NCBI GenBank assembly: GCA_035549015.1
Contig: DASZRW010000112.1
Coordinates: 285-64,284 of the forward strand
Reading direction: 5' to 3'
Source of the DNA: Candidatus Kapaibacterium sp.
Lineage (GTDB): Bacteria; Bacteroidota; Ignavibacteria; OLB7
Length of the DNA stretch: 64,000 bases
Under the pieces are notes generated by a model, which did no database searches, was not told the DNA's origin, and saw nothing but the letters and a program-made list of their open reading frames with translations. Each line of letters begins with the position of its first letter. Positions within the stretch are counted from its first letter, which is position 1. This document shows positions 1 through 64,000 of the stretch, piece after piece. Both the position numbers and the translations under genes were made by a program.

Positions 1-221
1 GCATCATTTTACAGGGAACTCGAGGCATCTCAAAACAAGGAACTCGCCGAAGACAGTACATAGGGAGTCGAATCTGCTTGGCTTCATGCTTTTTGAATTC
101 TCCTAGAGCATCCATAAGGGGATACTGCAACACGAACCGGTACCCGGAGGCACATCGATGTTATCGAGGGCTCGGAACTGATTCAAACTCATATTCAGTC
201 GTCTGGAAATTGCAGATCGTT

Positions 222-524
222 ATGCTTTCTATCACACGCGTTACCATCGGTCGCATTGCTGGCGCCACTTTGCTGTGGTCAGTTTTGTCGTCGGGCTTTC
301 TGCTTATCCTCCTTGCTCTGTCGGGATTAGTCGAGCCCTCTGAGCTTCTCAAGCATGCAATTCGGGATGGAATCGTCGTTGGTTGCCCTGTCGGAATTCT
401 CATTCTTCGTATGACGGCGTATCCCGACCTCGCGCTCAATCTTCGCATTCGCCTCATCCCACTTATCACGGCTTTTCATTTCGCTCAGCTTCTGATAGCT
501 TTGATTATCTTTGCCGCGATATGA
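222..524 (+). CDS. small hydrophobic membrane protein (~100 aa). The ORF track starts it at TTG 78, and the frame is open back to the window edge, so the true 5' end is uncertain
   Basis: Strongly hydrophobic C-terminal half (LLWSVLSSGFLLILLALSGL, LIPLITAFHFAQLLIALIIFAAI). Its stop overlaps the next gene's start as ATGA at 521-524, suggesting translational coupling with the ABC ATPase. GC is lower than the rest of the window. Confidence 0.35.
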   Translation: MLSITRVTIGRIAGATLLWSVLSSGFLLILLALSGLVEPSELLKHAIRDGIVVGCPVGILILRMTAYPDLALNLRIRLIPLITAFHFAQLLIALIIFAAI

Positions 525-1192
525 CTGAACCGGCACTGTTAGTAGATTCACTTTGGATCAGATTTGGAAGCGCCGTCATTCTGCAAGGTGCCTTCTTGCG
601 CGTTGATCGCGGAACGGTTTGCGCCCTTGTTGGCAGAAACGGATCGGGGAAGAGCACGTTGTTGAAAGCAATCGCTGGAATACATCGCCATACACAGGGA
701 TTCGTGTCGATACAGGGCGAGCGGTTTATTTTTCCGAATCGTTCGAAACGCTTTCATCACATGAGCTATCTTCCACAGACTCCATTACTTCCCATCGGTT
801 TACGTCTTTCACATATTGAGGAACAACTGCCGCAGCATGTAGTGCGCACCATTCTCTCCTCCAACTCTAACTTCAAACGACATGGCCGACTCAGCGAGCT
901 CTCCTTCGGTGTGCGGCGTTATGTGGAGGTGCACTTTACGATCGGGCTCGGCCGTCCCGTTGTGCTCCTTGATGAGCCATTTCACTCGATCGATCCGATT
1001 CTGATTGAATCGCTCTGCGACGTGATTCGTTCGCGTGCCGCAACAGGAACAACGTTTGTCGTCACCGATCACAACTTGCAGTATGTCGAGCAAATTGCCA
1101 CTGCTGTGTGGTTGGTGGAGTCTCGAACAATACGAGAGATCAAGGAACCTCCAGAGAGCCTGCGAGAAGTAATGAGACGACCACCATTGTGA
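521..1192 (+). CDS. ABC transporter ATP-binding protein
   Basis: Walker A GRNGSGKSTLL, ABC signature LSFGVRR, Walker B VVLLDEP and an H-loop (VTDHN). The start at Met47 of the listed ORF (ATG 521) overlaps the upstream membrane-protein stop. Confidence 0.85.
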   Translation: MTEPALLVDSLWIRFGSAVILQGAFLRVDRGTVCALVGRNGSGKSTLLKAIAGIHRHTQGFVSIQGERFIFPNRSKRFHHMSYLPQTPLLPIGLRLSHIEEQLPQHVVRTILSSNSNFKRHGRLSELSFGVRRYVEVHFTIGLGRPVVLLDEPFHSIDPILIESLCDVIRSRAATGTTFVVTDHNLQYVEQIATAVWLVESRTIREIKEPPESLREVMRRPPL

Positions 1193-1340
1193 CGGTCTCG
1201 GAATACCTCCTTTCAGCGACTAACAACAGTCATACTCCTCAAAGTAGGCTGAACCAACGCTGAACGAGATTTGGAAGGGATCAATCGGTCTCGTACCACA
1301 CCCATCGCCACAACCCCACCGCATGCCGCTCCCCGCCTCA

Positions 1341-1600
1341 CTGATACTAGTCGATGTCCCAGGCGAACCCGACCGAGCGCATGGCGCGATACGTGCACCA
1401 GCCTGAAGCGTCGGCGTCATCCGGGTTGAACGACACCTCACGCGCCCCATCTCCTCGATGATGAGGAATCCTTCCCGCCGGTATCCAGGAATGGGCCGAA
1501 CGTTCCAATGGCGACTTGATTCCGTGTCCGGTTTTTGCTGTTGACTGTCGACATTGGTCATCCCTCCCGGCTCACTGAGTCCCTCCGGCGAAACGTACAG
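1341..1600 (-). pseudogene. decayed, frameshifted 3' fragment of a paralog of the GND-repeat lipoprotein gene at 11662..13905
   Basis: The DNA at 1340-1560 aligns at ~75-80% identity with 11662-11880. One minus frame reads ...VSFNPDDADASGWCTYRAMRSVGFAWDID*, against ...VPFNPDGADGTSWRTHRAMRSVGFGWDVDWYR* in the intact gene. Upstream homology (..IGTFGPFLDTGG..) continues in a different frame, so at least two frameshifts exist and no intact ORF remains. Confidence 0.5.
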
Positions 1601-1884
1601 AACCGTATGACTCGTGTCCCAAATCGTTCTGTGCTGACGACGAACGATCACCCAACTTCAAGTCAACCCTTGTCAGAAACGGTCTCGAAAACCGTTGAAC
1701 CCGCATCGATTCCGTGAGTTCGACCCGAGCCCGAAGGGGAGAGCACCGAGCCTCGAGCGTAGCGAGGAGCGCGGTAATCTCACCCTCTCCGCAGAAGACA
1801 CAGGGCTCATGCAACACGCATGGGCCCTGTTGTTTTTCAGGATGCTCATGCTGCACCGAACCCGAATGGGTACTCGCCCGCACA

Positions 1885-2343
1885 CTATCGCATGGAATCG
1901 AGACGGCTCTGGAGCGACGAGGAGAGATCGCCCCCCTGTTCCCAGACAACCGATGGGCTCTGGCAGAAGCCGGCAGCCTGGGCGCCGATCCATTGCTCGT
2001 ACCCGGAGGTCTTGATCGTGGCGAAGTGCATCCATTCGGCCCTGCTTCCGCCCTCTGCCGGCAGGAACTGGCCGCACAACATGTACTGCTCGCTTCCATC
2101 GGGAGCAACAACGCGCCCCATGCGCACATCGCGAAAGCGGACGGGATCCGGCGGGCGATGATCGTGAAAATCCGTGGCGGACGCTGCAAGCAGAAACTCC
2201 TTCACTGAATCCAGCGCCCCTCTCTCCTGTGCCGGCGCAACGGCCTGGGAAGGGCTTGTGCTCTGCGTTCCGCGGCGCGCGACCGGGACCGTGCTGCAGG
2301 CCGCAAGGCAGATGATGAGGAACACGGTTGCGAGATATCTCAT
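1885..2343 (-). CDS. hypothetical lipoprotein (153 aa)
   Basis: A lipoprotein-type signal peptide, MRYLATVFLIICLAAC|S, starts at ATG 2343, which is Met57 of the listed 208-aa ORF. The region is crowded with overlapping GC-artefact ORFs, so confidence is moderate. Confidence 0.5.
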   Translation of the reverse strand: MRYLATVFLIICLAACSTVPVARRGTQSTSPSQAVAPAQERGALDSVKEFLLAASATDFHDHRPPDPVRFRDVRMGRVVAPDGSEQYMLCGQFLPAEGGSRAEWMHFATIKTSGYEQWIGAQAAGFCQSPSVVWEQGGDLSSSLQSRLDSMR

Positions 2344-2541
2344 GTCTCTCCTGGAACGTACCTGCCTGGGTTCGGCAGCAGAGTATTGTTGGCGGATCAG
2401 GGAAGGGTGTTGCCGGGAACCGGGATCTTCCGGCAACAACAGCCCGTGAACGGCACGCGGCGCAGGCACTTCGCGATACCGGCACACTACCCGGCCGCTC
2501 CGCACGCGCAACGCGACCCAATGACGTACGCCCCGTCGACT

Positions 2542-3135
2542 CTAGTGGATCGTGCCGCGACTCGTTGCAGTGCCGCACACTTCGTAGCGGAGCTCCACCG
2601 TGCCGCTCTCGTACGCCTTTGTTTCCACCAGATGAAGCGCGATGTCAGTGTCCAGATGTTCGAAGAACCGGATCCCGTCTCCGATCAGCACCGGAAGGAT
2701 CGAATAGCAGACCTCATCCGCCAGCCCGAGGCGCAGGCATTCGGCAGCAACCATCCCCCCTCCGACGAACCAGATGGTGCGGTACGCCGGCCGAAGGCGC
2801 CCGTTCACCAACTGCACGAGATCGCCGGAGTAGAACTGGATGGTTTCCCGGATCCGCGGCAGCTCGCGACTCGTGAGAACGAAGGTGGGCTTGTCGCCAT
2901 ATGCCCATCCGAACCCCTTCGCCTCGAAGCTCAGCGCGGTCTCGTACGTTCGCGATCCCATCACGTAGCAGTCGATCGTCTCGAGAAACGACTGGACGCG
3001 CTCCGGATCCATGGTCTCCCCACCCTCGAATGTGTCCGAGGTGTCCAGCCAGTCCAAGCTCCCATCCCTGCGGGCGATGAAGCCGTCGAGGCTGGCGGCC
3101 ATGTGGATCGTTACCAGAGAATCAGTATTCGCCAT
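2542..3135 (-). CDS. dihydrofolate reductase family protein (RibD C-terminal domain type)
   Basis: The N-terminal motif HMAASLDGFIARRDGSLDWL and a ~190-aa length are typical of the bacterial YwjB/RibD_C DHFR-like family. Confidence 0.85.
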   Translation of the reverse strand: MANTDSLVTIHMAASLDGFIARRDGSLDWLDTSDTFEGGETMDPERVQSFLETIDCYVMGSRTYETALSFEAKGFGWAYGDKPTFVLTSRELPRIRETIQFYSGDLVQLVNGRLRPAYRTIWFVGGGMVAAECLRLGLADEVCYSILPVLIGDGIRFFEHLDTDIALHLVETKAYESGTVELRYEVCGTATSRGTIH

Positions 3136-3413
3136 CGTCCGGTGTTGGTATCGAGTGCGCGGATCGGGAGCTGCCCGGAGCTGTCTCCGTTGAGGTCAGG
3201 CAGGTTCGCCAAACACGCGGCGCGAGTTGTTCGAGGAATGGAGTTGCTTGAGGAAGGATGCACGCTCGCGGTACAGCCTCACGGCGGCATGTTCAACCGC
3301 GAATCGCACGAACCGTGGTGAGAACCGAACGTCCTGTACGCGGCTCGCCGACGGCAACGTCGCGCGGGCCCGCATCACGGAAGACGCCGTGAGCGCAGCA
3401 CCGCCCGGCTGCC

Positions 3414-4305
3414 TCACACTCCATGGCTCTGCGGAGGCGGCAGGAACGCGCCGGCGTGGTCCGCGGCCCACTCGCGAAACGTTCGCGGCGGCGCCCCGGT
3501 GACCTCGGCAACGGTGGAGGTCACGAATGCCGGCCGGTCGATCGCGGCCCCCCACGCGGCGAGCAGCATATCCACTGCCTGGGCCGGCCAGCTGCCTGCG
3601 GTCTCGCGGCGGAAATCCTCCGGCGACATCTCCTCAAACCCGACCGGGCGTCCGATGACGTCGCCGATGATCCTCACCTGCTCCGCCTGACTCAGCGACT
3701 CGGGACCGGTGAGGACGTAGTCCGCTCCGGCGTGCCGGTCCTCATACAGCGCGCGCGCCGCCACGGCCGCGATGTCGCGCTCGTCGATCGGCGCCGTCCG
3801 GGCCGCGCCGTAGGGCCACCGGACAACGCCGCCGTCGCGGATCATGGACGCCCACCAGAAGAGCACATTCGAGGCAAACATCCCCGGACGGATGATTGCG
3901 GACTCGAGCCCCGATTCCGCAATCAGGCGTTCGAGCTCGGCATGGAAGCGGGCCATGGGATTCGGCTGCTGAAAGAACGGATGCGGTGTGCGGTGCGGCG
4001 AGGAGAGAAGGACGACGCGCCGTACATGTGCCGCGAGACGTTCGATCACGGCAGGCGCGGTGATCGGCGGCGCGGTCCAGACGAGGAACACGGCGCCGAC
4101 ACCCTGCAGCGCGGCGCCGAGCGATTCGGGGATGGTGAGATCGCCCGATACCACCTCGACCTCCGCCGGCAACCCGGCAGCGGTGGGTCGGCGCGTAAGT
4201 GCGCGCACCGGGCACGCCGGCCTCCAGCAATCGAGTCACGACGTGCCGCCCCACACGGCCGGTGGCGCCGGTCACGAGAACGGGATGCACGTCTGCTCGC
4301 GTCAT
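3414..4305 (-). pseudogene. NmrA-like NAD(P)H-binding oxidoreductase interrupted by a 1-nt frameshift near 4210 (authentic pseudogene or sequencing error)
   Basis: The N-terminal Rossmann motif MTRADVHPVLVTGATGRVGRHVVTRLLEAGVP is in one frame (ORF 3742..4338). The continuation VRALTRRPTAAGLPAEVEVVSGDL... through the NmrA-like C-terminus is in the frame of ORF 3414..4208. The junction gtgccc-g-gtgcgcgca carries one extra G relative to the expected ...GVPVRALTR... Confidence 0.6.
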
Positions 4306-4493
4306 TGGTGTCCTGCTGGTATCCGCAGTGTGCCGCATGTGAAGGTAACTTTGCGAGCCGGGATGAACCGCGTCATGCGGCGTTCGTTGGGACGATCGGT
4401 TGAGCGGACAACGCGTTGAGGCGCGGACGGAGGCCAGCCGAGAGCCATCTGCTCGAACGCACAGTCAGATATCACAGGCGTAGACGCGGCTCG

Positions 4494-4982
4494 CTACCGC
4501 GATGCCGGCTTCTTCATCACGATCGGTGTCCGGGAATACATCCCGATGGGATGGCCGGACGGATCGGCGACAATTGAAATCGCACCTCTGCCGTCCGGCA
4601 GGTTGAAGGGGAATCCCGGCGGCACCATCCCGCCAAGCTCCTTCGCCTTGTTACTTGCGGCCTGGATGTCGCTCACCTGGACGTAGACCACGCCGTTGAA
4701 CGAACTGATCGCGCCATCGGCAGTGCGGATGGTGCCGATGGAGGAGCCGGCGGCAACGATCTCCACCGCCTGATCGGTTCCCTGTAGCGACGCGAACGTC
4801 CAGCCGAACAGCTTGCCGTAGAACTCCTTGGCCTTCGAGAGATCCGTTGTCGTGATATCGAACCAGGCAATGCGGCCCGCTCCAACGTCGGCCGGCAGGG
4901 ATTTCGTAGGGTCGGTCTGGGCCTGCACGAGCGACAACGTCATCAGCATCATTGCCGCCGCCAACAGAATCAATGTACGCAT
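4494..4982 (-). CDS. secreted VOC (glyoxalase/bleomycin-resistance fold) family protein
   Basis: It has a signal peptide (MRTLILLAAAMMLMTLSLVQAQ). The VOC-like core includes WFDITTTDLSKAKEFYGKLFGW and a C-terminal ISIVADPSGHPIGMY. Confidence 0.8.
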   Translation of the reverse strand: MRTLILLAAAMMLMTLSLVQAQTDPTKSLPADVGAGRIAWFDITTTDLSKAKEFYGKLFGWTFASLQGTDQAVEIVAAGSSIGTIRTADGAISSFNGVVYVQVSDIQAASNKAKELGGMVPPGFPFNLPDGRGAISIVADPSGHPIGMYSRTPIVMKKPASR

Positions 4983-5033
4983 CGCATCCTCCTTGAAGCT
5001 GTATGATCACATCATGCCCCACACCCGCGTAGT

Positions 5034-5068
5034 GTACAATTGCCGGGCGGAGCGGGCCGAATATACAA
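5034..5068 (-). promoter_or_regulatory. conserved 36-nt motif upstream of the VOC gene (copy 1 of 2)
   Basis: tgtacaattgccgggcggagcgggccgaatatacaa lies 50-85 nt upstream of the minus-strand start at 4982. A near-identical, identically spaced copy sits upstream of the RidA gene. Read on the coding strand, the motif is TTGTATATTCGGC-N14-CGGCAATTGTACA. Confidence 0.35.
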
Positions 5069-5615
5069 CGGCGACATCTATGGGCGGAACGGCAGGCGAC
5101 GGGATCGTGACATGAGGTGGACGATCCCGCCATGGAATGGAAGGGGGCGCAAAGGGCGCGATACCTGGCGGGGAAATCGGTGGATGCCGGAATGCGCAGG
5201 AGCTCCTCGCCCGTCATGGGACGCCGGCAGTCTGCTGGTATATACGCTGATGAGGAATCCAGCAGGCTGTTGAATTATCGAGCCCCGGGACAGAACGTTG
5301 CCAGTGCTCCGGGTTCGCATTCTGAAGTGTCCGGGTATTCCTCTGCACTGCCCCACCGGTGGTCGTCGCAGGTTGTTCATGCGCAGCGTAGCGCAGGCCC
5401 GAAGTGCTGCGTGGCGCAGGCCCGAAGTGCAGCGAAGCGCCTCCGGCATTTCAAGGCGAAGCGGCAGGATTCTTCAGTCGCTTCGCTCCTTCAGAATGAC
5501 GATACCTGGCGTGCCGTGGTATTTCAACAGCCTGTCAGTGGCTCCGCCCAACTCCCTTCGTCATCTGAGCCGCCGAAGACGGTCGGCAGAAAGGCCAGGT
5601 CAGGCGGCTGCGTCG

Positions 5616-6005
5616 TCAATCGGTCTTTGTTACCGCAATGGCACTCATTGCCACCAGCGCGCCTTCCGGCCGGCGCTCTCCCTGTATGGTTGACCTCGCC
5701 GGCGGCTTCTCGCCGAAGAACTCTTCAAATACTTCGTTCATTTCGTCGAAGTACATCCAGTCATGGAGCAACACCGTGACCATCACCACGTGGGAAAGGT
5801 CACTTCCTCCGGCCTCCAGAATGGCCTGGAGGTTGCGAATGGTCTGACGTGTCTGTTCTCGAATGCCACCTTCGACCAGCGTACCGGTTGCGGGGTCGGT
5901 TCCACCTTGACCCGCGCAAAAAATGAACTGCCCGGCTCGCGTGGCTTGAGAATATGGCCCCATGCCTGCAGGAGCGTCTGGACTCGATATGATCTCAATT
6001 TCCAT
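5616..6005 (-). CDS. ridA: RidA family protein (YjgF/TdcF/L-PSP reactive-intermediate deaminase)
   Basis: The 129-aa product carries canonical RidA motifs: SPDAPAGMGPYSQA, QGGTDP and a C-terminal PARSTIQ..LP.GALVAMSAIA. Confidence 0.9.
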   Translation of the reverse strand: MEIEIISSPDAPAGMGPYSQATRAGQFIFCAGQGGTDPATGTLVEGGIREQTRQTIRNLQAILEAGGSDLSHVVMVTVLLHDWMYFDEMNEVFEEFFGEKPPARSTIQGERRPEGALVAMSAIAVTKTD

Positions 6006-6073
6006 GTGCTACATCGTGTCTGGTTTTTGAACGGTGCTGGCGCTATCACGGACGTGGCCGCTGACGCCTGACA

Positions 6074-6109
6074 TGTACGATTGCCGTGTGAAGCGCGCCG
6101 AATATACGG
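6074..6109 (-). promoter_or_regulatory. conserved 36-nt motif upstream of the RidA gene (copy 2 of 2)
   Basis: tgtacgattgccgtgtgaagcgcgccgaatatacgg lies 69-104 nt upstream of the start at 6005. It shares GTATATTCGGC...CGGCAAT.GTACA with copy 1 at identical spacing. Confidence 0.35.
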
Positions 6110-6331
6110 CGGCCAGACACCCGGGCGAATCAGCAGACTGCGGGATCGGGGAGGGCGATGATGGTGATGTCATTACACCGGACTACAGGCCGCATGGGAT
6201 GCCACGGCAGGACGATCATTCCTGAGGCAGTGCCCGCCCGCATGGCGAATGCGCGAACCTGGACGCGGGCCAGGTCAACTCTGTAGTAATGCCCTCCCGA
6301 TTCCCACCACGGCTATCGGTTGCGCACCGGA

Positions 6332-7135
6332 TCAATGGGCGAACATCGCGAGTAATGCTCGCTGATAGGCCTGCTCGGCATCGAGCCTGGGCATGGCGAT
6401 GAGTTCGGCGAGCGAGAGCTTCTCCACATCCTCGAGATGTGCAGTGGCGGCCATGCCCACATAGTATCCCCCTGTGTTCTTCAGTATGTCCTCTGCAGGG
6501 TTGTAGGTGAAGAGAGGATTCCCTGGAAGGGACTCGGCCCAATGGTCCAGAATGAACCGGACAAGCTCCCGCAGGCGACTCCTGCAGCGCGATGTCCACG
6601 CCTGCGCCGGCCCGGCCTCCAGATAGCCACCCCAGAGGGCGGCCTCCGGAGAAAGCGCACCGGCCCGTTGGGCAATGCGCGTTGCAAGCCCCTCGGTCAC
6701 GAGCTGGCGCCCCGTACATCTCTGCTCCTCGATCGATGTGAAGGAGAAGTCCGGCACAAGTGCGTAATGAACGGCGTGGGCAAGTTCATGCGGGACGAAG
6801 GCGGCGAAGTCATGTGGTGTGGTGTACTGCTCCAGCGCGTACCATGCAACGAACCTGCCGGAGAGGAGGCAGGCGTGGCCATTGGACGTGCCATGCCCCA
6901 GGAAGGCTACGGCGCCGAGCCCCGACGTTGAGAGGCCGAGACGCTCGAACGCGCGTTCGGCATCTACAAGGTGCGACCGGAGCGATGCGAGCCGCGAACG
7001 CAACGCAGAAGGCTCCATCTCGACGTTCGAACGATCCGGTGATGACCAGAAGCGCTCGTAGTGCGATCGAAAGGCCGCGTAGTCCACATCGTCACCACGC
7101 TCACCGGTGAAGTCGACGAGTCGCATTCTCATCAT
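6332..7135 (-). CDS. DUF2268-like predicted zinc-dependent protease (HExxH)
   Basis: It contains HELAHAVHY (HExxH) and has an overall ~260-aa alpha-helical composition typical of DUF2268. No signal peptide is present. Confidence 0.55.
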   Translation of the reverse strand: MMRMRLVDFTGERGDDVDYAAFRSHYERFWSSPDRSNVEMEPSALRSRLASLRSHLVDAERAFERLGLSTSGLGAVAFLGHGTSNGHACLLSGRFVAWYALEQYTTPHDFAAFVPHELAHAVHYALVPDFSFTSIEEQRCTGRQLVTEGLATRIAQRAGALSPEAALWGGYLEAGPAQAWTSRCRSRLRELVRFILDHWAESLPGNPLFTYNPAEDILKNTGGYYVGMAATAHLEDVEKLSLAELIAMPRLDAEQAYQRALLAMFAH

Positions 7136-7293
7136 CCTCCGACAACTGTTCCAGCGACTCGCACAGCCAATATGGCGAGGGCACTTCTACGCTCTTTCTC
7201 ACCTTCGGAGTGGAACGCCCCGGGCACTGCGATCGATGATGTTCCGCAGGCAGCATACCGGTTCGCGCCACTCTCCGCAATGCCTTCGTCACC

Positions 7294-11217
<3,924 letters not shown>

Positions 11218-11661
11218 AGGGACTGATTGATCGGAGCTGATCCGGAGGAAAACGGATTGCAGCAGGTCGATGAAATGTTCATGGCGGGGTCGTTCGCCCA
11301 TCCCTTCCGTATCCCCCTCCATCCCTCGAGATCGCCACGCTCGAGCCGCGAACGCCATGCGTTCAATCTGCGAAATGATTGCATACGAGCAGCGGGTACC
11401 CGGGTGGGGAAACGTTTATCGGATGATGAGATATGGTGCCCGATAGTGCGCGAACGCGGCCTGCATCGAAGCCGGCATCCAGTTGCGACATTTGCAGCGT
11501 GGCCGCGCGTTGAGCCTGCCATATTCCCGGCCGATGCCGAGTATCGCGGCGGTCCATACTGCCGACGCCCCACCATCCGGATTGGTCACCACATTATCTT
11601 CCAGTCAATGAATGTGATGTTCGTTGAACCAACAACACATTCGAATGAGCATGCCACCTCC

Positions 11662-13905
11662 TCACCGATACCAATCGACGTCCCACCCGAACCCGACCGA
11701 GCGCATGGCGCGGTGTGTGCGCCACGACGTGCCGTCGGCGCCGTCCGGATTGAACGGCACATCGCGCGACCCCTTTGCGTCGATGATGTACCGATCCCTG
11801 CCGCCGGTGTCCAGGAACAGACCGAACGTGCCGATGTCGTCGCGGAAGGAATTGAACGGAGTTGGATAGTAGGTCGCACTTCCAAGAGGCGGCGTGTCCG
11901 TCCAGCCAACCTGATCCCGGTTCGGACGGAAGTCGACGTAGTACGTGTCGTTGCCGGAGCGATCCCACAGCAGTCCGATGCTGCAGAGATCGGCGGAGCC
12001 GCCGCAGTTCAGCTTCAGCAGGTAGGAGTCATCGCCGGCGCCGTCGATCGAGATTCCGATCGACCCGTCGCGCGCATGGCCCAGATACTGGTTCATGGCT
12101 CCATCGTATCCAACGGCGTAGGTGTCGTTCCCCTCGAGGTCCACCTTGCAGCCGATGGCGTAGTGCGCCGCAGCGCCGATGGAATACTTCCCGCTGCGAT
12201 ACGTGTCGTTGCCGGAGCGATCCTCCAGCATCCCCAGCCCCCACCAGTAGCCGGCTCCCTGGCTCCAGACCGGCGCGCTGTAGTAGTCGTCGCCGGCGCC
12301 ATCCACCAGCGCGCCCACGCCGCCGGCCATCGATGCGCCATCGCCGAGATCGGCGCGCCGGCCGAATCCGCATCCCTGCGACATGGAGACGGACTGCCCG
12401 AGATAGAGTTCCGAAATCGCGCCATCGTCGCGTGCCACGTAGCGGTCGTTGCCGGAGAGATCCAGCAGGATGCCGGCGCCGAGCGTGGAGCCCATCCCCT
12501 GCGACTCGCTGCCGCACGTATAGCGATCGTTGCCGGCCAGGTCCACCAGCGCTCCGACGCCGATGTGCGCCGCCCCCTGGCCCCACGTTCCGTCGGTGAC
12601 ATACTCGTCATCCCCCGCGAAGTCCTGCAGGACGCCGGTCCCATACCAGGCGCATCCCAATCCGGACTCACTGCAGTGATAGCGATCGTTGCCGGAGAGA
12701 TCGAACAACGCACCGATGCCGAACAATCCGCATGCGAGCGCTGCGGGCTCTTCGGCGCACTCGTAGACATCGTTGCCGGAGCAATCCACCGCAAGACGGA
12801 TCTGCCCGGGATCGTGGGTGGCGGCGAGGCGGCCTACGTAGCGGTCGTCACCCCCGAGATCGACGGTCAACGTCGCATCCGAATCGAACACCGTATCCTT
12901 CCCCGTTCCCAGCACACGCACAAGGCCGGACGCGGTCTGCAGGTCGAATCCGGCGAGGCTCGTCGCGCCAACCGGATGGAGCGAGTCCGCCGCACGGAAC
13001 TCGCGTATGGCGCGCGCAACCTGCGTGAACAGTACCGTGGAGGCGAAGGCGAGGCGTCTGCGGTCCAGGTAGTCCGGCAGACGAAGCACGCCCGCGTCCG
13101 GCGTCGCCGCCTGCCCGAGGCGCTCATCGGACCACGGCGCCTTCGCCATGGTGTACGGCTTGACTCCGAACGCCATCCCGCGCTCCAGCACGGCTCTCGC
13201 ATCGTCGCCATACGCACCGGCAAGCCAGACGCCTGCCTCGTCGATCGCGACCAACAGCCGGGCAATCAGCAACCGGGCATGCGCCGGCAGCGCGGCCCAC
13301 CGCGCTCGGGTCGATGCGTCCGGCATGCGCAGGGTGTCCGGCACGGCAAGGATGGGGAGATGATTCTGCGTCGAGTCAAAATAGGCCGCGAGCGAGTCCA
13401 GCGTTCCGGGGCGATCGATGCGCCCGGCACCATACCACCGCAGATTCTCCACCGAGTCCGCAACAAGCGGCATCATCCGTCCCGCGGAAATGTCCGTCAA
13501 CCCGAACCCGCGCTGCACCACGGCGTCGATCGCAGCCGCATTCTCCAGAAGCCCCTGGCTTACCTGCCCGGTGAAGCGCGGCACCGCGCGGGCATTGCGA
13601 TAGAGCGACCACACGGTGCGGAGCACATACGGATCCGGATTGTATCCCAGCACCTGATCGGCGGTAAACCCCAGAGGCCCGCCCGCCGGCATGAGCTGAT
13701 GCACTGCCTCGTCCCACAACGAATCGGGCACCACGAGCGCGGCCCGGCCGGAGGGAACCGCCTGCTGCGTGGCCGGTACGATCGCGGGGGGTGCAGGCGG
13801 ATCGGTGGCGGAACCTCTCTCCGCATGCTGTGTGGCGCACGCGATGGCCATGGCGGGAAGAAGGCAGAGAAGCGTATGGACGAGAGCGTTGCGGGATCGT
13901 GTCAT
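11662..13905 (-). CDS. 747-aa lipoprotein with ~10 copies of a GxGxLxDxxGNDxY repeat (period ~23 aa), unknown family
   Basis: Lipoprotein signal MTRSRNALVHTLLCLLPAMAIAC starts at ATG 13905 (Met40 of the listed ORF). Repeat copies include GIGALFDLSGNDRY, GVGALVDLAGNDRY, GAGILLDLSGNDRY, GVGALVDGAGDDYY, GLGMLEDRSGNDTY, KVDLEGNDTY, SIDGAGDDSY, LWDRSGNDTY and LFLDTGGRDRY. Confidence 0.8.
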   Translation of the reverse strand: MTRSRNALVHTLLCLLPAMAIACATQHAERGSATDPPAPPAIVPATQQAVPSGRAALVVPDSLWDEAVHQLMPAGGPLGFTADQVLGYNPDPYVLRTVWSLYRNARAVPRFTGQVSQGLLENAAAIDAVVQRGFGLTDISAGRMMPLVADSVENLRWYGAGRIDRPGTLDSLAAYFDSTQNHLPILAVPDTLRMPDASTRARWAALPAHARLLIARLLVAIDEAGVWLAGAYGDDARAVLERGMAFGVKPYTMAKAPWSDERLGQAATPDAGVLRLPDYLDRRRLAFASTVLFTQVARAIREFRAADSLHPVGATSLAGFDLQTASGLVRVLGTGKDTVFDSDATLTVDLGGDDRYVGRLAATHDPGQIRLAVDCSGNDVYECAEEPAALACGLFGIGALFDLSGNDRYHCSESGLGCAWYGTGVLQDFAGDDEYVTDGTWGQGAAHIGVGALVDLAGNDRYTCGSESQGMGSTLGAGILLDLSGNDRYVARDDGAISELYLGQSVSMSQGCGFGRRADLGDGASMAGGVGALVDGAGDDYYSAPVWSQGAGYWWGLGMLEDRSGNDTYRSGKYSIGAAAHYAIGCKVDLEGNDTYAVGYDGAMNQYLGHARDGSIGISIDGAGDDSYLLKLNCGGSADLCSIGLLWDRSGNDTYYVDFRPNRDQVGWTDTPPLGSATYYPTPFNSFRDDIGTFGLFLDTGGRDRYIIDAKGSRDVPFNPDGADGTSWRTHRAMRSVGFGWDVDWYR

Positions 13906-14249
13906 GGGGAGGATGAATGCGCTGGATGCGGGCCGCAGCCGCACGGCCCGGACGGGTTGTCGAGCATATGCGCCGGCCGGCGTACTGCCGGGACCGGAAC
14001 GGTCATGACGCGAATAATACACAACGCGACGGAATCAAACAGGATGGGCGGTAGTATCTCAGTGCGATAGTATCGGCGAGATTTCCTTGCGTCCTCTGCG
14101 GCTGGCCGCCGTAGGGGCGCGGGGAGGAACGCCGACGATGCGACCGTGACGCGGGCTTCAGCGCCGGACTGGTACGGGAATGAAACGGCCGGAACGAGCG
14201 AACGTTCCGGCCGCATCGATACGTGGAAAGGGCCAGGGCATGTGAACCG

Positions 14250-16679
14250 CTATGGCCGCCCCGTCACCTTGAAGTTGAAGCCTTCGTCAACCGGACCGCA
14301 ACCCGTATTGGAGATGTAGACGTCGAATCTGCTGCTCTGGATCTGGGAGACATTGATGACTGCGCACCGGAAATTCCCGCTCCCGGGTGGATCCAAATTG
14401 GAAACGGTTGCCGTCACCGAACCGCAATTGAGCAGGAGAGGAACCCCGTTGGGATCGACGACGCTCAGATCGATCTGATACCAACCCGGACCCACGTGCG
14501 TAACATTTGCGACACCAAAGTCACAGATCCGCCCGCCGGCGCCGTTGACATTTCCCCATGCAAGGGTCACGTTGTCGGCATAGGTTCCTCCGTACACCAC
14601 CGGCGTCGCGCCGCCGGTATTCTGAAACACGGTGGAGTGTCCGTTGTACGATACCTCGAACGCATTCGATTGAACGCCCTGGATTCCATTGCCGACAACG
14701 AATATCGGATCGTCGTTGGGCACGCCGCCCGGCACCATGGCCCCCTTCGGAATATTCAGCACGCCGGTAACGGTCTGCCCATAACTCTGGGCCGTCAGAT
14801 TCTCGCCTCCCGGAATAGTGGCGGAAATTCCAGCGCCGTTGATCCGATTGTGGTATCCGCCTCCAATCGCTGCATCCTGGGTAGTCAACTGGTTGCCGTC
14901 ACCGCCGGCAATGGTTGCTTCCGACCCGCTGACGCTGTTGCCGATACCGCCGCCCACCGTGCTGTTGACGGCAGTGACACTATGTGCGTGGCCGCCGCCG
15001 ATCGTACCGTAGGTGGCCGTAACCGTGTTCTGCAGACCGCCGCCGATCGTACCGTAGTTCGCCAGGGCCGTCGCGGCGCCGATCGTGTTCAACTGCCCTC
15101 CACCGATTGCTCCGAACGACGACCCCGCGTTATTAACGCTATTGCTGAGCCCTCCGCTGATTACTCCCCACGGCCCGGAAATATTGTTCGTCTGACCGCC
15201 ACCCACGAAGCCATAATTGCCCGTGATCAGATTTTGCTGGCCGCCGCTGATTGTCGCGTAGGTCGCGGGGGCAGCGGCGGTGCCGATCGCATTGTGATCT
15301 CCTCCGCCGATCGTTCCATTGACAGAGCTCGCGTTCAGGATACTCTGGTTGCCGCCGCCGCCGATCGCCCCATACTCGCCCTCGAGGTGGTTGATGGACC
15401 CGCCCGCGATCGTTCCATAATTGGCACCGCTCGTGATCACATGGTGGTATCCACCTCCGATCGATGCATCCGGAGCACTCATCTGGTTGCCGTCACCGCC
15501 GGCAATGGTTGCCTCCGACCCGCTGACGCTGTTGCCGATACCGCCGCCCACCGTGCTGTTGACGGCAGTGACACTATGTGCATGGCCGCCGCCGATTGTG
15601 CCGTACGTGGCCGTGACCGTATTCGCCAGGCCGCCGCCGATCGTCCCGTAGTTCGCCAGAATCGCCGCGGTGCCGATCGTGTTCTGCTGCCCTCCCGCTA
15701 CTACGCCGAACGACGCGTTCACGTTGAATATGTGATTGTCGGCACCGCCGCTGATCACATTGTACTGGATTCCGTCGATCGTATTGGAAAGTGCCGGCCC
15801 GCCTCCGCCGGCAATCGTATTTCCATTACCGGCGGCTGCCGAGAAGTTGCTCACATGTCCGCCGATGATGCTGGGTGTCAAGCCGCCGTTCGGCTGGAAG
15901 ACCATCACGCGTTGTGCATTTACCTTGACGGTAAACGGAACGGCGCCGTTGGTGCCAATGAAATCGGCGGCCGCGGCGGGAGAAAACACTGCCCCGGGAA
16001 TAACGGCACCGTCTCCTCCCATCACCCACGCATCCAACGGCGCTCCCTGCAACCGGCGGCCGGTCTCCTTCCCATTTTCTCCCTCTGTCCCGGCGCCCGC
16101 AGGAGAGCCGATGATCAGGCTCTGGGTAAATTCATCGTAATGGATATCGATATCCTTTCCCGCCTGGATATTCAGCACCTTGCCGCTGATCGGGACTTTC
16201 TTTCCATTCACGCTCACCCCCGAGATATAGTCCATTCTCACCTTCTCCTCGGTCACAGCGCTATCGGCCAGCTTGCTGGTGGTGATGGCACGGTCCGGAA
16301 CGTTGATCGCATAGGGCGACGCACTGAGCCTCGTCAACGGGCGCAGTTCCTCACCTCCCGAGATCCGCGTACCGATCCAGAGAGCCTTATCCATCTGTGC
16401 CGGCGCCGGAAGCGGTATCGCACCGGAGCCAAGGTAGATATTGAATATTCCGGACCGGATCGACGTCGTGTACGTGTCCTGCCAGATCCTGATGGCCCCC
16501 TGCGCGTCGGCGTAGAGCGTAACGGTTATCTGATACTCCCCGTCGACAAGGGGTGTCCCGTCGCTCGAACCGACACTCCCCTGATAGCTTATCACTCCCG
16601 GCGTTCCGGCTGTCTGTTGCGCAGACAATATTCCTCCGGCAAGGAGGAATACGACAAATGCAGAGACATAGTACTTCAT
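14250..16679 (-). CDS. secreted 809-aa repeat protein with YadA-head-like/tail-fibre-like IGGG repeats
   Basis: Signal peptide MKYYVSAFVVFLLAGGILSAQ. The central ~450 aa consists of x(T/A)IGGGxxNx(I/V)xGxx(S/A)TI(A/S)GG repeats. An internal ~95-aa block (NYGTIGGGL.NTVTATYGTIGGGHAHSVTAVNSTVGGGIGNSVSGSEATIAGGDGNQ) occurs twice, nearly identical at the DNA level. Confidence 0.85.
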   Translation of the reverse strand: MKYYVSAFVVFLLAGGILSAQQTAGTPGVISYQGSVGSSDGTPLVDGEYQITVTLYADAQGAIRIWQDTYTTSIRSGIFNIYLGSGAIPLPAPAQMDKALWIGTRISGGEELRPLTRLSASPYAINVPDRAITTSKLADSAVTEEKVRMDYISGVSVNGKKVPISGKVLNIQAGKDIDIHYDEFTQSLIIGSPAGAGTEGENGKETGRRLQGAPLDAWVMGGDGAVIPGAVFSPAAAADFIGTNGAVPFTVKVNAQRVMVFQPNGGLTPSIIGGHVSNFSAAAGNGNTIAGGGGPALSNTIDGIQYNVISGGADNHIFNVNASFGVVAGGQQNTIGTAAILANYGTIGGGLANTVTATYGTIGGGHAHSVTAVNSTVGGGIGNSVSGSEATIAGGDGNQMSAPDASIGGGYHHVITSGANYGTIAGGSINHLEGEYGAIGGGGNQSILNASSVNGTIGGGDHNAIGTAAAPATYATISGGQQNLITGNYGFVGGGQTNNISGPWGVISGGLSNSVNNAGSSFGAIGGGQLNTIGAATALANYGTIGGGLQNTVTATYGTIGGGHAHSVTAVNSTVGGGIGNSVSGSEATIAGGDGNQLTTQDAAIGGGYHNRINGAGISATIPGGENLTAQSYGQTVTGVLNIPKGAMVPGGVPNDDPIFVVGNGIQGVQSNAFEVSYNGHSTVFQNTGGATPVVYGGTYADNVTLAWGNVNGAGGRICDFGVANVTHVGPGWYQIDLSVVDPNGVPLLLNCGSVTATVSNLDPPGSGNFRCAVINVSQIQSSRFDVYISNTGCGPVDEGFNFKVTGRP
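14835..15720. repeat. intragenic direct duplication: two ~290-bp near-identical segments (14835-15120 and 15435-15720) spaced 600 bp apart inside the IGGG-repeat gene
   Basis: Plus-strand ORFs 14818..15012 and 15421..15651 translate to the same peptide (MVASDPLTLLPIPPPTVLLTAVTLCAWPPPIVP). The DNA segment ctggttgccgtcaccgccggcaatggttgc...ggccgccgccgat is repeated. Confidence 0.8.
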
Positions 16680-17353
16680 GATATTCCCTCATTTACGGTA
16701 AAAGAAAATGGGGCAACCCGGCGGGTCCGGTATCTCCATCAAGTCTATGTGTTGCATGATGGACCTGCCCGGGGCGGATTATGCGTGAATTTTCGGATCG
16801 ATGTCGCGATACATGATATTCCCGCGACGCAGTCGGCCACGACATTCCCTGCCGCCGAAAATGGCAGCTCGAATTTTGATGGAGAGAGCGGGAGGTGCTA
16901 GATAAATTCAACATACCCCCTGGATGGTAGCCGGGACAGTACATCTTTGTGTACCTGGAGCACGATCCTCGAGGCCGTCACCGAACCATGCAGAGGCGTG
17001 ATGAGGCCGATATCATCGAGATTGCTCGTCTTGATAACCCACTCCGCACGCCGGGGAGGTGACGGTCTCGACTACCGTTCAATCGGCTTCCGTTTCCATG
17101 TGTTCGGCCTGAGCCGTCGCAGGTTCTGCCGCACTGGAACGATCATGCGGCATCAACAGCAGCACCGGGCCGCGACGGCGCGGCACTCTGGGCTGTAAAC
17201 TCGAATGCCCCACCAATCAGGCGATCGGTGGGGCATTCGGATTTTCAGACTGTGGTTATCAGCGCCGTCGTATCGCTGCACCGCCCGACGGCAAAACGCC
17301 CGGCCGTGCATTTCGGTGCCGATCGAGCCACCAGGTTGTGCAGGTGCCGACGC

Positions 17354-17692
17354 TCACGGGCACGGCTCCACGGTCACGATGCAGGAGTCCTTGCCGACCT
17401 TGACCACCACCTGATCGCCGACTGTCACGTCCAGCACTGCCACTCCGGCAAAGAACGAGCCATCGGCCTTGGCCGTCGTCTCGCGGGTCACCGCGGGGGC
17501 GCCGAGCTTGTACGCCGTCACCGTGGCGCCGCCCGGCACGGAGCCGACGCCTCCTGCCATGACATCACCACCCTGATTTACCGAGCAGTCGTACACGTGG
17601 ATCTTTGTGCAGTCGATCGCAGCAAGCGCAACGGCATATGCCGCCAATGCGAGGACGATGGCCGTGAGGATTCGAGGCGAGATATATTTCAT
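17354..17692 (-). CDS. small secreted protein (112 aa), paralog A of a tandem pair. A transthyretin/carboxypeptidase-regulatory-like beta-sandwich is plausible
   Basis: Signal peptide MKYISPRILTAIVLALAAYAVALA. It shares GSVPGGATVT...ADGSF...C.VTV with the next gene. Start is ATG 17692 (Met48 of the listed ORF). Confidence 0.7.
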   Translation of the reverse strand: MKYISPRILTAIVLALAAYAVALAAIDCTKIHVYDCSVNQGGDVMAGGVGSVPGGATVTAYKLGAPAVTRETTAKADGSFFAGVAVLDVTVGDQVVVKVGKDSCIVTVEPCP

Positions 17693-17798
17693 ATCGGGAT
17701 CTCCGGAATTGCGTGTACGTGGGTGAATGAACGAAGCCGGCGCGATGGATACGATTGCCGCAACGGGCAACGAGATCATGGCGCCGGGTGCCGTTTGC

Positions 17799-18158
17799 TC
17801 AACGCGTAATCTTGACGGTGCACCTGGTTTCACCGACCGACACTGTCAGGGTGTCGCCGATCGTATGATCGAACCCATCGGGCAGGTCGATCTCCTTGAT
17901 CACGAAGGAACCATCGGCATTGGCCTTGACTGTGACAGTCTTGCCGTTCTTGTCGGTGATGGTGACAGTCGAGCCTCCGGGCACGGACCCGGCCGACCCC
18001 GAGATGATCATCCCGCCGGTTGCGACCGTGCCGCGCGATGCGGTGATCTTGTCGCAATCGGGCTGCGAGACCTGGGCAGTCGCCGTTGCGGTGAAAAGCG
18101 TGGCTGCGATGATTGCCAGCAATGCCAGCGTTGTACGGGGATGGATGCGTGCGACCAT
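17799..18158 (-). CDS. small secreted protein (119 aa), paralog B of a tandem pair
   Basis: Signal peptide MVARIHPRTTLALLAIIAATLFTATATAQ. GSAGSVPGGSTVTITDKNGKTVTVKANADGSFVIKEIDLPDG...RCTVKITR resembles paralog A. Start is ATG 18158. Confidence 0.7.
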   Translation of the reverse strand: MVARIHPRTTLALLAIIAATLFTATATAQVSQPDCDKITASRGTVATGGMIISGSAGSVPGGSTVTITDKNGKTVTVKANADGSFVIKEIDLPDGFDHTIGDTLTVSVGETRCTVKITR

Positions 18159-18542
18159 GGTTGCTCCTGGTATTGTATGACGATGACGGAAATGTGTCCC
18201 CGCGGGAATGGATCCGCGAGCTGCCAGCCTGCAGCCACGTCCTGTACCAGGGCCAGGGGGTGAGATGATGCTGACGGGATTTGGGTTCCACACGTGCCGG
18301 ACTGAACACATTCAAGCTACGCTCCCGTCCTCACGGGACGGGAGTACATGAAGTGGTACCCGGACCAGGAATGCGTTGTGCGTGATGGATGATAACTGGA
18401 TCGATTCCTCTGGACCGCAGGTTCCCGATGGCAACGGGGCGATCAACGAGCGGAACCACAGCAAAAGCTTCCGCACGCCGAACAGGCGGCGTCCTTCACT
18501 TCTATCGCATTGCGATGCGATCTCACGCGCGGGGAACATGGG

Positions 18543-18986
18543 CTACGGCTGCTCGATCAGCACGTCACCGTTGCCACTCAGCAGAGCAGATCCGGTAAAG
18601 ATCAACGCGCCCAGGTCCTCCGCTATCTCGAACACGAGATCCGCCAGCGTCTCGTCGGCCTCGAACGATGGGTCTGCAACGACACCGATAAGAAGTTCGG
18701 CATCCACGATCTGTTGTTGTAGACGATCCTTTGCTGCCGGATCCGAAGCCGGCTGTGTCCGGACGAAGTTGTACAGTCCGAGCAGGATTGTCGAGAACTG
18801 GTCGCCCGGTTCCACGCGTATCATGCTGTTCAATGTCAATGTCGCAGCATCCGTGCGCAGAACGATCGAAGTCCATGCCTGATCGCTGCCGGTCACCACG
18901 ATATCGGCGGTGCCATGGCTGCCGAGCACCGAACGTATCCGTGCATGATCGATGACAGGTGAGACTATTGTGCAGAAGTCGCTCAT
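18543..18986 (-). CDS. putative immunity protein for the upstream WHH-nuclease toxin (147 aa)
   Basis: Its ATG overlaps the toxin stop (ATGA at 18983-18986). The product is a small acidic cytoplasmic protein with no signal peptide, sitting in the canonical position of polymorphic-toxin immunity genes. Confidence 0.6.
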   Translation of the reverse strand: MSDFCTIVSPVIDHARIRSVLGSHGTADIVVTGSDQAWTSIVLRTDAATLTLNSMIRVEPGDQFSTILLGLYNFVRTQPASDPAAKDRLQQQIVDAELLIGVVADPSFEADETLADLVFEIAEDLGALIFTGSALLSGNGDVLIEQP

Positions 18987-21900
18987 TTCTTCTTACCCTT
19001 TCGTTGAGTTCGCGGCCGCCCGCCCGTTGCCTCCCGACCTCCGGAATGACCGGTTTTGCCATGCAGATTCCTGTCTACAAGCTGCAGCCTGACGCCGTCC
19101 TCATGATGATGCCATGTATAATCCGGAATCCTTTCCTCGCCGGCCTGGATCGCACGCAACTGTTCCTCCGTAAACAGCTTCCTGAGTCCGGGCTGACGCT
19201 CCAATTCATCGCGGAGTGCCCTTGTGGCAAATTCAAATTGCGCCCCATCACGTACGGTCGGCCCAATCAGTTCCGGCGGCAAATGTACATCAAACTTCGA
19301 TTCGAATATCGGATACCCGTTCGCATTGAACGGCACCCCGGTCTTCGGGTGCTGCTTCCCGGCCAGATGACCGTTTCGGATCTTTTTCTTCGCGGTCTTT
19401 TGCGCGCCTTCCGCACCAGCTTCCATGGTGCTCGTCGCACGCTCCTCCGGGGTATTCACCTCCTTGTTCCCCGAACTCTCGATATCTGTGTTCCCCGCAC
19501 TCTCGATGTCTGTCCCGTCCGCTGTCTCCTTTCCGTGCTGGGTTCCGGGCTCCTGTCCGGCTTCCGGCGTCCGCTGCTTCGATTGTGAGTTGTCGATTTC
19601 CGATGTCGCCTGCCCTCCATTGCCGGTGGCGCTCTCTTCCGTACCACCGCTCTGGAGCGGCCTCTCCTCCGGCGGCGGCTTCTCACCGCTGCGCATGCCT
19701 TGAATCAGCATGCCGCCATTAACGAGAAGGTTGGCAAACAGAGCCACCATCTGGCTTTGTCGTTCATCGTCGGTGAGCCTGCGATTGTTCAGGATGGCAC
19801 GCGCCTGATCATACGCGTCGGCGCTGAAGATCACGAATCCCGCCGCATCGCCGGCCGTTGCCGCAAATCGCAGGCCTCGGGCAACCGGTTGCGCCACCCC
19901 TTTCAGGAACGATCCGGCTCCCAATGCAGATGCCGCCAGGCCGATAATGTCCATTGCGATCGCGGAAGCAGCGGGATTGGCCTTGCGCAATTCAGCGTAC
20001 AGATCCGTTCCGGCCGACACGGCACCCGTGGCCATTGCGATGTAGAAGAAATACGGCGCCGCCGGCGCACCAAGGCCCGAGGCCGAAAGCGCGATGCCGA
20101 CAAACGCCGCGAACAACGAGATGATCCCGGATCCTTCCGCAACCTTCTTCCAGAACGAAGCTCCATTGGATTCCACGACTTCAACACGAACGGACTTGTG
20201 CCATCCCTGATTCGGCACCTCGAATTGAATTATACCATTGGGGTAGCTGTTGTTCGTTCGGAAATCATCGATGGCAGCACTCAACCCGGAATCCTTGGGA
20301 TCGAATTCCCATGTATCGGCGTTGATATCCGTACCGCTGTATTTCGTGGTTGGCGCACCCGGACTGAGGTCCAGGAAGTAGACCTTTTTCGGGTTTGATA
20401 CAGACCGGCCTACGAACATCATGAGATCGACGGCCTTTCCGGTGGTGCGCGGGACGTAGGAGGCACGCAGCGGTATCAGTTGATGGATGTCGACATCACT
20501 GACCGCGGCGGAGACGTTTTTCCGATACTCCGCCCACTCGTTGAGGCTGTGACGATTCTCCCCGTATTTCTGCCACTGCTTGTTCTCCTTCATTCCCACC
20601 TGCAATGGCGATTCAGTATTGACACGGACATTGTCCTTCTCGACACGAACGGACGACATTTTATCCCGACTCTCGGACTTTGGAGCATCCCAGCCAACCG
20701 CTTCCGCATATTCACGATCGAATCGCCCCGCTTCCTTGGCCCTGCGCAAATACTCGAGCGCTATCGACTCCAGCAGGCTGGAATACGATGTGGCCCCCTT
20801 GCTCCGCATCGCCGCATCGGCGGTCTGCTTGTCCACGGGATCGAGCTCCGCCTTTCCAGCCACATCGATTATTTGAGAAATGGTCAGCTTCCGACCATTC
20901 AGCGATATCGTTGCATTGACCGCATAGCTATTGGCTTCCGTGAAAAGATATTTGTCGCCGTTTTGTATTACGTCGCTCTCGGGGGAGTATTTCGATTTCG
21001 AATGCCATTGAACCAGCCACTCTACCATCGCCTGATCACCGCCGAACATCTTCCTGGTTCCCTGCATCAGATTGAACTGCAGGTTCGAGTCGTCGAGGAT
21101 CCTGACCTGTTGCAGCGCATGCAGATCCACAATTCCCGGGAACCGGGCCGGATCCGGGGAAGTAACCATCCCCCCATCGGGCTGGCCCGTTGCCCACGGG
21201 TTCGGCAGCAGATGCTCACCCGTTTTCGTGTTGACCACATCAATCCAGATTTGATTGCTTTCGATGAGCCACCGGTTCTCCGCCGCCTCGGACACAGCCT
21301 CCGGGCCCTCCTTTGCACACCGCATCAGCCCCAGTCCGCTCCGCAGCGCCGGCCTTGCATTTTCGCGAATGGATTCGGCCATGCTGCGCGCGCCGCGCAT
21401 GCCACGGCTCATAAGGCGGGCAAGTGCCCCGCGGGTAGAGCGCTCGGCATCGTATTCCAGCGATGCGGTGGATCCACCCGGCTCCTCGGTTTCGGAACCG
21501 CGCTGCTGGATGGCGTGCGCCAGCTCGTGGGCTATCAGGCCATCGCCCGCAATTGTTCCGGGCCGATATGCTCCAGCACCGAATACGACATCGCTCCCCA
21601 CGGCAAACGCCCGCGCATCTTCCTCGGCAGCCAGGTGCGCGGCCTCGTCGTTGGTGTGCACGCGAACATGGGCAACGTCCTCGCCGAATGCTTCCTCCAT
21701 ACGTGATCGTACATCCGGCGGCAGCGGACTGCCATCACCAAGCCGCGCGCGAATCTGCTGGACTCGACTTTCGGCGTCGGGGGTCCTGGCCTGCTCGTCC
21801 CCCTCGGCAGCACTCACAGCGGCACTGTATGCCCTGCCAGTTCCATCCTCTGCCGCATCCAGGCCCTGCATAACCGAACGCATGCGCTCCATCCGCTCGG

Positions 21901-22555
21901 TGAACGCGGCGCGCCGGTCGCGTGCGGCAATCATGATGTCGCGCCAGGTGACCATCGGAGGAAGGCTGCCGGGCGCGCCCTCGGGAACATTGGTCATCAC
22001 GAAGGAACGGGCGAAGCGGTGTACGCCATGTCCGATCCGTTCTGCAACCAGCTCGATGTAGCTCTCTGCGCTTGCGGCACCGGCAGCCTCGGGCACATAT
22101 CGTAGAATCGCACGCTCAACCGCCGATGTTGGCTGGGCCCGGTAGTGCCCAAACCAGAAGGTGATCCACGGGCATCCGATTGCCGACCAGGCAGTCCCCT
22201 CGAACGCGGCCTCGGCAACCTCCATCACCCGTGCTTCCAGGTGATCCAGATAGTCGAGTCGCCGCATCTGCCCAGGCCCCACGTGCTCCGCGTCATCATC
22301 AACCAGCCAGCCGGGAAGCGCGGCAGATCCAGGGTTCGAGCGTGAGAGGGAATCCTGGATGCCGGCGCCTCCTTGTTTCACGTGAATGCCCTGAGGAGGT
22401 CTCAGCTCAGACTCCTGATGATCGGTCCGGTCCGGGCTCATCGCCGGGGCCGGTACATCGATGACATGAACAGGTGGCGACAGACGCCGTGGCACCGGCT
22501 TGGAAGCTGGGGTCGTGGTGGAACTGGTACGCTGGTTGTTGTTGGTGGTGCTCAT
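18983..22555 (-). CDS. polymorphic toxin (1190 aa): N-terminal DUF4157 zincin-like domain, central unknown region, hydrophobic membrane segments, C-terminal WHH (HNH/EndoVII-fold) nuclease domain
   Basis: DUF4157 signature PLPPDVRSRMEEAFGEDVAHVRVHTNDEAAHLAAEEDARAFAVGSDVVFGAGAYRPGTIAGDGLIAHELAHAIQQRG (aa ~276-360). Hydrophobic stretch ISLFAAFVGIALSASGLGAPAAPYFFYIAMATGAVSAG...AIAMDIIGLAASALGAG. The C-terminus ...IPDYTWHHHEDGVRLQLVDRNLHGKTGHSGG matches the WHH motif of HNH/EndoVII toxin domains, followed by a Lys-rich tail. No signal peptide. Confidence 0.85.
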   Translation of the reverse strand: MSTTNNNQRTSSTTTPASKPVPRRLSPPVHVIDVPAPAMSPDRTDHQESELRPPQGIHVKQGGAGIQDSLSRSNPGSAALPGWLVDDDAEHVGPGQMRRLDYLDHLEARVMEVAEAAFEGTAWSAIGCPWITFWFGHYRAQPTSAVERAILRYVPEAAGAASAESYIELVAERIGHGVHRFARSFVMTNVPEGAPGSLPPMVTWRDIMIAARDRRAAFTERMERMRSVMQGLDAAEDGTGRAYSAAVSAAEGDEQARTPDAESRVQQIRARLGDGSPLPPDVRSRMEEAFGEDVAHVRVHTNDEAAHLAAEEDARAFAVGSDVVFGAGAYRPGTIAGDGLIAHELAHAIQQRGSETEEPGGSTASLEYDAERSTRGALARLMSRGMRGARSMAESIRENARPALRSGLGLMRCAKEGPEAVSEAAENRWLIESNQIWIDVVNTKTGEHLLPNPWATGQPDGGMVTSPDPARFPGIVDLHALQQVRILDDSNLQFNLMQGTRKMFGGDQAMVEWLVQWHSKSKYSPESDVIQNGDKYLFTEANSYAVNATISLNGRKLTISQIIDVAGKAELDPVDKQTADAAMRSKGATSYSSLLESIALEYLRRAKEAGRFDREYAEAVGWDAPKSESRDKMSSVRVEKDNVRVNTESPLQVGMKENKQWQKYGENRHSLNEWAEYRKNVSAAVSDVDIHQLIPLRASYVPRTTGKAVDLMMFVGRSVSNPKKVYFLDLSPGAPTTKYSGTDINADTWEFDPKDSGLSAAIDDFRTNNSYPNGIIQFEVPNQGWHKSVRVEVVESNGASFWKKVAEGSGIISLFAAFVGIALSASGLGAPAAPYFFYIAMATGAVSAGTDLYAELRKANPAASAIAMDIIGLAASALGAGSFLKGVAQPVARGLRFAATAGDAAGFVIFSADAYDQARAILNNRRLTDDERQSQMVALFANLLVNGGMLIQGMRSGEKPPPEERPLQSGGTEESATGNGGQATSEIDNSQSKQRTPEAGQEPGTQHGKETADGTDIESAGNTDIESSGNKEVNTPEERATSTMEAGAEGAQKTAKKKIRNGHLAGKQHPKTGVPFNANGYPIFESKFDVHLPPELIGPTVRDGAQFEFATRALRDELERQPGLRKLFTEEQLRAIQAGEERIPDYTWHHHEDGVRLQLVDRNLHGKTGHSGGREATGGRPRTQRKGKKK

Positions 22556-22829
22556 GGTCGGGCCTTGTCTCGGTAATCGTGCAAACCGGTACGGTGTACG
22601 TGCGTGATGGCACTGCGCACGAATGCAGCAGCATTGCTCGTGGAGAAACGAGCATCGTTCCCGCTGGGGAGTATAGACGATGTCAGGCGAGCGCTGTGGT
22701 GTAATAATCGAACGATTCGTGGTTCGGCCGGCTGTGCCAAGCCATGAATCGTCGGCAAAGCTATACGCAAATCATGGGCAAGTCAAGGGGCACCACGAAT
22801 ACCTCCGGGAGGTCCTCACCGCCATCATG

Positions 22830-22960
22830 CGTTGCCCCGGGTTCTCTCCGCATGCCGCATGGCGCACGCGCTGGTGACGATGGCGGCAGGAAGGCACGGG
22901 AGCGAACGAAGGAGAGCATTGCGGGAGCGTGTCGTGGGGAGGAATGGAATGGGCCGGACG
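22830..22960 (-). pseudogene. N-terminal/5' remnant of a paralog of the GND-repeat lipoprotein gene, with the start codon mutated (ATG to ACG)
   Basis: 22841-22945 (tggcgcacgcgctggtgacgatggcggcaggaaggcacgggagcgaacgaaggagagcattgcgggagcgtgtcgtggggagg) aligns with 13831-13912 of the intact gene, including its signal-peptide codons. The minus frame gives TTRSRNALLRSLPCLPAAIVTSACAMRHAER against MTRSRNALVHTLLCLLPAMAIACATQHAER. Homology is lost after ~150 bp. Confidence 0.45.
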
Positions 22961-23700
22961 GGAGAGCGGACAGGGAAGATCCAGGTATGTGACGGGCGTC
23001 CCGAAGGCTCCGGCAGGCTCTGCGAAGGAACGGAAGCGCCACGGGCCATCCCGCGGCCCATCGCGCAATCATACCGGCTGCCGGATCGGTTGTCCCGGAG
23101 CCAGCCATCCCCGGTCATCACCAACATGCTCACCTGATGATGGAGCAGTAGCTGCCCGCGGCTGAGCGAACCAACGTCCATCCCCCCCACAGCGGAAGCT
23201 CCTGGCGGCATGTCGATTACGCTGCGACCGGTGGGATCATCTCAGGAGATGAGAAGAATCTGTCCCGACCCGGCCGAGGCCGGGAAGCCCGCCATGGCCA
23301 TCCCGATGGAATGGTTTCGATCGATACGTGCCGCCGGGACATCAGATGGGATACGGCCGCCCGACGGCCATGCGATCCGCGGTGATGAAGCATCTGAATA
23401 GTGCGCGGTGAAATCCCGTACAGCATCTATCAGACTGGACCGGTCTGTGGACCGGCAATCATATCATCCCCTTCTGCTGCGGCAGGCATGCAACGTCTGG
23501 GACATGCGCATATCCCTGCCTGCACGCAGGCGCCGGCATCGGCCGGCTTGCCAACCGGCGCGCTCGCCAACCGGCCCGCTCACCACGATTCACCGCCGCG
23601 TTCCATCTCGTGGGATTTCATAGCTTCGCGCGGATCGGTGGCCGGAAGCTCCAGGAGGCACCGCCCGCAATTCCATACAGCCCATCAAACCCGCAACATC

Positions 23701-25173
23701 ATGGGTCACAATCGCAGTGAGAGAACTATCGTGAGAGCTCCCGCCATCGGACATGCCGGGAGAGCGCTCGCCCTGATCATCATGCTCGTGATTCTGATAT
23801 TTCAGGCAGATGCAAGGGAACTGGTTCATTCCTCCGCGCCGCGCGCCACCTTCATCACCATTTCCGACATTCACTTCACGCCGTTCTACGATTCAACGCT
23901 GGCCGCGCGTCTCATCGCCGCCGATTATCAGCACTGGCTCGCGATCTTCCAGTCATCATCGGTGCGAGGGCTTGGGATGTACGGGAAGGAGACCGGATAT
24001 CCGCTCCTGGAATCGACGCTGGCATCCATGCGGCAGTCGGCATCCAATCCCGGTTACGTGATTCTCACCGGCGATCTGCTGGCGCATAATTACCGGCAGA
24101 CGTTCGATCTCTATGCGACGGACAGAAGCGACTCGGCATACGACCGTTTCGTCTACAAGACACTCGGCTTTCTGGTCTCGCGTATTCGTACCTATTTCCC
24201 GGGAACGCCGGTATTCCCGGTGCTCGGCAACAACGATTCCTACAGCGGCAATTATTCCATCGGGCCGCGCTCGCGATTCCTGGCGGACTTCGAGCACCTC
24301 TGGCAGCCGCTTGTTGCGGGGACCGGCACGGCCAAATCGTTCGCGAAGGATTTTCCCATCGGCGGATTCTATTCCGTGCCGGATCCGCTCGTCAGGCACA
24401 GACGGATCATCCTCCTCAACACGATCTTCTTCTCGAAGAAGTACTGCAACAAGTGCGATTCGGGGGGCGCGCTCTGTACGGCGTGCGACACGTCGGCACC
24501 CTATCCGGGCGATATCGAGATGGCATGGCTCACGAAGGAATTGGCCGCCTCCGCGCGCAACGGCGAGCACGTGGTACTGGCATATCACATTCCGCCGGGC
24601 ATCGACGTCTTCGGCTCCGTCGATTCAACCGGAGGGAGCACGACGCCGGTAACTCCGCTCTGGCAGGATCGGTACGACTCCACGTTCCGCGCGTTGATGG
24701 CCGCGCATGCGAACATCATCGATGCCTCCTTCGCGGGACACACACATGTGGATGACTTCCGGCTGATGGCGGACAGAGCGGGCACGGCGTTCGGCTTCAT
24801 CCATATCACGCCCGCGATCAGCCCGGTCTACGACAATAATCCCGGGTACCAGATCTTCGATCTCGATCGCTCCTCCGGAATCATCAGGAACTACGAAACG
24901 CGTTTCGTTGACCTCACGGCCCAGGCGAGCGGGTGGCGGAAGGAGTACGATTTCCAGAGCACCTACGGCTCCGCCCGGTATGATCTCCTCGCACTGGTGA
25001 AGCTGTTCGATGCACTACAGTCCAACCCTGCAATCAGGAATCACTATATCACCTACTATCCGGTGAGCAGTCACTACGGAAATGCCCTCACGGTCCGCAA
25101 CTGGCATGGCTTCTGCTGCGGCATCGAGAATTTCACCATCCCGGATTTTACCGCGTGCTGCTCCCGGCACTGA
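23701..25173 (+). CDS. metallophosphoesterase, acid-sphingomyelinase-like phosphodiesterase family (490 aa)
   Basis: N-terminal membrane anchor/signal RALALIIMLVILIFQADA. Calcineurin-like motifs ISDIHF, VILTGDLLAHN, PVLGNNDS, AYHIPPG and GHTHVDDF. Start is ATG 23701 (Met101 of the listed ORF). Confidence 0.85.
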   Translation: MGHNRSERTIVRAPAIGHAGRALALIIMLVILIFQADARELVHSSAPRATFITISDIHFTPFYDSTLAARLIAADYQHWLAIFQSSSVRGLGMYGKETGYPLLESTLASMRQSASNPGYVILTGDLLAHNYRQTFDLYATDRSDSAYDRFVYKTLGFLVSRIRTYFPGTPVFPVLGNNDSYSGNYSIGPRSRFLADFEHLWQPLVAGTGTAKSFAKDFPIGGFYSVPDPLVRHRRIILLNTIFFSKKYCNKCDSGGALCTACDTSAPYPGDIEMAWLTKELAASARNGEHVVLAYHIPPGIDVFGSVDSTGGSTTPVTPLWQDRYDSTFRALMAAHANIIDASFAGHTHVDDFRLMADRAGTAFGFIHITPAISPVYDNNPGYQIFDLDRSSGIIRNYETRFVDLTAQASGWRKEYDFQSTYGSARYDLLALVKLFDALQSNPAIRNHYITYYPVSSHYGNALTVRNWHGFCCGIENFTIPDFTACCSRH

Positions 25174-25396
25174 TGGCGGGCCATCGTTCATGAACGGTGC
25201 CGGAAGCAATCGGCCCGGTGGTGCATTCCAGCTGAACGTCGCAACGGCGATACTGACCGCAGCAGTGCATGAAGCCGGCAAGGCGTTGCATGGCACGACC
25301 CGCGGTCGGGGTCGCAGACGTCCCGGCACCGAACCCGGCAGCCCCTGGAACGCTTTCCCGCAGCTTCTCGCGGCCGGTGCGCCGCGGCAACTGCGC

Positions 25397-25450
25397 CTTC
25401 CGGTGCAACGGCGCGTTCCGGTGCAACGGCGCGTTCCGGTGCAACGGCAA
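25397..25450. repeat. 18-nt tandem repeat (ttccggtgcaacggcgcg, ~3 copies) in the convergent intergenic region
   Basis: Direct reading gives ttccggtgcaacggcgcg ttccggtgcaacggcgcg ttccggtgcaacggcaac between the ends of the + gene (25173) and the - giant gene (25553). Confidence 0.7.
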
Positions 25451-25552
25451 CGGCGCGGCAGCCGCACGTGTTTATGCACACGTTGGCATGCCGCGCCGCT
25501 CTTCGGTATTCCCCCGGCGAGCCGTCAGGCCACCGGAAACGATCCTCCCGCG

Positions 25553-28500
25553 TTACAGCGTGAAGATCACGTCGTCCAGATTCCGCAGACCGTAGGAGTT
25601 GGTCACCACCACCTTGTACCGATGGTACACCACGGCACCATCCACAAGCTTCGGAAGCGTTCCGGCATTGTACAGCATGGTGGGCGCCGTGGTTGGTGCG
25701 GCCACGAGCTTCCAGTTGCCGTTGCTCTGCATCTTGTAGAGCGCATAGGTGGACTGCACCGACGTAGCATACCAGGTCAGCACCACGTTGCGATACTCCG
25801 TGAGCGCGTTGTTCTGCAGCGGGTCATGGTAGGCATCGTATGTGGCATCGATTGCCGGCGGCACCGGGTTTGCGGAGTCCACCACATTGACCAGCACGAT
25901 CTCCGACGGGAGTGATTCGATCTCCTCGTTGCGCATCTGGCCAAGATGGAGGTAGCTCAACGGGCGCACGCCCGCAAGGCGATAGAAGATCGGCGAGCCG
26001 AACGGCGGATCGATATCGGCGAACAGATCCCGCACAATCCATCCCTCCAACGTCTGCGCCAGCGTTGCCACATCGAACGTGCCGACAAGCGTCATGGTTC
26101 GCGTGCTGGTTGCATCCGCTGCCGTGAGAGCACGATACAGCCGGATGGCAGTGATACCCTCGGCATCGGGATACGGCGTGACGGTGAAGTTCACGGACTG
26201 CTGCAGCCCGAAACCCTGCTGGGCCTCCGCCACGATCACATGACGAATCGCAGGAGCCGCGGATGGGGCTGCGTTCACCAGGCGTACGGGGCCAAGGATA
26301 TCGCTGACGGGACCAACGGCCAGTGTGTTCGAGATCTCGCGGGCACAGTAGAAGAAGATGTTCCGCGATGCTCCGTCCAGCGCGTAGTCCGTGAACCGGA
26401 TTGTTGTGCCGCTGGCCGTACGCCTCACCATCGGATAGGGATTGAAGCCCGGATCCTCCGCGGTGAGCAGTTCACCGTTGGCATCGCGTACCACGGGCTT
26501 CTGCGACGACGTGACGAGCGCATCGTCCACATCCACCAGGCTTGTCAGGATCGGACGCTCGGTAAGCGGCACCATCGCTCCGGCAATCACCTCGCGGATG
26601 TCATCCAGTGCCGAAGGGATCAGCCCCTGCGCCGGATCGCCCGGCAGACGCGACGGCACGAACGCCTTGCGATACGGCGTCGGGTGCGCGGGGTCGTCCG
26701 GGTCGGCCAGGTGCACGGGATCGAACAGCTCCGCGTCGGGATTGTCAGGCACGGGGAACGCGAAGCCGTTGTAGACCTTGAACCGGCGCGCGTTCGGGCC
26801 GGTGGTATCCACCACTCCCGTTACCAGCTCGCGCCACTGGCTGATGTAGGCGTCATCGTGCGCAACACTGTTCAGGTGCGGACGGATAACGTTGTCGATC
26901 GTATCCTGCTTGTAGAGCGCGCGCAGCACTGCCTCCTCGTCGCCCCGGTAGAACACCGCTCCGTACGGCGTCCGGTTTGCAGCCACCGGCATGTCCACGG
27001 AGCAGGATGACTTGCCGTAGAAGTCCGGGCGCGTTGCATAGGCTGGCCCCGAGAGAGCGAGCGGCTTCACCGGATCGGCAACGTTGTGCGCGATCTGCAC
27101 CGCAGCCGGCGTGAGCGACGATGTGTACCCCCGCGGGCTATCCATCGAGTAGGCGGCGATGTAGGTCTGCCGCGTGGGCGCATCGCCGGTCGGCATGATG
27201 TCCGATTCGGGTATGCCGCCGGCAAGCAGATCGATGTAGCCTCGATACGATGGATGGAAGTTCATCGGCACCGTGGCAAAGCCGGTGTGCGGGCCGATGG
27301 TGTCCGAAGGATCGAAGACGTAGATCGTGAACTTCCCCTGGTCCACCAGGAACTTGATTACCTGCACCGCCTTCATGCGTCCGGATGCGGCGGGATCGGG
27401 AACGCGCACCGTACCACGATAGAACTCCACGAACCATGGGTTGTTGGGGTACTGGACGTTGTAGTCAAAGAGCATGATCGTGGGGCAGGTGATCTTGTAC
27501 ACGCCCGGAGGCGCATCGATCGCCGGCGAGCCGGGTGGAACCGTTATCGTATCCACACGCTCGAGTCTGGCGGCCGGCTCGAACAGCCCGCCCACCGTCA
27601 ACGTTCTGCTCTGGCCGTTCTCCACGAGCTGCTCCGTATATACCGGTACCTGCGGATATGGCAAGCGCGTGAAGTCCGCCAGTTGTATGACGCTGCTCGG
27701 CAGAGCCCTCCACCGCGCGGTGTTCGCAAGGTTCTCAACCACCATGAACGTAGTGCCGGCCTTCGGAGGATCGTACGCCTCGGTCTTCTTCACTCCATTC
27801 TCGTCGGTGGTCTCCATCGGCGTCAGGTGGAACCGGGCGTAATTGTTGCCGGCGGCCGTCACCTCAACCACGATGAACCGATGCGTGCTGGTGGCGAAGA
27901 TGCTCCCCACGAACACCTGCTGCGATATCTGGCTCGAGGTCACGATCGGTTCCACGGTGATCGAGCCCTTCGATGGGTCTGCCGTGAGATCCGGATATGC
28001 ATCGGCCTCCACATACACATCGCCATTCCCGGAGATCGACTGCGGGTTCTTCACCACGCCGCGTATCGATACCGGCGCATCGGTACGGAAGAAGAACTGA
28101 ACACGGTCCGCACTCTGGTAGGCGATGTTGTGCACATGATTCCAGTCGAACAGCACGCGCGTCCGCTTGCCGTGGGTTGCGATCTGCGCCTGTTCCGACA
28201 GCGACGTGAGCACCGGTGGAACCTCGCGCTGGATGTACTGCACCGCGAGGTTCGCCGGCGGGAGAAGCGAATTGTACTTCGGGAAACTCGTCGTGATCGT
28301 GTTCGAATACACCCCAATCGCAGAGGCGCGCGAGAACCAGTTGATCCCGAAGATCCCGTACCTGCGAGCGAAGTCGTTCCCCGGCAGGTTCTCGATGCGA
28401 TGCACGAATACCGGGTTACCCGTGTCCGGAATGCCGTGCAGCTCGGGATGCCCGTCCTGATCGGCATACGGAACGTATCCACTCGGCTCGTACTCACCGA

Positions 28501-31500
28501 AGTCGTTCACGGGATATACCTGCCGCCAGTCGCTCGGAGAAGTGCCGTCCGGTTTGGTGATCCGGATGCCGAACTGCATCGGCTTCGTCGCCGTACCATG
28601 ACTGAACTCCGTGGTATCGGCAAAGAAGTCTCCAACGGGAAGGTCGATCGCCACCGTTCCACGATTCACGTTCAGATAGCGTGCATCGGCATAGCGTGTG
28701 TATCCCTGGGAGTCCGTGAAGTCCTCGTGCACCAACGGCTCGATGCTGGCGATCGTCACGGGTGCCGGCAGCCGGACGTCGCTCCGCCCGGTTGGAAGCG
28801 AGAGATAACGATGCGTCATCGCGGTGATGCGTTTCGCCGGGTCAGCCGGTGTCACATACTCGGCCATGTAGATATAGCGCTGTCCGGCGGCGTCGCCGGC
28901 AAGCGGCACATCCGGATCGATCATCCCGAGCCCAAGCATTCGTGCCACGTGGTAGTCCTGTGCGGCCAACAGCAGCATGCGGAGTGCACTGATGTTGATC
29001 GAGCCGCTGTCCGTGGACAACACGGGAGCCTGCGTCAGCCACGCCTCCACCTGAGCGGGATCGACACTCCTCTGCAGGTACGACTCCACCGCCGTGCGTA
29101 TGGACTGCTTTGGATCGCGCTCGAATGCCGGGCGTGAGGGATCGTACGTGGGATCTGCATGACCGTCCGGCAGATAGTGACGGTTGGGAAGCCACCGGTC
29201 CAGGTAGTTCACCACCTTCACCCGTGGGGCCTGGCCCTCCAACGTGTGCCCGTACTTCGGCCATGCTCCGTCCACGTTGAATCGCGTTGTATCCTCCAGG
29301 CGCCTGGCAGCCTCCGTGGTATCCAGTGTCAGCGCATAGTTCCCGATCTTCTTCCAGAGGTACCGGCGATGCGTGGCGGTATAGAAGTCCGCATAGGTTT
29401 CCACCAGCAACGCGCCAGGCGCCCCACCCGAATAGCGGAACCGGAAGTATTGCACGGCCTCGCTCATCACCTTGTGGCGGGTGCCATTCCCCACGAAGCG
29501 CCTGCGCGCGGAGATGAACAGCGGGGCAGCGGCCGCCGAGGGATCCTCGTTGAGCGATATCGCCTCCACACGCGTCGTCATCGCCGCAAGCGACGGCGAC
29601 GTGAGCTCGAACGCAAACATCAGGTTCAGGTCCGTCTCCACCTCCACCGTACCGGTGAAGTTCGCAACGATGTAGGCCACGTCCGCTCCAACGTTCTTCG
29701 GATCGGTCGGCGTGTTGTTCTGGCGCAGCGTCCGGTACGATCCGTCGTCGACAAACCGCAGCGTCAGCGTAACAACGGCCGAGGGGAACAACTGCCTGTC
29801 CACCTGAACGTTCGTATACGTCCAGGTCCAGACACCGCCGTCCTGCGAGACATCTGTGGGACGTTGCTGTGTGGTGGCGCTGAGATCGATCGTGGCCGGG
29901 AAGTACTTCGTTGTATCGGTATCCACGTAGCGCGTGCGATAGATCGCCACGTAATCGTCCGGCTTGTTGTACCCGTACGACGCGAAGTATGGGCTTCCCG
30001 GGCGTGTGTACGGTCCCTTCGGCAGATGACGATTCCCGAGGTCGTTCAGGAACGCCCAGCGCAGGTGCACGCCTCCGGCGCTGCCGTCGCCGCCGTTGTT
30101 GAATCCGTCGGAACCAACAGCCTGCAGGTAAAGGAACTGCGACTGGATGGTGTAGGCCTGCGTATCCTCCTCGCCGCATACATTGCGGCCGACTGCATAG
30201 AGCTTGCTGCGAAGCAGCACGGTTGCCTGGCGCAACTGATCGAGCACCGGGGCGAAGTATGCTACCACCGCGGCATCGGGCGAGCTGCAGCGCAGGCAGT
30301 AGGCGGTGAAGAAGCTGATCGCCACCCGCGCCCGCATGCAGGTTGTAGTGGCGCATGGATCGTCCGCGATCGGCAGGCCAAGCAGCACCGCCTTCGGGAT
30401 CACGAGCGCGTAGAGCGCATCGATCGCCGTACGCAGATCGCTTGGATTCCCCTCCACAAGGTTCACCAGGTCCGTTGCGCCGGCGCGTTCCTGGGCGCTC
30501 ATCCCTCCCACCATCGCACATGCCTTGCAGATGCATTCCAGCAGCTCCAGCCAGTCGTGGCGGAACGCCGTCATGGCCGTTTCCGGCCGCGGCAGGTCGT
30601 TGGCGATCGTGGCTGCGTATGCGGCCGACTGCGCCGCAAGCTGTGCATCCAGATAGTCCACAACCACGCGGGCCTGTGGGGCAAGCTCCTGATACCGTGA
30701 GAATGCCGTGGCCAGCAGGTCCACAACGAACTCCAGCCGGTTGCAGAAGGCGCCGCCGGGAAGCATGGTCTGCGTCAGCCGCAGATTCCGCGCGAGCGAT
30801 GCGATCTCCTGCTGCGTGCGCGTGAAGATGTCCTCCAACGCAATCACCGCCGGCGCACCGGAGGGGGGATCGACGCCGCAGAGCAGATCGGAGTAGCCAA
30901 CGAGACCGTGCAGGTGCGCGCAGATATCAACGGACTCCGCGCAGAACACGACGCCGGCCGCAGCCAGTTGGGCTGTCCACGTGGCATAATCGGCAATGAA
31001 CGTGGCGAGCCCGGAGTTCAGAAGCGTTGCCACGCCGCTCGGCATCGTGCGGCACGGTCCGCATGTCAGATGCAGTGTCCGCAGCACTTCGAAGAGCTTG
31101 TACGCATCGCCGGATGCCAGGCTGGAGGATGGAGCACCGGCGCCGGCTGGAGCGGGCGTGATTGCGTTGAAGAGTGCCGTGATCCGCGAGGAGAACAACG
31201 AGGTGAAGCTCGCCCGCAACGTCGAAGACAACTCGCCGAACCGTAGCGCCGCCACGTACAGGCACTCCAGTCTCCATATCCAGGAGGGGCAGGTGTCGGT
31301 GCAGGTGCCGGTGAACGTGGCGCCGAGCTGCGTGCGCAGACGGTCGTACTCGCCTCGGAGCTGCACGTACTGCGCTTCGAGCTGCGTGCGCTGCGCCGAG
31401 GGAATCGAAAGTCCGTACATGCACGCGAGGCCGAGGAATACCGTGGAGCGCCGAAGCAGCTCGCAGCAGTCCGTGGGGGGCGAGCCAGCGGCGCTCATGG

Positions 31501-34500
31501 GAATGGCGCTCGTATACGGACTCGTGGAGGCGGCCGCCAGCGTCTGATAGATGGCCATGATGTCATCGCAGATCACCGCGTCGAACTGCGTCAACGTTCC
31601 GGGATCGTTCCCCGAAGCCGGCCGGCGCAGCTTGCACAGCTTGCAGAGACAGACGAACAGCGCGAACCAGCGATCGCAGTCCACACAGCTCGCGGCGCAC
31701 GCTACCGGCTTCTCCGCGAGCTGCGGAGCGAGCGTGGCAAGGCTCGCGCAGACACGCGTGATGAAGCAGTCCAGCGACCGACGCACGTATGGGGAGACAC
31801 GGCGGCTGCCGGAGTACACCACCATCGCGAACCCGAACATCACGCGCAGACGCTCGCACAACGACGGGCCGGTGCCCGGAAGCACGCTGGCACCGATCCC
31901 GGTCTCGAGCTGGAGACGGGGCGTAAGCTGTTCGATGCAGGAAAGGCTGGCCTGGAGCTGAATCATCGCCGAGGTGGACCAGATCGAATCCCCCACCGGG
32001 ATATCCACGCAGCAGAGCATGCGGTACATGCGCGGGATCATCGTGAGCTTGTCGCAATCGGCATCAAAGGCCGCGCACGGATCGGAGACGGTGGTCCCCG
32101 CGTTGCAGCAGCTGTCGCTCATCAGACTCCCGGTGGCGCAGCTGATGCTGCCGTCGCCGCCGAAGAACATGTTCGTCGCATAGAGGTTGTGCACCTCGGC
32201 GCGAAGGCAGTGGCGTCCCGGACCGAGATAGAGGGCGATGTCGAACGTCTCGTTGTTGACCATGATCTGCGGCGCCACGGAGTGCACCAGCGTTCCGTCA
32301 ACGTAGATGTCTGCGTAGTCGTCCGCGAAGTACGTGAACGTGATGCGCACGTCGCTGGCGCGGCAGAGACAGAAGCAGCGCTCGAACATCGTTATGCCGA
32401 TGTGGCTGTCGGACGCGCTGGCGTTCAGGGAAATCCAATGCGAGCTCCCGATCACCGGTCGCGATGTACCGCTGGTCACCGTCACCGTAGCCTGCGCAGG
32501 ATTCTTCACCTGGTCATCCACCGTGGTCATCACCCACGGCGCCGTGCCGGTAGCGAGCGTCAACTGCGGTATCGTGCAGCTCGTGCCGCAGAACGGAAGG
32601 CCGTCGTACACATCCTGCACCTGATCCATCTGGGCCTGCAGGTAGGAAACAGTGCCGGAGTCCATGCTGTCGCAGCAGGCGCAGTGTGTTGCGAACCAGT
32701 CGAGCAGGCTTCGGTGAATGTAGGCCCAGCGGTCGATCCCCTGTGCCATGCCGGCAAGCGCCGGATCCGTGGTCACGGTGGTATAGGTCCCTTCCACCAA
32801 CGTTCCCACACCCGTGTTGATGGCGTTCACCGTCTCGGCATAGGTGGGATTCGTCACGTCCGTGTAATAGCGATCGTGATGGCTCACGATGCAGTCCAGC
32901 ACGACGATCCAGTCCTCGCAGAGCGTGTTGACGTTGGAGCAGAGCTCCGGATGCGCATTGTTGAAGGCCGCGTAGGCGTCTGCGAACGCATCCATGAGCG
33001 CATTGAGCGCTGCAAGAAGAATGGGATCGATGCTGCCATGCTCGCAGAGCGAACGGAGGCGTGAGAGAATGGCGGAGAGCTTGGCGCAGAGCATCGCAAA
33101 CGATGGAGTCGTGGCCGGCGGTGCGTAGAGGTTCGAGCCATCGTTGAGCAACCAGTCCAGCTGATCGATGATCGCCCCGAGATCGTCCACGAAGTCATCG
33201 ATCACATCCTGCGGCAGAATCGTCCGCTGGCCGCAATACTTCTTCAGGCAGCGAAGCTTCGGCAGCCAGTTGTCGCACCATCCTGAGGGAATGGAGGTGC
33301 TCGTGCTGCACAGGTTCGGATAGGCCGCCTGGAGCGCATCGACTGCGCTCTGCAACTGCTGCAGCAGGGTCTTCAGGGTGATCAACAGAATCGGATCGAC
33401 GCCGTTTGCGCAGTAGGTGGTGATGTCGCTCTGGATGGTGGAGACCTTCAGGCAGAACAACGCGATGTCATCCAGTTCCGCGGGATCGCTCCGCCCTGGA
33501 ACCGAGTGGTAGATGGCGTCGACGGCAGCGCCCAGCTTGTTGAGCACGGTGGTGCGCAGGTCGTCGGTAAGAATGGCCTTCTCCGAGCAGATGCGCGAGA
33601 GGCAGCCGAGGAGCGAGTTCCACGTGCTGCAATCGGTCATCGGAACCGTGTCCGCACAGATGTCGCCGTAGGTGGCCTTGACTCCCGTCATCGACGACTC
33701 CAACCCCACGAGCAGGTTGTCGAGCTGCGTACGGCGGTTGTGCGACCACGGGAAGAGCGCCTTTGTGCAGAGGAAGGTGAAGTATCCGTCCAAAGTCTGC
33801 ACCATCTGGCAGAGCTGGCTGATATCATGATTCAACTGCCCCACGGGCGGCCGCATATTCAGGAACGTATACGCCGAGGCGAGCTGCGCGTTCAGTGCCG
33901 TGTAGAGTGCGTTCTGCAGCGAGCCGGGGAGCGTCGCCCACTTGTCGCAGAGCTTCTTCAGGCAGTCCAGCAGATCGAGCCAGCGCTTGCAGTAATCCTT
34001 CTCCGGCGGCCGGCAGAGCGTAAGGCTCTCACCTTCCATCACATCGCTCAGCAGTTGCCGCTTGTCGTACAGCCGCGTATACCAGGGTTCGATCGTGGCG
34101 GCCCACGGCGGCAGCGTCAGACGGCTTGCGCCGCACACACGACACCACCAGGCCCAGAAGCTGACGATGTAGCTCAACCGGTCGCAGTCGCTCGAGGGCG
34201 CCGGCGAGATCCAGCCCGGCATTCCCTCGCCTACGGCAATTCCCTGGATCTGCGGGAAGAGGCTGTTCACATCGGCTGCGATGTTGCCGTCGTAGTAGGT
34301 GGTGACGTCCGAGGGAAGCGACGGGCGCCGCGCGCAGAACCGGCAGAAACAATCCAGCAGATCGCGCCAGCGCTTGCAGAGGTCCATGATCTGCGGATCG
34401 ATCACGAGATAGCTCACCGCCACCACGTTCTCGAACGCCTCCTCGTACGGCGAGGTGAAGTCCTCGATAGTATAGCGCTGCGCCCATGTCAACGTGCTCA

Positions 34501-35140
34501 TCGTGGCCATCGCCGCCATGGTGATATCGGTCACGTACTGCGACGTCTCCAACAGGGTCTGCCCGGTGGGGGCCGGGCTTGCTCCGATCGCCGTGGCAAC
34601 CCGCTCCAGCCTGGGCAGTTGCGTGTTGATCGTTGCCTGCAGCGTCGCCACCTCCGCGATACCCACGAAGTTGTTGATCTGCGCCACGCCCAGGCATAGC
34701 CAGCGATAGAAGTTCGAGTAGTTGTAGCGATTGCGGCACAGCCAGTCCGGATCGTAGGAAACCGGATAATCGCGGAAGTCCACCTGGAACGAAACGGAGA
34801 CGGAGCTCGATCCCGCCGGCCCGGACAACATCACCGTCATCGAATACTGCTGCGTGGGAGGCGCCGGCGGTATCGAATACGTGAGCGAGGCGGAACCGCT
34901 GGTTGGTGCCATCGGGTTGCCGCCGCTTATCTGCACATTCACCGGAAGCGACATCGATCCGAACGGTGGCGGATCGAGACCCTTCAGGTGATCGGCGAAC
35001 GTAACAGGAAGGCCCGGCGTCAGCATCGACGTCAGAGTCGTGATCTCCCCTCCGGCGTTGATGGTGATGGTGTACTGGCCGGGCGAGATATTACCGGGCG
35101 CCGTGATCGAAGTCAGCGAGAATAACGCTACCTGGCTCAT
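25553..35140 (-). CDS. giant leaderless protein (3195 aa) with ~9 copies of a novel Cys-containing helical repeat in its N-terminal half. The C-terminal half is beta-rich, of unknown fold, with an FN3-like end
   Basis: A single uninterrupted 9.6-kb ORF with protein-like composition. Repeats include CKRWRDLLDCFCRFC..PSLPSDV, CKRWLDLLDCLKKLC..ATLPGSL, CSTWNSLLGCLSRIC..AILTDDL, CDNWLPKLRCLKKYC..TILPQDV, CEDWIVVLDCIVSH, CDRWFALFVCLCKLC, CPSWIWRLECLY and HDWLELLECICKAC. No signal peptide, no recognisable catalytic motif. Confidence 0.8.
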   Translation of the reverse strand: MSQVALFSLTSITAPGNISPGQYTITINAGGEITTLTSMLTPGLPVTFADHLKGLDPPPFGSMSLPVNVQISGGNPMAPTSGSASLTYSIPPAPPTQQYSMTVMLSGPAGSSSVSVSFQVDFRDYPVSYDPDWLCRNRYNYSNFYRWLCLGVAQINNFVGIAEVATLQATINTQLPRLERVATAIGASPAPTGQTLLETSQYVTDITMAAMATMSTLTWAQRYTIEDFTSPYEEAFENVVAVSYLVIDPQIMDLCKRWRDLLDCFCRFCARRPSLPSDVTTYYDGNIAADVNSLFPQIQGIAVGEGMPGWISPAPSSDCDRLSYIVSFWAWWCRVCGASRLTLPPWAATIEPWYTRLYDKRQLLSDVMEGESLTLCRPPEKDYCKRWLDLLDCLKKLCDKWATLPGSLQNALYTALNAQLASAYTFLNMRPPVGQLNHDISQLCQMVQTLDGYFTFLCTKALFPWSHNRRTQLDNLLVGLESSMTGVKATYGDICADTVPMTDCSTWNSLLGCLSRICSEKAILTDDLRTTVLNKLGAAVDAIYHSVPGRSDPAELDDIALFCLKVSTIQSDITTYCANGVDPILLITLKTLLQQLQSAVDALQAAYPNLCSTSTSIPSGWCDNWLPKLRCLKKYCGQRTILPQDVIDDFVDDLGAIIDQLDWLLNDGSNLYAPPATTPSFAMLCAKLSAILSRLRSLCEHGSIDPILLAALNALMDAFADAYAAFNNAHPELCSNVNTLCEDWIVVLDCIVSHHDRYYTDVTNPTYAETVNAINTGVGTLVEGTYTTVTTDPALAGMAQGIDRWAYIHRSLLDWFATHCACCDSMDSGTVSYLQAQMDQVQDVYDGLPFCGTSCTIPQLTLATGTAPWVMTTVDDQVKNPAQATVTVTSGTSRPVIGSSHWISLNASASDSHIGITMFERCFCLCRASDVRITFTYFADDYADIYVDGTLVHSVAPQIMVNNETFDIALYLGPGRHCLRAEVHNLYATNMFFGGDGSISCATGSLMSDSCCNAGTTVSDPCAAFDADCDKLTMIPRMYRMLCCVDIPVGDSIWSTSAMIQLQASLSCIEQLTPRLQLETGIGASVLPGTGPSLCERLRVMFGFAMVVYSGSRRVSPYVRRSLDCFITRVCASLATLAPQLAEKPVACAASCVDCDRWFALFVCLCKLCKLRRPASGNDPGTLTQFDAVICDDIMAIYQTLAAASTSPYTSAIPMSAAGSPPTDCCELLRRSTVFLGLACMYGLSIPSAQRTQLEAQYVQLRGEYDRLRTQLGATFTGTCTDTCPSWIWRLECLYVAALRFGELSSTLRASFTSLFSSRITALFNAITPAPAGAGAPSSSLASGDAYKLFEVLRTLHLTCGPCRTMPSGVATLLNSGLATFIADYATWTAQLAAAGVVFCAESVDICAHLHGLVGYSDLLCGVDPPSGAPAVIALEDIFTRTQQEIASLARNLRLTQTMLPGGAFCNRLEFVVDLLATAFSRYQELAPQARVVVDYLDAQLAAQSAAYAATIANDLPRPETAMTAFRHDWLELLECICKACAMVGGMSAQERAGATDLVNLVEGNPSDLRTAIDALYALVIPKAVLLGLPIADDPCATTTCMRARVAISFFTAYCLRCSSPDAAVVAYFAPVLDQLRQATVLLRSKLYAVGRNVCGEEDTQAYTIQSQFLYLQAVGSDGFNNGGDGSAGGVHLRWAFLNDLGNRHLPKGPYTRPGSPYFASYGYNKPDDYVAIYRTRYVDTDTTKYFPATIDLSATTQQRPTDVSQDGGVWTWTYTNVQVDRQLFPSAVVTLTLRFVDDGSYRTLRQNNTPTDPKNVGADVAYIVANFTGTVEVETDLNLMFAFELTSPSLAAMTTRVEAISLNEDPSAAAAPLFISARRRFVGNGTRHKVMSEAVQYFRFRYSGGAPGALLVETYADFYTATHRRYLWKKIGNYALTLDTTEAARRLEDTTRFNVDGAWPKYGHTLEGQAPRVKVVNYLDRWLPNRHYLPDGHADPTYDPSRPAFERDPKQSIRTAVESYLQRSVDPAQVEAWLTQAPVLSTDSGSINISALRMLLLAAQDYHVARMLGLGMIDPDVPLAGDAAGQRYIYMAEYVTPADPAKRITAMTHRYLSLPTGRSDVRLPAPVTIASIEPLVHEDFTDSQGYTRYADARYLNVNRGTVAIDLPVGDFFADTTEFSHGTATKPMQFGIRITKPDGTSPSDWRQVYPVNDFGEYEPSGYVPYADQDGHPELHGIPDTGNPVFVHRIENLPGNDFARRYGIFGINWFSRASAIGVYSNTITTSFPKYNSLLPPANLAVQYIQREVPPVLTSLSEQAQIATHGKRTRVLFDWNHVHNIAYQSADRVQFFFRTDAPVSIRGVVKNPQSISGNGDVYVEADAYPDLTADPSKGSITVEPIVTSSQISQQVFVGSIFATSTHRFIVVEVTAAGNNYARFHLTPMETTDENGVKKTEAYDPPKAGTTFMVVENLANTARWRALPSSVIQLADFTRLPYPQVPVYTEQLVENGQSRTLTVGGLFEPAARLERVDTITVPPGSPAIDAPPGVYKITCPTIMLFDYNVQYPNNPWFVEFYRGTVRVPDPAASGRMKAVQVIKFLVDQGKFTIYVFDPSDTIGPHTGFATVPMNFHPSYRGYIDLLAGGIPESDIMPTGDAPTRQTYIAAYSMDSPRGYTSSLTPAAVQIAHNVADPVKPLALSGPAYATRPDFYGKSSCSVDMPVAANRTPYGAVFYRGDEEAVLRALYKQDTIDNVIRPHLNSVAHDDAYISQWRELVTGVVDTTGPNARRFKVYNGFAFPVPDNPDAELFDPVHLADPDDPAHPTPYRKAFVPSRLPGDPAQGLIPSALDDIREVIAGAMVPLTERPILTSLVDVDDALVTSSQKPVVRDANGELLTAEDPGFNPYPMVRRTASGTTIRFTDYALDGASRNIFFYCAREISNTLAVGPVSDILGPVRLVNAAPSAAPAIRHVIVAEAQQGFGLQQSVNFTVTPYPDAEGITAIRLYRALTAADATSTRTMTLVGTFDVATLAQTLEGWIVRDLFADIDPPFGSPIFYRLAGVRPLSYLHLGQMRNEEIESLPSEIVLVNVVDSANPVPPAIDATYDAYHDPLQNNALTEYRNVVLTWYATSVQSTYALYKMQSNGNWKLVAAPTTAPTMLYNAGTLPKLVDGAVVYHRYKVVVTNSYGLRNLDDVIFTL

Positions 35141-35361
35141 GTCGTTCTGTTGGGTTGCTGCACGTTGATGTGGTCGTACTTCGTACCGCCGGAAAAGCCG
35201 GCGGCATCGCGGCGTCCGAAGCGCACGGATGGTTCGCCAATGTGGCCGATGCCGAATGCTGCAGTGTTACGTGATGCCGGCCGAGTGGTTGATTACACGA
35301 GGTCTCGGAGCTGACCGGCACGGTGGCGCGCCGATGCCCCGGCGCGCCACCCACGGGTTGG

Positions 35362-38300
35362 TCACGTGATCGTCAACGTCACGGTTTCGGTTGGAACCGT
35401 CTGCTCGTTGAACTGGCCGCCGCCGGCATCCACGAGCACTGTAGCGACGTCGTATGTCTGGCCGTTGAACAGCCGGTACTGGAACCCGATCTGAACCGTC
35501 CCGGTGGCCACCACACCGGTACGCGTAGAGATGAAGATGTTCGCGAGATCCTTCGAGAAGATCACCCGCTGATCCGATGCGGCACCGAACCCGGTCAACA
35601 CGATTCCCTTTGCCACTTCCGCCGCCGGAAGCTTCGGATCGTTGAACGGCTCCGGACTGCGAACCAGGATGCCGAGCACCGGGCCGCCGGCGCTCTCGCG
35701 CACGATCGTGAACTCCGTCGTCACCGCCGGCGGCAGCATGTTGATTCGCAGCACACCGTTCACCAGGGCGTCGTACGGAAGCGGGTACTGCGCGCGCAAC
35801 GCCTGGTACGGAGTGGTGTTCGGCACCGTCCCCTCGATCAACGTGCGCGCGGTTGCCACGTCCGTTCCCAACGGAAGCACGTAGTCGAAGATTGCCTTCT
35901 TCGGCTGCCCTCCATCGTTCGGCATCAGATAGCTGCCGATATGCTCCGCAAGGCTGCGATACCGCGATGTCTGGAACACGTAGCGATGCACTTCCCGGTC
36001 CACCGGCGAATCCCCGTCGTTGAAGAACACCGCCGTGAACGACGCCGCATACATGCGATTCGGTTCCAGTGTCACGGGCGTCACCGTGCGGCGCGCCGGC
36101 GGCGGTGTGTTCGGGTCCAGCTGCTCCAGAGGTGTCAACGTTGCACAGTCCGAATTCGGCTTGTTCTGTATCATATACTTGAACAGCCGGAATTCCTTCG
36201 GCTCCTTCGGCGCCGGGTCCTGCTCCCATCGCGGCTCGTCCACCACGATCGCATCGCTCGCCGGCATGGTTGGATCCAGCAGAACGGTCTTCAACGCAAC
36301 GTTCGCGCGCGGCAGCCCCTGGTACTGGTTCCACGTGGCGAACATGGTGTCCATGTAGTCCACGCGATAGTAGAGCGCGAGATGCGCGGATTCGTAGTAG
36401 AGCGGCTTGGCACCGATGATGTTGCCGTCGGCGTTGGGATACGACCGCTCGTAGTCCACATAGTGCTTCAGGTTCGCGTACTTGTACTCCGTCTCGCCAT
36501 GGCTCTGCACAAGCCCGGCATAGGCTTCGTTGTAGGCCGGCGGATTCGCCGCGCCGATCTCGTGGAAGTGGCCGATCGGGCCGGCGGTCCGGAATCCGAA
36601 CGTGTAGTACTTCGTGTACGAGGTGCCGCCGCTGACTACCTCCCTGGTCTTGATCATCACCGCATAGGTCGTGTTCGGCCGCCAGAGCGGCTGCGGGAAG
36701 TCCTTGAGCGCTACCAGCATGTCGTTGGTTGCGTTGCGCACGGCCGTCGGGTCCGGGAGGTCGTCGTTGTAGACATGGTCGGCCTCGGCAAGCCAGCAGA
36801 TCTCGTGCACGTAGGTGTAGCACGGGGCGTTCTGCCCGGTGTCGCAGTCGGCGGCCGGCACGATGGTGATCCGGTCGATCGGCACGTCCTTGTTGTCGTA
36901 CGCCACCTGCTGCGTGAGCTCGGCGCGGGTTCTGGTCTCGCGTTTCATCAACGGATCGTACGGCCCGGCAACCGGTGGCGGGCAAAGCCGTCCGTGGCCG
37001 CCGTGCGTGCCGGTACCATGCACGGCATCGCGCAGATCGTTGTAGCTGGTGAAGATCGACTCCAGCCCGCCCGAAGCATCCACGTTCGCGTAGTCCAGTG
37101 CACGCACGGCGAAGTAGTTGGCGATGGTGCGGCTCTTCCTGCACAGCCCAACGCCCTGGCCTGCCTGGGCCGTTGCCCCCGCCGCATCGGCGAGCGCGAG
37201 CAGCTTCACGTACGCGCCATCCAGCAGCGCGCCGAATGCGCCCTCGAAGCCGGTGCCTGTATCACTGAAGACATCGGCAGGGAGACGGCTGCGGACCGCA
37301 CACGTACGGGCCAGGCAGCGGAACACCGCCAGCCAGCGCTCGCAGAGCGTCTGGCATTGCCCGCTTGCAGCGCTGGACCCCGAATAGTCCGCAACGAGCA
37401 ACTGCAGCGCGTTGTAGAAGGCGAGCATCTCGCTCTCCTGATGCGGGGAGACTCTGGAGAGATCCGTGTAGGCAATCACCAGGATCTCCACATAGCGCGC
37501 CACCATCGTGCAGAAGTCGCTCGCCGGCCAGCTCGCCGGCACGGACGCAAGGCCGTAGATGCTGGCGAGCTGATTGGCCATCGGCGCGAAGTTCTGCATC
37601 AACGTGATGATGTTCGCCAGCGGATACGTGGCGAGTTGGTTCGATGTCGGTGCCACGTTGCAGAGCGCGCGATAGTTCGCTATCAGGGTTGTACGGCGCG
37701 TAACGGGATCCACATGCGGCGAGTCGCAGATCGCCACACGGGAGTCCGCGTCCAGAGCGGAGAGCGCACTCTGGAGCGATGCGAACGCCGATTCCAACTG
37801 CGGCATCGCCCCGGCAACCGCCGTGCTGACCGACGCCGGGAAGCTCTGCCCGCGCAGGCAGCTTGGATAGACATTCGCCAGAATGTTCCGCACGAAGAAC
37901 ATCACGATATCGAGCGGCGCATCGAGCGGCAGCAGGATGATGCCGTTCGATTCCGGCACCACATGTTCCAGCGCGTTCACTGCGGAAAGGATCGAGAAGA
38001 GCACGTTGAAATCGTTCGCCATCTGCTGCACGACGGAGTCCGGCAGATACGTATGGCGATCCAGCAGTGACCTCAGGCACTCCACGATCTCGATCAGGCG
38101 ATTGCAGTCGTTGGAGAGGCCGGATGCGTTGCACACCACGCCGGTGAACGGAGCCAGCTTGCCTGCCTTGAAGGTCACGAGCCCGGCTTCGAAGGCGGCG
38201 ACATGATCGTTCAGATAGGTGACCGCATCCGTCGGCGCGGATGCGCACCGGGTCTGGAGCATCGTCAGCATGTTCGCGATCGCGTTCACCTGGTCGCACC

Positions 38301-41300
38301 GGTTCGTGCTGGCTGCCGCACCGGAAAGCGGTCGCCCGGTGGTGAACGCATCCAGTGCAACGGCGGAGTACAGGCCATCGATGCGATCGCGGAAGAACTG
38401 CTCGTCGGCTCCGAGCGTCCCGAAGGAATTGCAGATCGAGCAGAGACACTCCAGCGCATCGATCCACTCCGTCACGAACGTCTCCACGCTCTCGGTAGGG
38501 CCGGTAAGGTCCTGCCCCTTCACATCCTGCTCGTACGCAGACACGGAGCTCTGCAGGTCTGCGTAGAAGTTCCGCACTCGCAGCGAGAGCGTTCCATCCA
38601 GCGCATCCGGCGAAGCCAGCGCCAGCGTCACCACGCGCAGTGCCCGCCGCAGATCCGGGCAGAGCGAATTGGACTGGGATGTTGCATCCAGTCCGAACAG
38701 GTGCTCCAGGCTGACGATGGTGTCGTTGAAGCCGTTCAGGAGCGACAGGATCGCCGGTATCGCCTGCGACCCGCTCTGCGTATCGAAACAGAGGAGCCGC
38801 GGGATTGCGATCAGGTCGCGCCAGGCACCGCCGCAGCTCGAGGCCGAGCCTCCTCCCGAACCGCATGCATCGCCACTGCTTCCCGCAAGCGCCGTGCGAA
38901 CCTGCTTCACCACGCTGGCAAGCGGTTCGTAGAGCGGCGCGTTGAATTGATCCACCAGCGTGAGCGTGGCCGTTTGAATCGCACCGAGGTTCAATGTGAG
39001 GAGGGCGAAGAACTCGGCGATCGTCCGCACCTTCCCGCTCCGGTCAGTCTGCCCGGCGGGCTGGTTCATATGAACGCCGAGCCCGTTGGCCTGCTCCGTG
39101 AGCGCATCGTAGATCCAGTCCACCTCGGGATCCACCAGCGCCGTCATCATGGACTGCACATAGGCCGGGAACGTCGAGCGATTGTCATAGAGCGTTCCCA
39201 GGCAGACCACAACGTCGAACCACTTCTCGTAGAACTCGTTCTGCGGAGCGGGCGGCGCATCCGGTTCCTCGCCGGACTCCGCGAGCAGTGAAACGTACTG
39301 GTCCGTGTAGCGCTTCACATCCTGATAGAAGTACTGCACGTTCTGCTGCAGCGCCGTGGGCGGGCGATCCTTGCCGGCCAATGCAACGATCACCGTGCCG
39401 AGCATTTCGCGAAGGCGTTCGCAGAATGTAGGGGCCGCCGCCGGTGCGCTCAGATGAAAGAGCTGGCGGAGGTAGTAGTTCGTCTTCGCAAACGACTTGG
39501 ACATCAATGTGCCGATGGCGGCCACGGGCGCGAGGTTCACGTCCGGTCCGTTCGTTCCGCTGCAGAGCGTGCGCGTGAAGCGCGGCATTGCGCGCATCAT
39601 CTCCCAGAACGAATCATCGCCGCCACCTGCCGATGGTCCCGAAGGAACGGCATCCCAGCTGTTCGGCCGCGTCGACACACCGGCCTGCTGGCTGGACGGC
39701 GGAGCAGATGCATACCCGCGATAGTAGGAGATCGTTGCCTTCGTTGCCGAGGTGGTCACCTTCATCCAGACCTTCGTGACCGTCGCTGGGAAATAGAACT
39801 CGATGCGATTCCCCGGGTCGATGCGCAGCGCGGCACTCTTGTCGAAGCCGCTGAAGCTTACCACGCGTGCCGATCCGTTGTCCGTGCGGAAGGCCAGCTT
39901 CCGGTCGAACACCCTGGTCTGTGCCGCGAACGGCGGCGCCGAAGTCATCCCCTCCCAGTCCAGGCAGGTCGGGTCAACCGGCGCAGGAGGGCAGAGAAGC
40001 ACTGTCGGCGGGAAGCCGAGTTCCGTGGGGGGCACGTCCGCGTTCTGCCCCAGCGGCGTGCGCCCGAGAAGCCGCAGCCGCGTGTAATGGCTCGGATCGG
40101 AAAGCTGCCATGCGCCATACTTCAGGCGCCGCGCCACCTCGGTCTCGAGCTGGGTAGAGTTGTTGAGAAGGTCCGGGTACTTGCTGATGAGCAGGCGCCG
40201 AAGCGGCGAGTTGGCATGCTCCATCTCGTACGGCAGCCATGCGCCGCCGTCACGATAATAGATCGCCACTTCGTCCACATTGTACTCGTGATGCACCTGC
40301 GGCGAGTGTCCCGGCTGCGGCGGCACGTACTCGTCGTTCTTCAGATCCGTGGTCACCGGGCCAAGCTTCGCGATGGACGAGCTGTCGCCGTTCGGCTTCA
40401 CCGGCTTGGAGAAGTCGATGTCGATGAACGAATCCACAGGGATGGTGAAGTGCGCGAAGTCTCCGATCCACGTGTTCACCGGCGCATCGTTCGATCCCGT
40501 GGATCCTATCACCGTTGGAGCCGGAATCGCGGGCGCGGACTGGTTCTGGTCCGGAGTATACGTCTCCGCCAGGAAGTTGACCGGGAAGCTCTCGCCGGTC
40601 AGCATGTGCACCGCACGAACCGGATGCGCGCCATCCACACGATACTGGTCCAGCTTCCGCGCGGCGCTTGGCTGGAAGAGGCCGATCTCGTGCAGGTTCG
40701 GAGTGGGATCGAACTCCCATGTCAGATCCACCGAGAGGCCGAGGTTGGGAATCGGCCACGGCAGGTCGAGCTCGATGCTGAAGCTGCCGCCGATGATGAA
40801 CGGGTGCGGCGCCTCGCCACGCAGCGTGGCCGTCACCGTAAGCCGGAACCCGATGCCGAACACCTTCAACTCCGCATAGCCCATCAGCTTCATCCATGCG
40901 CCGATCTGCGCCGGATGGAAGTTGATCTTTCCTCCCACCTCCATGCTCGCACCAAGTCCAACCTTCGCGATGCCGCAGTCCTTGACGATCTTCAGCGACA
41001 CACCGGCGCCGGCACGGATGCCGCTCGAGGAGAGCATCAGGTAGGCCCAGCCGTTGAGGATCTTCAACAGCGTCGCGGAGATGCGCTTGGCCTCCGGCGT
41101 ATCGCGGCCGATGTTGATGTACCAGCTCGAAGCGTTGCCGAAGAAGAACGCCAGCTCCATCGTGGCATCGATCTTCAGAATCTCTCCGCCCGAATCCGGC
41201 TTTCCTTCCTCGGGATCGGGCAGGTGGTAGTTGACGCCGATCGCCGCTTCCACGCTCTTCCTGGAGAGCGCGAACGAGGCGAAGAACGGGGGATCGTCCG

Positions 41301-43773
41301 AACTGTCGAGCCCCACGCGCTTGCTGAGGATGGATGCCTGCCCCTGCAGCACGAAGACATCCGGCGCGGAGTAGATGAAGCCGAGCTTCGCGGAGAATGC
41401 CCTGCCGCCGTCCGCAGCCGTTCCGAAGGAGACACCTGCGCCGATGGAGAAGCCGTCTGTCTGCGTGAACTTCGTCACGCCGTAGCCGCGCTCCGGCGCC
41501 TTGTAGTATTCCCACCAGGTGTTCTCATCCGGCTTCTGCAGCACATACTTGTTGCCGAAGAGCGCCTGGAATCCGTAGATGCCGAGGCCGGTGCTGCCAA
41601 GGATGATCGGCGTGTTGAGGTCTAGGAAGGCGGTAACCAGATAGGCACCGGTGGCAGGTGTCAGCGCCATCTGCGCTCCCCCCTTCAGGTGGATCTGCGG
41701 CAGCTCGAACTTCACGCCCCCCGTGTACTGCGGGGGGCTGGAGTCCGCCCCTGCCTTCACGGAGACGAAACCATCCAGCAGCACCGCCGCCTGCTCGCGC
41801 GGCATGTTCCCCGGGATGTGGAGATGGATGTGGATCCCCTGCATCTTCAGGTAGACATGATGCGGCGTGAGGCCGTCCACCGTTGCATACAGCTTGATGC
41901 CGTCGCCGCGCGCATCCACGCCACCAACGCCCGTGTTCACGCTCGCATCGAAGCCGATGAACTTGTACTCGCGCTGTACGCCGTTGTAGATCGCGCTGTC
42001 GCTGCCGATGTGAATGTTGCTCACCGAGAGTTTCACCGGTCCCACGCTCAGCGAGACGGACTTCGGCAGCACCAGGCTTCCCCCCTCGAAATCGATATGG
42101 CCGTTGGACCAGATGATAAGCCGCCGGATCTCGATGGACTGGTCCAGAATCGGGCCAACGGCAGGGAGATCGGCGGTGATTGCCAGGGTTCCGCCGGCAG
42201 CGAGGAAGAAGCGCCCGTTCTTCTCGCCGACCTCCAGGGACTTGATGGACATGTTGAAGAACCCGTCGATGCCGAAGCTCAGCGGGGGATCCACGTTCGC
42301 CGTCACCGTGTACTGGCCACTCTTGTAGCCGATCAGGATATCCACCTCCGTTTCGGAGACTCCCGGCGAGGAACGCGGGATGAGCAGCTTGCCGCCGATG
42401 CTGCAGGCAGTGATCTCGTTCTTGGAGAGGGTGACCTGAAACGATGTCAACTCGAGATCGAATCCGAACAGCGAGACCTTGAACGGCCCGCTCTGCCCCT
42501 GCACGGCCTCGAGCGTAATCGTTCCGGAGACACCACCGGTCCCGATAATCATCTTCTTCCCGATCAACCGGAATCCGCTGCCGCCTGCCTGGCCCGCGCT
42601 GCGGCTCCAGGCATCTCCATGAACTTCGATCTCCGCACGCTCCACATATGCACCCACGAACTCCACGGGGCGCCCGTCGCCGCTTACCGCACTGATGTTG
42701 GTGGTGCGGCTCAGGTCCAGCTTTGCCTGATCGATTCGCACATAGAAATTCGTCGAGCCGATGCGTGAGAACGGGACGGAGATATCGATGTCCGAATCGA
42801 TGGAGATACCGGTCTCGGTGCTGATCGTGACGTCCGCCTCACCGAACGTCATCACGGCCGGCGAACCGGTTGGCACGTATGTCGTCTCGTTCACCGGAAC
42901 GAGAATATCCGGAGGGAACGCGATGCCGGCGGTAAAGCGCGCGCTTGCCGTGATTTTCGGAAGAAGAAAATCCTTCGCGGTTGCGATCACCGAATCGCCT
43001 GCCCATTGTTTGTACAGGTTCGATATCGCATCCAGCACATCGCCTGCAGGAGCCAGGAGCGTATCGTACAATATTCGTCCGAACGAAATTCCGTTCTGGC
43101 GATAATAACTTCCAAGCTCGATTTTCCGGATCACATCCAACAGCATTGCCACGGGATCACCATTGCTCACCGTGATCGGCGTTGCCTGGGGGTATGCGGC
43201 ATTGATCTTCTGTATCAGCACCTGGATTGCCGCCGCAGGCGTAAGCTGGTTCTGCGCATTGATGAAGAGGCCGATTGCGCGATTCAGCAGGTCCTCCGTA
43301 CGAATCGGCAGCACCATGTGCAGAATCTCGCTGATGCCGTCCGCATCGAGGGAGAACGTGCTCAGATCAACTCCTCGCAGGAACCTGAGCAGCTTCCATT
43401 GGTAGCTGAGTGAGAACGGAATCAGCATCTGGTCAGCACCGGTGCCGCTCACATCCGGATTCACCACAAGCTTGAATCCGCTCCCGGCGATATCGATCTC
43501 GAGCTTGGTGCCAACAACGAGCGTCATGCTGAAGAAGCTCGTATCCCCGTGCCCCGTGGTTGAACTTTGCAGATCACGGTAGAACACCGACCCGAGCACG
43601 GAATCGAGGAAACCCGCCGGTAGCAGATCCACCAGCACGTGCGGGAGATCATCCGGCGAGATGAGCGTGGAAATCGGCAGGAGAAAGGCTTGCGATGCCA
43701 TGGTAGTTTGATGGTTAACGGCCTGGTGGTGCTGTTGCGAAGTGCGCTGGTCGCGCGAGCATGCGACCTCCAT
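35362..43773 (-). CDS. giant leaderless protein (2803 aa; alternative start ATG 43701), paralogous in part to the 3195-aa protein (shares the Cys-helical repeat module)
   Basis: Uninterrupted 8.4-kb ORF. Repeat copies: YEKWFDVVVCLGTLY..STFPAYV, VTEWIDALECLCSIC, CNRLIEIVECLRSLL..TYLPDSV, CERWLAVFRCLARTC..SRLPADV. The N-terminal 1300 aa are beta-rich with no known motif. No signal peptide. Confidence 0.8.
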   Translation of the reverse strand: MEVACSRDQRTSQQHHQAVNHQTTMASQAFLLPISTLISPDDLPHVLVDLLPAGFLDSVLGSVFYRDLQSSTTGHGDTSFFSMTLVVGTKLEIDIAGSGFKLVVNPDVSGTGADQMLIPFSLSYQWKLLRFLRGVDLSTFSLDADGISEILHMVLPIRTEDLLNRAIGLFINAQNQLTPAAAIQVLIQKINAAYPQATPITVSNGDPVAMLLDVIRKIELGSYYRQNGISFGRILYDTLLAPAGDVLDAISNLYKQWAGDSVIATAKDFLLPKITASARFTAGIAFPPDILVPVNETTYVPTGSPAVMTFGEADVTISTETGISIDSDIDISVPFSRIGSTNFYVRIDQAKLDLSRTTNISAVSGDGRPVEFVGAYVERAEIEVHGDAWSRSAGQAGGSGFRLIGKKMIIGTGGVSGTITLEAVQGQSGPFKVSLFGFDLELTSFQVTLSKNEITACSIGGKLLIPRSSPGVSETEVDILIGYKSGQYTVTANVDPPLSFGIDGFFNMSIKSLEVGEKNGRFFLAAGGTLAITADLPAVGPILDQSIEIRRLIIWSNGHIDFEGGSLVLPKSVSLSVGPVKLSVSNIHIGSDSAIYNGVQREYKFIGFDASVNTGVGGVDARGDGIKLYATVDGLTPHHVYLKMQGIHIHLHIPGNMPREQAAVLLDGFVSVKAGADSSPPQYTGGVKFELPQIHLKGGAQMALTPATGAYLVTAFLDLNTPIILGSTGLGIYGFQALFGNKYVLQKPDENTWWEYYKAPERGYGVTKFTQTDGFSIGAGVSFGTAADGGRAFSAKLGFIYSAPDVFVLQGQASILSKRVGLDSSDDPPFFASFALSRKSVEAAIGVNYHLPDPEEGKPDSGGEILKIDATMELAFFFGNASSWYINIGRDTPEAKRISATLLKILNGWAYLMLSSSGIRAGAGVSLKIVKDCGIAKVGLGASMEVGGKINFHPAQIGAWMKLMGYAELKVFGIGFRLTVTATLRGEAPHPFIIGGSFSIELDLPWPIPNLGLSVDLTWEFDPTPNLHEIGLFQPSAARKLDQYRVDGAHPVRAVHMLTGESFPVNFLAETYTPDQNQSAPAIPAPTVIGSTGSNDAPVNTWIGDFAHFTIPVDSFIDIDFSKPVKPNGDSSSIAKLGPVTTDLKNDEYVPPQPGHSPQVHHEYNVDEVAIYYRDGGAWLPYEMEHANSPLRRLLISKYPDLLNNSTQLETEVARRLKYGAWQLSDPSHYTRLRLLGRTPLGQNADVPPTELGFPPTVLLCPPAPVDPTCLDWEGMTSAPPFAAQTRVFDRKLAFRTDNGSARVVSFSGFDKSAALRIDPGNRIEFYFPATVTKVWMKVTTSATKATISYYRGYASAPPSSQQAGVSTRPNSWDAVPSGPSAGGGDDSFWEMMRAMPRFTRTLCSGTNGPDVNLAPVAAIGTLMSKSFAKTNYYLRQLFHLSAPAAAPTFCERLREMLGTVIVALAGKDRPPTALQQNVQYFYQDVKRYTDQYVSLLAESGEEPDAPPAPQNEFYEKWFDVVVCLGTLYDNRSTFPAYVQSMMTALVDPEVDWIYDALTEQANGLGVHMNQPAGQTDRSGKVRTIAEFFALLTLNLGAIQTATLTLVDQFNAPLYEPLASVVKQVRTALAGSSGDACGSGGGSASSCGGAWRDLIAIPRLLCFDTQSGSQAIPAILSLLNGFNDTIVSLEHLFGLDATSQSNSLCPDLRRALRVVTLALASPDALDGTLSLRVRNFYADLQSSVSAYEQDVKGQDLTGPTESVETFVTEWIDALECLCSICNSFGTLGADEQFFRDRIDGLYSAVALDAFTTGRPLSGAAASTNRCDQVNAIANMLTMLQTRCASAPTDAVTYLNDHVAAFEAGLVTFKAGKLAPFTGVVCNASGLSNDCNRLIEIVECLRSLLDRHTYLPDSVVQQMANDFNVLFSILSAVNALEHVVPESNGIILLPLDAPLDIVMFFVRNILANVYPSCLRGQSFPASVSTAVAGAMPQLESAFASLQSALSALDADSRVAICDSPHVDPVTRRTTLIANYRALCNVAPTSNQLATYPLANIITLMQNFAPMANQLASIYGLASVPASWPASDFCTMVARYVEILVIAYTDLSRVSPHQESEMLAFYNALQLLVADYSGSSAASGQCQTLCERWLAVFRCLARTCAVRSRLPADVFSDTGTGFEGAFGALLDGAYVKLLALADAAGATAQAGQGVGLCRKSRTIANYFAVRALDYANVDASGGLESIFTSYNDLRDAVHGTGTHGGHGRLCPPPVAGPYDPLMKRETRTRAELTQQVAYDNKDVPIDRITIVPAADCDTGQNAPCYTYVHEICWLAEADHVYNDDLPDPTAVRNATNDMLVALKDFPQPLWRPNTTYAVMIKTREVVSGGTSYTKYYTFGFRTAGPIGHFHEIGAANPPAYNEAYAGLVQSHGETEYKYANLKHYVDYERSYPNADGNIIGAKPLYYESAHLALYYRVDYMDTMFATWNQYQGLPRANVALKTVLLDPTMPASDAIVVDEPRWEQDPAPKEPKEFRLFKYMIQNKPNSDCATLTPLEQLDPNTPPPARRTVTPVTLEPNRMYAASFTAVFFNDGDSPVDREVHRYVFQTSRYRSLAEHIGSYLMPNDGGQPKKAIFDYVLPLGTDVATARTLIEGTVPNTTPYQALRAQYPLPYDALVNGVLRINMLPPAVTTEFTIVRESAGGPVLGILVRSPEPFNDPKLPAAEVAKGIVLTGFGAASDQRVIFSKDLANIFISTRTGVVATGTVQIGFQYRLFNGQTYDVATVLVDAGGGQFNEQTVPTETVTLTIT

Positions 43774-43895
43774 CCTCGTGGCGGCCGGACCGGCACTTCG
43801 GGTCCGGCCGCCGGGAAATCGGATCCGAGCGTTCCTGTCTATCGTCGCTGCAAGGCCGGCAGGCAGGCCATTGCCGCATGGGGTTGCCGGGAACT

Positions 43896-46800
43896 CTAGA
43901 TCGCGTCCGCGATGACCTTGAGGATCTCGAGAACTTTTAATACGAGAGCACTTGTTTTGGATACATCGAGATCCTCCCCTGCCCCCTGAAGCATGGCAAC
44001 GTGCAAATGCCCGGTCCGGAGCGTCGGATTATCCCTGGTGCGCATCAATGCCACTCGGTAGAAGATCTCATTGGAATAGTAGTTCCCGCCGGAACCGGCA
44101 ATCGACATGATATTACCGGTGATGAGGTTGGGAGTCTTCAACCCCGTGACTTCATTCTCAACCAGCACACGATTGGTTCGGAGACGCTTTGTGGGGTCAT
44201 TAAAGTCCCACTTTACCGCGGCTTGCGGCTTCTGGTCGAAATCCACGTATTCGAAGGTCTGATTGAAATACAACCCCTGGACGATGGGCTGTCCTCCGCT
44301 CTGCGGGAACAGAGCATCATACGGCAGCGTCGTCTCGTAGAATTCCTTTCCGGCGGGATCGGGGGGAAACGCTTCATCCCTGACATTGTTGTTGTCCAAG
44401 ACGATGTGGGATCGATCTGTTCTGCCGCGGCACGGGAACCGATCGATCCAGTACTCACCAGGCCTTCCCTGACTTATCGTCACGATTGCATCCACATGAT
44501 GGTCGTCATCGACAGCCTGTATGTACGGTTCGAAGAAATTCTCGACCACCATGTTATTGAAATCATCAGCGCGAACCGGGAATATCGCCCCACGAATATC
44601 GAGCCGTTTTCCTCCCGGCGTGGTATAATTACGATTCATGAGGTTCAACACGGCTACGCCGGATGGATTGCTCTGCCGGATGTTCGAATATCCATGTATT
44701 GGCGTCAGGAAAAACGGATCGAATCCGGATATCAGGATGCGCTTGGCAGTTGTACTTCGTCCGACCGGCCATGCTGTACTCTGCGGCGAGAACCCGCGCG
44801 AACACCCCTCGAGGAAACTCAACAGGGCATCGATGTTTTTCGGACCGATATCCTTCAAGGCGGCACTCATCGCCAATCGCGCCCAGTAGAGCTGCCTGTC
44901 ATCGTACGTTGTATCCGCATTCCCTCGGACCGTTTCAAGGAGATCATAGGCTCGCTGCTTCACCGCATCGCGCATGTCATTGAAGGATGCCCCGGATGTT
45001 TCAAGCCCCTGGAGCGCCGTCGAGAACTGAGCGATTTTACTCTTGATGGCCGGCGTCAGAATATCGTTCTGCGGGATGGTCTCACTGACGTAGACATTCT
45101 CCTCGATTGAGCAGCCGGCATGCGGCTGCGGCGTCTGAGGCTCGACGGTTGCAAACGCCTGCGAGGTGAACAGCAGGCCATCGACGCTGTAGACGTAAAT
45201 ATCGCTGCCGGAGGCAGGAAAGACCGTCAACTGCAGGTGGCGCCCGGTAACGGCCGTATCAATTCCCGTCCCCCAGCCTCGCACACCAAGCCGATATTTC
45301 TGGCAACCTTCTCCGATAGCCCCAACGGGATCGAGAACGATATATCGGGCATGATGCGGACTGAATCCGGCAAGGGCGGCAAGTGCATCGTGCTGAGCCT
45401 GCGTAAGGCCCAGTGCAAGAATGTTCTTGCGTGACAACGAAGGTGTGGACGGAATGTCCACCAGCTGAAACGTCTTTACGGCCGTCCCGTCCGTGATCTC
45501 CTGTTCCACCAACAACAGATGCCCGAGCTGCTGCACCAGAACCTGCAGGAAACTCTTCGGCCCGCTCGTACTGTTTACCGAACCGCCCGGTAGCTGAGCT
45601 ATCTGCGGTGGTGTCATGCCGATCGCCGGCACGTAGTCGGTGGCGATCGCGAAGTGTACCACGTTCGCCGCTCCCGATTCGAACGCAATCCCTCGCTCGC
45701 TCACCGTCGCAACTTCCACTCCAGCCACCGCACCGGCTCCGACAAACGTTCGATCGCCCATCGAATTCCACGTTACGGCATTCGATGTTCCTGCACCCGA
45801 GGCCGGTATTGCCCACTGCGACGTTGCAGAGAGCGGCCCGAACACGAAGTTGGTGTACTCCCCAACAGATGGAAGCGGCACCGAGTCCGGAGAGAGCGGG
45901 AGGAAGATGGGCGTATCTGATTGCCTGAAATAGTGGATCCGAACCAGCCCGCCAATATTGATGCGGTTCCCCGGCGTGGCCGCCTGCCGGTTGGGAACCG
46001 CGAGCGCCACCGGCTGCGTCCATTCCACATTTGCTCCCGTGCCAAGCATGTTTTCATCGAGGATCCGGCCAACAACTGCGCGGGATGCAATGACCGCGCC
46101 ATCCACGTGCATCAGCGGCTTGTGGTTGTCTTCAATCCGGAGCTTGAGATAGAACGCATTCATCGCCTCCGCTGTGGTTGCCGTCACGGTTGTTGCGATA
46201 ATCGGCCAGCCACCCGAGCCATAGACCGACTGGGCCATCGTGGCGCCGGGTGCAAGGCCGAACTGAAGATTGTTCCGTTCGGCGCCGGTTACATCGTGCC
46301 CATAGTTGCCGTAGTAGTCGTACGCGTAGCCCGCCTCGTTGCGAATGTCGATGTAGAGCGTATCGCACGTGTGGAAGCGCGAAAGCAGGTCCGTGTAGAG
46401 ATACTCCTCCTTCTTCGGCGGAAATGGAATCGCATGCATATACACGCCTGCATAGTAATGCATGGCATAGTATGTGGCAGGATCGATATAGCGGTGGATC
46501 TCCTCGCGCCTGAACTGGAGTTCCAACGGATCAGTCACCTTTGAAAGATCGATCTCGTACACCGGCTGCCGCACGTAGTCCAGCGTGAGATCGGAGGCGT
46601 CGTTGTCCAGAACGATCTCGAAGCCGATGCGATTGGCATCGAAGTGCCCGAGAAGCATACCGCGATCCGCCACCGCAAGCTGGAATCCCGATGTGGGCGT
46701 CACCGATGAATCCACATGGAAGAACAGACTGTCCAGCGTGGTGGTTCCCGCCTGACTGGGATCCCAGCCGAGCACCTTCGCAAGAACGGGGTTGCTGGGG

Positions 46801-49800
46801 TTGATGTGAAGCGCCGCCGCCATGGCAGCATCAGCGGTATATATTGCCTGGATGAACTGCGTAGCTCCTGCCGAGGGGACGAGATTCGTTTCCGTAGCGC
46901 CGAGGAAGTCGGATTTGCGAAGGCCACGATAGACGAAGTACTTCACCGTGAACGATCCCATCGCCGTCTGCTCGATCGGCCTCAGCACCAGGTTGACGTG
47001 ATCGTTGTCCACCTTCTGAATGATCACGGTTCCACGAGTAGCGGCATAGGCCTCGACATCCGAGGATGTGCTGCTGACGAAGGAACTGGTAACGCGGAAC
47101 TTCGTGAGGCCCTTCGGGCCGAATGCATCATCGGGCACCTGATTCCTGACGCTCGCCATGTTGGCAAACTCGTGGAGCTTCGAGAGCGGCTTCTGGCTGC
47201 GAAGCTGGGTCTCCGACGGCACTCCCTCGAGCGCAGCCACCGAGACGGTATGCACCTTCTCGACACGCAGGCTGGCACCGGATCCGATACGCGCGGTAAT
47301 CGCAATCGTACTGCCGTTCTGCGCATTGGATAGTGTAAGGTTTCCGAGGAACGTTGCGGAGTTCGTTGAACCGGCCGCGGGCGAACTCGTTATCGTGGCC
47401 CATGTCACTGCCTGCGTGAAGCACCATACTCCCGCATAGTGATATGTGGTGCTTTCGGTGGTCCCGTCCGCCGCGGTGCGGACAAAATCAATGGAGACAT
47501 CGGGCGAACTGAAGGTTTTTACATCGACGGCTGTGATGGTGAAGGAAGTGGTAACCACTGTGCCGATTGCATCCACCTGGACCGCATCCGGCAGAACCTC
47601 GCCGCTGTTTCCGTTGAGGCCGATGTCCGCAAAGTTCAGTTTGCGATAGGTGATATTGTTGTTGTGCCCGGCGTCGGCACCGTTCATGGCACCGTCGTGC
47701 GGGCTTACATCCACCAGCAGGTACAGATCGCCGGCTGTCGTAAATCCCGACGTTGGCGGTGCCGGCCACGAGATGTTCGCCAGGTAGGTATTGCTGGCCG
47801 TAGGATCGCCTGTTGGTGCAATGACGCCGGCGGGGATTTTCGTCTCTCCCAGCAGATAGGAGCCATGGCCGCCGGTGCTGTACAATCGATTGATATCCGT
47901 GCTGAGTCCGGTGACGGAATCCACCTTGTCGTACGGAAAATCCGTGGGGAACTGGAACGCCGGATTGGCGCCGTCGGCCAGGTGAGCAATGAAGAACCGG
48001 ACAACCGCCGGCAGATTGTACAGCCCGGTTGGATCCGTATCGTTCGCTCCCATGTACACACCGCGATTGGTAATTCGTGCGCAAATCCACTTGGGATTGT
48101 CGAACACCGGAACCTGATATGGGCCCGGCTGGGTGTAGGGAACGGTGTTTGCAGCAACATCCGTTGTTGGATCGGCAATGCGCAGCCACAGATCGGGGCT
48201 GTCGATCGTATTCGATGGAGACGTTCCCGTATCGCTGAGGTTATCCCGGATCATCAGGTCGCGCAGGTCATTGCTGAAGTCGAGCGCCATCCCCACCGCA
48301 CGGTCGGCATTGATACGGCCATAGCCGTAGAAGTGATTGAAGTCCGGAATCCGTCCCCCCTTCACCGGCGTTGTCGCCGGATGCGTTCCCTTCAACCCGC
48401 GATCCACGATCATCCGCGTAGCGCTCTCGATGGAGAGGATGTACCGAATCTCCGCGTTCGTTCCGGTGTTGATCTGTATCGCCTGTCCCGCAACGAAGCT
48501 GAGCGTGGAAACAACATCGATGGTAGCACCGGAAACGGCTGTGATCGTTGTCCACCCGCATTCCACGGTGGAGTTCGCCGCGTGACTGTGCGCCAGCGCA
48601 CGATCCAGCCGTACGACATTGGCCCCAACGATCGCCTTGACAATTGCGCGTTCGGGAGTATGCGCGGAATCGATTCGAAGGGCATGCCCGACTGTGTACT
48701 GCGAGGCATCCGCGACATGAATTTCCGTATCCCCGACGCCGAGGGCGTCGACGATCACGTCGTTGCTGACACTCTCGAGAACCAACAACGTACTTCCACC
48801 AACCACCTCGATCACCGGATTATTGTTGCGATCGAACCATTTCCCGGCGCCGGGAGCGGAACTGTTTTCCGGCTGCCCTGTTCCGGTGTTCAGGAGATCG
48901 ATCTTGTCTGCCGACCGGCGAAGAATATCACGCGCCTCCCAGAAGGTAAGCCGTGAGGTATTGGTCTGCGGATCGATCTGTGCCGACAGCACCAGAGCGG
49001 CAACGCCGGCTGCCAGCGGGCAGGACATCGAGGTGCCTCCGTAGCCATTGGAGTACGATGGTGTGCCGCCAACCACCGTGGATCCTATCCCATGGGTGAA
49101 CTGCAGATGGTCGTTGATACTGATCTGGGTGGGGGAGGTAACGTTGGAATCGATGAGTTCTCCATCGGCACCATCCGCGGTCGCCGCAAATGCTCCGTTC
49201 TTTCCATCGACGGAATGGACATTCGTTTTTCCTGCCGCGTCGATCATCAATCCCTGCCCCTTCCAGAATCCCGCCGTGCACTCCACCGTGATCGAGCCAT
49301 CGCCGTGATTACCGATTGCCGTAAGCGTTGTAGCCAGTGTTGCGGACCCCTTCGGTCCCCCCAGGAAATAGATGTGCGTCGGCGAGAGGAAGCTGCTGCT
49401 GAAGACCGCATCGATTGCCGCCGTCAGCGTGAGCTGGTTGCCGGATCCATTGGCCGCGAGCTGACGGATTTTGCATGTGGACTGCGCAGGATCACCAACC
49501 AGAATCCATTGATCCTTGAAGAAGCCATCGCTCGAACCCACATGAAGCACCGTGTCCGTTGCAACGGTATCCTGCGAGAGATTGGTCATCGACTTCGAAA
49601 GTGCACGCACCCGTACTCCGCACCCCAGCGCCGCCCCAACCGCCTCGTTCAATTCGATCCGGCGCCCCGAGAATACCGTCTTCACCGTATGCAGAGCATT
49701 GGGCCCTGGATCGCCGATCATGATCGTTTGATCGGGAACGAATCCGGTTGCGTGTTCCAGTCCGATAATGGTGTCGGTACTGAGTGTGGCCACCCATATC

Positions 49801-51701
49801 GTGGTATCGACATATCCGGCATCGGCCGCCATTATCCCTTCCTGCACGCAGGCCGTGGTAATGCCTCGCCAGTAGCTGAGCGGAGTATTCCTCTTTGGAC
49901 TTCCATACGATCCGTTATCGCAGGGAGCACAGATCTCGAGTCCCTGCCGGGCGTCGGCAATGGAGGAATAACTGGCTGATGTCGACAACCGCTCAACCAG
50001 GCTTCCATCGTGGTCCACACTCTCCACATTGAGTGAGGCTCCTCCCACCCCCACCACTTCATCCTCGAAGCAGATTCGCTGCTCGTCCCGCACGAGGTGC
50101 GAGCTTGCATTTCGGTCTCCCACGGCAAAGAGAACAAGCCCGCCGCGACCGGCACGCCCGTAGCGGGCCACGATCTGCAACGCCCGCTGCGTCCCGTCTG
50201 TGACCGTATACCCCAGCGCGTCCCATTGGTAGCTGTTAGTACAGATATCCGCGGACGGCACGTTGGAGAGCGAGGAGAGGGCCGGCGGGAGGTCGCTGTA
50301 GGCACGTCCGGATGGGAACGAAGCCCAGAGGGTGGTGCTCCACGTGAACGAGTAGCCGAACATCCACTGAAAAGTCTCCGCCTTCGAATTCTGGCTTTCC
50401 GCGCGCAGCACAACAAGCGCGCGGGAATTTCCGGCTACGCCGGCCGTTCCCTGCCCGTCGTTGGTGGACGCAGCGATCAGCCCCAACGCCTGCGTGCCAT
50501 GCTGGCGGTAAATCTCGTCGCTACCGGAATTACCGGGCCACGGCGAAACATGGTGATCCGGATAGAAGCGGGTGAAGTCATAGTAGTATGCGATGCGCGG
50601 GCTTCCTCCGGTAACGTTCCCAAGCAACGCCGGATGCCGGGGAACAGTCAGCCCCGAATCGATGTCCACTTCGGACTCGGTTCCGAAATCGACTGCAGCA
50701 ACGCAGATGTGCTCGCTGCCGAACGTGATATCGCCGGCACTTCCCAACGAGACGCCTGCCGCTGTCCTCAACCGCTGCCACGCCTTCGCCACCTGCATGA
50801 CGCGAAGATGCCACTGGTCCGGATAGAGCGTATCGGGATTGGTCAACGAGAGATCGCTGACCGGCGCGAACAACGGGAGGTCGCGCGTGGAACTCACTCC
50901 CTGTTCCGCGCGCTCCACCAGGCCGGAGTCCACAAGCATGCGGCAGAGCGCAAGTGCCGTGGTATCGGGCACCACGCGAACCAGGACGTGGCCCGGATTG
51001 GAGGAAGGCCGTGCGATGAGCGGAAGCCCATGCTGCTGCAGAAGAATGTCAACCGCATCGGCGTTCAGGTCCGCGCGGAACCAGAGCATGAGCTGGTCGC
51101 CGAGATACGACACCCCGTGCGTATCGTGCTCCACCACCAATGCCGCCGATGCGATCGGCTCCTCCGCACGCAGTCGCTGGAGGACTGCCGGGAGTTCATC
51201 ACCTGAAACGGTGGCGGAGGTCCGCCCAAGCACCAGCGGTCGCAACCGGGTTTCGGAGTCCATGTCGAGTTCGATGCCGACGGAGGCAGCCGCAGCAGCC
51301 AGTTCCGCCTGGGTTGCCTCGGGAGCCGGCATCACCACGACTTCGGGCTTCGCCGCCAGGTGCACCGGCCTGCGCATGGTACCGGCGTACACGTAAAAAT
51401 CGCCCGGCACGCCCAGGTGAACATATTCGTCGGAAGCACCGGCGCCGATACGAATCGTCCGCTGCTCGGATTCGAATCCACCGCACTCCACGCTCATACG
51501 GTAGACGCCGGGCGCAATACCTTCGAAGATCCAGCTTCCGGCAATCCGTTCCGCCGTATCCGGCAATGGACCCGACACGGTCTGCTGAGATGAATCGCTG
51601 CTCTCGTAAACGCGTTGCAACGCGACGGCGGCATCGGTGAGCGGCGTAAATCCACCGTCGCAAATATGTACGCTCAGCTTGGCGGTGCTCAAGGGTGTCA
51701 T
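43896..51701 (-). CDS. giant leaderless multidomain protease (2601 aa): N-terminal carboxypeptidase-regulatory-like domain, subtilisin-like S8 peptidase domain with large insertions, long beta-rich middle, C-terminal pyroglutamyl-peptidase (C15)-like domain
   Basis: CarbopepD_reg-like segment GSWIFEGIAPGVYRMSVECGGFESEQRTIRI. S8 motifs DQWHLRVMQVAKAW, ...AAVDFG..., HGTQALGLIAASTNDGQGTAGVAGNSRAL (His box), GTSMSCPLAAGVAALVLSA (Ser box). C15-like segment KRILISGFDPF...NPSG...GRPGEYWIDRFPCRG...SGGNYYSNEIFY...TGHLHVAM. Confidence 0.85.
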   Translation of the reverse strand: MTPLSTAKLSVHICDGGFTPLTDAAVALQRVYESSDSSQQTVSGPLPDTAERIAGSWIFEGIAPGVYRMSVECGGFESEQRTIRIGAGASDEYVHLGVPGDFYVYAGTMRRPVHLAAKPEVVVMPAPEATQAELAAAAASVGIELDMDSETRLRPLVLGRTSATVSGDELPAVLQRLRAEEPIASAALVVEHDTHGVSYLGDQLMLWFRADLNADAVDILLQQHGLPLIARPSSNPGHVLVRVVPDTTALALCRMLVDSGLVERAEQGVSSTRDLPLFAPVSDLSLTNPDTLYPDQWHLRVMQVAKAWQRLRTAAGVSLGSAGDITFGSEHICVAAVDFGTESEVDIDSGLTVPRHPALLGNVTGGSPRIAYYYDFTRFYPDHHVSPWPGNSGSDEIYRQHGTQALGLIAASTNDGQGTAGVAGNSRALVVLRAESQNSKAETFQWMFGYSFTWSTTLWASFPSGRAYSDLPPALSSLSNVPSADICTNSYQWDALGYTVTDGTQRALQIVARYGRAGRGGLVLFAVGDRNASSHLVRDEQRICFEDEVVGVGGASLNVESVDHDGSLVERLSTSASYSSIADARQGLEICAPCDNGSYGSPKRNTPLSYWRGITTACVQEGIMAADAGYVDTTIWVATLSTDTIIGLEHATGFVPDQTIMIGDPGPNALHTVKTVFSGRRIELNEAVGAALGCGVRVRALSKSMTNLSQDTVATDTVLHVGSSDGFFKDQWILVGDPAQSTCKIRQLAANGSGNQLTLTAAIDAVFSSSFLSPTHIYFLGGPKGSATLATTLTAIGNHGDGSITVECTAGFWKGQGLMIDAAGKTNVHSVDGKNGAFAATADGADGELIDSNVTSPTQISINDHLQFTHGIGSTVVGGTPSYSNGYGGTSMSCPLAAGVAALVLSAQIDPQTNTSRLTFWEARDILRRSADKIDLLNTGTGQPENSSAPGAGKWFDRNNNPVIEVVGGSTLLVLESVSNDVIVDALGVGDTEIHVADASQYTVGHALRIDSAHTPERAIVKAIVGANVVRLDRALAHSHAANSTVECGWTTITAVSGATIDVVSTLSFVAGQAIQINTGTNAEIRYILSIESATRMIVDRGLKGTHPATTPVKGGRIPDFNHFYGYGRINADRAVGMALDFSNDLRDLMIRDNLSDTGTSPSNTIDSPDLWLRIADPTTDVAANTVPYTQPGPYQVPVFDNPKWICARITNRGVYMGANDTDPTGLYNLPAVVRFFIAHLADGANPAFQFPTDFPYDKVDSVTGLSTDINRLYSTGGHGSYLLGETKIPAGVIAPTGDPTASNTYLANISWPAPPTSGFTTAGDLYLLVDVSPHDGAMNGADAGHNNNITYRKLNFADIGLNGNSGEVLPDAVQVDAIGTVVTTSFTITAVDVKTFSSPDVSIDFVRTAADGTTESTTYHYAGVWCFTQAVTWATITSSPAAGSTNSATFLGNLTLSNAQNGSTIAITARIGSGASLRVEKVHTVSVAALEGVPSETQLRSQKPLSKLHEFANMASVRNQVPDDAFGPKGLTKFRVTSSFVSSTSSDVEAYAATRGTVIIQKVDNDHVNLVLRPIEQTAMGSFTVKYFVYRGLRKSDFLGATETNLVPSAGATQFIQAIYTADAAMAAALHINPSNPVLAKVLGWDPSQAGTTTLDSLFFHVDSSVTPTSGFQLAVADRGMLLGHFDANRIGFEIVLDNDASDLTLDYVRQPVYEIDLSKVTDPLELQFRREEIHRYIDPATYYAMHYYAGVYMHAIPFPPKKEEYLYTDLLSRFHTCDTLYIDIRNEAGYAYDYYGNYGHDVTGAERNNLQFGLAPGATMAQSVYGSGGWPIIATTVTATTAEAMNAFYLKLRIEDNHKPLMHVDGAVIASRAVVGRILDENMLGTGANVEWTQPVALAVPNRQAATPGNRINIGGLVRIHYFRQSDTPIFLPLSPDSVPLPSVGEYTNFVFGPLSATSQWAIPASGAGTSNAVTWNSMGDRTFVGAGAVAGVEVATVSERGIAFESGAANVVHFAIATDYVPAIGMTPPQIAQLPGGSVNSTSGPKSFLQVLVQQLGHLLLVEQEITDGTAVKTFQLVDIPSTPSLSRKNILALGLTQAQHDALAALAGFSPHHARYIVLDPVGAIGEGCQKYRLGVRGWGTGIDTAVTGRHLQLTVFPASGSDIYVYSVDGLLFTSQAFATVEPQTPQPHAGCSIEENVYVSETIPQNDILTPAIKSKIAQFSTALQGLETSGASFNDMRDAVKQRAYDLLETVRGNADTTYDDRQLYWARLAMSAALKDIGPKNIDALLSFLEGCSRGFSPQSTAWPVGRSTTAKRILISGFDPFFLTPIHGYSNIRQSNPSGVAVLNLMNRNYTTPGGKRLDIRGAIFPVRADDFNNMVVENFFEPYIQAVDDDHHVDAIVTISQGRPGEYWIDRFPCRGRTDRSHIVLDNNNVRDEAFPPDPAGKEFYETTLPYDALFPQSGGQPIVQGLYFNQTFEYVDFDQKPQAAVKWDFNDPTKRLRTNRVLVENEVTGLKTPNLITGNIMSIAGSGGNYYSNEIFYRVALMRTRDNPTLRTGHLHVAMLQGAGEDLDVSKTSALVLKVLEILKVIADAI

Positions 51702-52061
51702 GGTTCGAAATGGTTGTCGTAGTGGTATCCGCTCACGGATATGGGAGAACCGCCGTGTGCATCAGTCGCCAACGGAGACATTCTTCACGGCAGAGATGGC
51801 AATGGACGCACTGCATGCCGCCATTGCGCATCTGTTCAACGTCGCTGATCAAACAGGCGCTATGGATGCGCCCGAATTATTTCGACCCGGGGTGTGCGGT
51901 GGGTACGGTGGCCGATCGATTCGGAATGGCAGTGCCGGGTTGCGTGCACGATGCCATCGTGGTATCTGCGTATGCGCCATGCTCTCATGGCACAACATGA
52001 TCATCGCATTTCGGGAACTGCGCCGCCGGCCATCATGCCGGAAGGGAGAGCAACCATCGGC

Positions 52062-52679
52062 TCAGAAGCGCGGTGTAACGTCCTCGAAAATCTCCAGCGA
52101 GATTGTTTCAACGATTCCGGCATCGGTAAGGATACGCGCCTTGTCCACGATCCCCTCTCCGATATCCTTACCGAACGAGACACCGTACCGGCGTGGATTA
52201 TGTTCATCCACTTCGAAGCCGGCAGGTGTCAGCATCCGCACTGCAGATCTGCACGCGTCGGGCGTCACGGACGATTTGAACACCACGCTGAACGATGTCG
52301 CGAATATCCCGATATCCCGACCGCGGGAGATCCGAACGATCGGACCATAGTGGTAATCCGACTGTGTACGCAGGGCCAGGAGCTCCGGTGCATGCAGGCG
52401 ATCGAACGGTTTTCCGTCGCGTCGCCGCACGATACGCATGGAGGTTGCCGCATCGCCCGAAAGGTATTTGCTGCCAACATCTTCCAGGCCCAGGCTGTCG
52501 AGCAGGCGCCGAAGGCGAACCGCACCGCTCCCCGCCGGAGACATATTGGTGGCCAACAGATATGGGAAGGAACGATATTCCCGCATCGATGTGTTATCCG
52601 GATATTCCGCGCGAATTCCCGATTCCACGGAGAAGAAACAACCGCTCATCGCCAATGCTGCCGTCATGATCAGGAGCAT
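52062..52679 (-). CDS. hypothetical lipoprotein (206 aa) immediately upstream of, and co-oriented with, the giant-gene cluster
   Basis: Lipoprotein signal MLLIMTAALAMSGC starts at ATG 52679 (Met29 of the listed ORF). A 360-nt gap separates it from the first giant gene. Confidence 0.55.
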   Translation of the reverse strand: MLLIMTAALAMSGCFFSVESGIRAEYPDNTSMREYRSFPYLLATNMSPAGSGAVRLRRLLDSLGLEDVGSKYLSGDAATSMRIVRRRDGKPFDRLHAPELLALRTQSDYHYGPIVRISRGRDIGIFATSFSVVFKSSVTPDACRSAVRMLTPAGFEVDEHNPRRYGVSFGKDIGEGIVDKARILTDAGIVETISLEIFEDVTPRF

Positions 52680-53139
52680 CGGGAGAGCCTGACGACACAC
52701 CAGAATGTGCACGGCATCACTCATCACCCGGCCTGTTGCGTTATGCAGAAAATGCACGACCATCGTGCTCCCTGCGGAGCGCCAACATACGCCGGAAGGC
52801 GGGGAGTATCAATACGGCCGGTGAAGTCTACCGAACGCGACATTCCACTGCGGAGAATGACTTCGGAGCAATCCTACGAAGCGGATTGCGCAGTTCGTTC
52901 CTGAAATAACAGCGTGCAACGCGCACGTGCAGTAACCCCAAACCATGTGAGAGGAAGTGGCTCGTTGCGAGATTGACATCCGGGGCAATGCGGTGGTTGT
53001 TTTCGACAGGGACAAAATTAGCGGCGGCCGTCGCCGAATGCAATAGCAGGTATCACGTTCGCGAAAATATTTTTCACAGACCGTGTTCCCCATGCACTCC
53101 GGACACCATCACGACTTCGAGGACCACCATCTGTACACA

Positions 53140-54753
53140 CTACCTGGTGATGAACGGAAAGGCGCACGATCGGTCATCCGATCGGATTATGCAGAAGTAT
53201 GTACCGGAAGCCATTGCAACCGCTCCGACCGGAAGCACCGTTTCTCCGATCTCGAATGTACGATCGGCGACGGCCGCGATACTACGGCCGAGAATATCCA
53301 CTACGTCGATGCGAAGATGAATGCGACGTGCGAGGCGAAGGCTGAGCAATGGCATCCCGGTTGCATCGTCAACCACGAGTTGGACGGCCGCCGGGTTCTC
53401 CAGTCCGGTTGAACGCTCCGGAACTGCGCTCGTTCCCGCCAGGCGCGCTGCAAACATCGAGGAGGAGCCGGATCCGCGAAGGGTGGTGGCCCCGAAGATC
53501 GCCGTGCAGGTGCCTGCAAGATCGTCGCCGAACGAACCGGCTGCAAGCACCGTACCCCGTGGATCCCACGCAATCCCCTCTCCCATCTGCGGCTTGCTGC
53601 CGCGCGGCTGCACCATCCAGGCGATCCGCCCCTCCGGCGTAAACCGGGCGATGAATGCCATCTCATCACGCCCTCCGTTGCCCGGAGTTCCGGTCGCGAT
53701 TATGGTATCAACCGTTGCGGCGAACGGAACCGTTCCGATCACCTCGAACCAGCCATCCGGCTCTGCGGTAATGCCCTTCACCGCTCCGTTGATGCTCCTC
53801 TGCCAGAGGAGGTTGCCGGTGCGATCGTACTTGAAGAGCCTGCTCGGTGAGCCGGATTGCGGGGCAAGAACCACATAGCTGTTCCCCGCGGCGTCGATCT
53901 CCACGTCGCGGGCCAGAACGAGTTCGCTCACGGGAGCCATCTGTCGCAGCCAGAGCAGGTTGCCGGCGGAATCGAGAGCCGCCGTGCATGCCATATAGTG
54001 GCCGTCGGTAATCACCACCGTGGCGGTATCAATTGTCACCGTGTCGAGCAGTGTTCCGGCGACGACGAGGGCGCCGCTGGAATCGAGCGCGGCCGCGCGA
54101 AACAACGCCTCGCCGGATTCTGATGATACCACACGCCAACGAAGTGAACCATCGGGTGCGTATCGGGCAATCTCACCACGGCGCGGCGTCCCCTCCCAAT
54201 GCCCAACGACACAGGCGCCGCCGTCGCGTTCGACCACCACGTCCTGATAGGCACTGCGCGGCGCGGCGGAATCGTAAACCTGCCATCGCAATCCACCCGC
54301 GGGCGAATACCGGGCAAGGAATCCAAGTGTGCGGACCACGGTTCCACCGGCCGTATCGGCATGCACGGGAATATCCGCGGCCTGCCCGGCGAAAAACAGA
54401 TCGCCGGCCACGTTGGTACCGACGCCGACGGCATCGGCGAAAATTCCGGTTTCAACGGTCTTCACCCACTGCGCCGAACCGCCGGCATCCACATGCAGGG
54501 CATATTCGGAGAGAGTCGTGGAATTCGGGAAATGTACGGTGTCGCAGACCACCGGGCCGTCCACGTTCGAGACATAGAAACCGGCAATATATGCGCCGCC
54601 GTTTCCATCGGGCAGAATTTTTCTCCCATATACACGCAAGCCTCCGCCGGCCGAAGTAGCCCAGGTGAACGTCTGTGCGTGAACAGCAAACCCGAACAAC
54701 AGCATGAACACCGAAGAAGCAAGTATCCTGGGCACACTGCGGACGCAGGGCAT
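53140..54753 (-). CDS. secreted beta-propeller (SBBP-like) repeat protein with a type IX secretion system C-terminal sorting domain
   Basis: Signal peptide MPCVRSVPRILASSVFMLLFGFAVHAQ. Repeated G..Y..G..S.. beta-propeller units. The C-terminal ~70 aa (IDVVDILGRSIAAVADRTFEIGETVLPVGAVAMASGTYFCIIRSDDRS...) match the Por_Secre_tail/T9SS CTD pattern. The start is uncertain (54753 or 54768). Confidence 0.8.
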   Translation of the reverse strand: MPCVRSVPRILASSVFMLLFGFAVHAQTFTWATSAGGGLRVYGRKILPDGNGGAYIAGFYVSNVDGPVVCDTVHFPNSTTLSEYALHVDAGGSAQWVKTVETGIFADAVGVGTNVAGDLFFAGQAADIPVHADTAGGTVVRTLGFLARYSPAGGLRWQVYDSAAPRSAYQDVVVERDGGACVVGHWEGTPRRGEIARYAPDGSLRWRVVSSESGEALFRAAALDSSGALVVAGTLLDTVTIDTATVVITDGHYMACTAALDSAGNLLWLRQMAPVSELVLARDVEIDAAGNSYVVLAPQSGSPSRLFKYDRTGNLLWQRSINGAVKGITAEPDGWFEVIGTVPFAATVDTIIATGTPGNGGRDEMAFIARFTPEGRIAWMVQPRGSKPQMGEGIAWDPRGTVLAAGSFGDDLAGTCTAIFGATTLRGSGSSSMFAARLAGTSAVPERSTGLENPAAVQLVVDDATGMPLLSLRLARRIHLRIDVVDILGRSIAAVADRTFEIGETVLPVGAVAMASGTYFCIIRSDDRSCAFPFITR

Positions 54754-55515
54754 GGAAATACCGCTCATGATATCATCCTCCATCGAATATTCACCGGAAT
54801 TATTCCCGGCGCGCCTGACCATCACCGCGCCGCCGCGCGACCGTCCGGTCACGAACCCAGGAACGGGAGAAGCACAAAACTACGGCACGAAAACGGCATG
54901 CGCGGAGGTTCCTCCGAGACGCGTTCGAGCAGATGGAATTCCGGTATCGAATCGGCCGGCCGCTCCGGAAGCCGCACCATCGCACTCGCCTGCATGGAAG
55001 TAACCCAACTGCTCCGGCTCGGGCACCGGTCCGTAGCGATTCTCCCGCTCCCCCTTTGCGAAAGCCGCGCGAACAGACCACCCATGCCGGCCCGATCGGC
55101 GGCAACGGCAACAACGGCAGCCGGAAACCGGAGCGGCCGATATCGAGACAGCGTTTGATTGCCGCGACGAACAACGTCCAATGGAGGGCCGGGCAGAGAA
55201 CCCGCACAGCCGCCGGAGGAAACAACCGTCCCAGTACGATGGAGAGGACTGTAACGATCGAGAGGGTGGCGTACCGGAAATCGCCGCGGGCGATGCGGCC
55301 GTGCAGGGAAGAGAAGAGCCGCAGGAGGAGCATGTTCGGCGAATTCTTGTGCGGAGCCGCGGCGTACGCCGTTCGCACGCGGCGGCAATATCGCACCGCG
55401 GCCGGTAGAATACGAGCCCGTCTGCGGACCCGCCCTCCCCCCTGCTAACCAATCACCGGCCTGCAACGTCAACGCTGTATCCGGGATTCAATCAATCATT
55501 GAAGAGGAGGCCTCG

Positions 55516-55749
55516 ATGGCCAGGTGTGAAGTGTGCGGCAATGATTACGATCTCTCCTTCCAGGTGATTACCGCCGGCGTCACCCACGTGTTCGACAGCT
55601 TCGAATGCGCCATTCAAAAGCTTGCTCCCATCTGTGAGCATTGCGGCTGCCGGATCATCGGGCATGGTGTTGAAGCCAGCAACACGTTCTACTGCTGTGC
55701 CCATTGCGCTCACGAGTCCGGTGTACGGGAGATCGTGGATCGCGCCTGA
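55516..55749 (+). CDS. small Cys-rich metal-binding protein (YHS/TRASH-like, 77 aa)
   Basis: CEVCGNDYD...THVFDSFECAIQK fits the C-x2-C...F(D/C)S.EC pattern. A second half CEHCGC...FYCCAHCAH adds 11 Cys in 77 aa. Confidence 0.55.
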   Translation: MARCEVCGNDYDLSFQVITAGVTHVFDSFECAIQKLAPICEHCGCRIIGHGVEASNTFYCCAHCAHESGVREIVDRA

Positions 55750-56095
55750 TGGCTCCCGGTACGCAGCAAACGATGAACACGTACATGGTGCCAGTACCGT
55801 CATCCTGCCTCTGCCGGCTCTCCTGCCCGCCGATGGGCACCGCCATGCCTCCCCGCATGGCACCGACAGCGAGGAAGATCACCGGCCGCTCCGGCTCTCG
55901 GGGCCATGTACTGAAACGCCGGCGGCCGTGCCGCCAGCGGATCCGGAGCAGCATCGTCGCAGACACCACGGTAACATCCCTTCGCCCATCGACACTCTAC
56001 ACGCCGGCCAATCAGCGTGCCCGCCGTTGCCTGCAGTGCGCGAGCAGACACGCCGCAGCAACTGCGCGATCGTCCGGCGCCAACCATACACCGCC

Positions 56096-57508
56096 ATGTC
56101 AACGCAGGACACATTGAAGAATGGTGATCGGCCACCGACGGTCGCCCAGCAGATTGCCAGGTTCGCGGCCAGTGCCACATATGGAGATATTCCGGAGGGT
56201 GGGCGCCAGCGGCTGAAGACCTGTGTACTCGATGCCATTGGCTGCGCCATCGGTGCGCTCGAGATGGAGCCGATGCAGATTATCCGCGATCAGATCGATG
56301 ACTTCGGCGGCACCGAACATTGCACGCTGATCGGTGGCGGGCGATCGGCGCCGGACCGCACCGCGCTCTACAACGGTGCACTGGTTGGGTATCTGGATTT
56401 CAATGACAGCTACCTGGGGAGGAACGGTACGTGCCATCCGAGCGATAATCTGGCCGGCGTGCTTGCCGCAGCAGAGTATGCCGATCGCACCGGCTCGGAA
56501 CTCCTGACGGCGCTTGCCGTTGCCTACGAGGTGCAGTGCCGTCTTACCGAATCGCTGCCGATCATGAAGAAGGGGTTCGACCATTCCACGCTTCTTACCT
56601 GCGCGTCGGCCGCCGGCATCTCACGCGCGCTCGGGCTGGATGAAGAGAGAACGGCAAACGCCATCGCAATCGGATGCGCCTCCGCGCTTGCCCTCACGGC
56701 TACTCAGTCCTACCCGCTATCGCAGTGGAAGGGGTTGGCGGCAGCGCGCGCCGTGAGCATGTGCACGAGCACCACCTTCCTGGCAATGCGCGGCATCACG
56801 GGGCCCATGCAGGTGTTCGAAGGGCGGCAGGGATTGTTCGAGACGGTGAACGAGGAGGCGGATATCGATTGGGAGCACGCCGGATTCGAGCATGTTGCCG
56901 GGATCACGTTGAAAAAGTACGATGCCGAAGTGCACGCACAATCGGTTGTGGCCGCCACGCTCGCGCTTCGTGAGCGGCATGCATTTTCTCCGGCGGATGT
57001 GGAGGCGATCGATGTGGAGGTGTTCTCGGCGGCCTGCGAGATAGCCGGAGCCGGCACCTGGGGCGGCCGGAGGAATGTACACACCAGGGAGGACGCCGAT
57101 CACAGCATCCCGTATCTGGCGGCCGTGGCAATTCTGGACGGCCAGGTGCAGCCGGCGCAATATGTCCGGTCCAGAATTCTGTCGAGGGATGTGCAGGATC
57201 TGCTCCAGCGTGTGTCCGTGCATCGGAGATTCGAGTATACCCGCCGCTACCCGGAGGAGGTTCCCTGTCGCGTTGCGGTGGAGCTTCGCGACGGGCGTAC
57301 CTTTTCCGTGGAGGTACAGGACTTCGAAGGCTTTCACAGCCGGCCCATGCCATTGGAGAACGTGGTGGAAAAATTCCGCAGGCTTGCCTCACCATGCGCC
57401 TCCGCGGAGCTGCAGGAACGGATCATCGAAACCGCCGTCGAGCTGGAAGGGAGAACGGTTGCGGAGCTTACGGGCCTGCTGGCCCGGCCATGCCCGCCGG
57501 ATTCATAG
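56096..57508 (+). CDS. MmgE/PrpD family protein (2-methylcitrate dehydratase-like), 470 aa
   Basis: Start chosen at MSTQDTLKNGDRPPTVAQQIARFAA (ATG 56096). The listed ORF extends upstream through GC-artefact sequence that overlaps the previous gene. PrpD-like motifs CVLDAIGCAIGA, GYLDFND and AAGISRALGL. Confidence 0.85.
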   Translation: MSTQDTLKNGDRPPTVAQQIARFAASATYGDIPEGGRQRLKTCVLDAIGCAIGALEMEPMQIIRDQIDDFGGTEHCTLIGGGRSAPDRTALYNGALVGYLDFNDSYLGRNGTCHPSDNLAGVLAAAEYADRTGSELLTALAVAYEVQCRLTESLPIMKKGFDHSTLLTCASAAGISRALGLDEERTANAIAIGCASALALTATQSYPLSQWKGLAAARAVSMCTSTTFLAMRGITGPMQVFEGRQGLFETVNEEADIDWEHAGFEHVAGITLKKYDAEVHAQSVVAATLALRERHAFSPADVEAIDVEVFSAACEIAGAGTWGGRRNVHTREDADHSIPYLAAVAILDGQVQPAQYVRSRILSRDVQDLLQRVSVHRRFEYTRRYPEEVPCRVAVELRDGRTFSVEVQDFEGFHSRPMPLENVVEKFRRLASPCASAELQERIIETAVELEGRTVAELTGLLARPCPPDS

Positions 57509-57878
57509 CACGTCCGGCGCTGCATGCCGGCCGGGGCATACCGGATGGCGAGCGTGTTTCCCGGCCGCCGCGGCGGCGGCCGGGAATTCGCGCCTCTGCT
57601 TCTGCCACGAGCAGATTACCATCAATCGCACACTGCCGATACGTGCGATCATGGCCTGTGGTCCGGCATCGGACAGCGGCGGGGTGCACCGCTGCCCGTA
57701 CCTCCCGAATAGAGCGAGCGCCTGCTGGCCGAGAGGAGCGTGTGCCATGGCGCTCGCCGGGCCGGATCGGACTGTCGGGGAAAACCGACCCGCCGGAAAC
57801 TTCGTGGGCGCTGTCGCGGGAGGAGATGCCTCCAGCCCGGTGCATCCGTTCGATGCCCCGCCTCTCCGAACTCACATT

Positions 57879-58775
57879 TCAAAATTCCCGTTCCGCAAGC
57901 GTGATCCCCCGTTCGGTCGCGACCAGATCGTATGTGCGCCGGAGCGGGACGGCCGGAATAATCCTCCCTCCCGGACTCACAGGCCTCTCCTGGTTCGACT
58001 CCACCGTCAGTCGATATCGGCCCACCGGAATATTCTTCAGAGGCACACGCCTGCGCAGATCGGCGATCTCCACCTGGCACGGCACGGCGCTGCTGTCCAG
58101 GCACAATCCCTCTGCCGAACGAAGAATCACTGAAAGCATCCCCCGGTATGTACCGTTTCCGAGCGGATGGAGATCGGCCACCACGAACGTCTCTTCCCCG
58201 TTCCGGATCACCGAGGCCCCCTCGAGATCCAGCCCCGTCGCCACGGCTCCCTTGCGATACGCCACCTGCAGGATCGCATTCATTTTGAATTGCATGTTGG
58301 TATTGCCCCCTGTAATGCCCGCCGATGTAGTATCTGCCGAATCCCTCCGGCCCTCCTGCGGTTCCGCGGAAGCCACGATCAACCTGCCGACATACTCACC
58401 ATCGGGAAGCCCTGCCGGTGGCGTTGCAAACAGACGGATGGTTCTGGCGTGGTGCGGCGCGAGTACGAATTGCTGCGGATAGATCTTCACCCACTCCGCG
58501 CACGAGCGCCGGCGCTCATCCGCGGATGCAGCGGAGTCCAGCCGTTCGTTGCCTGCCGAGTCGGTTCGTAGGATGAGCAAACCGATGCCGGCCGATACAC
58601 GGAGCGGAAGCGGCCCGCTGTTCGATATCACGATCTCCTGCGTTCGCGCCTCCGATGTGAGCACGATGGGATCGGGCGATACCGATATCTGCGCACGAGC
58701 GGACGCGGAGGCCGCGAATACGATCGCCGTGAGAAAAGCCCCTCCGGCGCTGCGGATACGAATGATCGTGTCCAC
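57879..58775 (-). CDS. hypothetical secreted protein (298 aa), possibly PapD-like Ig-fold
   Basis: Signal peptide MDTIIRIRSAGGAFLTAIVFAASASARAQ. The N-terminal ISVSPDPIVLTSEARTQEIVISNSGPLPLRV resembles the chaperone/MSP-type Ig fold. The similarity was judged by eye only. Confidence 0.5.
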   Translation of the reverse strand: MDTIIRIRSAGGAFLTAIVFAASASARAQISVSPDPIVLTSEARTQEIVISNSGPLPLRVSAGIGLLILRTDSAGNERLDSAASADERRRSCAEWVKIYPQQFVLAPHHARTIRLFATPPAGLPDGEYVGRLIVASAEPQEGRRDSADTTSAGITGGNTNMQFKMNAILQVAYRKGAVATGLDLEGASVIRNGEETFVVADLHPLGNGTYRGMLSVILRSAEGLCLDSSAVPCQVEIADLRRRVPLKNIPVGRYRLTVESNQERPVSPGGRIIPAVPLRRTYDLVATERGITLAEREF

Positions 58776-59979
58776 GGTGTTCGATGCGTATGATTACCTG
58801 TGAGGGGAGGTTTGTTGCTCCTGTACGATGCCGGCGTCACCTGGCCGGTCTGCGGACAAACGGATCCGCACTCCGGCCACGGGCTCGACGGAATGGAAAC
58901 GGCCGGTACGCAAGGCAACCATCTTGGTGCCACTCTCTTGACGGTGCATCGCGCACCGGCCATTCCCTTGGGTCCCTGAGGTCTCGAGCCCTAATTCTTC
59001 AACAGCAGATCCTGCCGGACCGGGCCCTGCCCCAGGCATATCCCATCGTCTGCTTTTCGTCGTGTTGACCGCGCCGCGCGTCCATTACGATAGATCGGGT
59101 GCCTTCCCTCTAAGGCTGCCCATGCAACCCGGACGCAATCTCCCATTGCTGCGCCCGCAGAGTGGAGACTCCAGGCATTTGCGGTGATGCGAACATCTCC
59201 GGCTGCCTGACAATGTGGACACGTAGTTCCCCGCATTGCATTCGAGCGGTGTCGCTCAACCTTCTACCGCTCAGTCGAATACCGCCTGGCGTACCACGCG
59301 CGCACTCGAACCCCGGATGCGCGGCGCGGCAACACGCATTCCCGTCCCCCTGGAAATATCCATCACACCATCCGAAGCGGATTCTCCAACCACCTGCCAC
59401 CACCTCGTCGAACCCGGCATCGGAAACCCTCTTCATTGATCCTCGCCTGTCGCTATGCGCCTCATTTCACAGGAAGAAGGGAGTAATTCGGAAAAGCAAA
59501 TTCATGTACAAATATCGCACTCAGCCACAGGCCCCGCCATGACGGCGATCAATGCCACTGTATATTTTTTTTCGACGCGATAATCGAGGGAAGCACTTAT
59601 TGTTCGATATATTCAACGATTAACCATGAAAATTCGGCATGCGCCGGGCCTCCGGCGACGACAGGATATGCGATGGGATACGGTAAGGGGAGGAGCGACA
59701 GCGGTGGATCGGGCGTTCAATGCCGTGGACAATCGAGCCGGTGCGGAAGGATGGCGCGCCGGTGGCCACCCCCGCCATCCGCGATCGAGCCTGGCGTGTC
59801 GGGATATTTCCTACCCCGTTTAACGGATCTTCCGTACCCCGTGTTCATGTACAATACCATATTCCAGCCTGACGGTTTGGCCCTAATTTGATCGAGCCTT
59901 GAGATGGCGCCTTGTGCACTTCACCCACTATCGCCGGCATAGCCGTGCGAATGTCCATGGCCGAAAACGAAGGAGAACA

Positions 59980-60702
59980 ATGATGCAAAATGCCGAACAA
60001 CGGCCGCCCCGCAGCCTTCACGGGGTCTGTGGCCGATGGATGGATACATTGTTTCACGATCTTCTCCCGTCGGAACGGGAAATTCTATCGGCGTCGAAAC
60101 GCTGCACCACTGTTGCGGAAGGGAAAACGATCATTCATTGCGGACAGCGCGCGGACACGGTTCACTTCGTGCTCAACGGTCGCGTAAAGATATCACTGTT
60201 CGGGAAGAACGGCATGGAGCGGATTATCAGAATGGCGAGCGGGGGCGACATTCTCGATTACTACTCTGCGATATCCGGCGACACATACACAATATTTGCA
60301 CGAGCGCTGGAGCAGACCGATCTTTGTTCGATTCCTTCCGATATCTTCCAGCACCTCGTCCGTTCGAACGGCACGTTCGCGCTGAGGATCATCAGTTTCC
60401 TCTCCGGCGAATTGATGGCCGCAGCAGATGGAATGATGGCATTCATGCAGCAATCGGTGCCGGAACGGCTGGCGCATACGCTGCTCGATCTGAACGATAA
60501 ATATGGTGTGGAACCGGATGGCCGCACAATGCGCATCGTTCTTACCCGGGTGGACCTTGCCAAGATTGCCGGCACAACGACCGAGTCCGTGAGCCGAACG
60601 CTCTCGCGCTTTCAACGCGATGGATTGATCGAGCTCGTTGGGCCGAAAATTCGTATCATGGAGCAGCAGATGCTTTCCGACATTGCTCAAACGGGGTATT
60701 GA
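59980..60702 (+). CDS. Crp/Fnr family transcriptional regulator
   Basis: A cNMP-binding domain (VHFVLNGRVKISLFGKNGMERIIRMASGGDILD) and a C-terminal HTH (RVDLAKIAGTTTESVSRTLSRFQRDGLI). AAGGAG lies 11 nt upstream of ATG 59980. The listed ORF starts earlier at 59899. Confidence 0.85.
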   Translation: MMQNAEQRPPRSLHGVCGRWMDTLFHDLLPSEREILSASKRCTTVAEGKTIIHCGQRADTVHFVLNGRVKISLFGKNGMERIIRMASGGDILDYYSAISGDTYTIFARALEQTDLCSIPSDIFQHLVRSNGTFALRIISFLSGELMAAADGMMAFMQQSVPERLAHTLLDLNDKYGVEPDGRTMRIVLTRVDLAKIAGTTTESVSRTLSRFQRDGLIELVGPKIRIMEQQMLSDIAQTGY

Positions 60703-61249
60703 ACCCTCGCATCGAATGTCTGCACCTGCTACGCCCCCCAATTCTGATCCCGAAACAGTCATTGTAACGGACTCGCCGGCCTTTCGCGTCTGCGCTCTGT
60801 ATGCGGGCAACGAAACGTCATGCGGTGAGCCCGGGGGTTTTCTGTGCTCTCGCGTGAACTCGAGCGATTCCATCCGGGACACGCCGGACCATTGCTCGCT
60901 AACATTCGCACACGGTTTTCGTTTTCAAAGGAACTCTGCTACCCCCCTTCCCTCTTCTATTTATTGCCGAACAATACATGCACTCCCAAACGCGCACTCC
61001 GACGATCGCCCGCGCCACTCGATACCGCCTCGCTGTTGTGTGAAGTCCTGATCACCCTCAGTGTCCATATGTCTCGGTCCGATACGTGCTTCAGAGTCTC
61101 AACTGCCCGGTCGGTACGGCTCGATATCGCAGCCGGGCGCCTTCAGTTGGACAACGCCGGGCGAACCCGGGGGCGGCAGTTCCTCCGAATCATATCACCG
61201 GGACCGCAGCACGGCCCGGAGCTGACATTCACCGTAGCCGGACCGAGGA

Positions 61250-63532
61250 ATGATGGAAGTGCATGATCGCGAGAAGGGAGATGCGCATACCTGGACCCGT
61301 AGTTATCTGGACAGTACGAGTTCCAGCATCTGGACGCCCTGCAACACACATGTCATCTCCGCAAACCGGAACAACGATGTTCAGCGGAACATGCTGGACG
61401 GCTCGAGGCTCGTTCAAATTGTCGAGGAGCTCTGCCTGATTATCGAGAAGACCGGCGTGCGCGCGGCCATTGTCGACCGCGCCCTGCAGGTTCGCCAGTG
61501 CACACCTGCGGTGTTCGATCTGGTTCCCGGGATTCATTCCGTGGAGGGCCTGCTGCCGAAGCTGGCGGAGGCTCTGGAGGAGGACTACGACCTGGTGCGC
61601 CATATCGGCGACACATTCGAGAACGGATGCACGATTGACCGTGAGACTCGTACGCGCGATGGGCGTCCGATCGTGGTGCGCACCATTCCGTGTGAATATT
61701 TCATCCCCGGCAATTGCGTCATCGTGAGCTTCGTGAGCGTACATAGCAGCTCGCCGTCCGCCCAGGCACGGACGGCCGCAACCATCTCGATGTTCGCGGA
61801 CGCGGTTATCGGGCTGACGCCGGAGGGAAACGTGACGGAGTGGAACGCGGCCGCGCAACAATTGTACGGCTACACGGAGGGGGAGGCGGTGGGGCGCCAT
61901 CTGAGCCTGATTGCTCCGACGGGAGCGGAGCCCGATCTGGGAGTTTTATTGCGGCACGCCGCAGAGGGGCACGAGATCGAATCGTTCGAGACCAGGCAGC
62001 GCACCAAGGCGGGGAAGCACGTGTACGTATCGCTGAGAATGATTCCCACGCGCCTTGCGGACGGCCGTGTCGTGGGAACCATGATCGCGGCGCGGGACAT
62101 CACCAAGCGCAGACTGGCAGAGATCGCGATGCGGTACGAGCAGGAGATGGCCCAGCAATATCTCGGGATCGCCGGCGTGATGATCGTGGTGATCGGCTTC
62201 GACCAGCGGGTGAAATTGATCAACCAGCGAGGCTGCGAGCTCCTCGGCTACCCGGAGTCCGAAATCCTGGGCCGGAACTGGTTCGCCACGTTTCTTCCGG
62301 ACTATGCGCGCGAGCAGGCGCTGCAGAAATTCGAAGGGATTCTTGCCAGGCGGGACCCCGTTCACGAATACCTGGAGAGCGTGGTGGTGACTCGCAGCGG
62401 CGAGGAGCGGCTCATTGCATGGCATCACGCGGTGGTTCGGGATCAGGAGCGTTATCCGATCGGGACGCTCAGTTCCGGGGAGGACATCACCGAACGGCGG
62501 AAGATGGAGGATGCGTTGAAGAGAAGCGAGGAGCAGTTCAGGCGGGCCATCATCAACGCTCCCGTTCCGGTAATTCTTCACGCCGAGAGTGGTGAGATTC
62601 TGGAGATCAGCCGGGCATGTACACAGATCACCGGCTACACGCAGGCCGATCTTCCCACGATCGCGGAGTGGCGAAAGAGGGCATACCGGCAGCACCAGGA
62701 CCCGGGTAATCTTCCCTACTCACACGACAAGCCGCGGCTCGAGGGAGATTATGTCGTGATGACCCGCAATGCCGAACGCCGCATCTGGGAGTTCTATTCG
62801 GCTCCGTTGGGGATGGATGCCCATGGACGGCAACTGGTAATCACGACCGCCACTGACATCACCGAATGCCGCAGCCTCGAGCGGCAGATCCTGGAGATCA
62901 GTGCACACGAGCGGCGGCGCATCTCGCGCGATCTTCACGACATCCTGGCCTCGCACCTGAGCGGCATCGCGATGCTGAGCCGCGCCCTGATCGCGGATGC
63001 CACCGCGGGGAGGCCGGTGGAGATCGCGGAGCTGGACATTATCGCGCAACTGGCGCGAGAGGGAGCCGAGCAGGCGCGAACGCTGGCACACGGAGTATCA
63101 CCATGGGAGCTCCCTCCCGAAGGCCTCACATCGGCGCTCGCAAGCCTTGCCTCGAACACGGAACGTCTGAGCGGGATCACCTGTTCGTTCACCGGCCCGG
63201 CTTCCCTTCCGCCGTTGCGCGGCGAAGTTGCCAGCCAGTTGTACCTGATTGCCCGTGAAGCCGTCAACAACGCAGTGAAACATTCCGAGGCCGGCAGAAT
63301 CTCGATCCGGCTGGAGGTAACGGCAACAAGCATCATGCTGGATGTGGACGACGACGGCCGCGGCCTTGCTGCCAAGGCGACCGAAGGCGACGGCATGGGG
63401 ATTCGCCTGATGCGGTACCGCGCAAACGTGATCGGCGGGGATCTCAGCATCGGCACGCTGACGGACGGCGGCACCTGCGTCACCTGCACGCTCTGGATGG
63501 ACGATGCGATCGAACATCCGGAGAGCACCTGA
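61250..63532 (+). CDS. PAS-domain sensor histidine kinase (HisKA_3/NarL-type)
   Basis: Multiple PAS-like segments. H-box HERRRISRDLHDILASHLSG. HATPase_c motifs REAVNNAVKHSEAG, DDDGRGL and GMGIRLMRYRANVIGGDL. The exact start is uncertain. Confidence 0.85.
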   Translation: MMEVHDREKGDAHTWTRSYLDSTSSSIWTPCNTHVISANRNNDVQRNMLDGSRLVQIVEELCLIIEKTGVRAAIVDRALQVRQCTPAVFDLVPGIHSVEGLLPKLAEALEEDYDLVRHIGDTFENGCTIDRETRTRDGRPIVVRTIPCEYFIPGNCVIVSFVSVHSSSPSAQARTAATISMFADAVIGLTPEGNVTEWNAAAQQLYGYTEGEAVGRHLSLIAPTGAEPDLGVLLRHAAEGHEIESFETRQRTKAGKHVYVSLRMIPTRLADGRVVGTMIAARDITKRRLAEIAMRYEQEMAQQYLGIAGVMIVVIGFDQRVKLINQRGCELLGYPESEILGRNWFATFLPDYAREQALQKFEGILARRDPVHEYLESVVVTRSGEERLIAWHHAVVRDQERYPIGTLSSGEDITERRKMEDALKRSEEQFRRAIINAPVPVILHAESGEILEISRACTQITGYTQADLPTIAEWRKRAYRQHQDPGNLPYSHDKPRLEGDYVVMTRNAERRIWEFYSAPLGMDAHGRQLVITTATDITECRSLERQILEISAHERRRISRDLHDILASHLSGIAMLSRALIADATAGRPVEIAELDIIAQLAREGAEQARTLAHGVSPWELPPEGLTSALASLASNTERLSGITCSFTGPASLPPLRGEVASQLYLIAREAVNNAVKHSEAGRISIRLEVTATSIMLDVDDDGRGLAAKATEGDGMGIRLMRYRANVIGGDLSIGTLTDGGTCVTCTLWMDDAIEHPEST

Positions 63533-63589
63533 AACAACGGCCCCACTCATTCAACACTTCGACACACCCAACTTCACACTTGTTCGCGA

Positions 63590-64000
63590 ATGTCTCATAC
63601 CATTCTCATCGTAGACGATCACCCGATCATGCGGCTTGGCTACGCTTCACTGATCGGGCGTGAGCTGGATCTCGAAATCAGCGGTGAAGCCGGATCGGCC
63701 CTCGAAGCGCTCGCCATTATCGCGGACAGGCAGCCCGACCTCGCAATCGTGGACATATCCCTTGGCGGTACCAACGGTATCGAACTGATCAAACATATAC
63801 GCTCACTCTATCCGGACGTCCTCTCGCTGGTTGTATCCATGCACGACGAAACGTTGTACGCCGATCGCGCCCTCGCGGCCGGAGCCCGCGGGTATATCAT
63901 GAAGAACCAGGTGGACCGCACCGTCATCGAGGCCATCCGGCGTATTCTCGCCGGCGGGTATTTTTTCAGTGACGATATGAACACCAAGTTCTTCACGCAG
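63590..64000 (+). CDS. response regulator receiver (NarL/FixJ family), 5' partial within the window (runs off the end)
   Basis: MSHTILIVDDHPIMRLGYASLIG...DLAIVDISLGGTNGIELIKHIRSLYPDVLSLVVSMHDE is a canonical REC domain. No stop occurs before the window end, so it is absent from the ORF track. Confidence 0.8.
   Translation, partial: MSHTILIVDDHPIMRLGYASLIGRELDLEISGEAGSALEALAIIADRQPDLAIVDISLGGTNGIELIKHIRSLYPDVLSLVVSMHDETLYADRALAAGARGYIMKNQVDRTVIEAIRRILAGGYFFSDDMNTKFFTQ

Follow-up and report, generated by a model that had tools for sequence, protein, structure and literature searches.

A previously undescribed cysteine-bearing four-helix repeat in two neighbouring giant proteins of Candidatus Kapaibacterium

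The window, a 64,000-nucleotide stretch of DNA from Candidatus Kapaibacterium sp., carries a conserved cluster of three giant genes, C, B and A, on the minus strand. Protein A is identical (100%) to the hypothetical protein VHI13_17920 of an NCBI MAG named 'Candidatus Kapabacteria bacterium', and its gene has a GC3 of 0.81. The ten repeat units of A are arranged as five units, a PA14/CBM-like beta-sandwich and five further units, all N-terminal to a conserved 'A-core', whereas the array of B is inserted mid-way in a conserved 'B-core'. The features are located as follows.

43896-51701, minus strand: gene C, 2601 aa, first gene of the conserved cluster (Pfam, NCBIfam, synteny, C-core homology)
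35362-43773, minus strand: gene B, an ORF of 2803 aa (VHI13_17925, 2779 aa when counted from the NCBI start at M25)
39271-39576, minus strand: B unit 1, aa 1400-1501, partial and divergent (hhalign 56%, E 1e-4)
38935-39270, minus strand: B unit 2, aa 1502-1613 (HMM); its only Cys in this genome is C2
38515-38934, minus strand: B unit 3, aa 1614-1753, divergent type (hhalign 95%, E 3.8e-8)
38146-38514, minus strand: B unit 4, aa 1754-1876 (HMM, alignment)
37795-38145, minus strand: B unit 5, aa 1877-1993 (HMM, alignment); includes CNRLIEIVEC
37384-37794, minus strand: B unit 6, aa 1994-2130, divergent type (hhalign 89%, E 2.2e-6)
36982-37383, minus strand: B unit 7, aa 2131-2264 (HMM, alignment); includes CERWLAVFRCLARTC
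25553-35140, minus strand: gene A, 3195 aa (ORF list, translation)
34412-34759, minus strand: A aa 128-243, which contain an invariant C135-x13-C149 and may form an N-terminal cap or half-unit
34031-34411, minus strand: A unit 1, aa 244-370; Cys 255, 264, 266, 269, 319, 333, 336
33665-34030, minus strand: A unit 2, aa 371-492; Cys 376, 384, 393, 398, 444, 458, each in 16/16 orthologues
33317-33664, minus strand: A unit 3, aa 493-608 (HMM, AF2 model, orthologue conservation)
32951-33316, minus strand: A unit 4, aa 609-730 (HMM, AF2 model, orthologue conservation)
32585-32950, minus strand: A unit 5, aa 731-852 (HMM); C3 and C4 both replaced in this genome (H755, A806)
32096-32584, minus strand: A aa 853-1015, between the two helical arrays, a beta-sandwich like PA14 / CBM6-35-61 / GH2 sugar-binding domains
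31703-32095, minus strand: A unit 6, aa 1016-1146, divergent type, canonical only in the helix 3-4 half (hhalign 88%, E 3.5e-6)
31331-31702, minus strand: A unit 7, aa 1147-1270 (HMM, Cys conservation)
30971-31330, minus strand: A unit 8, aa 1271-1390 (HMM); C3 and C4 both replaced in this genome (A1298, A1346)
30581-30970, minus strand: A unit 9, aa 1391-1520, divergent type (hhalign 92%, E 5e-7)
30161-30580, minus strand: A unit 10, aa 1521-1660 (HMM, Cys conservation)
25553-30160, minus strand: A-core, aa 1661-3195, homologous to stand-alone hypothetical proteins of 1500-2300 aa

The four-helix module of ~120 residues, present in tandem copies in A and B, is a real repeat family that was previously undescribed. 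A first-pass annotation had reported a helical, Cys-bearing repeat common to the two largest proteins, and this is borne out by HMM iteration, profile-profile comparison and the AF2 helices. The motifs it quoted lie where it had placed them, on the minus strand: CKRWRDLLDCFCRFC covers A aa 255-269 (nt 34334-34378), CKRWLDLLDCLKKLC, CSTWNSLLGCLSRIC and CDNWLPKLRCLKKYC start at A aa 384, 504 and 622, and CNRLIEIVEC and CERWLAVFRCLARTC at B aa 1890 and 2144. An HMM built from five A units recovers the remaining A units and the B units, and its iteration converges on eight units in A and four in B. In addition, profile-profile comparison (hhalign) reveals divergent units in the gaps between them, at A 1020-1153 and 1382-1524 (units 6 and 9) and B 1587-1740 and 1970-2117 (units 3 and 6), with the probabilities and E values listed above; control regions score 0.1%. 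HMM units and divergent gap units thus amount to 10 in A, close to the 'at least 9' first counted, and to 6-7 in B over nt 36982-39576, more copies and a wider span than the 4-5 first placed at ~37.7-39.3 kb. The A array extends from aa 244 to ~1660 (nt 30161-34411), beyond the earlier limit of 30940, with a period of ~120 aa in place of the proposed ~100 aa. The periodicity itself survives the iterated HMM and the profile-profile comparison with its clean controls, and no repeat was found at the DNA level. In A aa 128-243, 16/16 orthologues retain a Cys at both 135 and 149; the segment matches the unit profile weakly (hhalign probability 5%) and is partly helical, at low confidence, in the AF2 model.

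The units are predicted by AF2 at pLDDT 80-90; C1 to C3 fall on helix 1, whereas helix 3 holds C4 and C5. The true signature is a twin C-x13-C, in which helix 1 bears C-x2-W-x5-C-x4-C and helix 3, ~45 aa downstream, bears the second C-x13-C. C1 and C3 are 14 residues and ~21 Å apart on one helical face, and C4 and C5 are likewise ~21 Å apart on helix 3. The two helices carry matching hydrophobic stripes (conserved columns 4, 7, 11, 14, 18 and 66, 69, 73, 76, 80), and each column pair adds up to 84, the relation needed for antiparallel packing. A Cys-Cys spacing of 14 is the sole enriched spacing in A aa 121-1660 (15 observed vs 3.8 expected; 0 of 2000 shuffles reach 15). Moreover, almost all Cys of the A repeat region are invariant across orthologues with just 31-39% identity.

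The Cys residues come and go in pairs. Presence/absence covariation over 172 units gives phi 0.73 for C1-C5 and 0.84 for C3-C4, values that overstate independence because the units share descent. The helix-3 partners of C1 and C3 sit 45-75 aa downstream; the motif therefore joins helix 1 to helix 3, and the three helix-1 Cys (C-x8-C-x4-C) do not form the single metal site or disulfide hairpin initially suggested. Joint losses at orthologous columns, each leaving the other pairs intact, are found for A5 755/806 (two lineages), A8 1298/1346 (five sequences, every neighbouring Cys still invariant), A7 1155/1240 (two sequences), A7 1169/1226 (one) and B5 1866/1948 (two). Only two changes in A are unpaired; P0054 carries both, one at Cys 1360 and the other within the Cys-Cys doublet 1225/1226. 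B contains several C3 or C4 without a partner and keeps the fold though most of its Cys are gone. Paired presence together with independent loss of each pair is the pattern expected of disulfides, not of one metal site. Between the two options of the first-pass annotation, disulfides are thus favoured, in the form of a staple from helix 1 to helix 3 and not of an adjacent-helix hairpin.

Disulfide-stapled four-helix units forming a rigid stalk or scaffold are the best explanation of these observations, and one that we rate slightly above an even chance. On helices 1 and 3 alike, the C-x13-C Cys take the first and last positions of a hydrophobic stripe 15 residues long, and C1-C5 and C3-C4 disulfides would staple the two helices at both ends. 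About half of the units probably have a third disulfide, formed between C0 in the linker and C2, which is buried in the middle of its helix. Units joined head to tail would build a stiff, chemically robust stalk or scaffold, which in A may comprise the two five-unit arrays flanking the PA14/CBM-like beta-sandwich, N-terminal to the A-core. Such a rod shape is tentative, since an AF2 pTM of 0.40 is too low to fix how the units are arranged relative to each other. The repeat number in relatives is 10, 9, ~5 and perhaps 1-2, and a varying unit number is as expected of a spacer.

The domain between the A arrays has a beta-sandwich/jelly-roll fold of the galactose-binding-domain-like class (Foldseek matches include MpIBP PA14 structures). 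It has no match in Pfam, so it is not assigned to PA14/CBM6-35 by sequence; from its modelled fold, it is probably sugar-binding. The PA14/CBM-like fold is normally extracellular, and a low background Cys content is typical of proteins working outside the cytoplasm. Cys make up ~5% of the arrays vs 0.2% of the A-core and a median 0.37% of A-core homologues. Both the fold beside the arrays and the scarcity of Cys elsewhere argue for extracellular life, and we infer an oxidising (extracytoplasmic) location in which the disulfides would form. No signal-peptide-like N-terminus was detected in A, B, C or ~99 members of their families; the disulfides would therefore need an unrecognised export route or release by lysis, which is the main problem for the stalk role. 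The strong disulfide signature without signal peptides implies either such a route for ~3000-aa proteins of the FCB group or another, cytoplasmic purpose of the thiols.

In protein C, an S8 peptidase is joined to the 'C-core' of aa 1504-2006 and to a C-terminus that resembles pyroglutamyl peptidase; no repeat was found in it. The A-core contains 3 Cys only and has 41 homologues; its AF2 model is unusable (pLDDT 41). BLASTP matches it, at E 0 and 8e-132, with genes downstream of the B-core in Longimicrobium and Mucilaginibacter. The C-core/B-core/A-core system occurs in Bacteroidota, Longimicrobium, Pyrinomonadaceae and Hyphomicrobiales, and none of the libraries searched annotates this operon, which encodes giant hypothetical proteins. 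The arrays were added in particular lineages to what is otherwise a widespread, wholly uncharacterised operon. A units 6-10 match B units 3-7 in collinear order (E 1.6e-59, 577 columns) and, judged from sequence, the two are one five-unit block. A and B may therefore be held together by their two versions of this block lying next to each other. The first reading had seen only the first half of each unit and had overlooked the divergent copies, the intervening PA14/CBM-like domain and the nature of the arrays as additions to a widespread two-protein core.

In an alternative that we consider unlikely but worth weighing, the giant proteins are cytoplasmic and their Cys serve as ligands of a metal or form metal-thiolate sites (Zn, Cu(I), Fe-S), the arrays being a metal-stabilised scaffold, store or sensor. 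The lack of a Sec signal throughout the family is in line with this, as are the C-terminal domain of C, since pyroglutamyl peptidases are usually cytosolic, and the DinB/YfiT fold class, which consists of metal- and thiol-binding proteins. Some features speak against the staples as well, among them the partnerless C3 and C4 of B. C2 is the best-conserved residue (168/172 units), it is kept even as the sole Cys of B unit 2, and no covarying partner of it was found across the 172 units. Likewise, units 1, 7 and 10 have odd Cys counts and extra C-x-C and C-x2-C motifs, forming an invariant C-x-C-x2-C plus C-x2-C, and the CxxC couple 1615/1618 is lost jointly in 7 sequences. However, one ion cannot bridge the distance between C1 and C3 or between C4 and C5, and a four-Cys site would not tolerate independent pair losses such as that of C3/C4 in five A8 orthologues. 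A conserved His, Asp or Glu partner is absent (the top His column reaches 8%), B folds with most Cys gone, and the neighbouring beta-sandwich and Cys-poor remainder again speak for extracellular life.

A bolder extension, in which we place rather little confidence, regards C, B and A as the elaborated form of a widespread apparatus that leaves the cell without Sec signals, the repeat being a disulfide- or redox-locked extensible stalk co-evolved in two subunits. If true, the system would be a giant machine of a new class, acting at the surface or by injection and possessing an export route of its own.

It is improbable that the paired Cys are redox-active, as a thiol-disulfide relay or switch in which a thioredoxin-like WCxxC in unit 1 is the active site and stiffness or activity follows redox state. 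The invariant VSFWAWWCRxC of A unit 1 is the best-conserved stretch of the entire repeat region, eight unit-1 orthologues match Pfam Thioredoxin below threshold (best E 1e-3), PDB thioredoxins match at E ~0.1, and many DinB-fold enzymes use low-molecular-weight thiols. The match is nevertheless confined to a 12-residue motif and scores under the Pfam gathering cut-off, and the AF2 model is all-helical there, so that a thioredoxin fold is rejected. Moreover, CxxC is confined to units 1, 7 and 10, WCxxC to unit 1, and most pairs are positioned as structural end-of-helix staples.

Searches of Pfam, NCBIfam, PHROGs, PADLOC and PDB sequences return nothing for the repeat, which agrees with its earlier description as an unnamed family. 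Apart from the thioredoxin motif, no Pfam family is found in 73 units at E up to 10, and a PDB profile search with the unit gives chance matches only. With these searches empty, the His triad absent and the HMM and HHalign scores significant against clean controls, membership of a described family (DinB, CHCH, Sel1/Hcp, saposin) or a compositional artefact is very improbable.

The DinB/YfiT-like (S-transferase-like) superfamily resembles the repeat in predicted fold only, a four-helix bundle with helix 1 antiparallel to helix 3. Its hallmark is a metal site of three conserved His, or two His and one Asp (PMC10950700). This triad is absent from the 172-unit alignment, where no column exceeds 8% His; identity is ~10%, and DinB, DinB_2, DUF664 and MDMPI_N profiles have no match in the 73 units (E up to 10) or in full-length A and B. 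DinB domains occur singly or as dimers without Cys staples, in contrast to the 10-unit tandem array here. CHCH or twin CX9C (and twin CX3C) proteins share the logic of two antiparallel helices with two Cys each and two disulfides, an arrangement that the covariation and paired losses of C1-C5 and C3-C4 would fit. However, their spacing is x9 or x3, not x13 (four turns), and their motifs lie on consecutive helices rather than on helices 1 and 3 of four, ~45 aa apart, which excludes membership; the repeat carriers, unlike CHCH proteins, are bacterial, giant and tandemly repeated, with no sequence match. The Sel1-like repeats of Helicobacter Hcp are bacterial alpha-helical tandem repeats, each locked by an inter-helix disulfide, in the form of 36-44-aa two-helix units of small Sec-secreted proteins. 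The units here differ in their ~120 aa, four helices, up to three Cys pairs and hosts of ~3000 aa without signal peptides, and no Sel1 match is found in Pfam.

In giant adhesins such as Marinomonas MpIBP, which has a PA14 sugar-binding domain, the extenders are Ig-like beta-sandwiches that are rigidified by Ca2+ and contain almost no Cys, and export proceeds through type I secretion, with RTX repeats. None of this applies to A or B; A is alike in having a long stiffened array that carries a PA14/CBM-type ligand-binding domain. Stapled four-helix units as rods may also interest protein design.

A profile search across 1.84 billion representative proteins yields only ~25 true carriers, each of them a giant protein resembling A or B. 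Repeat-bearing versions are known from a handful of MAGs only, so the immediate impact is moderate. The twin-Cx13C four-helix repeat constitutes a new domain family for Pfam or InterPro, with a disulfide map predicted by pair-wise Cys covariation, and provides a marker and handle for an operon that encodes giant hypothetical proteins and is broadly distributed. This operon is experimentally tractable through cultured carriers, among them Mucilaginibacter sp. KACC 22773 and Nubsella zeaxanthinifaciens.

The window encodes three giant proteins, named C, B, and A, whose ORFs are arranged head to tail:

Positions 43896-51701, minus strand: gene C, ORF of 2601 aa
Positions 35362-43773, minus strand: gene B, ORF of 2803 aa
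Positions 25553-35140, minus strand: gene A, ORF of 3195 aa

All three ORFs show the high GC3 of real genes. A MAG of 'Candidatus Kapabacteria bacterium' encodes hypothetical proteins with 100% identity to A (VHI13_17920) and B (VHI13_17925). In C, an S8 peptidase is fused to a ~500-aa segment and to a C-terminus that weakly resembles a pyroglutamyl peptidase. The segment (aa 1504-2006) matches a stand-alone ~700-aa protein of Mucilaginibacter and Longimicrobium operons.

A and B contain tandem copies of a Cys-rich unit. The interval 30940-34420, in which the first-pass annotation had proposed a helical repeat, corresponds to A aa 241-1400, and every motif quoted there is present at its place. 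The repeat is genuine, as an HMM built from five units (A aa 244-849) recovers further units in both A and B. Iterated over all homologues, the search converges at eight units per A-like and four per B-like protein. In profile-profile comparison with the unit profile, the inter-unit stretches 1020-1153 and 1382-1524 of A score 88% and 92%, and 1587-1740 and 1970-2117 of B (numbering of the homologue P0010) score 95% and 89%, whereas control regions score 0.1%; B 1376-1488 reaches 56%. These stretches are divergent copies, so that A contains ten units (A1-A10, in two arrays of five) and B six or seven. The earlier count of at least nine copies in A is therefore about right, and the period is ~120 aa rather than ~100 aa. 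The repeat is absent at the DNA level, and the duplications are accordingly old.

AlphaFold2 modeling of A aa 120-1020 with nine orthologues gave a mean pLDDT of 71.8, rising to 80-90 within units; the pTM of 0.40 means that the model does not establish the relative placement of units. Each unit is predicted to be composed of four helices. Helix 1 carries C1-x2-W-x3-L-x-C2-L-x3-C3 and is followed by the 'LP' turn, which had been noted earlier as a second motif, then by helix 2, a long Pro/Gly-rich loop, and helix 3 with C4-x13-C5. Helices 1 and 3 share the same hydrophobic stripe (conserved columns 4, 7, 11, 14, 18 and 66, 69, 73, 76, 80), which begins and ends with a Cys on either helix. Moreover, 14 is the sole enriched Cys-Cys spacing in A aa 121-1660 (15 observed versus 3.8 expected; 0 of 2000 shuffles). 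The signature is thus a twin C-x13-C, and the C-x8-C-x4-C triad previously taken as the core motif was a misreading. An antiparallel arrangement of helix 1 and helix 3 predicts the register seen, in which paired columns sum to 84.

The pairing of the cysteines was traced through their presence and absence. Across 172 units, C1 is coupled to C5 (phi 0.73) and C3 to C4 (phi 0.84). Because the units are related by descent, orthologous columns were examined as well.

Joint losses of cysteines at orthologous columns of A and B
A5, C3/C4, columns 755/806: both lost in this genome and in the homologue P0051
A8, C3/C4, columns 1298/1346: both lost in five sequences
A7, C1/C5, columns 1155/1240: both lost in two sequences
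A7, columns 1169/1226: both lost in one sequence
A10, CxxC couple, columns 1615/1618: both lost in seven sequences
B5, C1/C5, columns 1866/1948: both lost in two sequences

All other Cys surrounding a lost pair are invariant. Only two unpaired Cys changes occur in A, both in the homologue P0054: one affects Cys 1360, the other a single Cys of the doublet 1225/1226. Self-contained Cys pairs whose two members disappear together are the classical hallmark of disulfides, and such losses speak against metal sites built from four Cys, also where such a site would lie between consecutive units. A four-Cys site at unit interfaces was rejected, since C3/C4 are kept or lost whatever unit follows. In addition, C1 and C3 lie ~21 Å apart on one helical face, too far to share a ligand. 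Of the two alternatives raised in the first-pass annotation, a metal-binding site or a disulfide-stabilized hairpin, disulfide stabilization is therefore probably correct and a single metal site unlikely. No partner could be detected for C2, which is Cys in 168 of the 172 units. B is looser, with several Cys gone and some C3 or C4 unpaired; evidently the fold survives without its staples.

Searches of A and B against Pfam, NCBIfam, PHROGs, and PADLOC returned no match, in line with the initial view that the repeat belongs to no named family. PDB sequence profiles gave chance matches or none for A, B-core, and A-core (the cores being conserved, array-free portions of these proteins). When 73 single units were searched against Pfam at E values up to 10, the only recurrent signal was a sub-threshold thioredoxin match. 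This look-alike stems from the invariant 'VSFWAWWCRxC' of unit 1 (A aa 326-336, window 34133-34165, minus strand), which mimics the thioredoxin active site FWAxWCGPC; a thioredoxin fold was rejected, as the model is helical there. With Foldseek against the PDB, the helical units gave nothing significant, whereas the β-sandwich between the two arrays of A (aa 853-1015) matched PA14, CBM35, CBM6, CBM61, and a GH31 N-domain (E 4e-4 to 4e-3). In the model the units appear to resemble DinB in fold only. They lack the His triad, a defining feature of DinB (PMC10950700), and match no DinB profile, so that membership was rejected. For DUF6603, a Pfam family matched in a few distant B-like proteins, no publications were found. 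The repeat is novel, although its broader kind, a Cys-stapled helical repeat or four-helix bundle, is already known.

The repeat is confined to a few uncultured lineages. The unit profile found 28 matches at E <= 1e-3 among 1.84 billion representative proteins. About 25 are genuine, comprising A-like giants (3043-3220 aa, plus one 2186-aa variant), B-like giants (2633-2881 aa), or fragments. Three borderline matches of the exhaustive search were dismissed as chance: P0070 and P0072, which have no Cys, and P0071, a PDI-like protein drawn in by the thioredoxin-like motif. Among 185,579 species genomes, the A array occurs at only five loci in four MAGs, labeled Kapaibacterium, 'Bacteroidota' (two), and 'Alphaproteobacteria' (one). 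The last (CAZJYH010000103.1, 'uncultured Alphaproteobacteria bacterium') carries a Kapabacteria-type A locus of 39% identity, and this contig is probably mis-binned. In Bacteroidota bacterium ES1.bin.100 there are two distinct A-like loci, which share 40% and 33% identity with the query, indicating that the system can exist as two paralogous copies. The 2186-aa A-like variant (P0057) has only ~5 units, and two A-core proteins (P0081, P0113) carry at the N-terminus one or two segments weakly resembling the unit. The three proteins suggest that array lengths form a graded series, and the weak segments hint at the module's origin.

The C-B-A gene order is conserved. B shares homology over its first ~1300 aa and its last ~460 aa with the B-core proteins (~2000 aa) of Longimicrobium, Saprospiraceae, Mucilaginibacter, and Flavobacterium, from which the array is absent; when the middle part of ordinary B-core proteins was searched for the repeat, the matches were no better than those of a reversed-sequence control. 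Similarly, aa 1661-3195 of A have stand-alone homologues of 1500-2300 aa, the A-core proteins, encoded immediately downstream of B-core. The arrays have thus been added, in particular lineages, to an operon that is itself widespread. In Mucilaginibacter sp. KACC 22773 (CP117883.1) and a Longimicrobium metagenome contig, this operon encodes large hypothetical proteins: C-core (~700 aa), B-core (~2000 aa), A-core (~1600-1850 aa), and others of 810, 1097, and 1511 aa. They match nothing in Pfam, NCBIfam, or the PDB, NCBIfam gave nothing on the neighboring genes, and no library searched annotates the core operon. Further A-core homologues come from Pyrinomonadaceae, Hyphomicrobiales, Nubsella, and Flavobacteriaceae; AlphaFold2 gave no usable A-core model (mean pLDDT 41). 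Units 3-7 of B match units 6-10 of A collinearly (E 1.6e-59 over 577 columns) and units 1-5 of A more weakly (E 6.7e-35). The two collinear blocks have the same sequence of divergent and canonical units, which indicates that a five-unit block was copied between the two genes.

We lean toward a reading in which the arrays act as a stiff spacer or scaffold. Each four-helix bundle would be stapled by two, probably three, disulfides, and the tandem units of A would display the PA14/CBM-like module, while the array of B would provide a corresponding block, which may pair with A. Circumstantial support comes from the Cys content, ~5% in the arrays versus 0.2-0.4% in the core regions, and from the variable unit number among relatives. 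Neither A, B, C, nor ~99 family members have a signal-peptide-like N-terminus, whereas neighboring secreted proteins score clearly, so that the disulfide reading must assume an unknown export or release route. The same observation would suit thiols that bind metal in the cytoplasm, an unlikely arrangement given that Cys pairs are kept or lost autonomously and that C1 and C3 are so far apart. It would also suit cytoplasmic redox chemistry centered on the WCxxC of unit 1, which we regard as very doubtful.

Several other large genes lie on the minus strand of the window. A 1190-aa protein (18983-22555) that combines an eCIS_core/DUF4157 domain (aa 277-353) with a Colicin-DNase/WHH nuclease at its C-terminus resembles a polymorphic toxin; it was rejected as a system member, since it is not syntenic with C-B-A in related loci. 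An 809-aa protein (14250-16679) has a clear signal peptide, Gly-rich β-helix-like repeats, and a near-identical internal duplication of ~75 aa, with GAATALANYGTIGGGL...GGDGNQ occurring twice. A 786-aa ORF (11662-14022) contains many 'GNDxY' repeats, has no Pfam match, and would have a lipoprotein-like hydrophobic N-terminus if started at an internal Met; judged by GC3, the longer opposite-strand ORF 11227-14070 is probably spurious. Finally, a 1354-aa protein (7294-11358), which has Sortilin-Vps10/BNR (Asp-box) repeats and a segment weakly similar to LolA, appears to have no relation to the repeat.

What the first reader, a model, noticed from the sequence alone, without database searches (positions are those of the whole stretch)
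43896..44710. C15 (pyroglutamyl peptidase I)-like C-terminal domain with apparent Cys-to-Ser and Glu-to-Asp catalytic substitutions, fused to an S8 protease
The last ~270 aa of the 2601-aa protein follow the PCP-I fold landmarks: ISGFDPF (TGFEPF in canonical PCP), NPSG, ..SQGRPGEYWIDRFPCRG.. (IERIAVN region), SGGNYYSNEIFY (where canonical enzymes have G-T-Y-(L/V)-C-N-x-x-x-Y) and TGHLHVAM (GFIHVP). By eye, the nucleophile Cys aligns to Ser and the Glu to Asp, while His is retained. That would make a Ser/His/Asp version of the C15 scaffold, or a pseudo-peptidase, combined in one polypeptide with an S8 protease whose His and Ser boxes are ~450 aa apart because of large insertions. An S8, C15-like and CarbopepD_reg-like combination in a leaderless 2601-aa protein is unusual.
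Basis: inference. Interest (0 to 1): 0.6.

Follow-up and report, generated by a model that had tools for sequence, protein, structure and literature searches.

The report
Serine-type pyroglutamyl-peptidase-like toxin module
The end of this 2601-residue protein really is a pyroglutamyl-peptidase (C15) fold whose catalytic cysteine is replaced by serine; it belongs to a large, uncharacterised family of exported enzymes that bacteria attach to toxin-delivery machinery, so it is most likely an active hydrolase "warhead".

Summary
The last ~285 residues of the ORF at 43896-51701 (-) are C15-like by sequence profile (family profile against solved PCP-I chains, E 2e-10) and by fold (AF2 pLDDT 86.6; the top 33 Foldseek PDB hits are all PCP-I, TM about 0.7). 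Ser2543 sits on the nucleophile Cys, His2567 on the catalytic His and Asp2420 on the Glu.

This is a family trait. In 243 domain instances the nucleophile is Ser in 242 and never Cys. The acid is Glu in 136 and Asp in 107. Family-specific residues Glu2545, Arg2549 and His2565 are invariant or nearly so. That argues for an active enzyme and against a pseudo-peptidase.

It is a ~400-residue module made of the helical PA0049_N domain (PF27118) plus the Ser-type C15 domain.

Elsewhere the module follows Sec signal peptides. It is also fused to T6SS Hcp/TssD, PAAR-like DUF4280 or eCIS_core domains. In three Bacteroidota loci, homologous lipoprotein genes (probable immunity genes) lie directly downstream.

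The S8 + C15-like giant architecture recurs in at least 25 protein clusters. It always lies upstream of homologues of the two neighbouring giant genes, a conserved cluster with no annotation.

The substrate is unknown. My best guess is an amide bond in the cell envelope.

The parts
43896..51701 (-). 2601-aa ORF with no signal peptide. Layout: N-terminal beta-sandwich, S8 protease with insertions, about 1000 aa of beta-rich middle region, PA0049_N, then the Ser-type C15-like domain.
   Evidence: An identical protein is on record as a hypothetical protein of a 'Candidatus Kapabacteria' MAG. Full-length homologues share 25-48% identity.
43899..44750 (-). C15 (pyroglutamyl peptidase I)-like catalytic domain, residues about 2318-2601, with Ser in place of the nucleophile Cys.
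   Evidence: Family profile against solved PCP-I chains, E 2e-10. Foldseek top 33 hits are all PCP-I. Pfam PF01470 is sub-threshold for this single sequence.
44751..45113 (-). PA0049_N (PF27118) helical domain, residues about 2197-2317. It starts at the SIEEN motif and contains DDRQLYWARL.
   Evidence: Precomputed Pfam hit PF27118 on this protein. The motif is aligned and nearly invariant in A1/A2. It is modelled as a helical bundle in one confident unit with the C15 domain (pTM 0.89).
44073..44075 (-). Ser2543 (codon TCC), at the position of the C15 nucleophile Cys.
   Evidence: Ser in 242 of 243 family domain instances, never Cys.
44001..44003 (-). His2567, at the position of the C15 catalytic His (GHLHV aligned with GFIHVP).
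   Evidence: His in 241 of 243.
44442..44444 (-). Asp2420, at the position of the C15 catalytic Glu (IDRF aligned with IERV).
   Evidence: The family has Glu in 136 and Asp in 107 instances.
44007..44009 (-). His2565, a family-specific invariant His two residues before the catalytic His. Canonical C15 has Phe here.
   Evidence: 243 of 243. The canonical residue is seen.
44055..44069 (-). Glu2545 to Arg2549 (SNEIFYR), family-specific invariant residues on the helix that follows the nucleophile.
   Evidence: Glu 243 of 243, Arg 242 of 243. Canonical enzymes have His/Tyr and Gly/Leu at these positions.
48147..50804 (-). Subtilase (S8) domain with two large insertions. Triad D338 (50688-50690), H401 (50499-50501), S891 (49029-49031). 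The oxyanion Asn is replaced by Asp529.
   Evidence: Pfam PF00082, 36.7 bits against a cut-off of 21.8. The giant-family profile hits mirolase at 5e-41. Motif alignment.
45114..48146 (-). Conserved middle region, residues 1186-2196. It consists of beta-sandwich domains plus the 'D module' (residues about 1501-1950, window 45852-47201), which marks the gene-cluster family.
   Evidence: AF2 pLDDT 77.8. Only generic Ig-like matches. The D module was found in 70 loci.
35362..43773 (-). 2803-aa neighbour, a conserved partner gene directly downstream of the D-module protein in other genomes.
   Evidence: tblastn synteny and clustering in 52 loci. No Pfam, PDB or PADLOC hit.
25553..35140 (-). 3195-aa neighbour, the second conserved partner. 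It shares repeats with the 2803-aa protein.
   Evidence: No Pfam, PDB or PADLOC hit.

Best explanation
Residues about 2197-2601 form a PA0049-like module: a helical PA0049_N domain packed on a C15 (pyroglutamyl-peptidase I) fold. In this fold the thiol triad Cys/His/Glu has become Ser2543/His2567/Asp2420, supported by family-specific Glu2545, Arg2549 and His2565.

I take it to be a catalytically active serine-type hydrolase that works outside the cytoplasm. It probably cleaves an amide bond in a cell-envelope component; a peptidoglycan stem peptide is my leading guess. It would serve as the enzymatic warhead at the C-terminus of its carrier protein.

In this window the carrier is a giant S8-protease-bearing 'D-module' protein. 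This protein is the first gene of a conserved, unannotated cluster with two further giant proteins.

Shown:
- the fold, the residue equivalences and the family-wide conservation;
- the fusions to T6SS and eCIS delivery domains;
- the linked downstream lipoprotein genes;
- the Sec signal peptides on stand-alone members;
- the conserved synteny.

Inferred:
- catalytic activity;
- the extracytoplasmic site of action;
- the toxin role of this particular copy;
- the substrate;
- the idea that Ser replaced Cys because a thiol nucleophile is a liability in an oxidising compartment.
For: Fold and homology.

Conservation: Ser in 242 of 243, His in 241 of 243, Glu or Asp in 243 of 243, plus invariant N2345, R2427, N2437, E2545, R2549 and H2565, at about 30% overall identity. 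The family is large: 580 clusters at 50% identity score E<1e-30.

Delivery context, from the precomputed Pfam hits:
- TssD/Hcp fusions (P0030, P0034);
- PAAR-like DUF4280 fusions (P0031, P0040);
- eCIS_core fusions (P0012, P0056, P0122);
- YkuD + eCIS_core fusions (8 proteins).
P0012 lies next to eCIS sheath, tube and baseplate genes. DUF4157/eCIS_core at the N-terminus with a toxin domain at the C-terminus is the published eCIS toxin pattern (PMC8213781). Zhang et al. 2012 listed pyroglutamyl-peptidase domains among PVC-SS and polymorphic toxins (PMC3482391).

Probable immunity: homologous small lipoproteins (30-44% identical) lie directly downstream in three independent Bacteroidota loci, followed by paralogue arrays.

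Export: stand-alone members of about 380 aa carry Sec signal peptides.

Modularity: D-module carriers occur with the C15-Ser module or with about 10 other tail types.

Pocket residues shared with canonical PCP-I are kept: GFDPF, NPS, Gln, and Arg...DN.
Against: - No activity of any member has been measured, and none was found in the literature held here.
- The window protein has no recognisable Hcp, PAAR, eCIS_core or RHS trafficking domain.
- It has no signal peptide.
- It has no small gene downstream. The next giant gene starts 122 nt later, and no homologue of the Bacteroidota lipoproteins is in the window.
- In the giants the whole architecture is conserved end to end. That would also fit a built-in, non-toxic function.
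- I could not measure triad geometry, because model coordinates are not exposed.
- The peptidoglycan guess rests only on periplasmic immunity proteins, YkuD co-fusion and a by-eye LAS/M15-like motif in alternative tails, which no tool confirmed.
Confidence: 0.6

Rival explanations
1. It is a pseudo-peptidase. The C15 scaffold has lost its thiol nucleophile and serves as a non-catalytic binding or structural domain.
For: Replacing the nucleophile Cys with Ser inactivates canonical PCP-I (my own knowledge of mutagenesis on the Bacillus enzyme, not checked here). The window sequence scores below the Pfam C15 threshold.
Against: Ser, His and the acidic residue are each kept in at least 241 of 243 divergent domain instances. 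Extra polar residues next to them (E2545, R2549, H2565) are also invariant. Such a pattern is expected for a working active site and not for a decayed one. The module also occupies the toxin position in T6SS and eCIS fusions.
Confidence: 0.07
2. It is simply a serine-type pyroglutamyl aminopeptidase. It has the same reaction and substrate as PCP-I (removal of N-terminal pyroglutamate) but has been moved outside the cytoplasm, with no toxic role.
For: The residues that line the pyroglutamate pocket in canonical enzymes are kept: both Phe of GFDPF, NPS, Gln, and Arg...DN. Stand-alone secreted members sit in housekeeping-looking neighbourhoods, for example Shewanella.
Against: Removing pyroglutamate is hard to reconcile with Hcp, PAAR-like and eCIS_core fusions and dedicated downstream lipoproteins. 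Curated PCP-I models score these proteins 13-33 bits against cut-offs of about 200. The family-specific invariant E2545, R2549 and H2565 and the added PA0049_N domain point to altered specificity.
Confidence: 0.12
3. The family has become a metal-dependent hydrolase. The invariant H-x-H (His2565, His2567) together with Glu2545 and Asp/Glu2420 bind a metal ion, and Ser2543 is not the nucleophile.
For: H-x-H on one face of a beta-strand plus two invariant carboxylates nearby in sequence resembles metal-site motifs. The c.56 fold class also includes Zn-dependent exopeptidases (my own knowledge).
Against: Ser is as invariant as the histidines and sits exactly at the nucleophile position, at the N-terminus of the helix. 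No fold match to a metalloenzyme outranks PCP-I. This rival was not tested directly.
Confidence: 0.08
4. In the giant proteins the module is a built-in processing or maturation enzyme. It would trim or release parts of the giant protein or its two giant partners, perhaps together with the S8 domain. It would not be a delivered toxin.
For: The giant architecture is conserved end to end in at least 25 clusters. There is no downstream immunity gene in the window and no trafficking domain. Two protease-type domains sit in one polypeptide.
Against: The same module is the C-terminal cargo of T6SS and eCIS fusions with linked lipoproteins. In D-module carriers it is replaceable by about 10 other tail types. 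That is the behaviour of an exchangeable payload and not of a core processing activity.
Confidence: 0.13

Closest known systems
Pyroglutamyl (pyrrolidone-carboxylate) peptidase I, MEROPS family C15 / Pfam PF01470 (e.g. PDB 1AUG, 1IOF, 3LAC, 5Z48)
   Same: Same alpha/beta fold (Foldseek E 2e-10, TM about 0.7). The catalytic residues have the same topological placement. GF(D/E)PF, NPS, Gln, Arg...DN, the Asn after the nucleophile and the catalytic His are all kept.
   Different: The nucleophile is Ser, not Cys. The acid is Asp or Glu. Extra invariant Glu, Arg and His lie around the active site. There is a variable insertion of about 60-70 residues before the nucleophile strand. An obligatory N-terminal helical domain is present. 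Members are exported or delivered, not cytosolic. Scores are far below the curated PCP-I cut-offs.
PA0049-like proteins (Pfam PF27118 PA0049_N + C15-like domain; some are named 'C15 family peptidase' or 'pyrrolidone-carboxylate peptidase' by their sources)
   Same: The window module is a member. It has the same two-domain unit, the same invariant residues and 30-40% identity.
   Different: Most members are secreted proteins of about 380 aa or fusions of 600-850 aa. Here the module ends a 2601-aa protein that starts with an S8 protease. No member has a described function.
T6SS / eCIS polymorphic effectors with C-terminal enzymatic toxin domains (e.g. Hcp- or PAAR-fused effectors; DUF4157/eCIS_core-toxin fusions, Geller et al. 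2021; 'pyroglutamyl-peptidase' toxins listed by Zhang et al. 2012)
   Same: Family members have exactly this layout, with lipoprotein genes downstream. An eCIS_core-WHH/colicin-DNase toxin is encoded 21 kb away in this window.
   Different: The window protein lacks any of the known trafficking domains and lacks a downstream immunity gene. Its carrier is an undescribed D-module/S8 giant protein.
Subtilases (S8), e.g. mirolase, furin/kexin, thermitase
   Same: The N-terminal part has the Asp/His/Ser triad and passes the Pfam threshold.
   Different: There are two insertions of several hundred residues. The oxyanion-hole Asn is replaced by Asp in this protein and its closest relative. There is no propeptide or signal peptide. 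The domain is embedded in a 2601-aa protein.

Membership tests
Peptidase C15 (pyroglutamyl peptidase I) | PCP-I alpha/beta fold | tested here: met
   AF2 model pLDDT 86.6. The top 33 Foldseek PDB hits are all PCP-I, E down to 2e-10, TM-target 0.62-0.73.
Peptidase C15 (pyroglutamyl peptidase I) | Score above the curated family thresholds (Pfam PF01470; NCBIfam PCP-I models) | tested here: not met
   PF01470 gives 17.4 bits against 22.7 for the window domain. NCBIfam gives 13-20 bits against about 199. Homology is nonetheless significant at profile level.
Peptidase C15 (pyroglutamyl peptidase I) | Catalytic Cys nucleophile (it is a cysteine peptidase family) | tested here: not met
   Ser2543 aligns with the Cys. 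The family has Ser in 242 of 243 and no Cys.
Peptidase C15 (pyroglutamyl peptidase I) | Catalytic His and acidic residue at conserved positions | tested here: met
   His2567 and Asp2420 align with the His and Glu of solved enzymes. Both are conserved family-wide.
Peptidase C15 (pyroglutamyl peptidase I) | Removes N-terminal pyroglutamate | not testable with these tools
   Needs an enzyme assay (pGlu-AMC or pGlu-peptides).
PA0049-like module (PF27118 + Ser-type C15-like) | PA0049_N helical domain directly upstream of the C15-like domain | tested here: met
   Precomputed PF27118 hit, marked weak. The DDRxLYWxRL and E..SR motifs are aligned. A helical bundle is modelled in one unit with the catalytic domain.
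PA0049-like module (PF27118 + Ser-type C15-like) | Family signature residues: TISQ, (D/E)RF...R...DN, GSGG.YLSNE..YR, GH.H | tested here: met
   All are present in the window protein except that Y replaces L before the Ser.
T6SS / eCIS polymorphic effector | N-terminal trafficking domain (Hcp/TssD, PAAR or DUF4280, VgrG, RHS, eCIS_core) | tested here: not met
   Pfam and NCBIfam find only S8 and a weak CarboxypepD_reg hit on the 2601-aa protein. Relatives do carry such domains.
T6SS / eCIS polymorphic effector | Enzymatic toxin domain at the extreme C-terminus | tested here: met
   The module ends at the stop codon. Relatives have the same position.
T6SS / eCIS polymorphic effector | Cognate immunity gene adjacent to the toxin gene | tested here: inconclusive
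   The window has no small gene downstream (122-nt gap) and no homologue of the Bacteroidota lipoproteins. An unrelated 220-aa lipoprotein gene lies about 360 nt upstream. Relatives have downstream lipoproteins.
Subtilase S8 (N-terminal part of the same protein) | Asp/His/Ser triad in S8 order and Pfam threshold | tested here: met
   D338/H401/S891. PF00082 gives 36.7 against 21.8 bits. The oxyanion Asn is Asp529 here.

The most novel reading that the evidence does not exclude
The Ser-type C15 module is one of several exchangeable cell-envelope-degrading payloads of an undescribed delivery or toxin system. That system would be built from a 'D-module' carrier protein plus one or two giant partner proteins of 2000-3200 aa (the homologues of 35362-43773 and 25553-35140). 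It is conserved in Bacteroidota, Acidobacteriota, Alphaproteobacteria and Kapabacteria, and has no similarity to T6SS, eCIS, Tc or RHS machinery. In addition, the family would be the first natural serine-nucleophile lineage of peptidase clan CF, with a new substrate specificity.
Probability: 0.2. Interest if true: 0.85.

Novelty: new variant of a known kind. Interest (0 to 1): 0.55.

Why it matters
C15 is treated as a purely cysteine-peptidase family. A large lineage (at least 580 clusters at 50% identity) that uses Ser/His/Asp-or-Glu on the same scaffold would be a natural example of nucleophile switching. It looks tied to a move from the cytosol to extracytoplasmic or injected action.

The module is repeatedly attached to T6SS and eCIS delivery domains, with dedicated lipoprotein partners. 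It is therefore probably a widespread antibacterial or anti-host effector whose chemistry and target are unknown. That makes it a clear candidate for biochemical work.

In this window it also points to a conserved cluster of three giant genes without any annotation. The function of that cluster is an open question.

Tried and rejected
- Canonical PCP-I membership is rejected. The nucleophile is Ser, and scores are far below curated cut-offs.
- Sequencing error or a single-sequence oddity at the Ser codon is rejected. The codon is TCC, and Ser is family-wide.
- An anti-phage defence system finds no support. PADLOC has no hit for the three giants or the two upstream genes.
- Pfam on the two neighbouring giants, in halves and at E up to 10, gave nothing meaningful.
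- PDB sequence searches with the 2803-aa and 3195-aa proteins, and with a 12-sequence profile of the conserved N-terminal 1350 residues, gave nothing.
- The AF2 model of residues 1186-2200 (pLDDT 77.8) gave only generic Ig-like beta-sandwich matches in PDB and BFVD. The D module remains of unknown fold.
- No homologue of the Bacteroidota immunity-like lipoproteins is in the window.
- Pfam on 10 alternative D-module proteins or tails gave only one weak alpha/beta-hydrolase hit.
- A LAS/M15-like motif (S..H.NG.A.D ... H..H.H) that I saw by eye in one tail type was not confirmed by PDB profile searches or by tblastn against phages. It remains a lead only.
- A word-indexed homology search with residues 1-2190 returned only the protein itself and one relative.
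- Literature searches for C15, pyroglutamyl peptidase, T6SS, eCIS, PA0049 and DUF6603 found only the one-line mention in Zhang et al. 2012 and transcriptome lists.
Full report
**1. What is in the sequence**

The minus-strand ORF 43896..51701 encodes 2601 aa.
- ISGFDPF 2324-2330
- NPSG 2345-2348
- TISQGRPGEYWIDRF 2408-2422
- SGGNYYSNEIFYR 2537-2549
- TGHLHVAM 2563-2570

The true domain start is about residue 2318 (window 44750). No signal peptide or hydrophobic segment is present.

**2. Is it C15-like beyond chance?**

The single sequence is weak. Against Pfam PF01470 it scores 17.4 bits (cut-off 22.7), and against NCBIfam PCP-I models 13-20 bits (cut-off about 199). Phmmer against PDB chains gives E about 0.5.

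The domain has clear homologues. There are 17 at 31-39% identity, and 16 of the 18 aligned sequences hit PF01470, best E 5.8e-16. A profile of these hits 19 solved pyrrolidone-carboxylate peptidases, best E 2e-10.

An AlphaFold2 model of the last 420 residues, built on an 87-sequence alignment, has pLDDT 86.6 and pTM 0.89. Its 33 best Foldseek matches in the PDB are all PCP-I structures (E 2e-10 to 2e-6, TM-target 0.62-0.73). The next matches are nucleoside phosphorylases, at E>1e-3. The fold assignment is therefore secure.

**3. Catalytic positions**

In the HMMER alignments:
- The family motif GSGGxYLSNEIFYR aligns with TAGTFVCNHLFYG of the Bacillus enzymes. It also aligns with SAGLYLSNYVMY of the P. 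furiosus Cys-free mutants, so Ser2543 takes the place of the nucleophile Cys.
- GHLHVP aligns with GFIHVP, so His2567 is the catalytic His.
- I(D/E)RFA aligns with IERVA/IERIA, so Asp2420 takes the place of the Glu.

The predicted secondary structure places these residues as in PCP-I. The acid lies at the end of a strand, Ser at the N-terminus of a helix after a strand, and His within the following strand. I could not measure distances, because coordinates are not exposed.

**4. It is a family trait**

A library-wide profile search finds 1155 cluster representatives at E up to 0.001 and 580 at E up to 1e-30. In 243 domain instances from 242 representatives:

| Position | Residue counts |
|---|---|
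| Nucleophile | Ser 242, Pro 1, no Cys |
| Acid | Glu 136, Asp 107 |
| Catalytic His | His 241 |

Residues shared with canonical C15 are also kept. These are GFDPF, NPS, Gln2411 (mostly), Arg2427, Asp-Asn2437 and the Asn after the nucleophile.

Three further residues are invariant or nearly so but differ in canonical enzymes:
- Glu2545, where canonical enzymes have His or Tyr;
- Arg2549, where they have Gly or Leu;
- His2565, where they have Phe.

Such conservation at about 30% overall identity argues for an active enzyme. Glu to Asp is ordinary variation within the family.

**5. The unit is larger than reported**

Nearly all relatives carry Pfam PF27118, named PA0049_N in the precomputed hits. 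It lies directly upstream of the C15-like domain. In the window protein it spans about 2197-2317, starting at SIEEN and containing DDRQLYWARL. It is modelled as a helical bundle forming one confident unit with the catalytic domain. PA0049 itself is uncharacterised.

**6. What the module is used for elsewhere**

- Stand-alone members of about 380 aa (Shewanella, Chitinimonas, Kangiella, Thalassotalea, Streptomyces) begin with typical Sec signal peptides followed by the VEExR start of PA0049_N.
- Other members are C-terminal fusions to TssD/Hcp (P0030, P0034), PAAR-like DUF4280 (P0031, P0040), eCIS_core/DUF4157 (P0012, P0056, P0122), YkuD + eCIS_core (eight proteins), patatin, amidase and a cytochrome c3 domain.
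- P0012 lies beside eCIS sheath, tube, gp25 and spike genes.
- DUF4157 at the N-terminus with a toxin at the C-terminus is the published pattern for eCIS toxins (PMC8213781).
- Zhang et al. 2012 listed pyroglutamyl-peptidase domains among PVC-SS and polymorphic toxins in one sentence, with no analysis of the catalytic residues (PMC3482391).
- In three independent Bacteroidota loci (Aquimarina muelleri, an uncultured Aquimarina, Chryseobacterium aurantiacum) the gene immediately downstream encodes a small protein with a lipoprotein signal. These proteins are 30-44% identical to each other and are followed by arrays of paralogues.

This is the classic picture of an effector with a periplasmic immunity protein. 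Taken together, the family acts outside the cytoplasm, and in many cases as a delivered toxin. A serine nucleophile would suit an oxidising compartment better than a thiol; this last point is my inference.

**7. The context in this window**

The N-terminal part is a genuine subtilase. It scores 36.7 bits on PF00082, and its triad is D338/H401/S891 with His and Ser 490 residues apart. The giant-family profile hits mirolase at 5e-41. In this protein and its closest relative the oxyanion-hole Asn is replaced by Asp.

The whole architecture is conserved end to end in at least 25 clusters of 2284-3255 aa. It runs from the S8 domain through about 1000 aa of beta-rich middle region to PA0049_N and the C15-Ser domain. 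The combination is therefore a recurrent design and not an accident.

A scan of one genome per species found 69 loci encoding the middle region. Tblastn and ORF clustering show a conserved gene order. The 'D-module' protein (residues about 1501-1950 are the common core) comes first. A homologue of the 2803-aa neighbour follows, and often a homologue of the 3195-aa neighbour after that. This order is seen in Bacteroidota, Acidobacteriota, Alphaproteobacteria and Kapaibacteriota, and no other + strand gene is conserved.

D-module proteins occur in three forms:
- giant, with S8 and the C15-Ser module;
- 1080-1800 aa, with the C15-Ser module but without S8;
- carrying one of about 10 other C-terminal tails.

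In Taibaiella the D module and the C15-Ser module are separate adjacent genes. The C15-Ser module therefore behaves as an exchangeable payload.

None of the partner proteins has a Pfam, PDB or PADLOC match. The middle-region model shows only Ig-like sandwiches.

The window also encodes an eCIS_core + colicin-DNase/WHH toxin at 18983-22555. No eCIS structural genes were found among the ORFs I scanned.

**8. Mechanism and confidence**

I commit to an active Ser2543/His2567/Asp2420 hydrolase that forms a covalent acyl-enzyme as PCP-I does. It would act outside the cytoplasm as a C-terminal payload (confidence 0.6).

The substrate is not established. Several observations make an amide bond in a cell-envelope component the most likely target:
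- PCP-I pocket residues are kept;
- the probable immunity proteins are periplasmic;
- the module is co-fused with YkuD domains.

A peptidoglycan stem peptide is my best guess, and it is only a guess.

The window copy lacks a known trafficking domain and a downstream immunity gene. This keeps open the rival that, in the giants, the module is a built-in processing enzyme. A pseudo-peptidase, a plain secreted pyroglutamyl aminopeptidase and a metal-dependent variant using the H-x-H pair are less likely, for the reasons given with each rival.

**9. Novelty**

The family exists in databases (PF27118; some members are named 'C15 family peptidase'), and its toxin association was noted in 2012. I found no description of the serine nucleophile, of the invariant extra residues, of the immunity lipoproteins or of the giant-gene cluster.

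I rate it a new variant of a known kind, with moderate interest (0.55). The conserved giant-gene cluster around it is the more open question.

Noticed in passing
window 25553-35140 (-) and 35362-43773 (-); loci L008-L076: Two giant genes (3195 and 2803 aa) downstream of the target have no Pfam, PDB or PADLOC match and share repeats with each other. Their homologues follow D-module proteins in 52 loci from several phyla. The N-terminal 1350 aa of the 2803-aa family is highly conserved (46% mean column identity). It is related to a Taibaiella protein that carries DUF6603.
   Followed up: partly
window 18983-22555 (-): A 1190-aa protein with an eCIS_core (DUF4157) domain at residues 277-353 and a C-terminal colicin-DNase/WHH nuclease. 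This is a typical eCIS-associated toxin. No eCIS structural genes were seen among the window ORFs I scanned.
   Followed up: partly
window about 50115-50117 (-), residue Asp529 of the 2601-aa protein: In the S8 domain the oxyanion-hole Asn of the AAGN motif is Asp (AVGD) in this protein and its closest relative P0178. The other 21 giants aligned keep Asn. The Asp/His/Ser triad is intact.
   Followed up: partly
window 52062-52724 (-): A 220-aa ORF about 360 nt upstream of the giant gene on the same strand starts with a lipoprotein-type signal (…ALAMSGC). It is not similar to the Bacteroidota immunity-like lipoproteins and is not conserved in the other loci. It could be an unrelated gene or a local immunity candidate.
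   Followed up: partly
window 43896-51701 compared with its flanks: The target gene has lower G+C (0.57-0.585) and lower third-position GC (0.69) than the two giant genes next to it (0.81). This may indicate a different history for this gene.
   Followed up: no
window 43774-43895: The 122-nt gap between the target gene and the 2803-aa gene contains a strong GC-rich inverted repeat (CGGCGGCCGGACCcgaagtgccGGTCCGGCCGCCA) just upstream of the next start codon.
   Followed up: no
loci L031, L028, L035, L040-L042, L046, L048, L050 (C-terminal about 200 aa of D-module proteins): One alternative tail type has invariant S..H.NG.A.D ... H..H.H. By eye this resembles the Zn-binding motifs of LAS/M15 cell-wall peptidases. 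No PDB profile or phage tblastn hit confirmed it.
   Followed up: partly
loci L027, L029, L047, L049, L053 (tails of D-module proteins): A second tail type shares an FVHGATHNGF motif and gives a weak alpha/beta-hydrolase (DUF1057) Pfam hit. It may be an esterase or lipase-type payload.
   Followed up: no
P0125 (1769 aa) and P0016 (463 aa): P0125 carries two tandem copies of the C15-Ser module. P0016 fuses the module to a multihaem cytochrome c3 domain.
   Followed up: no
locus L006 6853-7605 (Taibaiella koreensis): The 250-aa gene overlapping the end of the C15-Ser protein P0049 has a signal peptide and MORN/YwqK-like repeats by eye. It may be a different type of immunity protein. This was not tested with any profile.
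   Followed up: no
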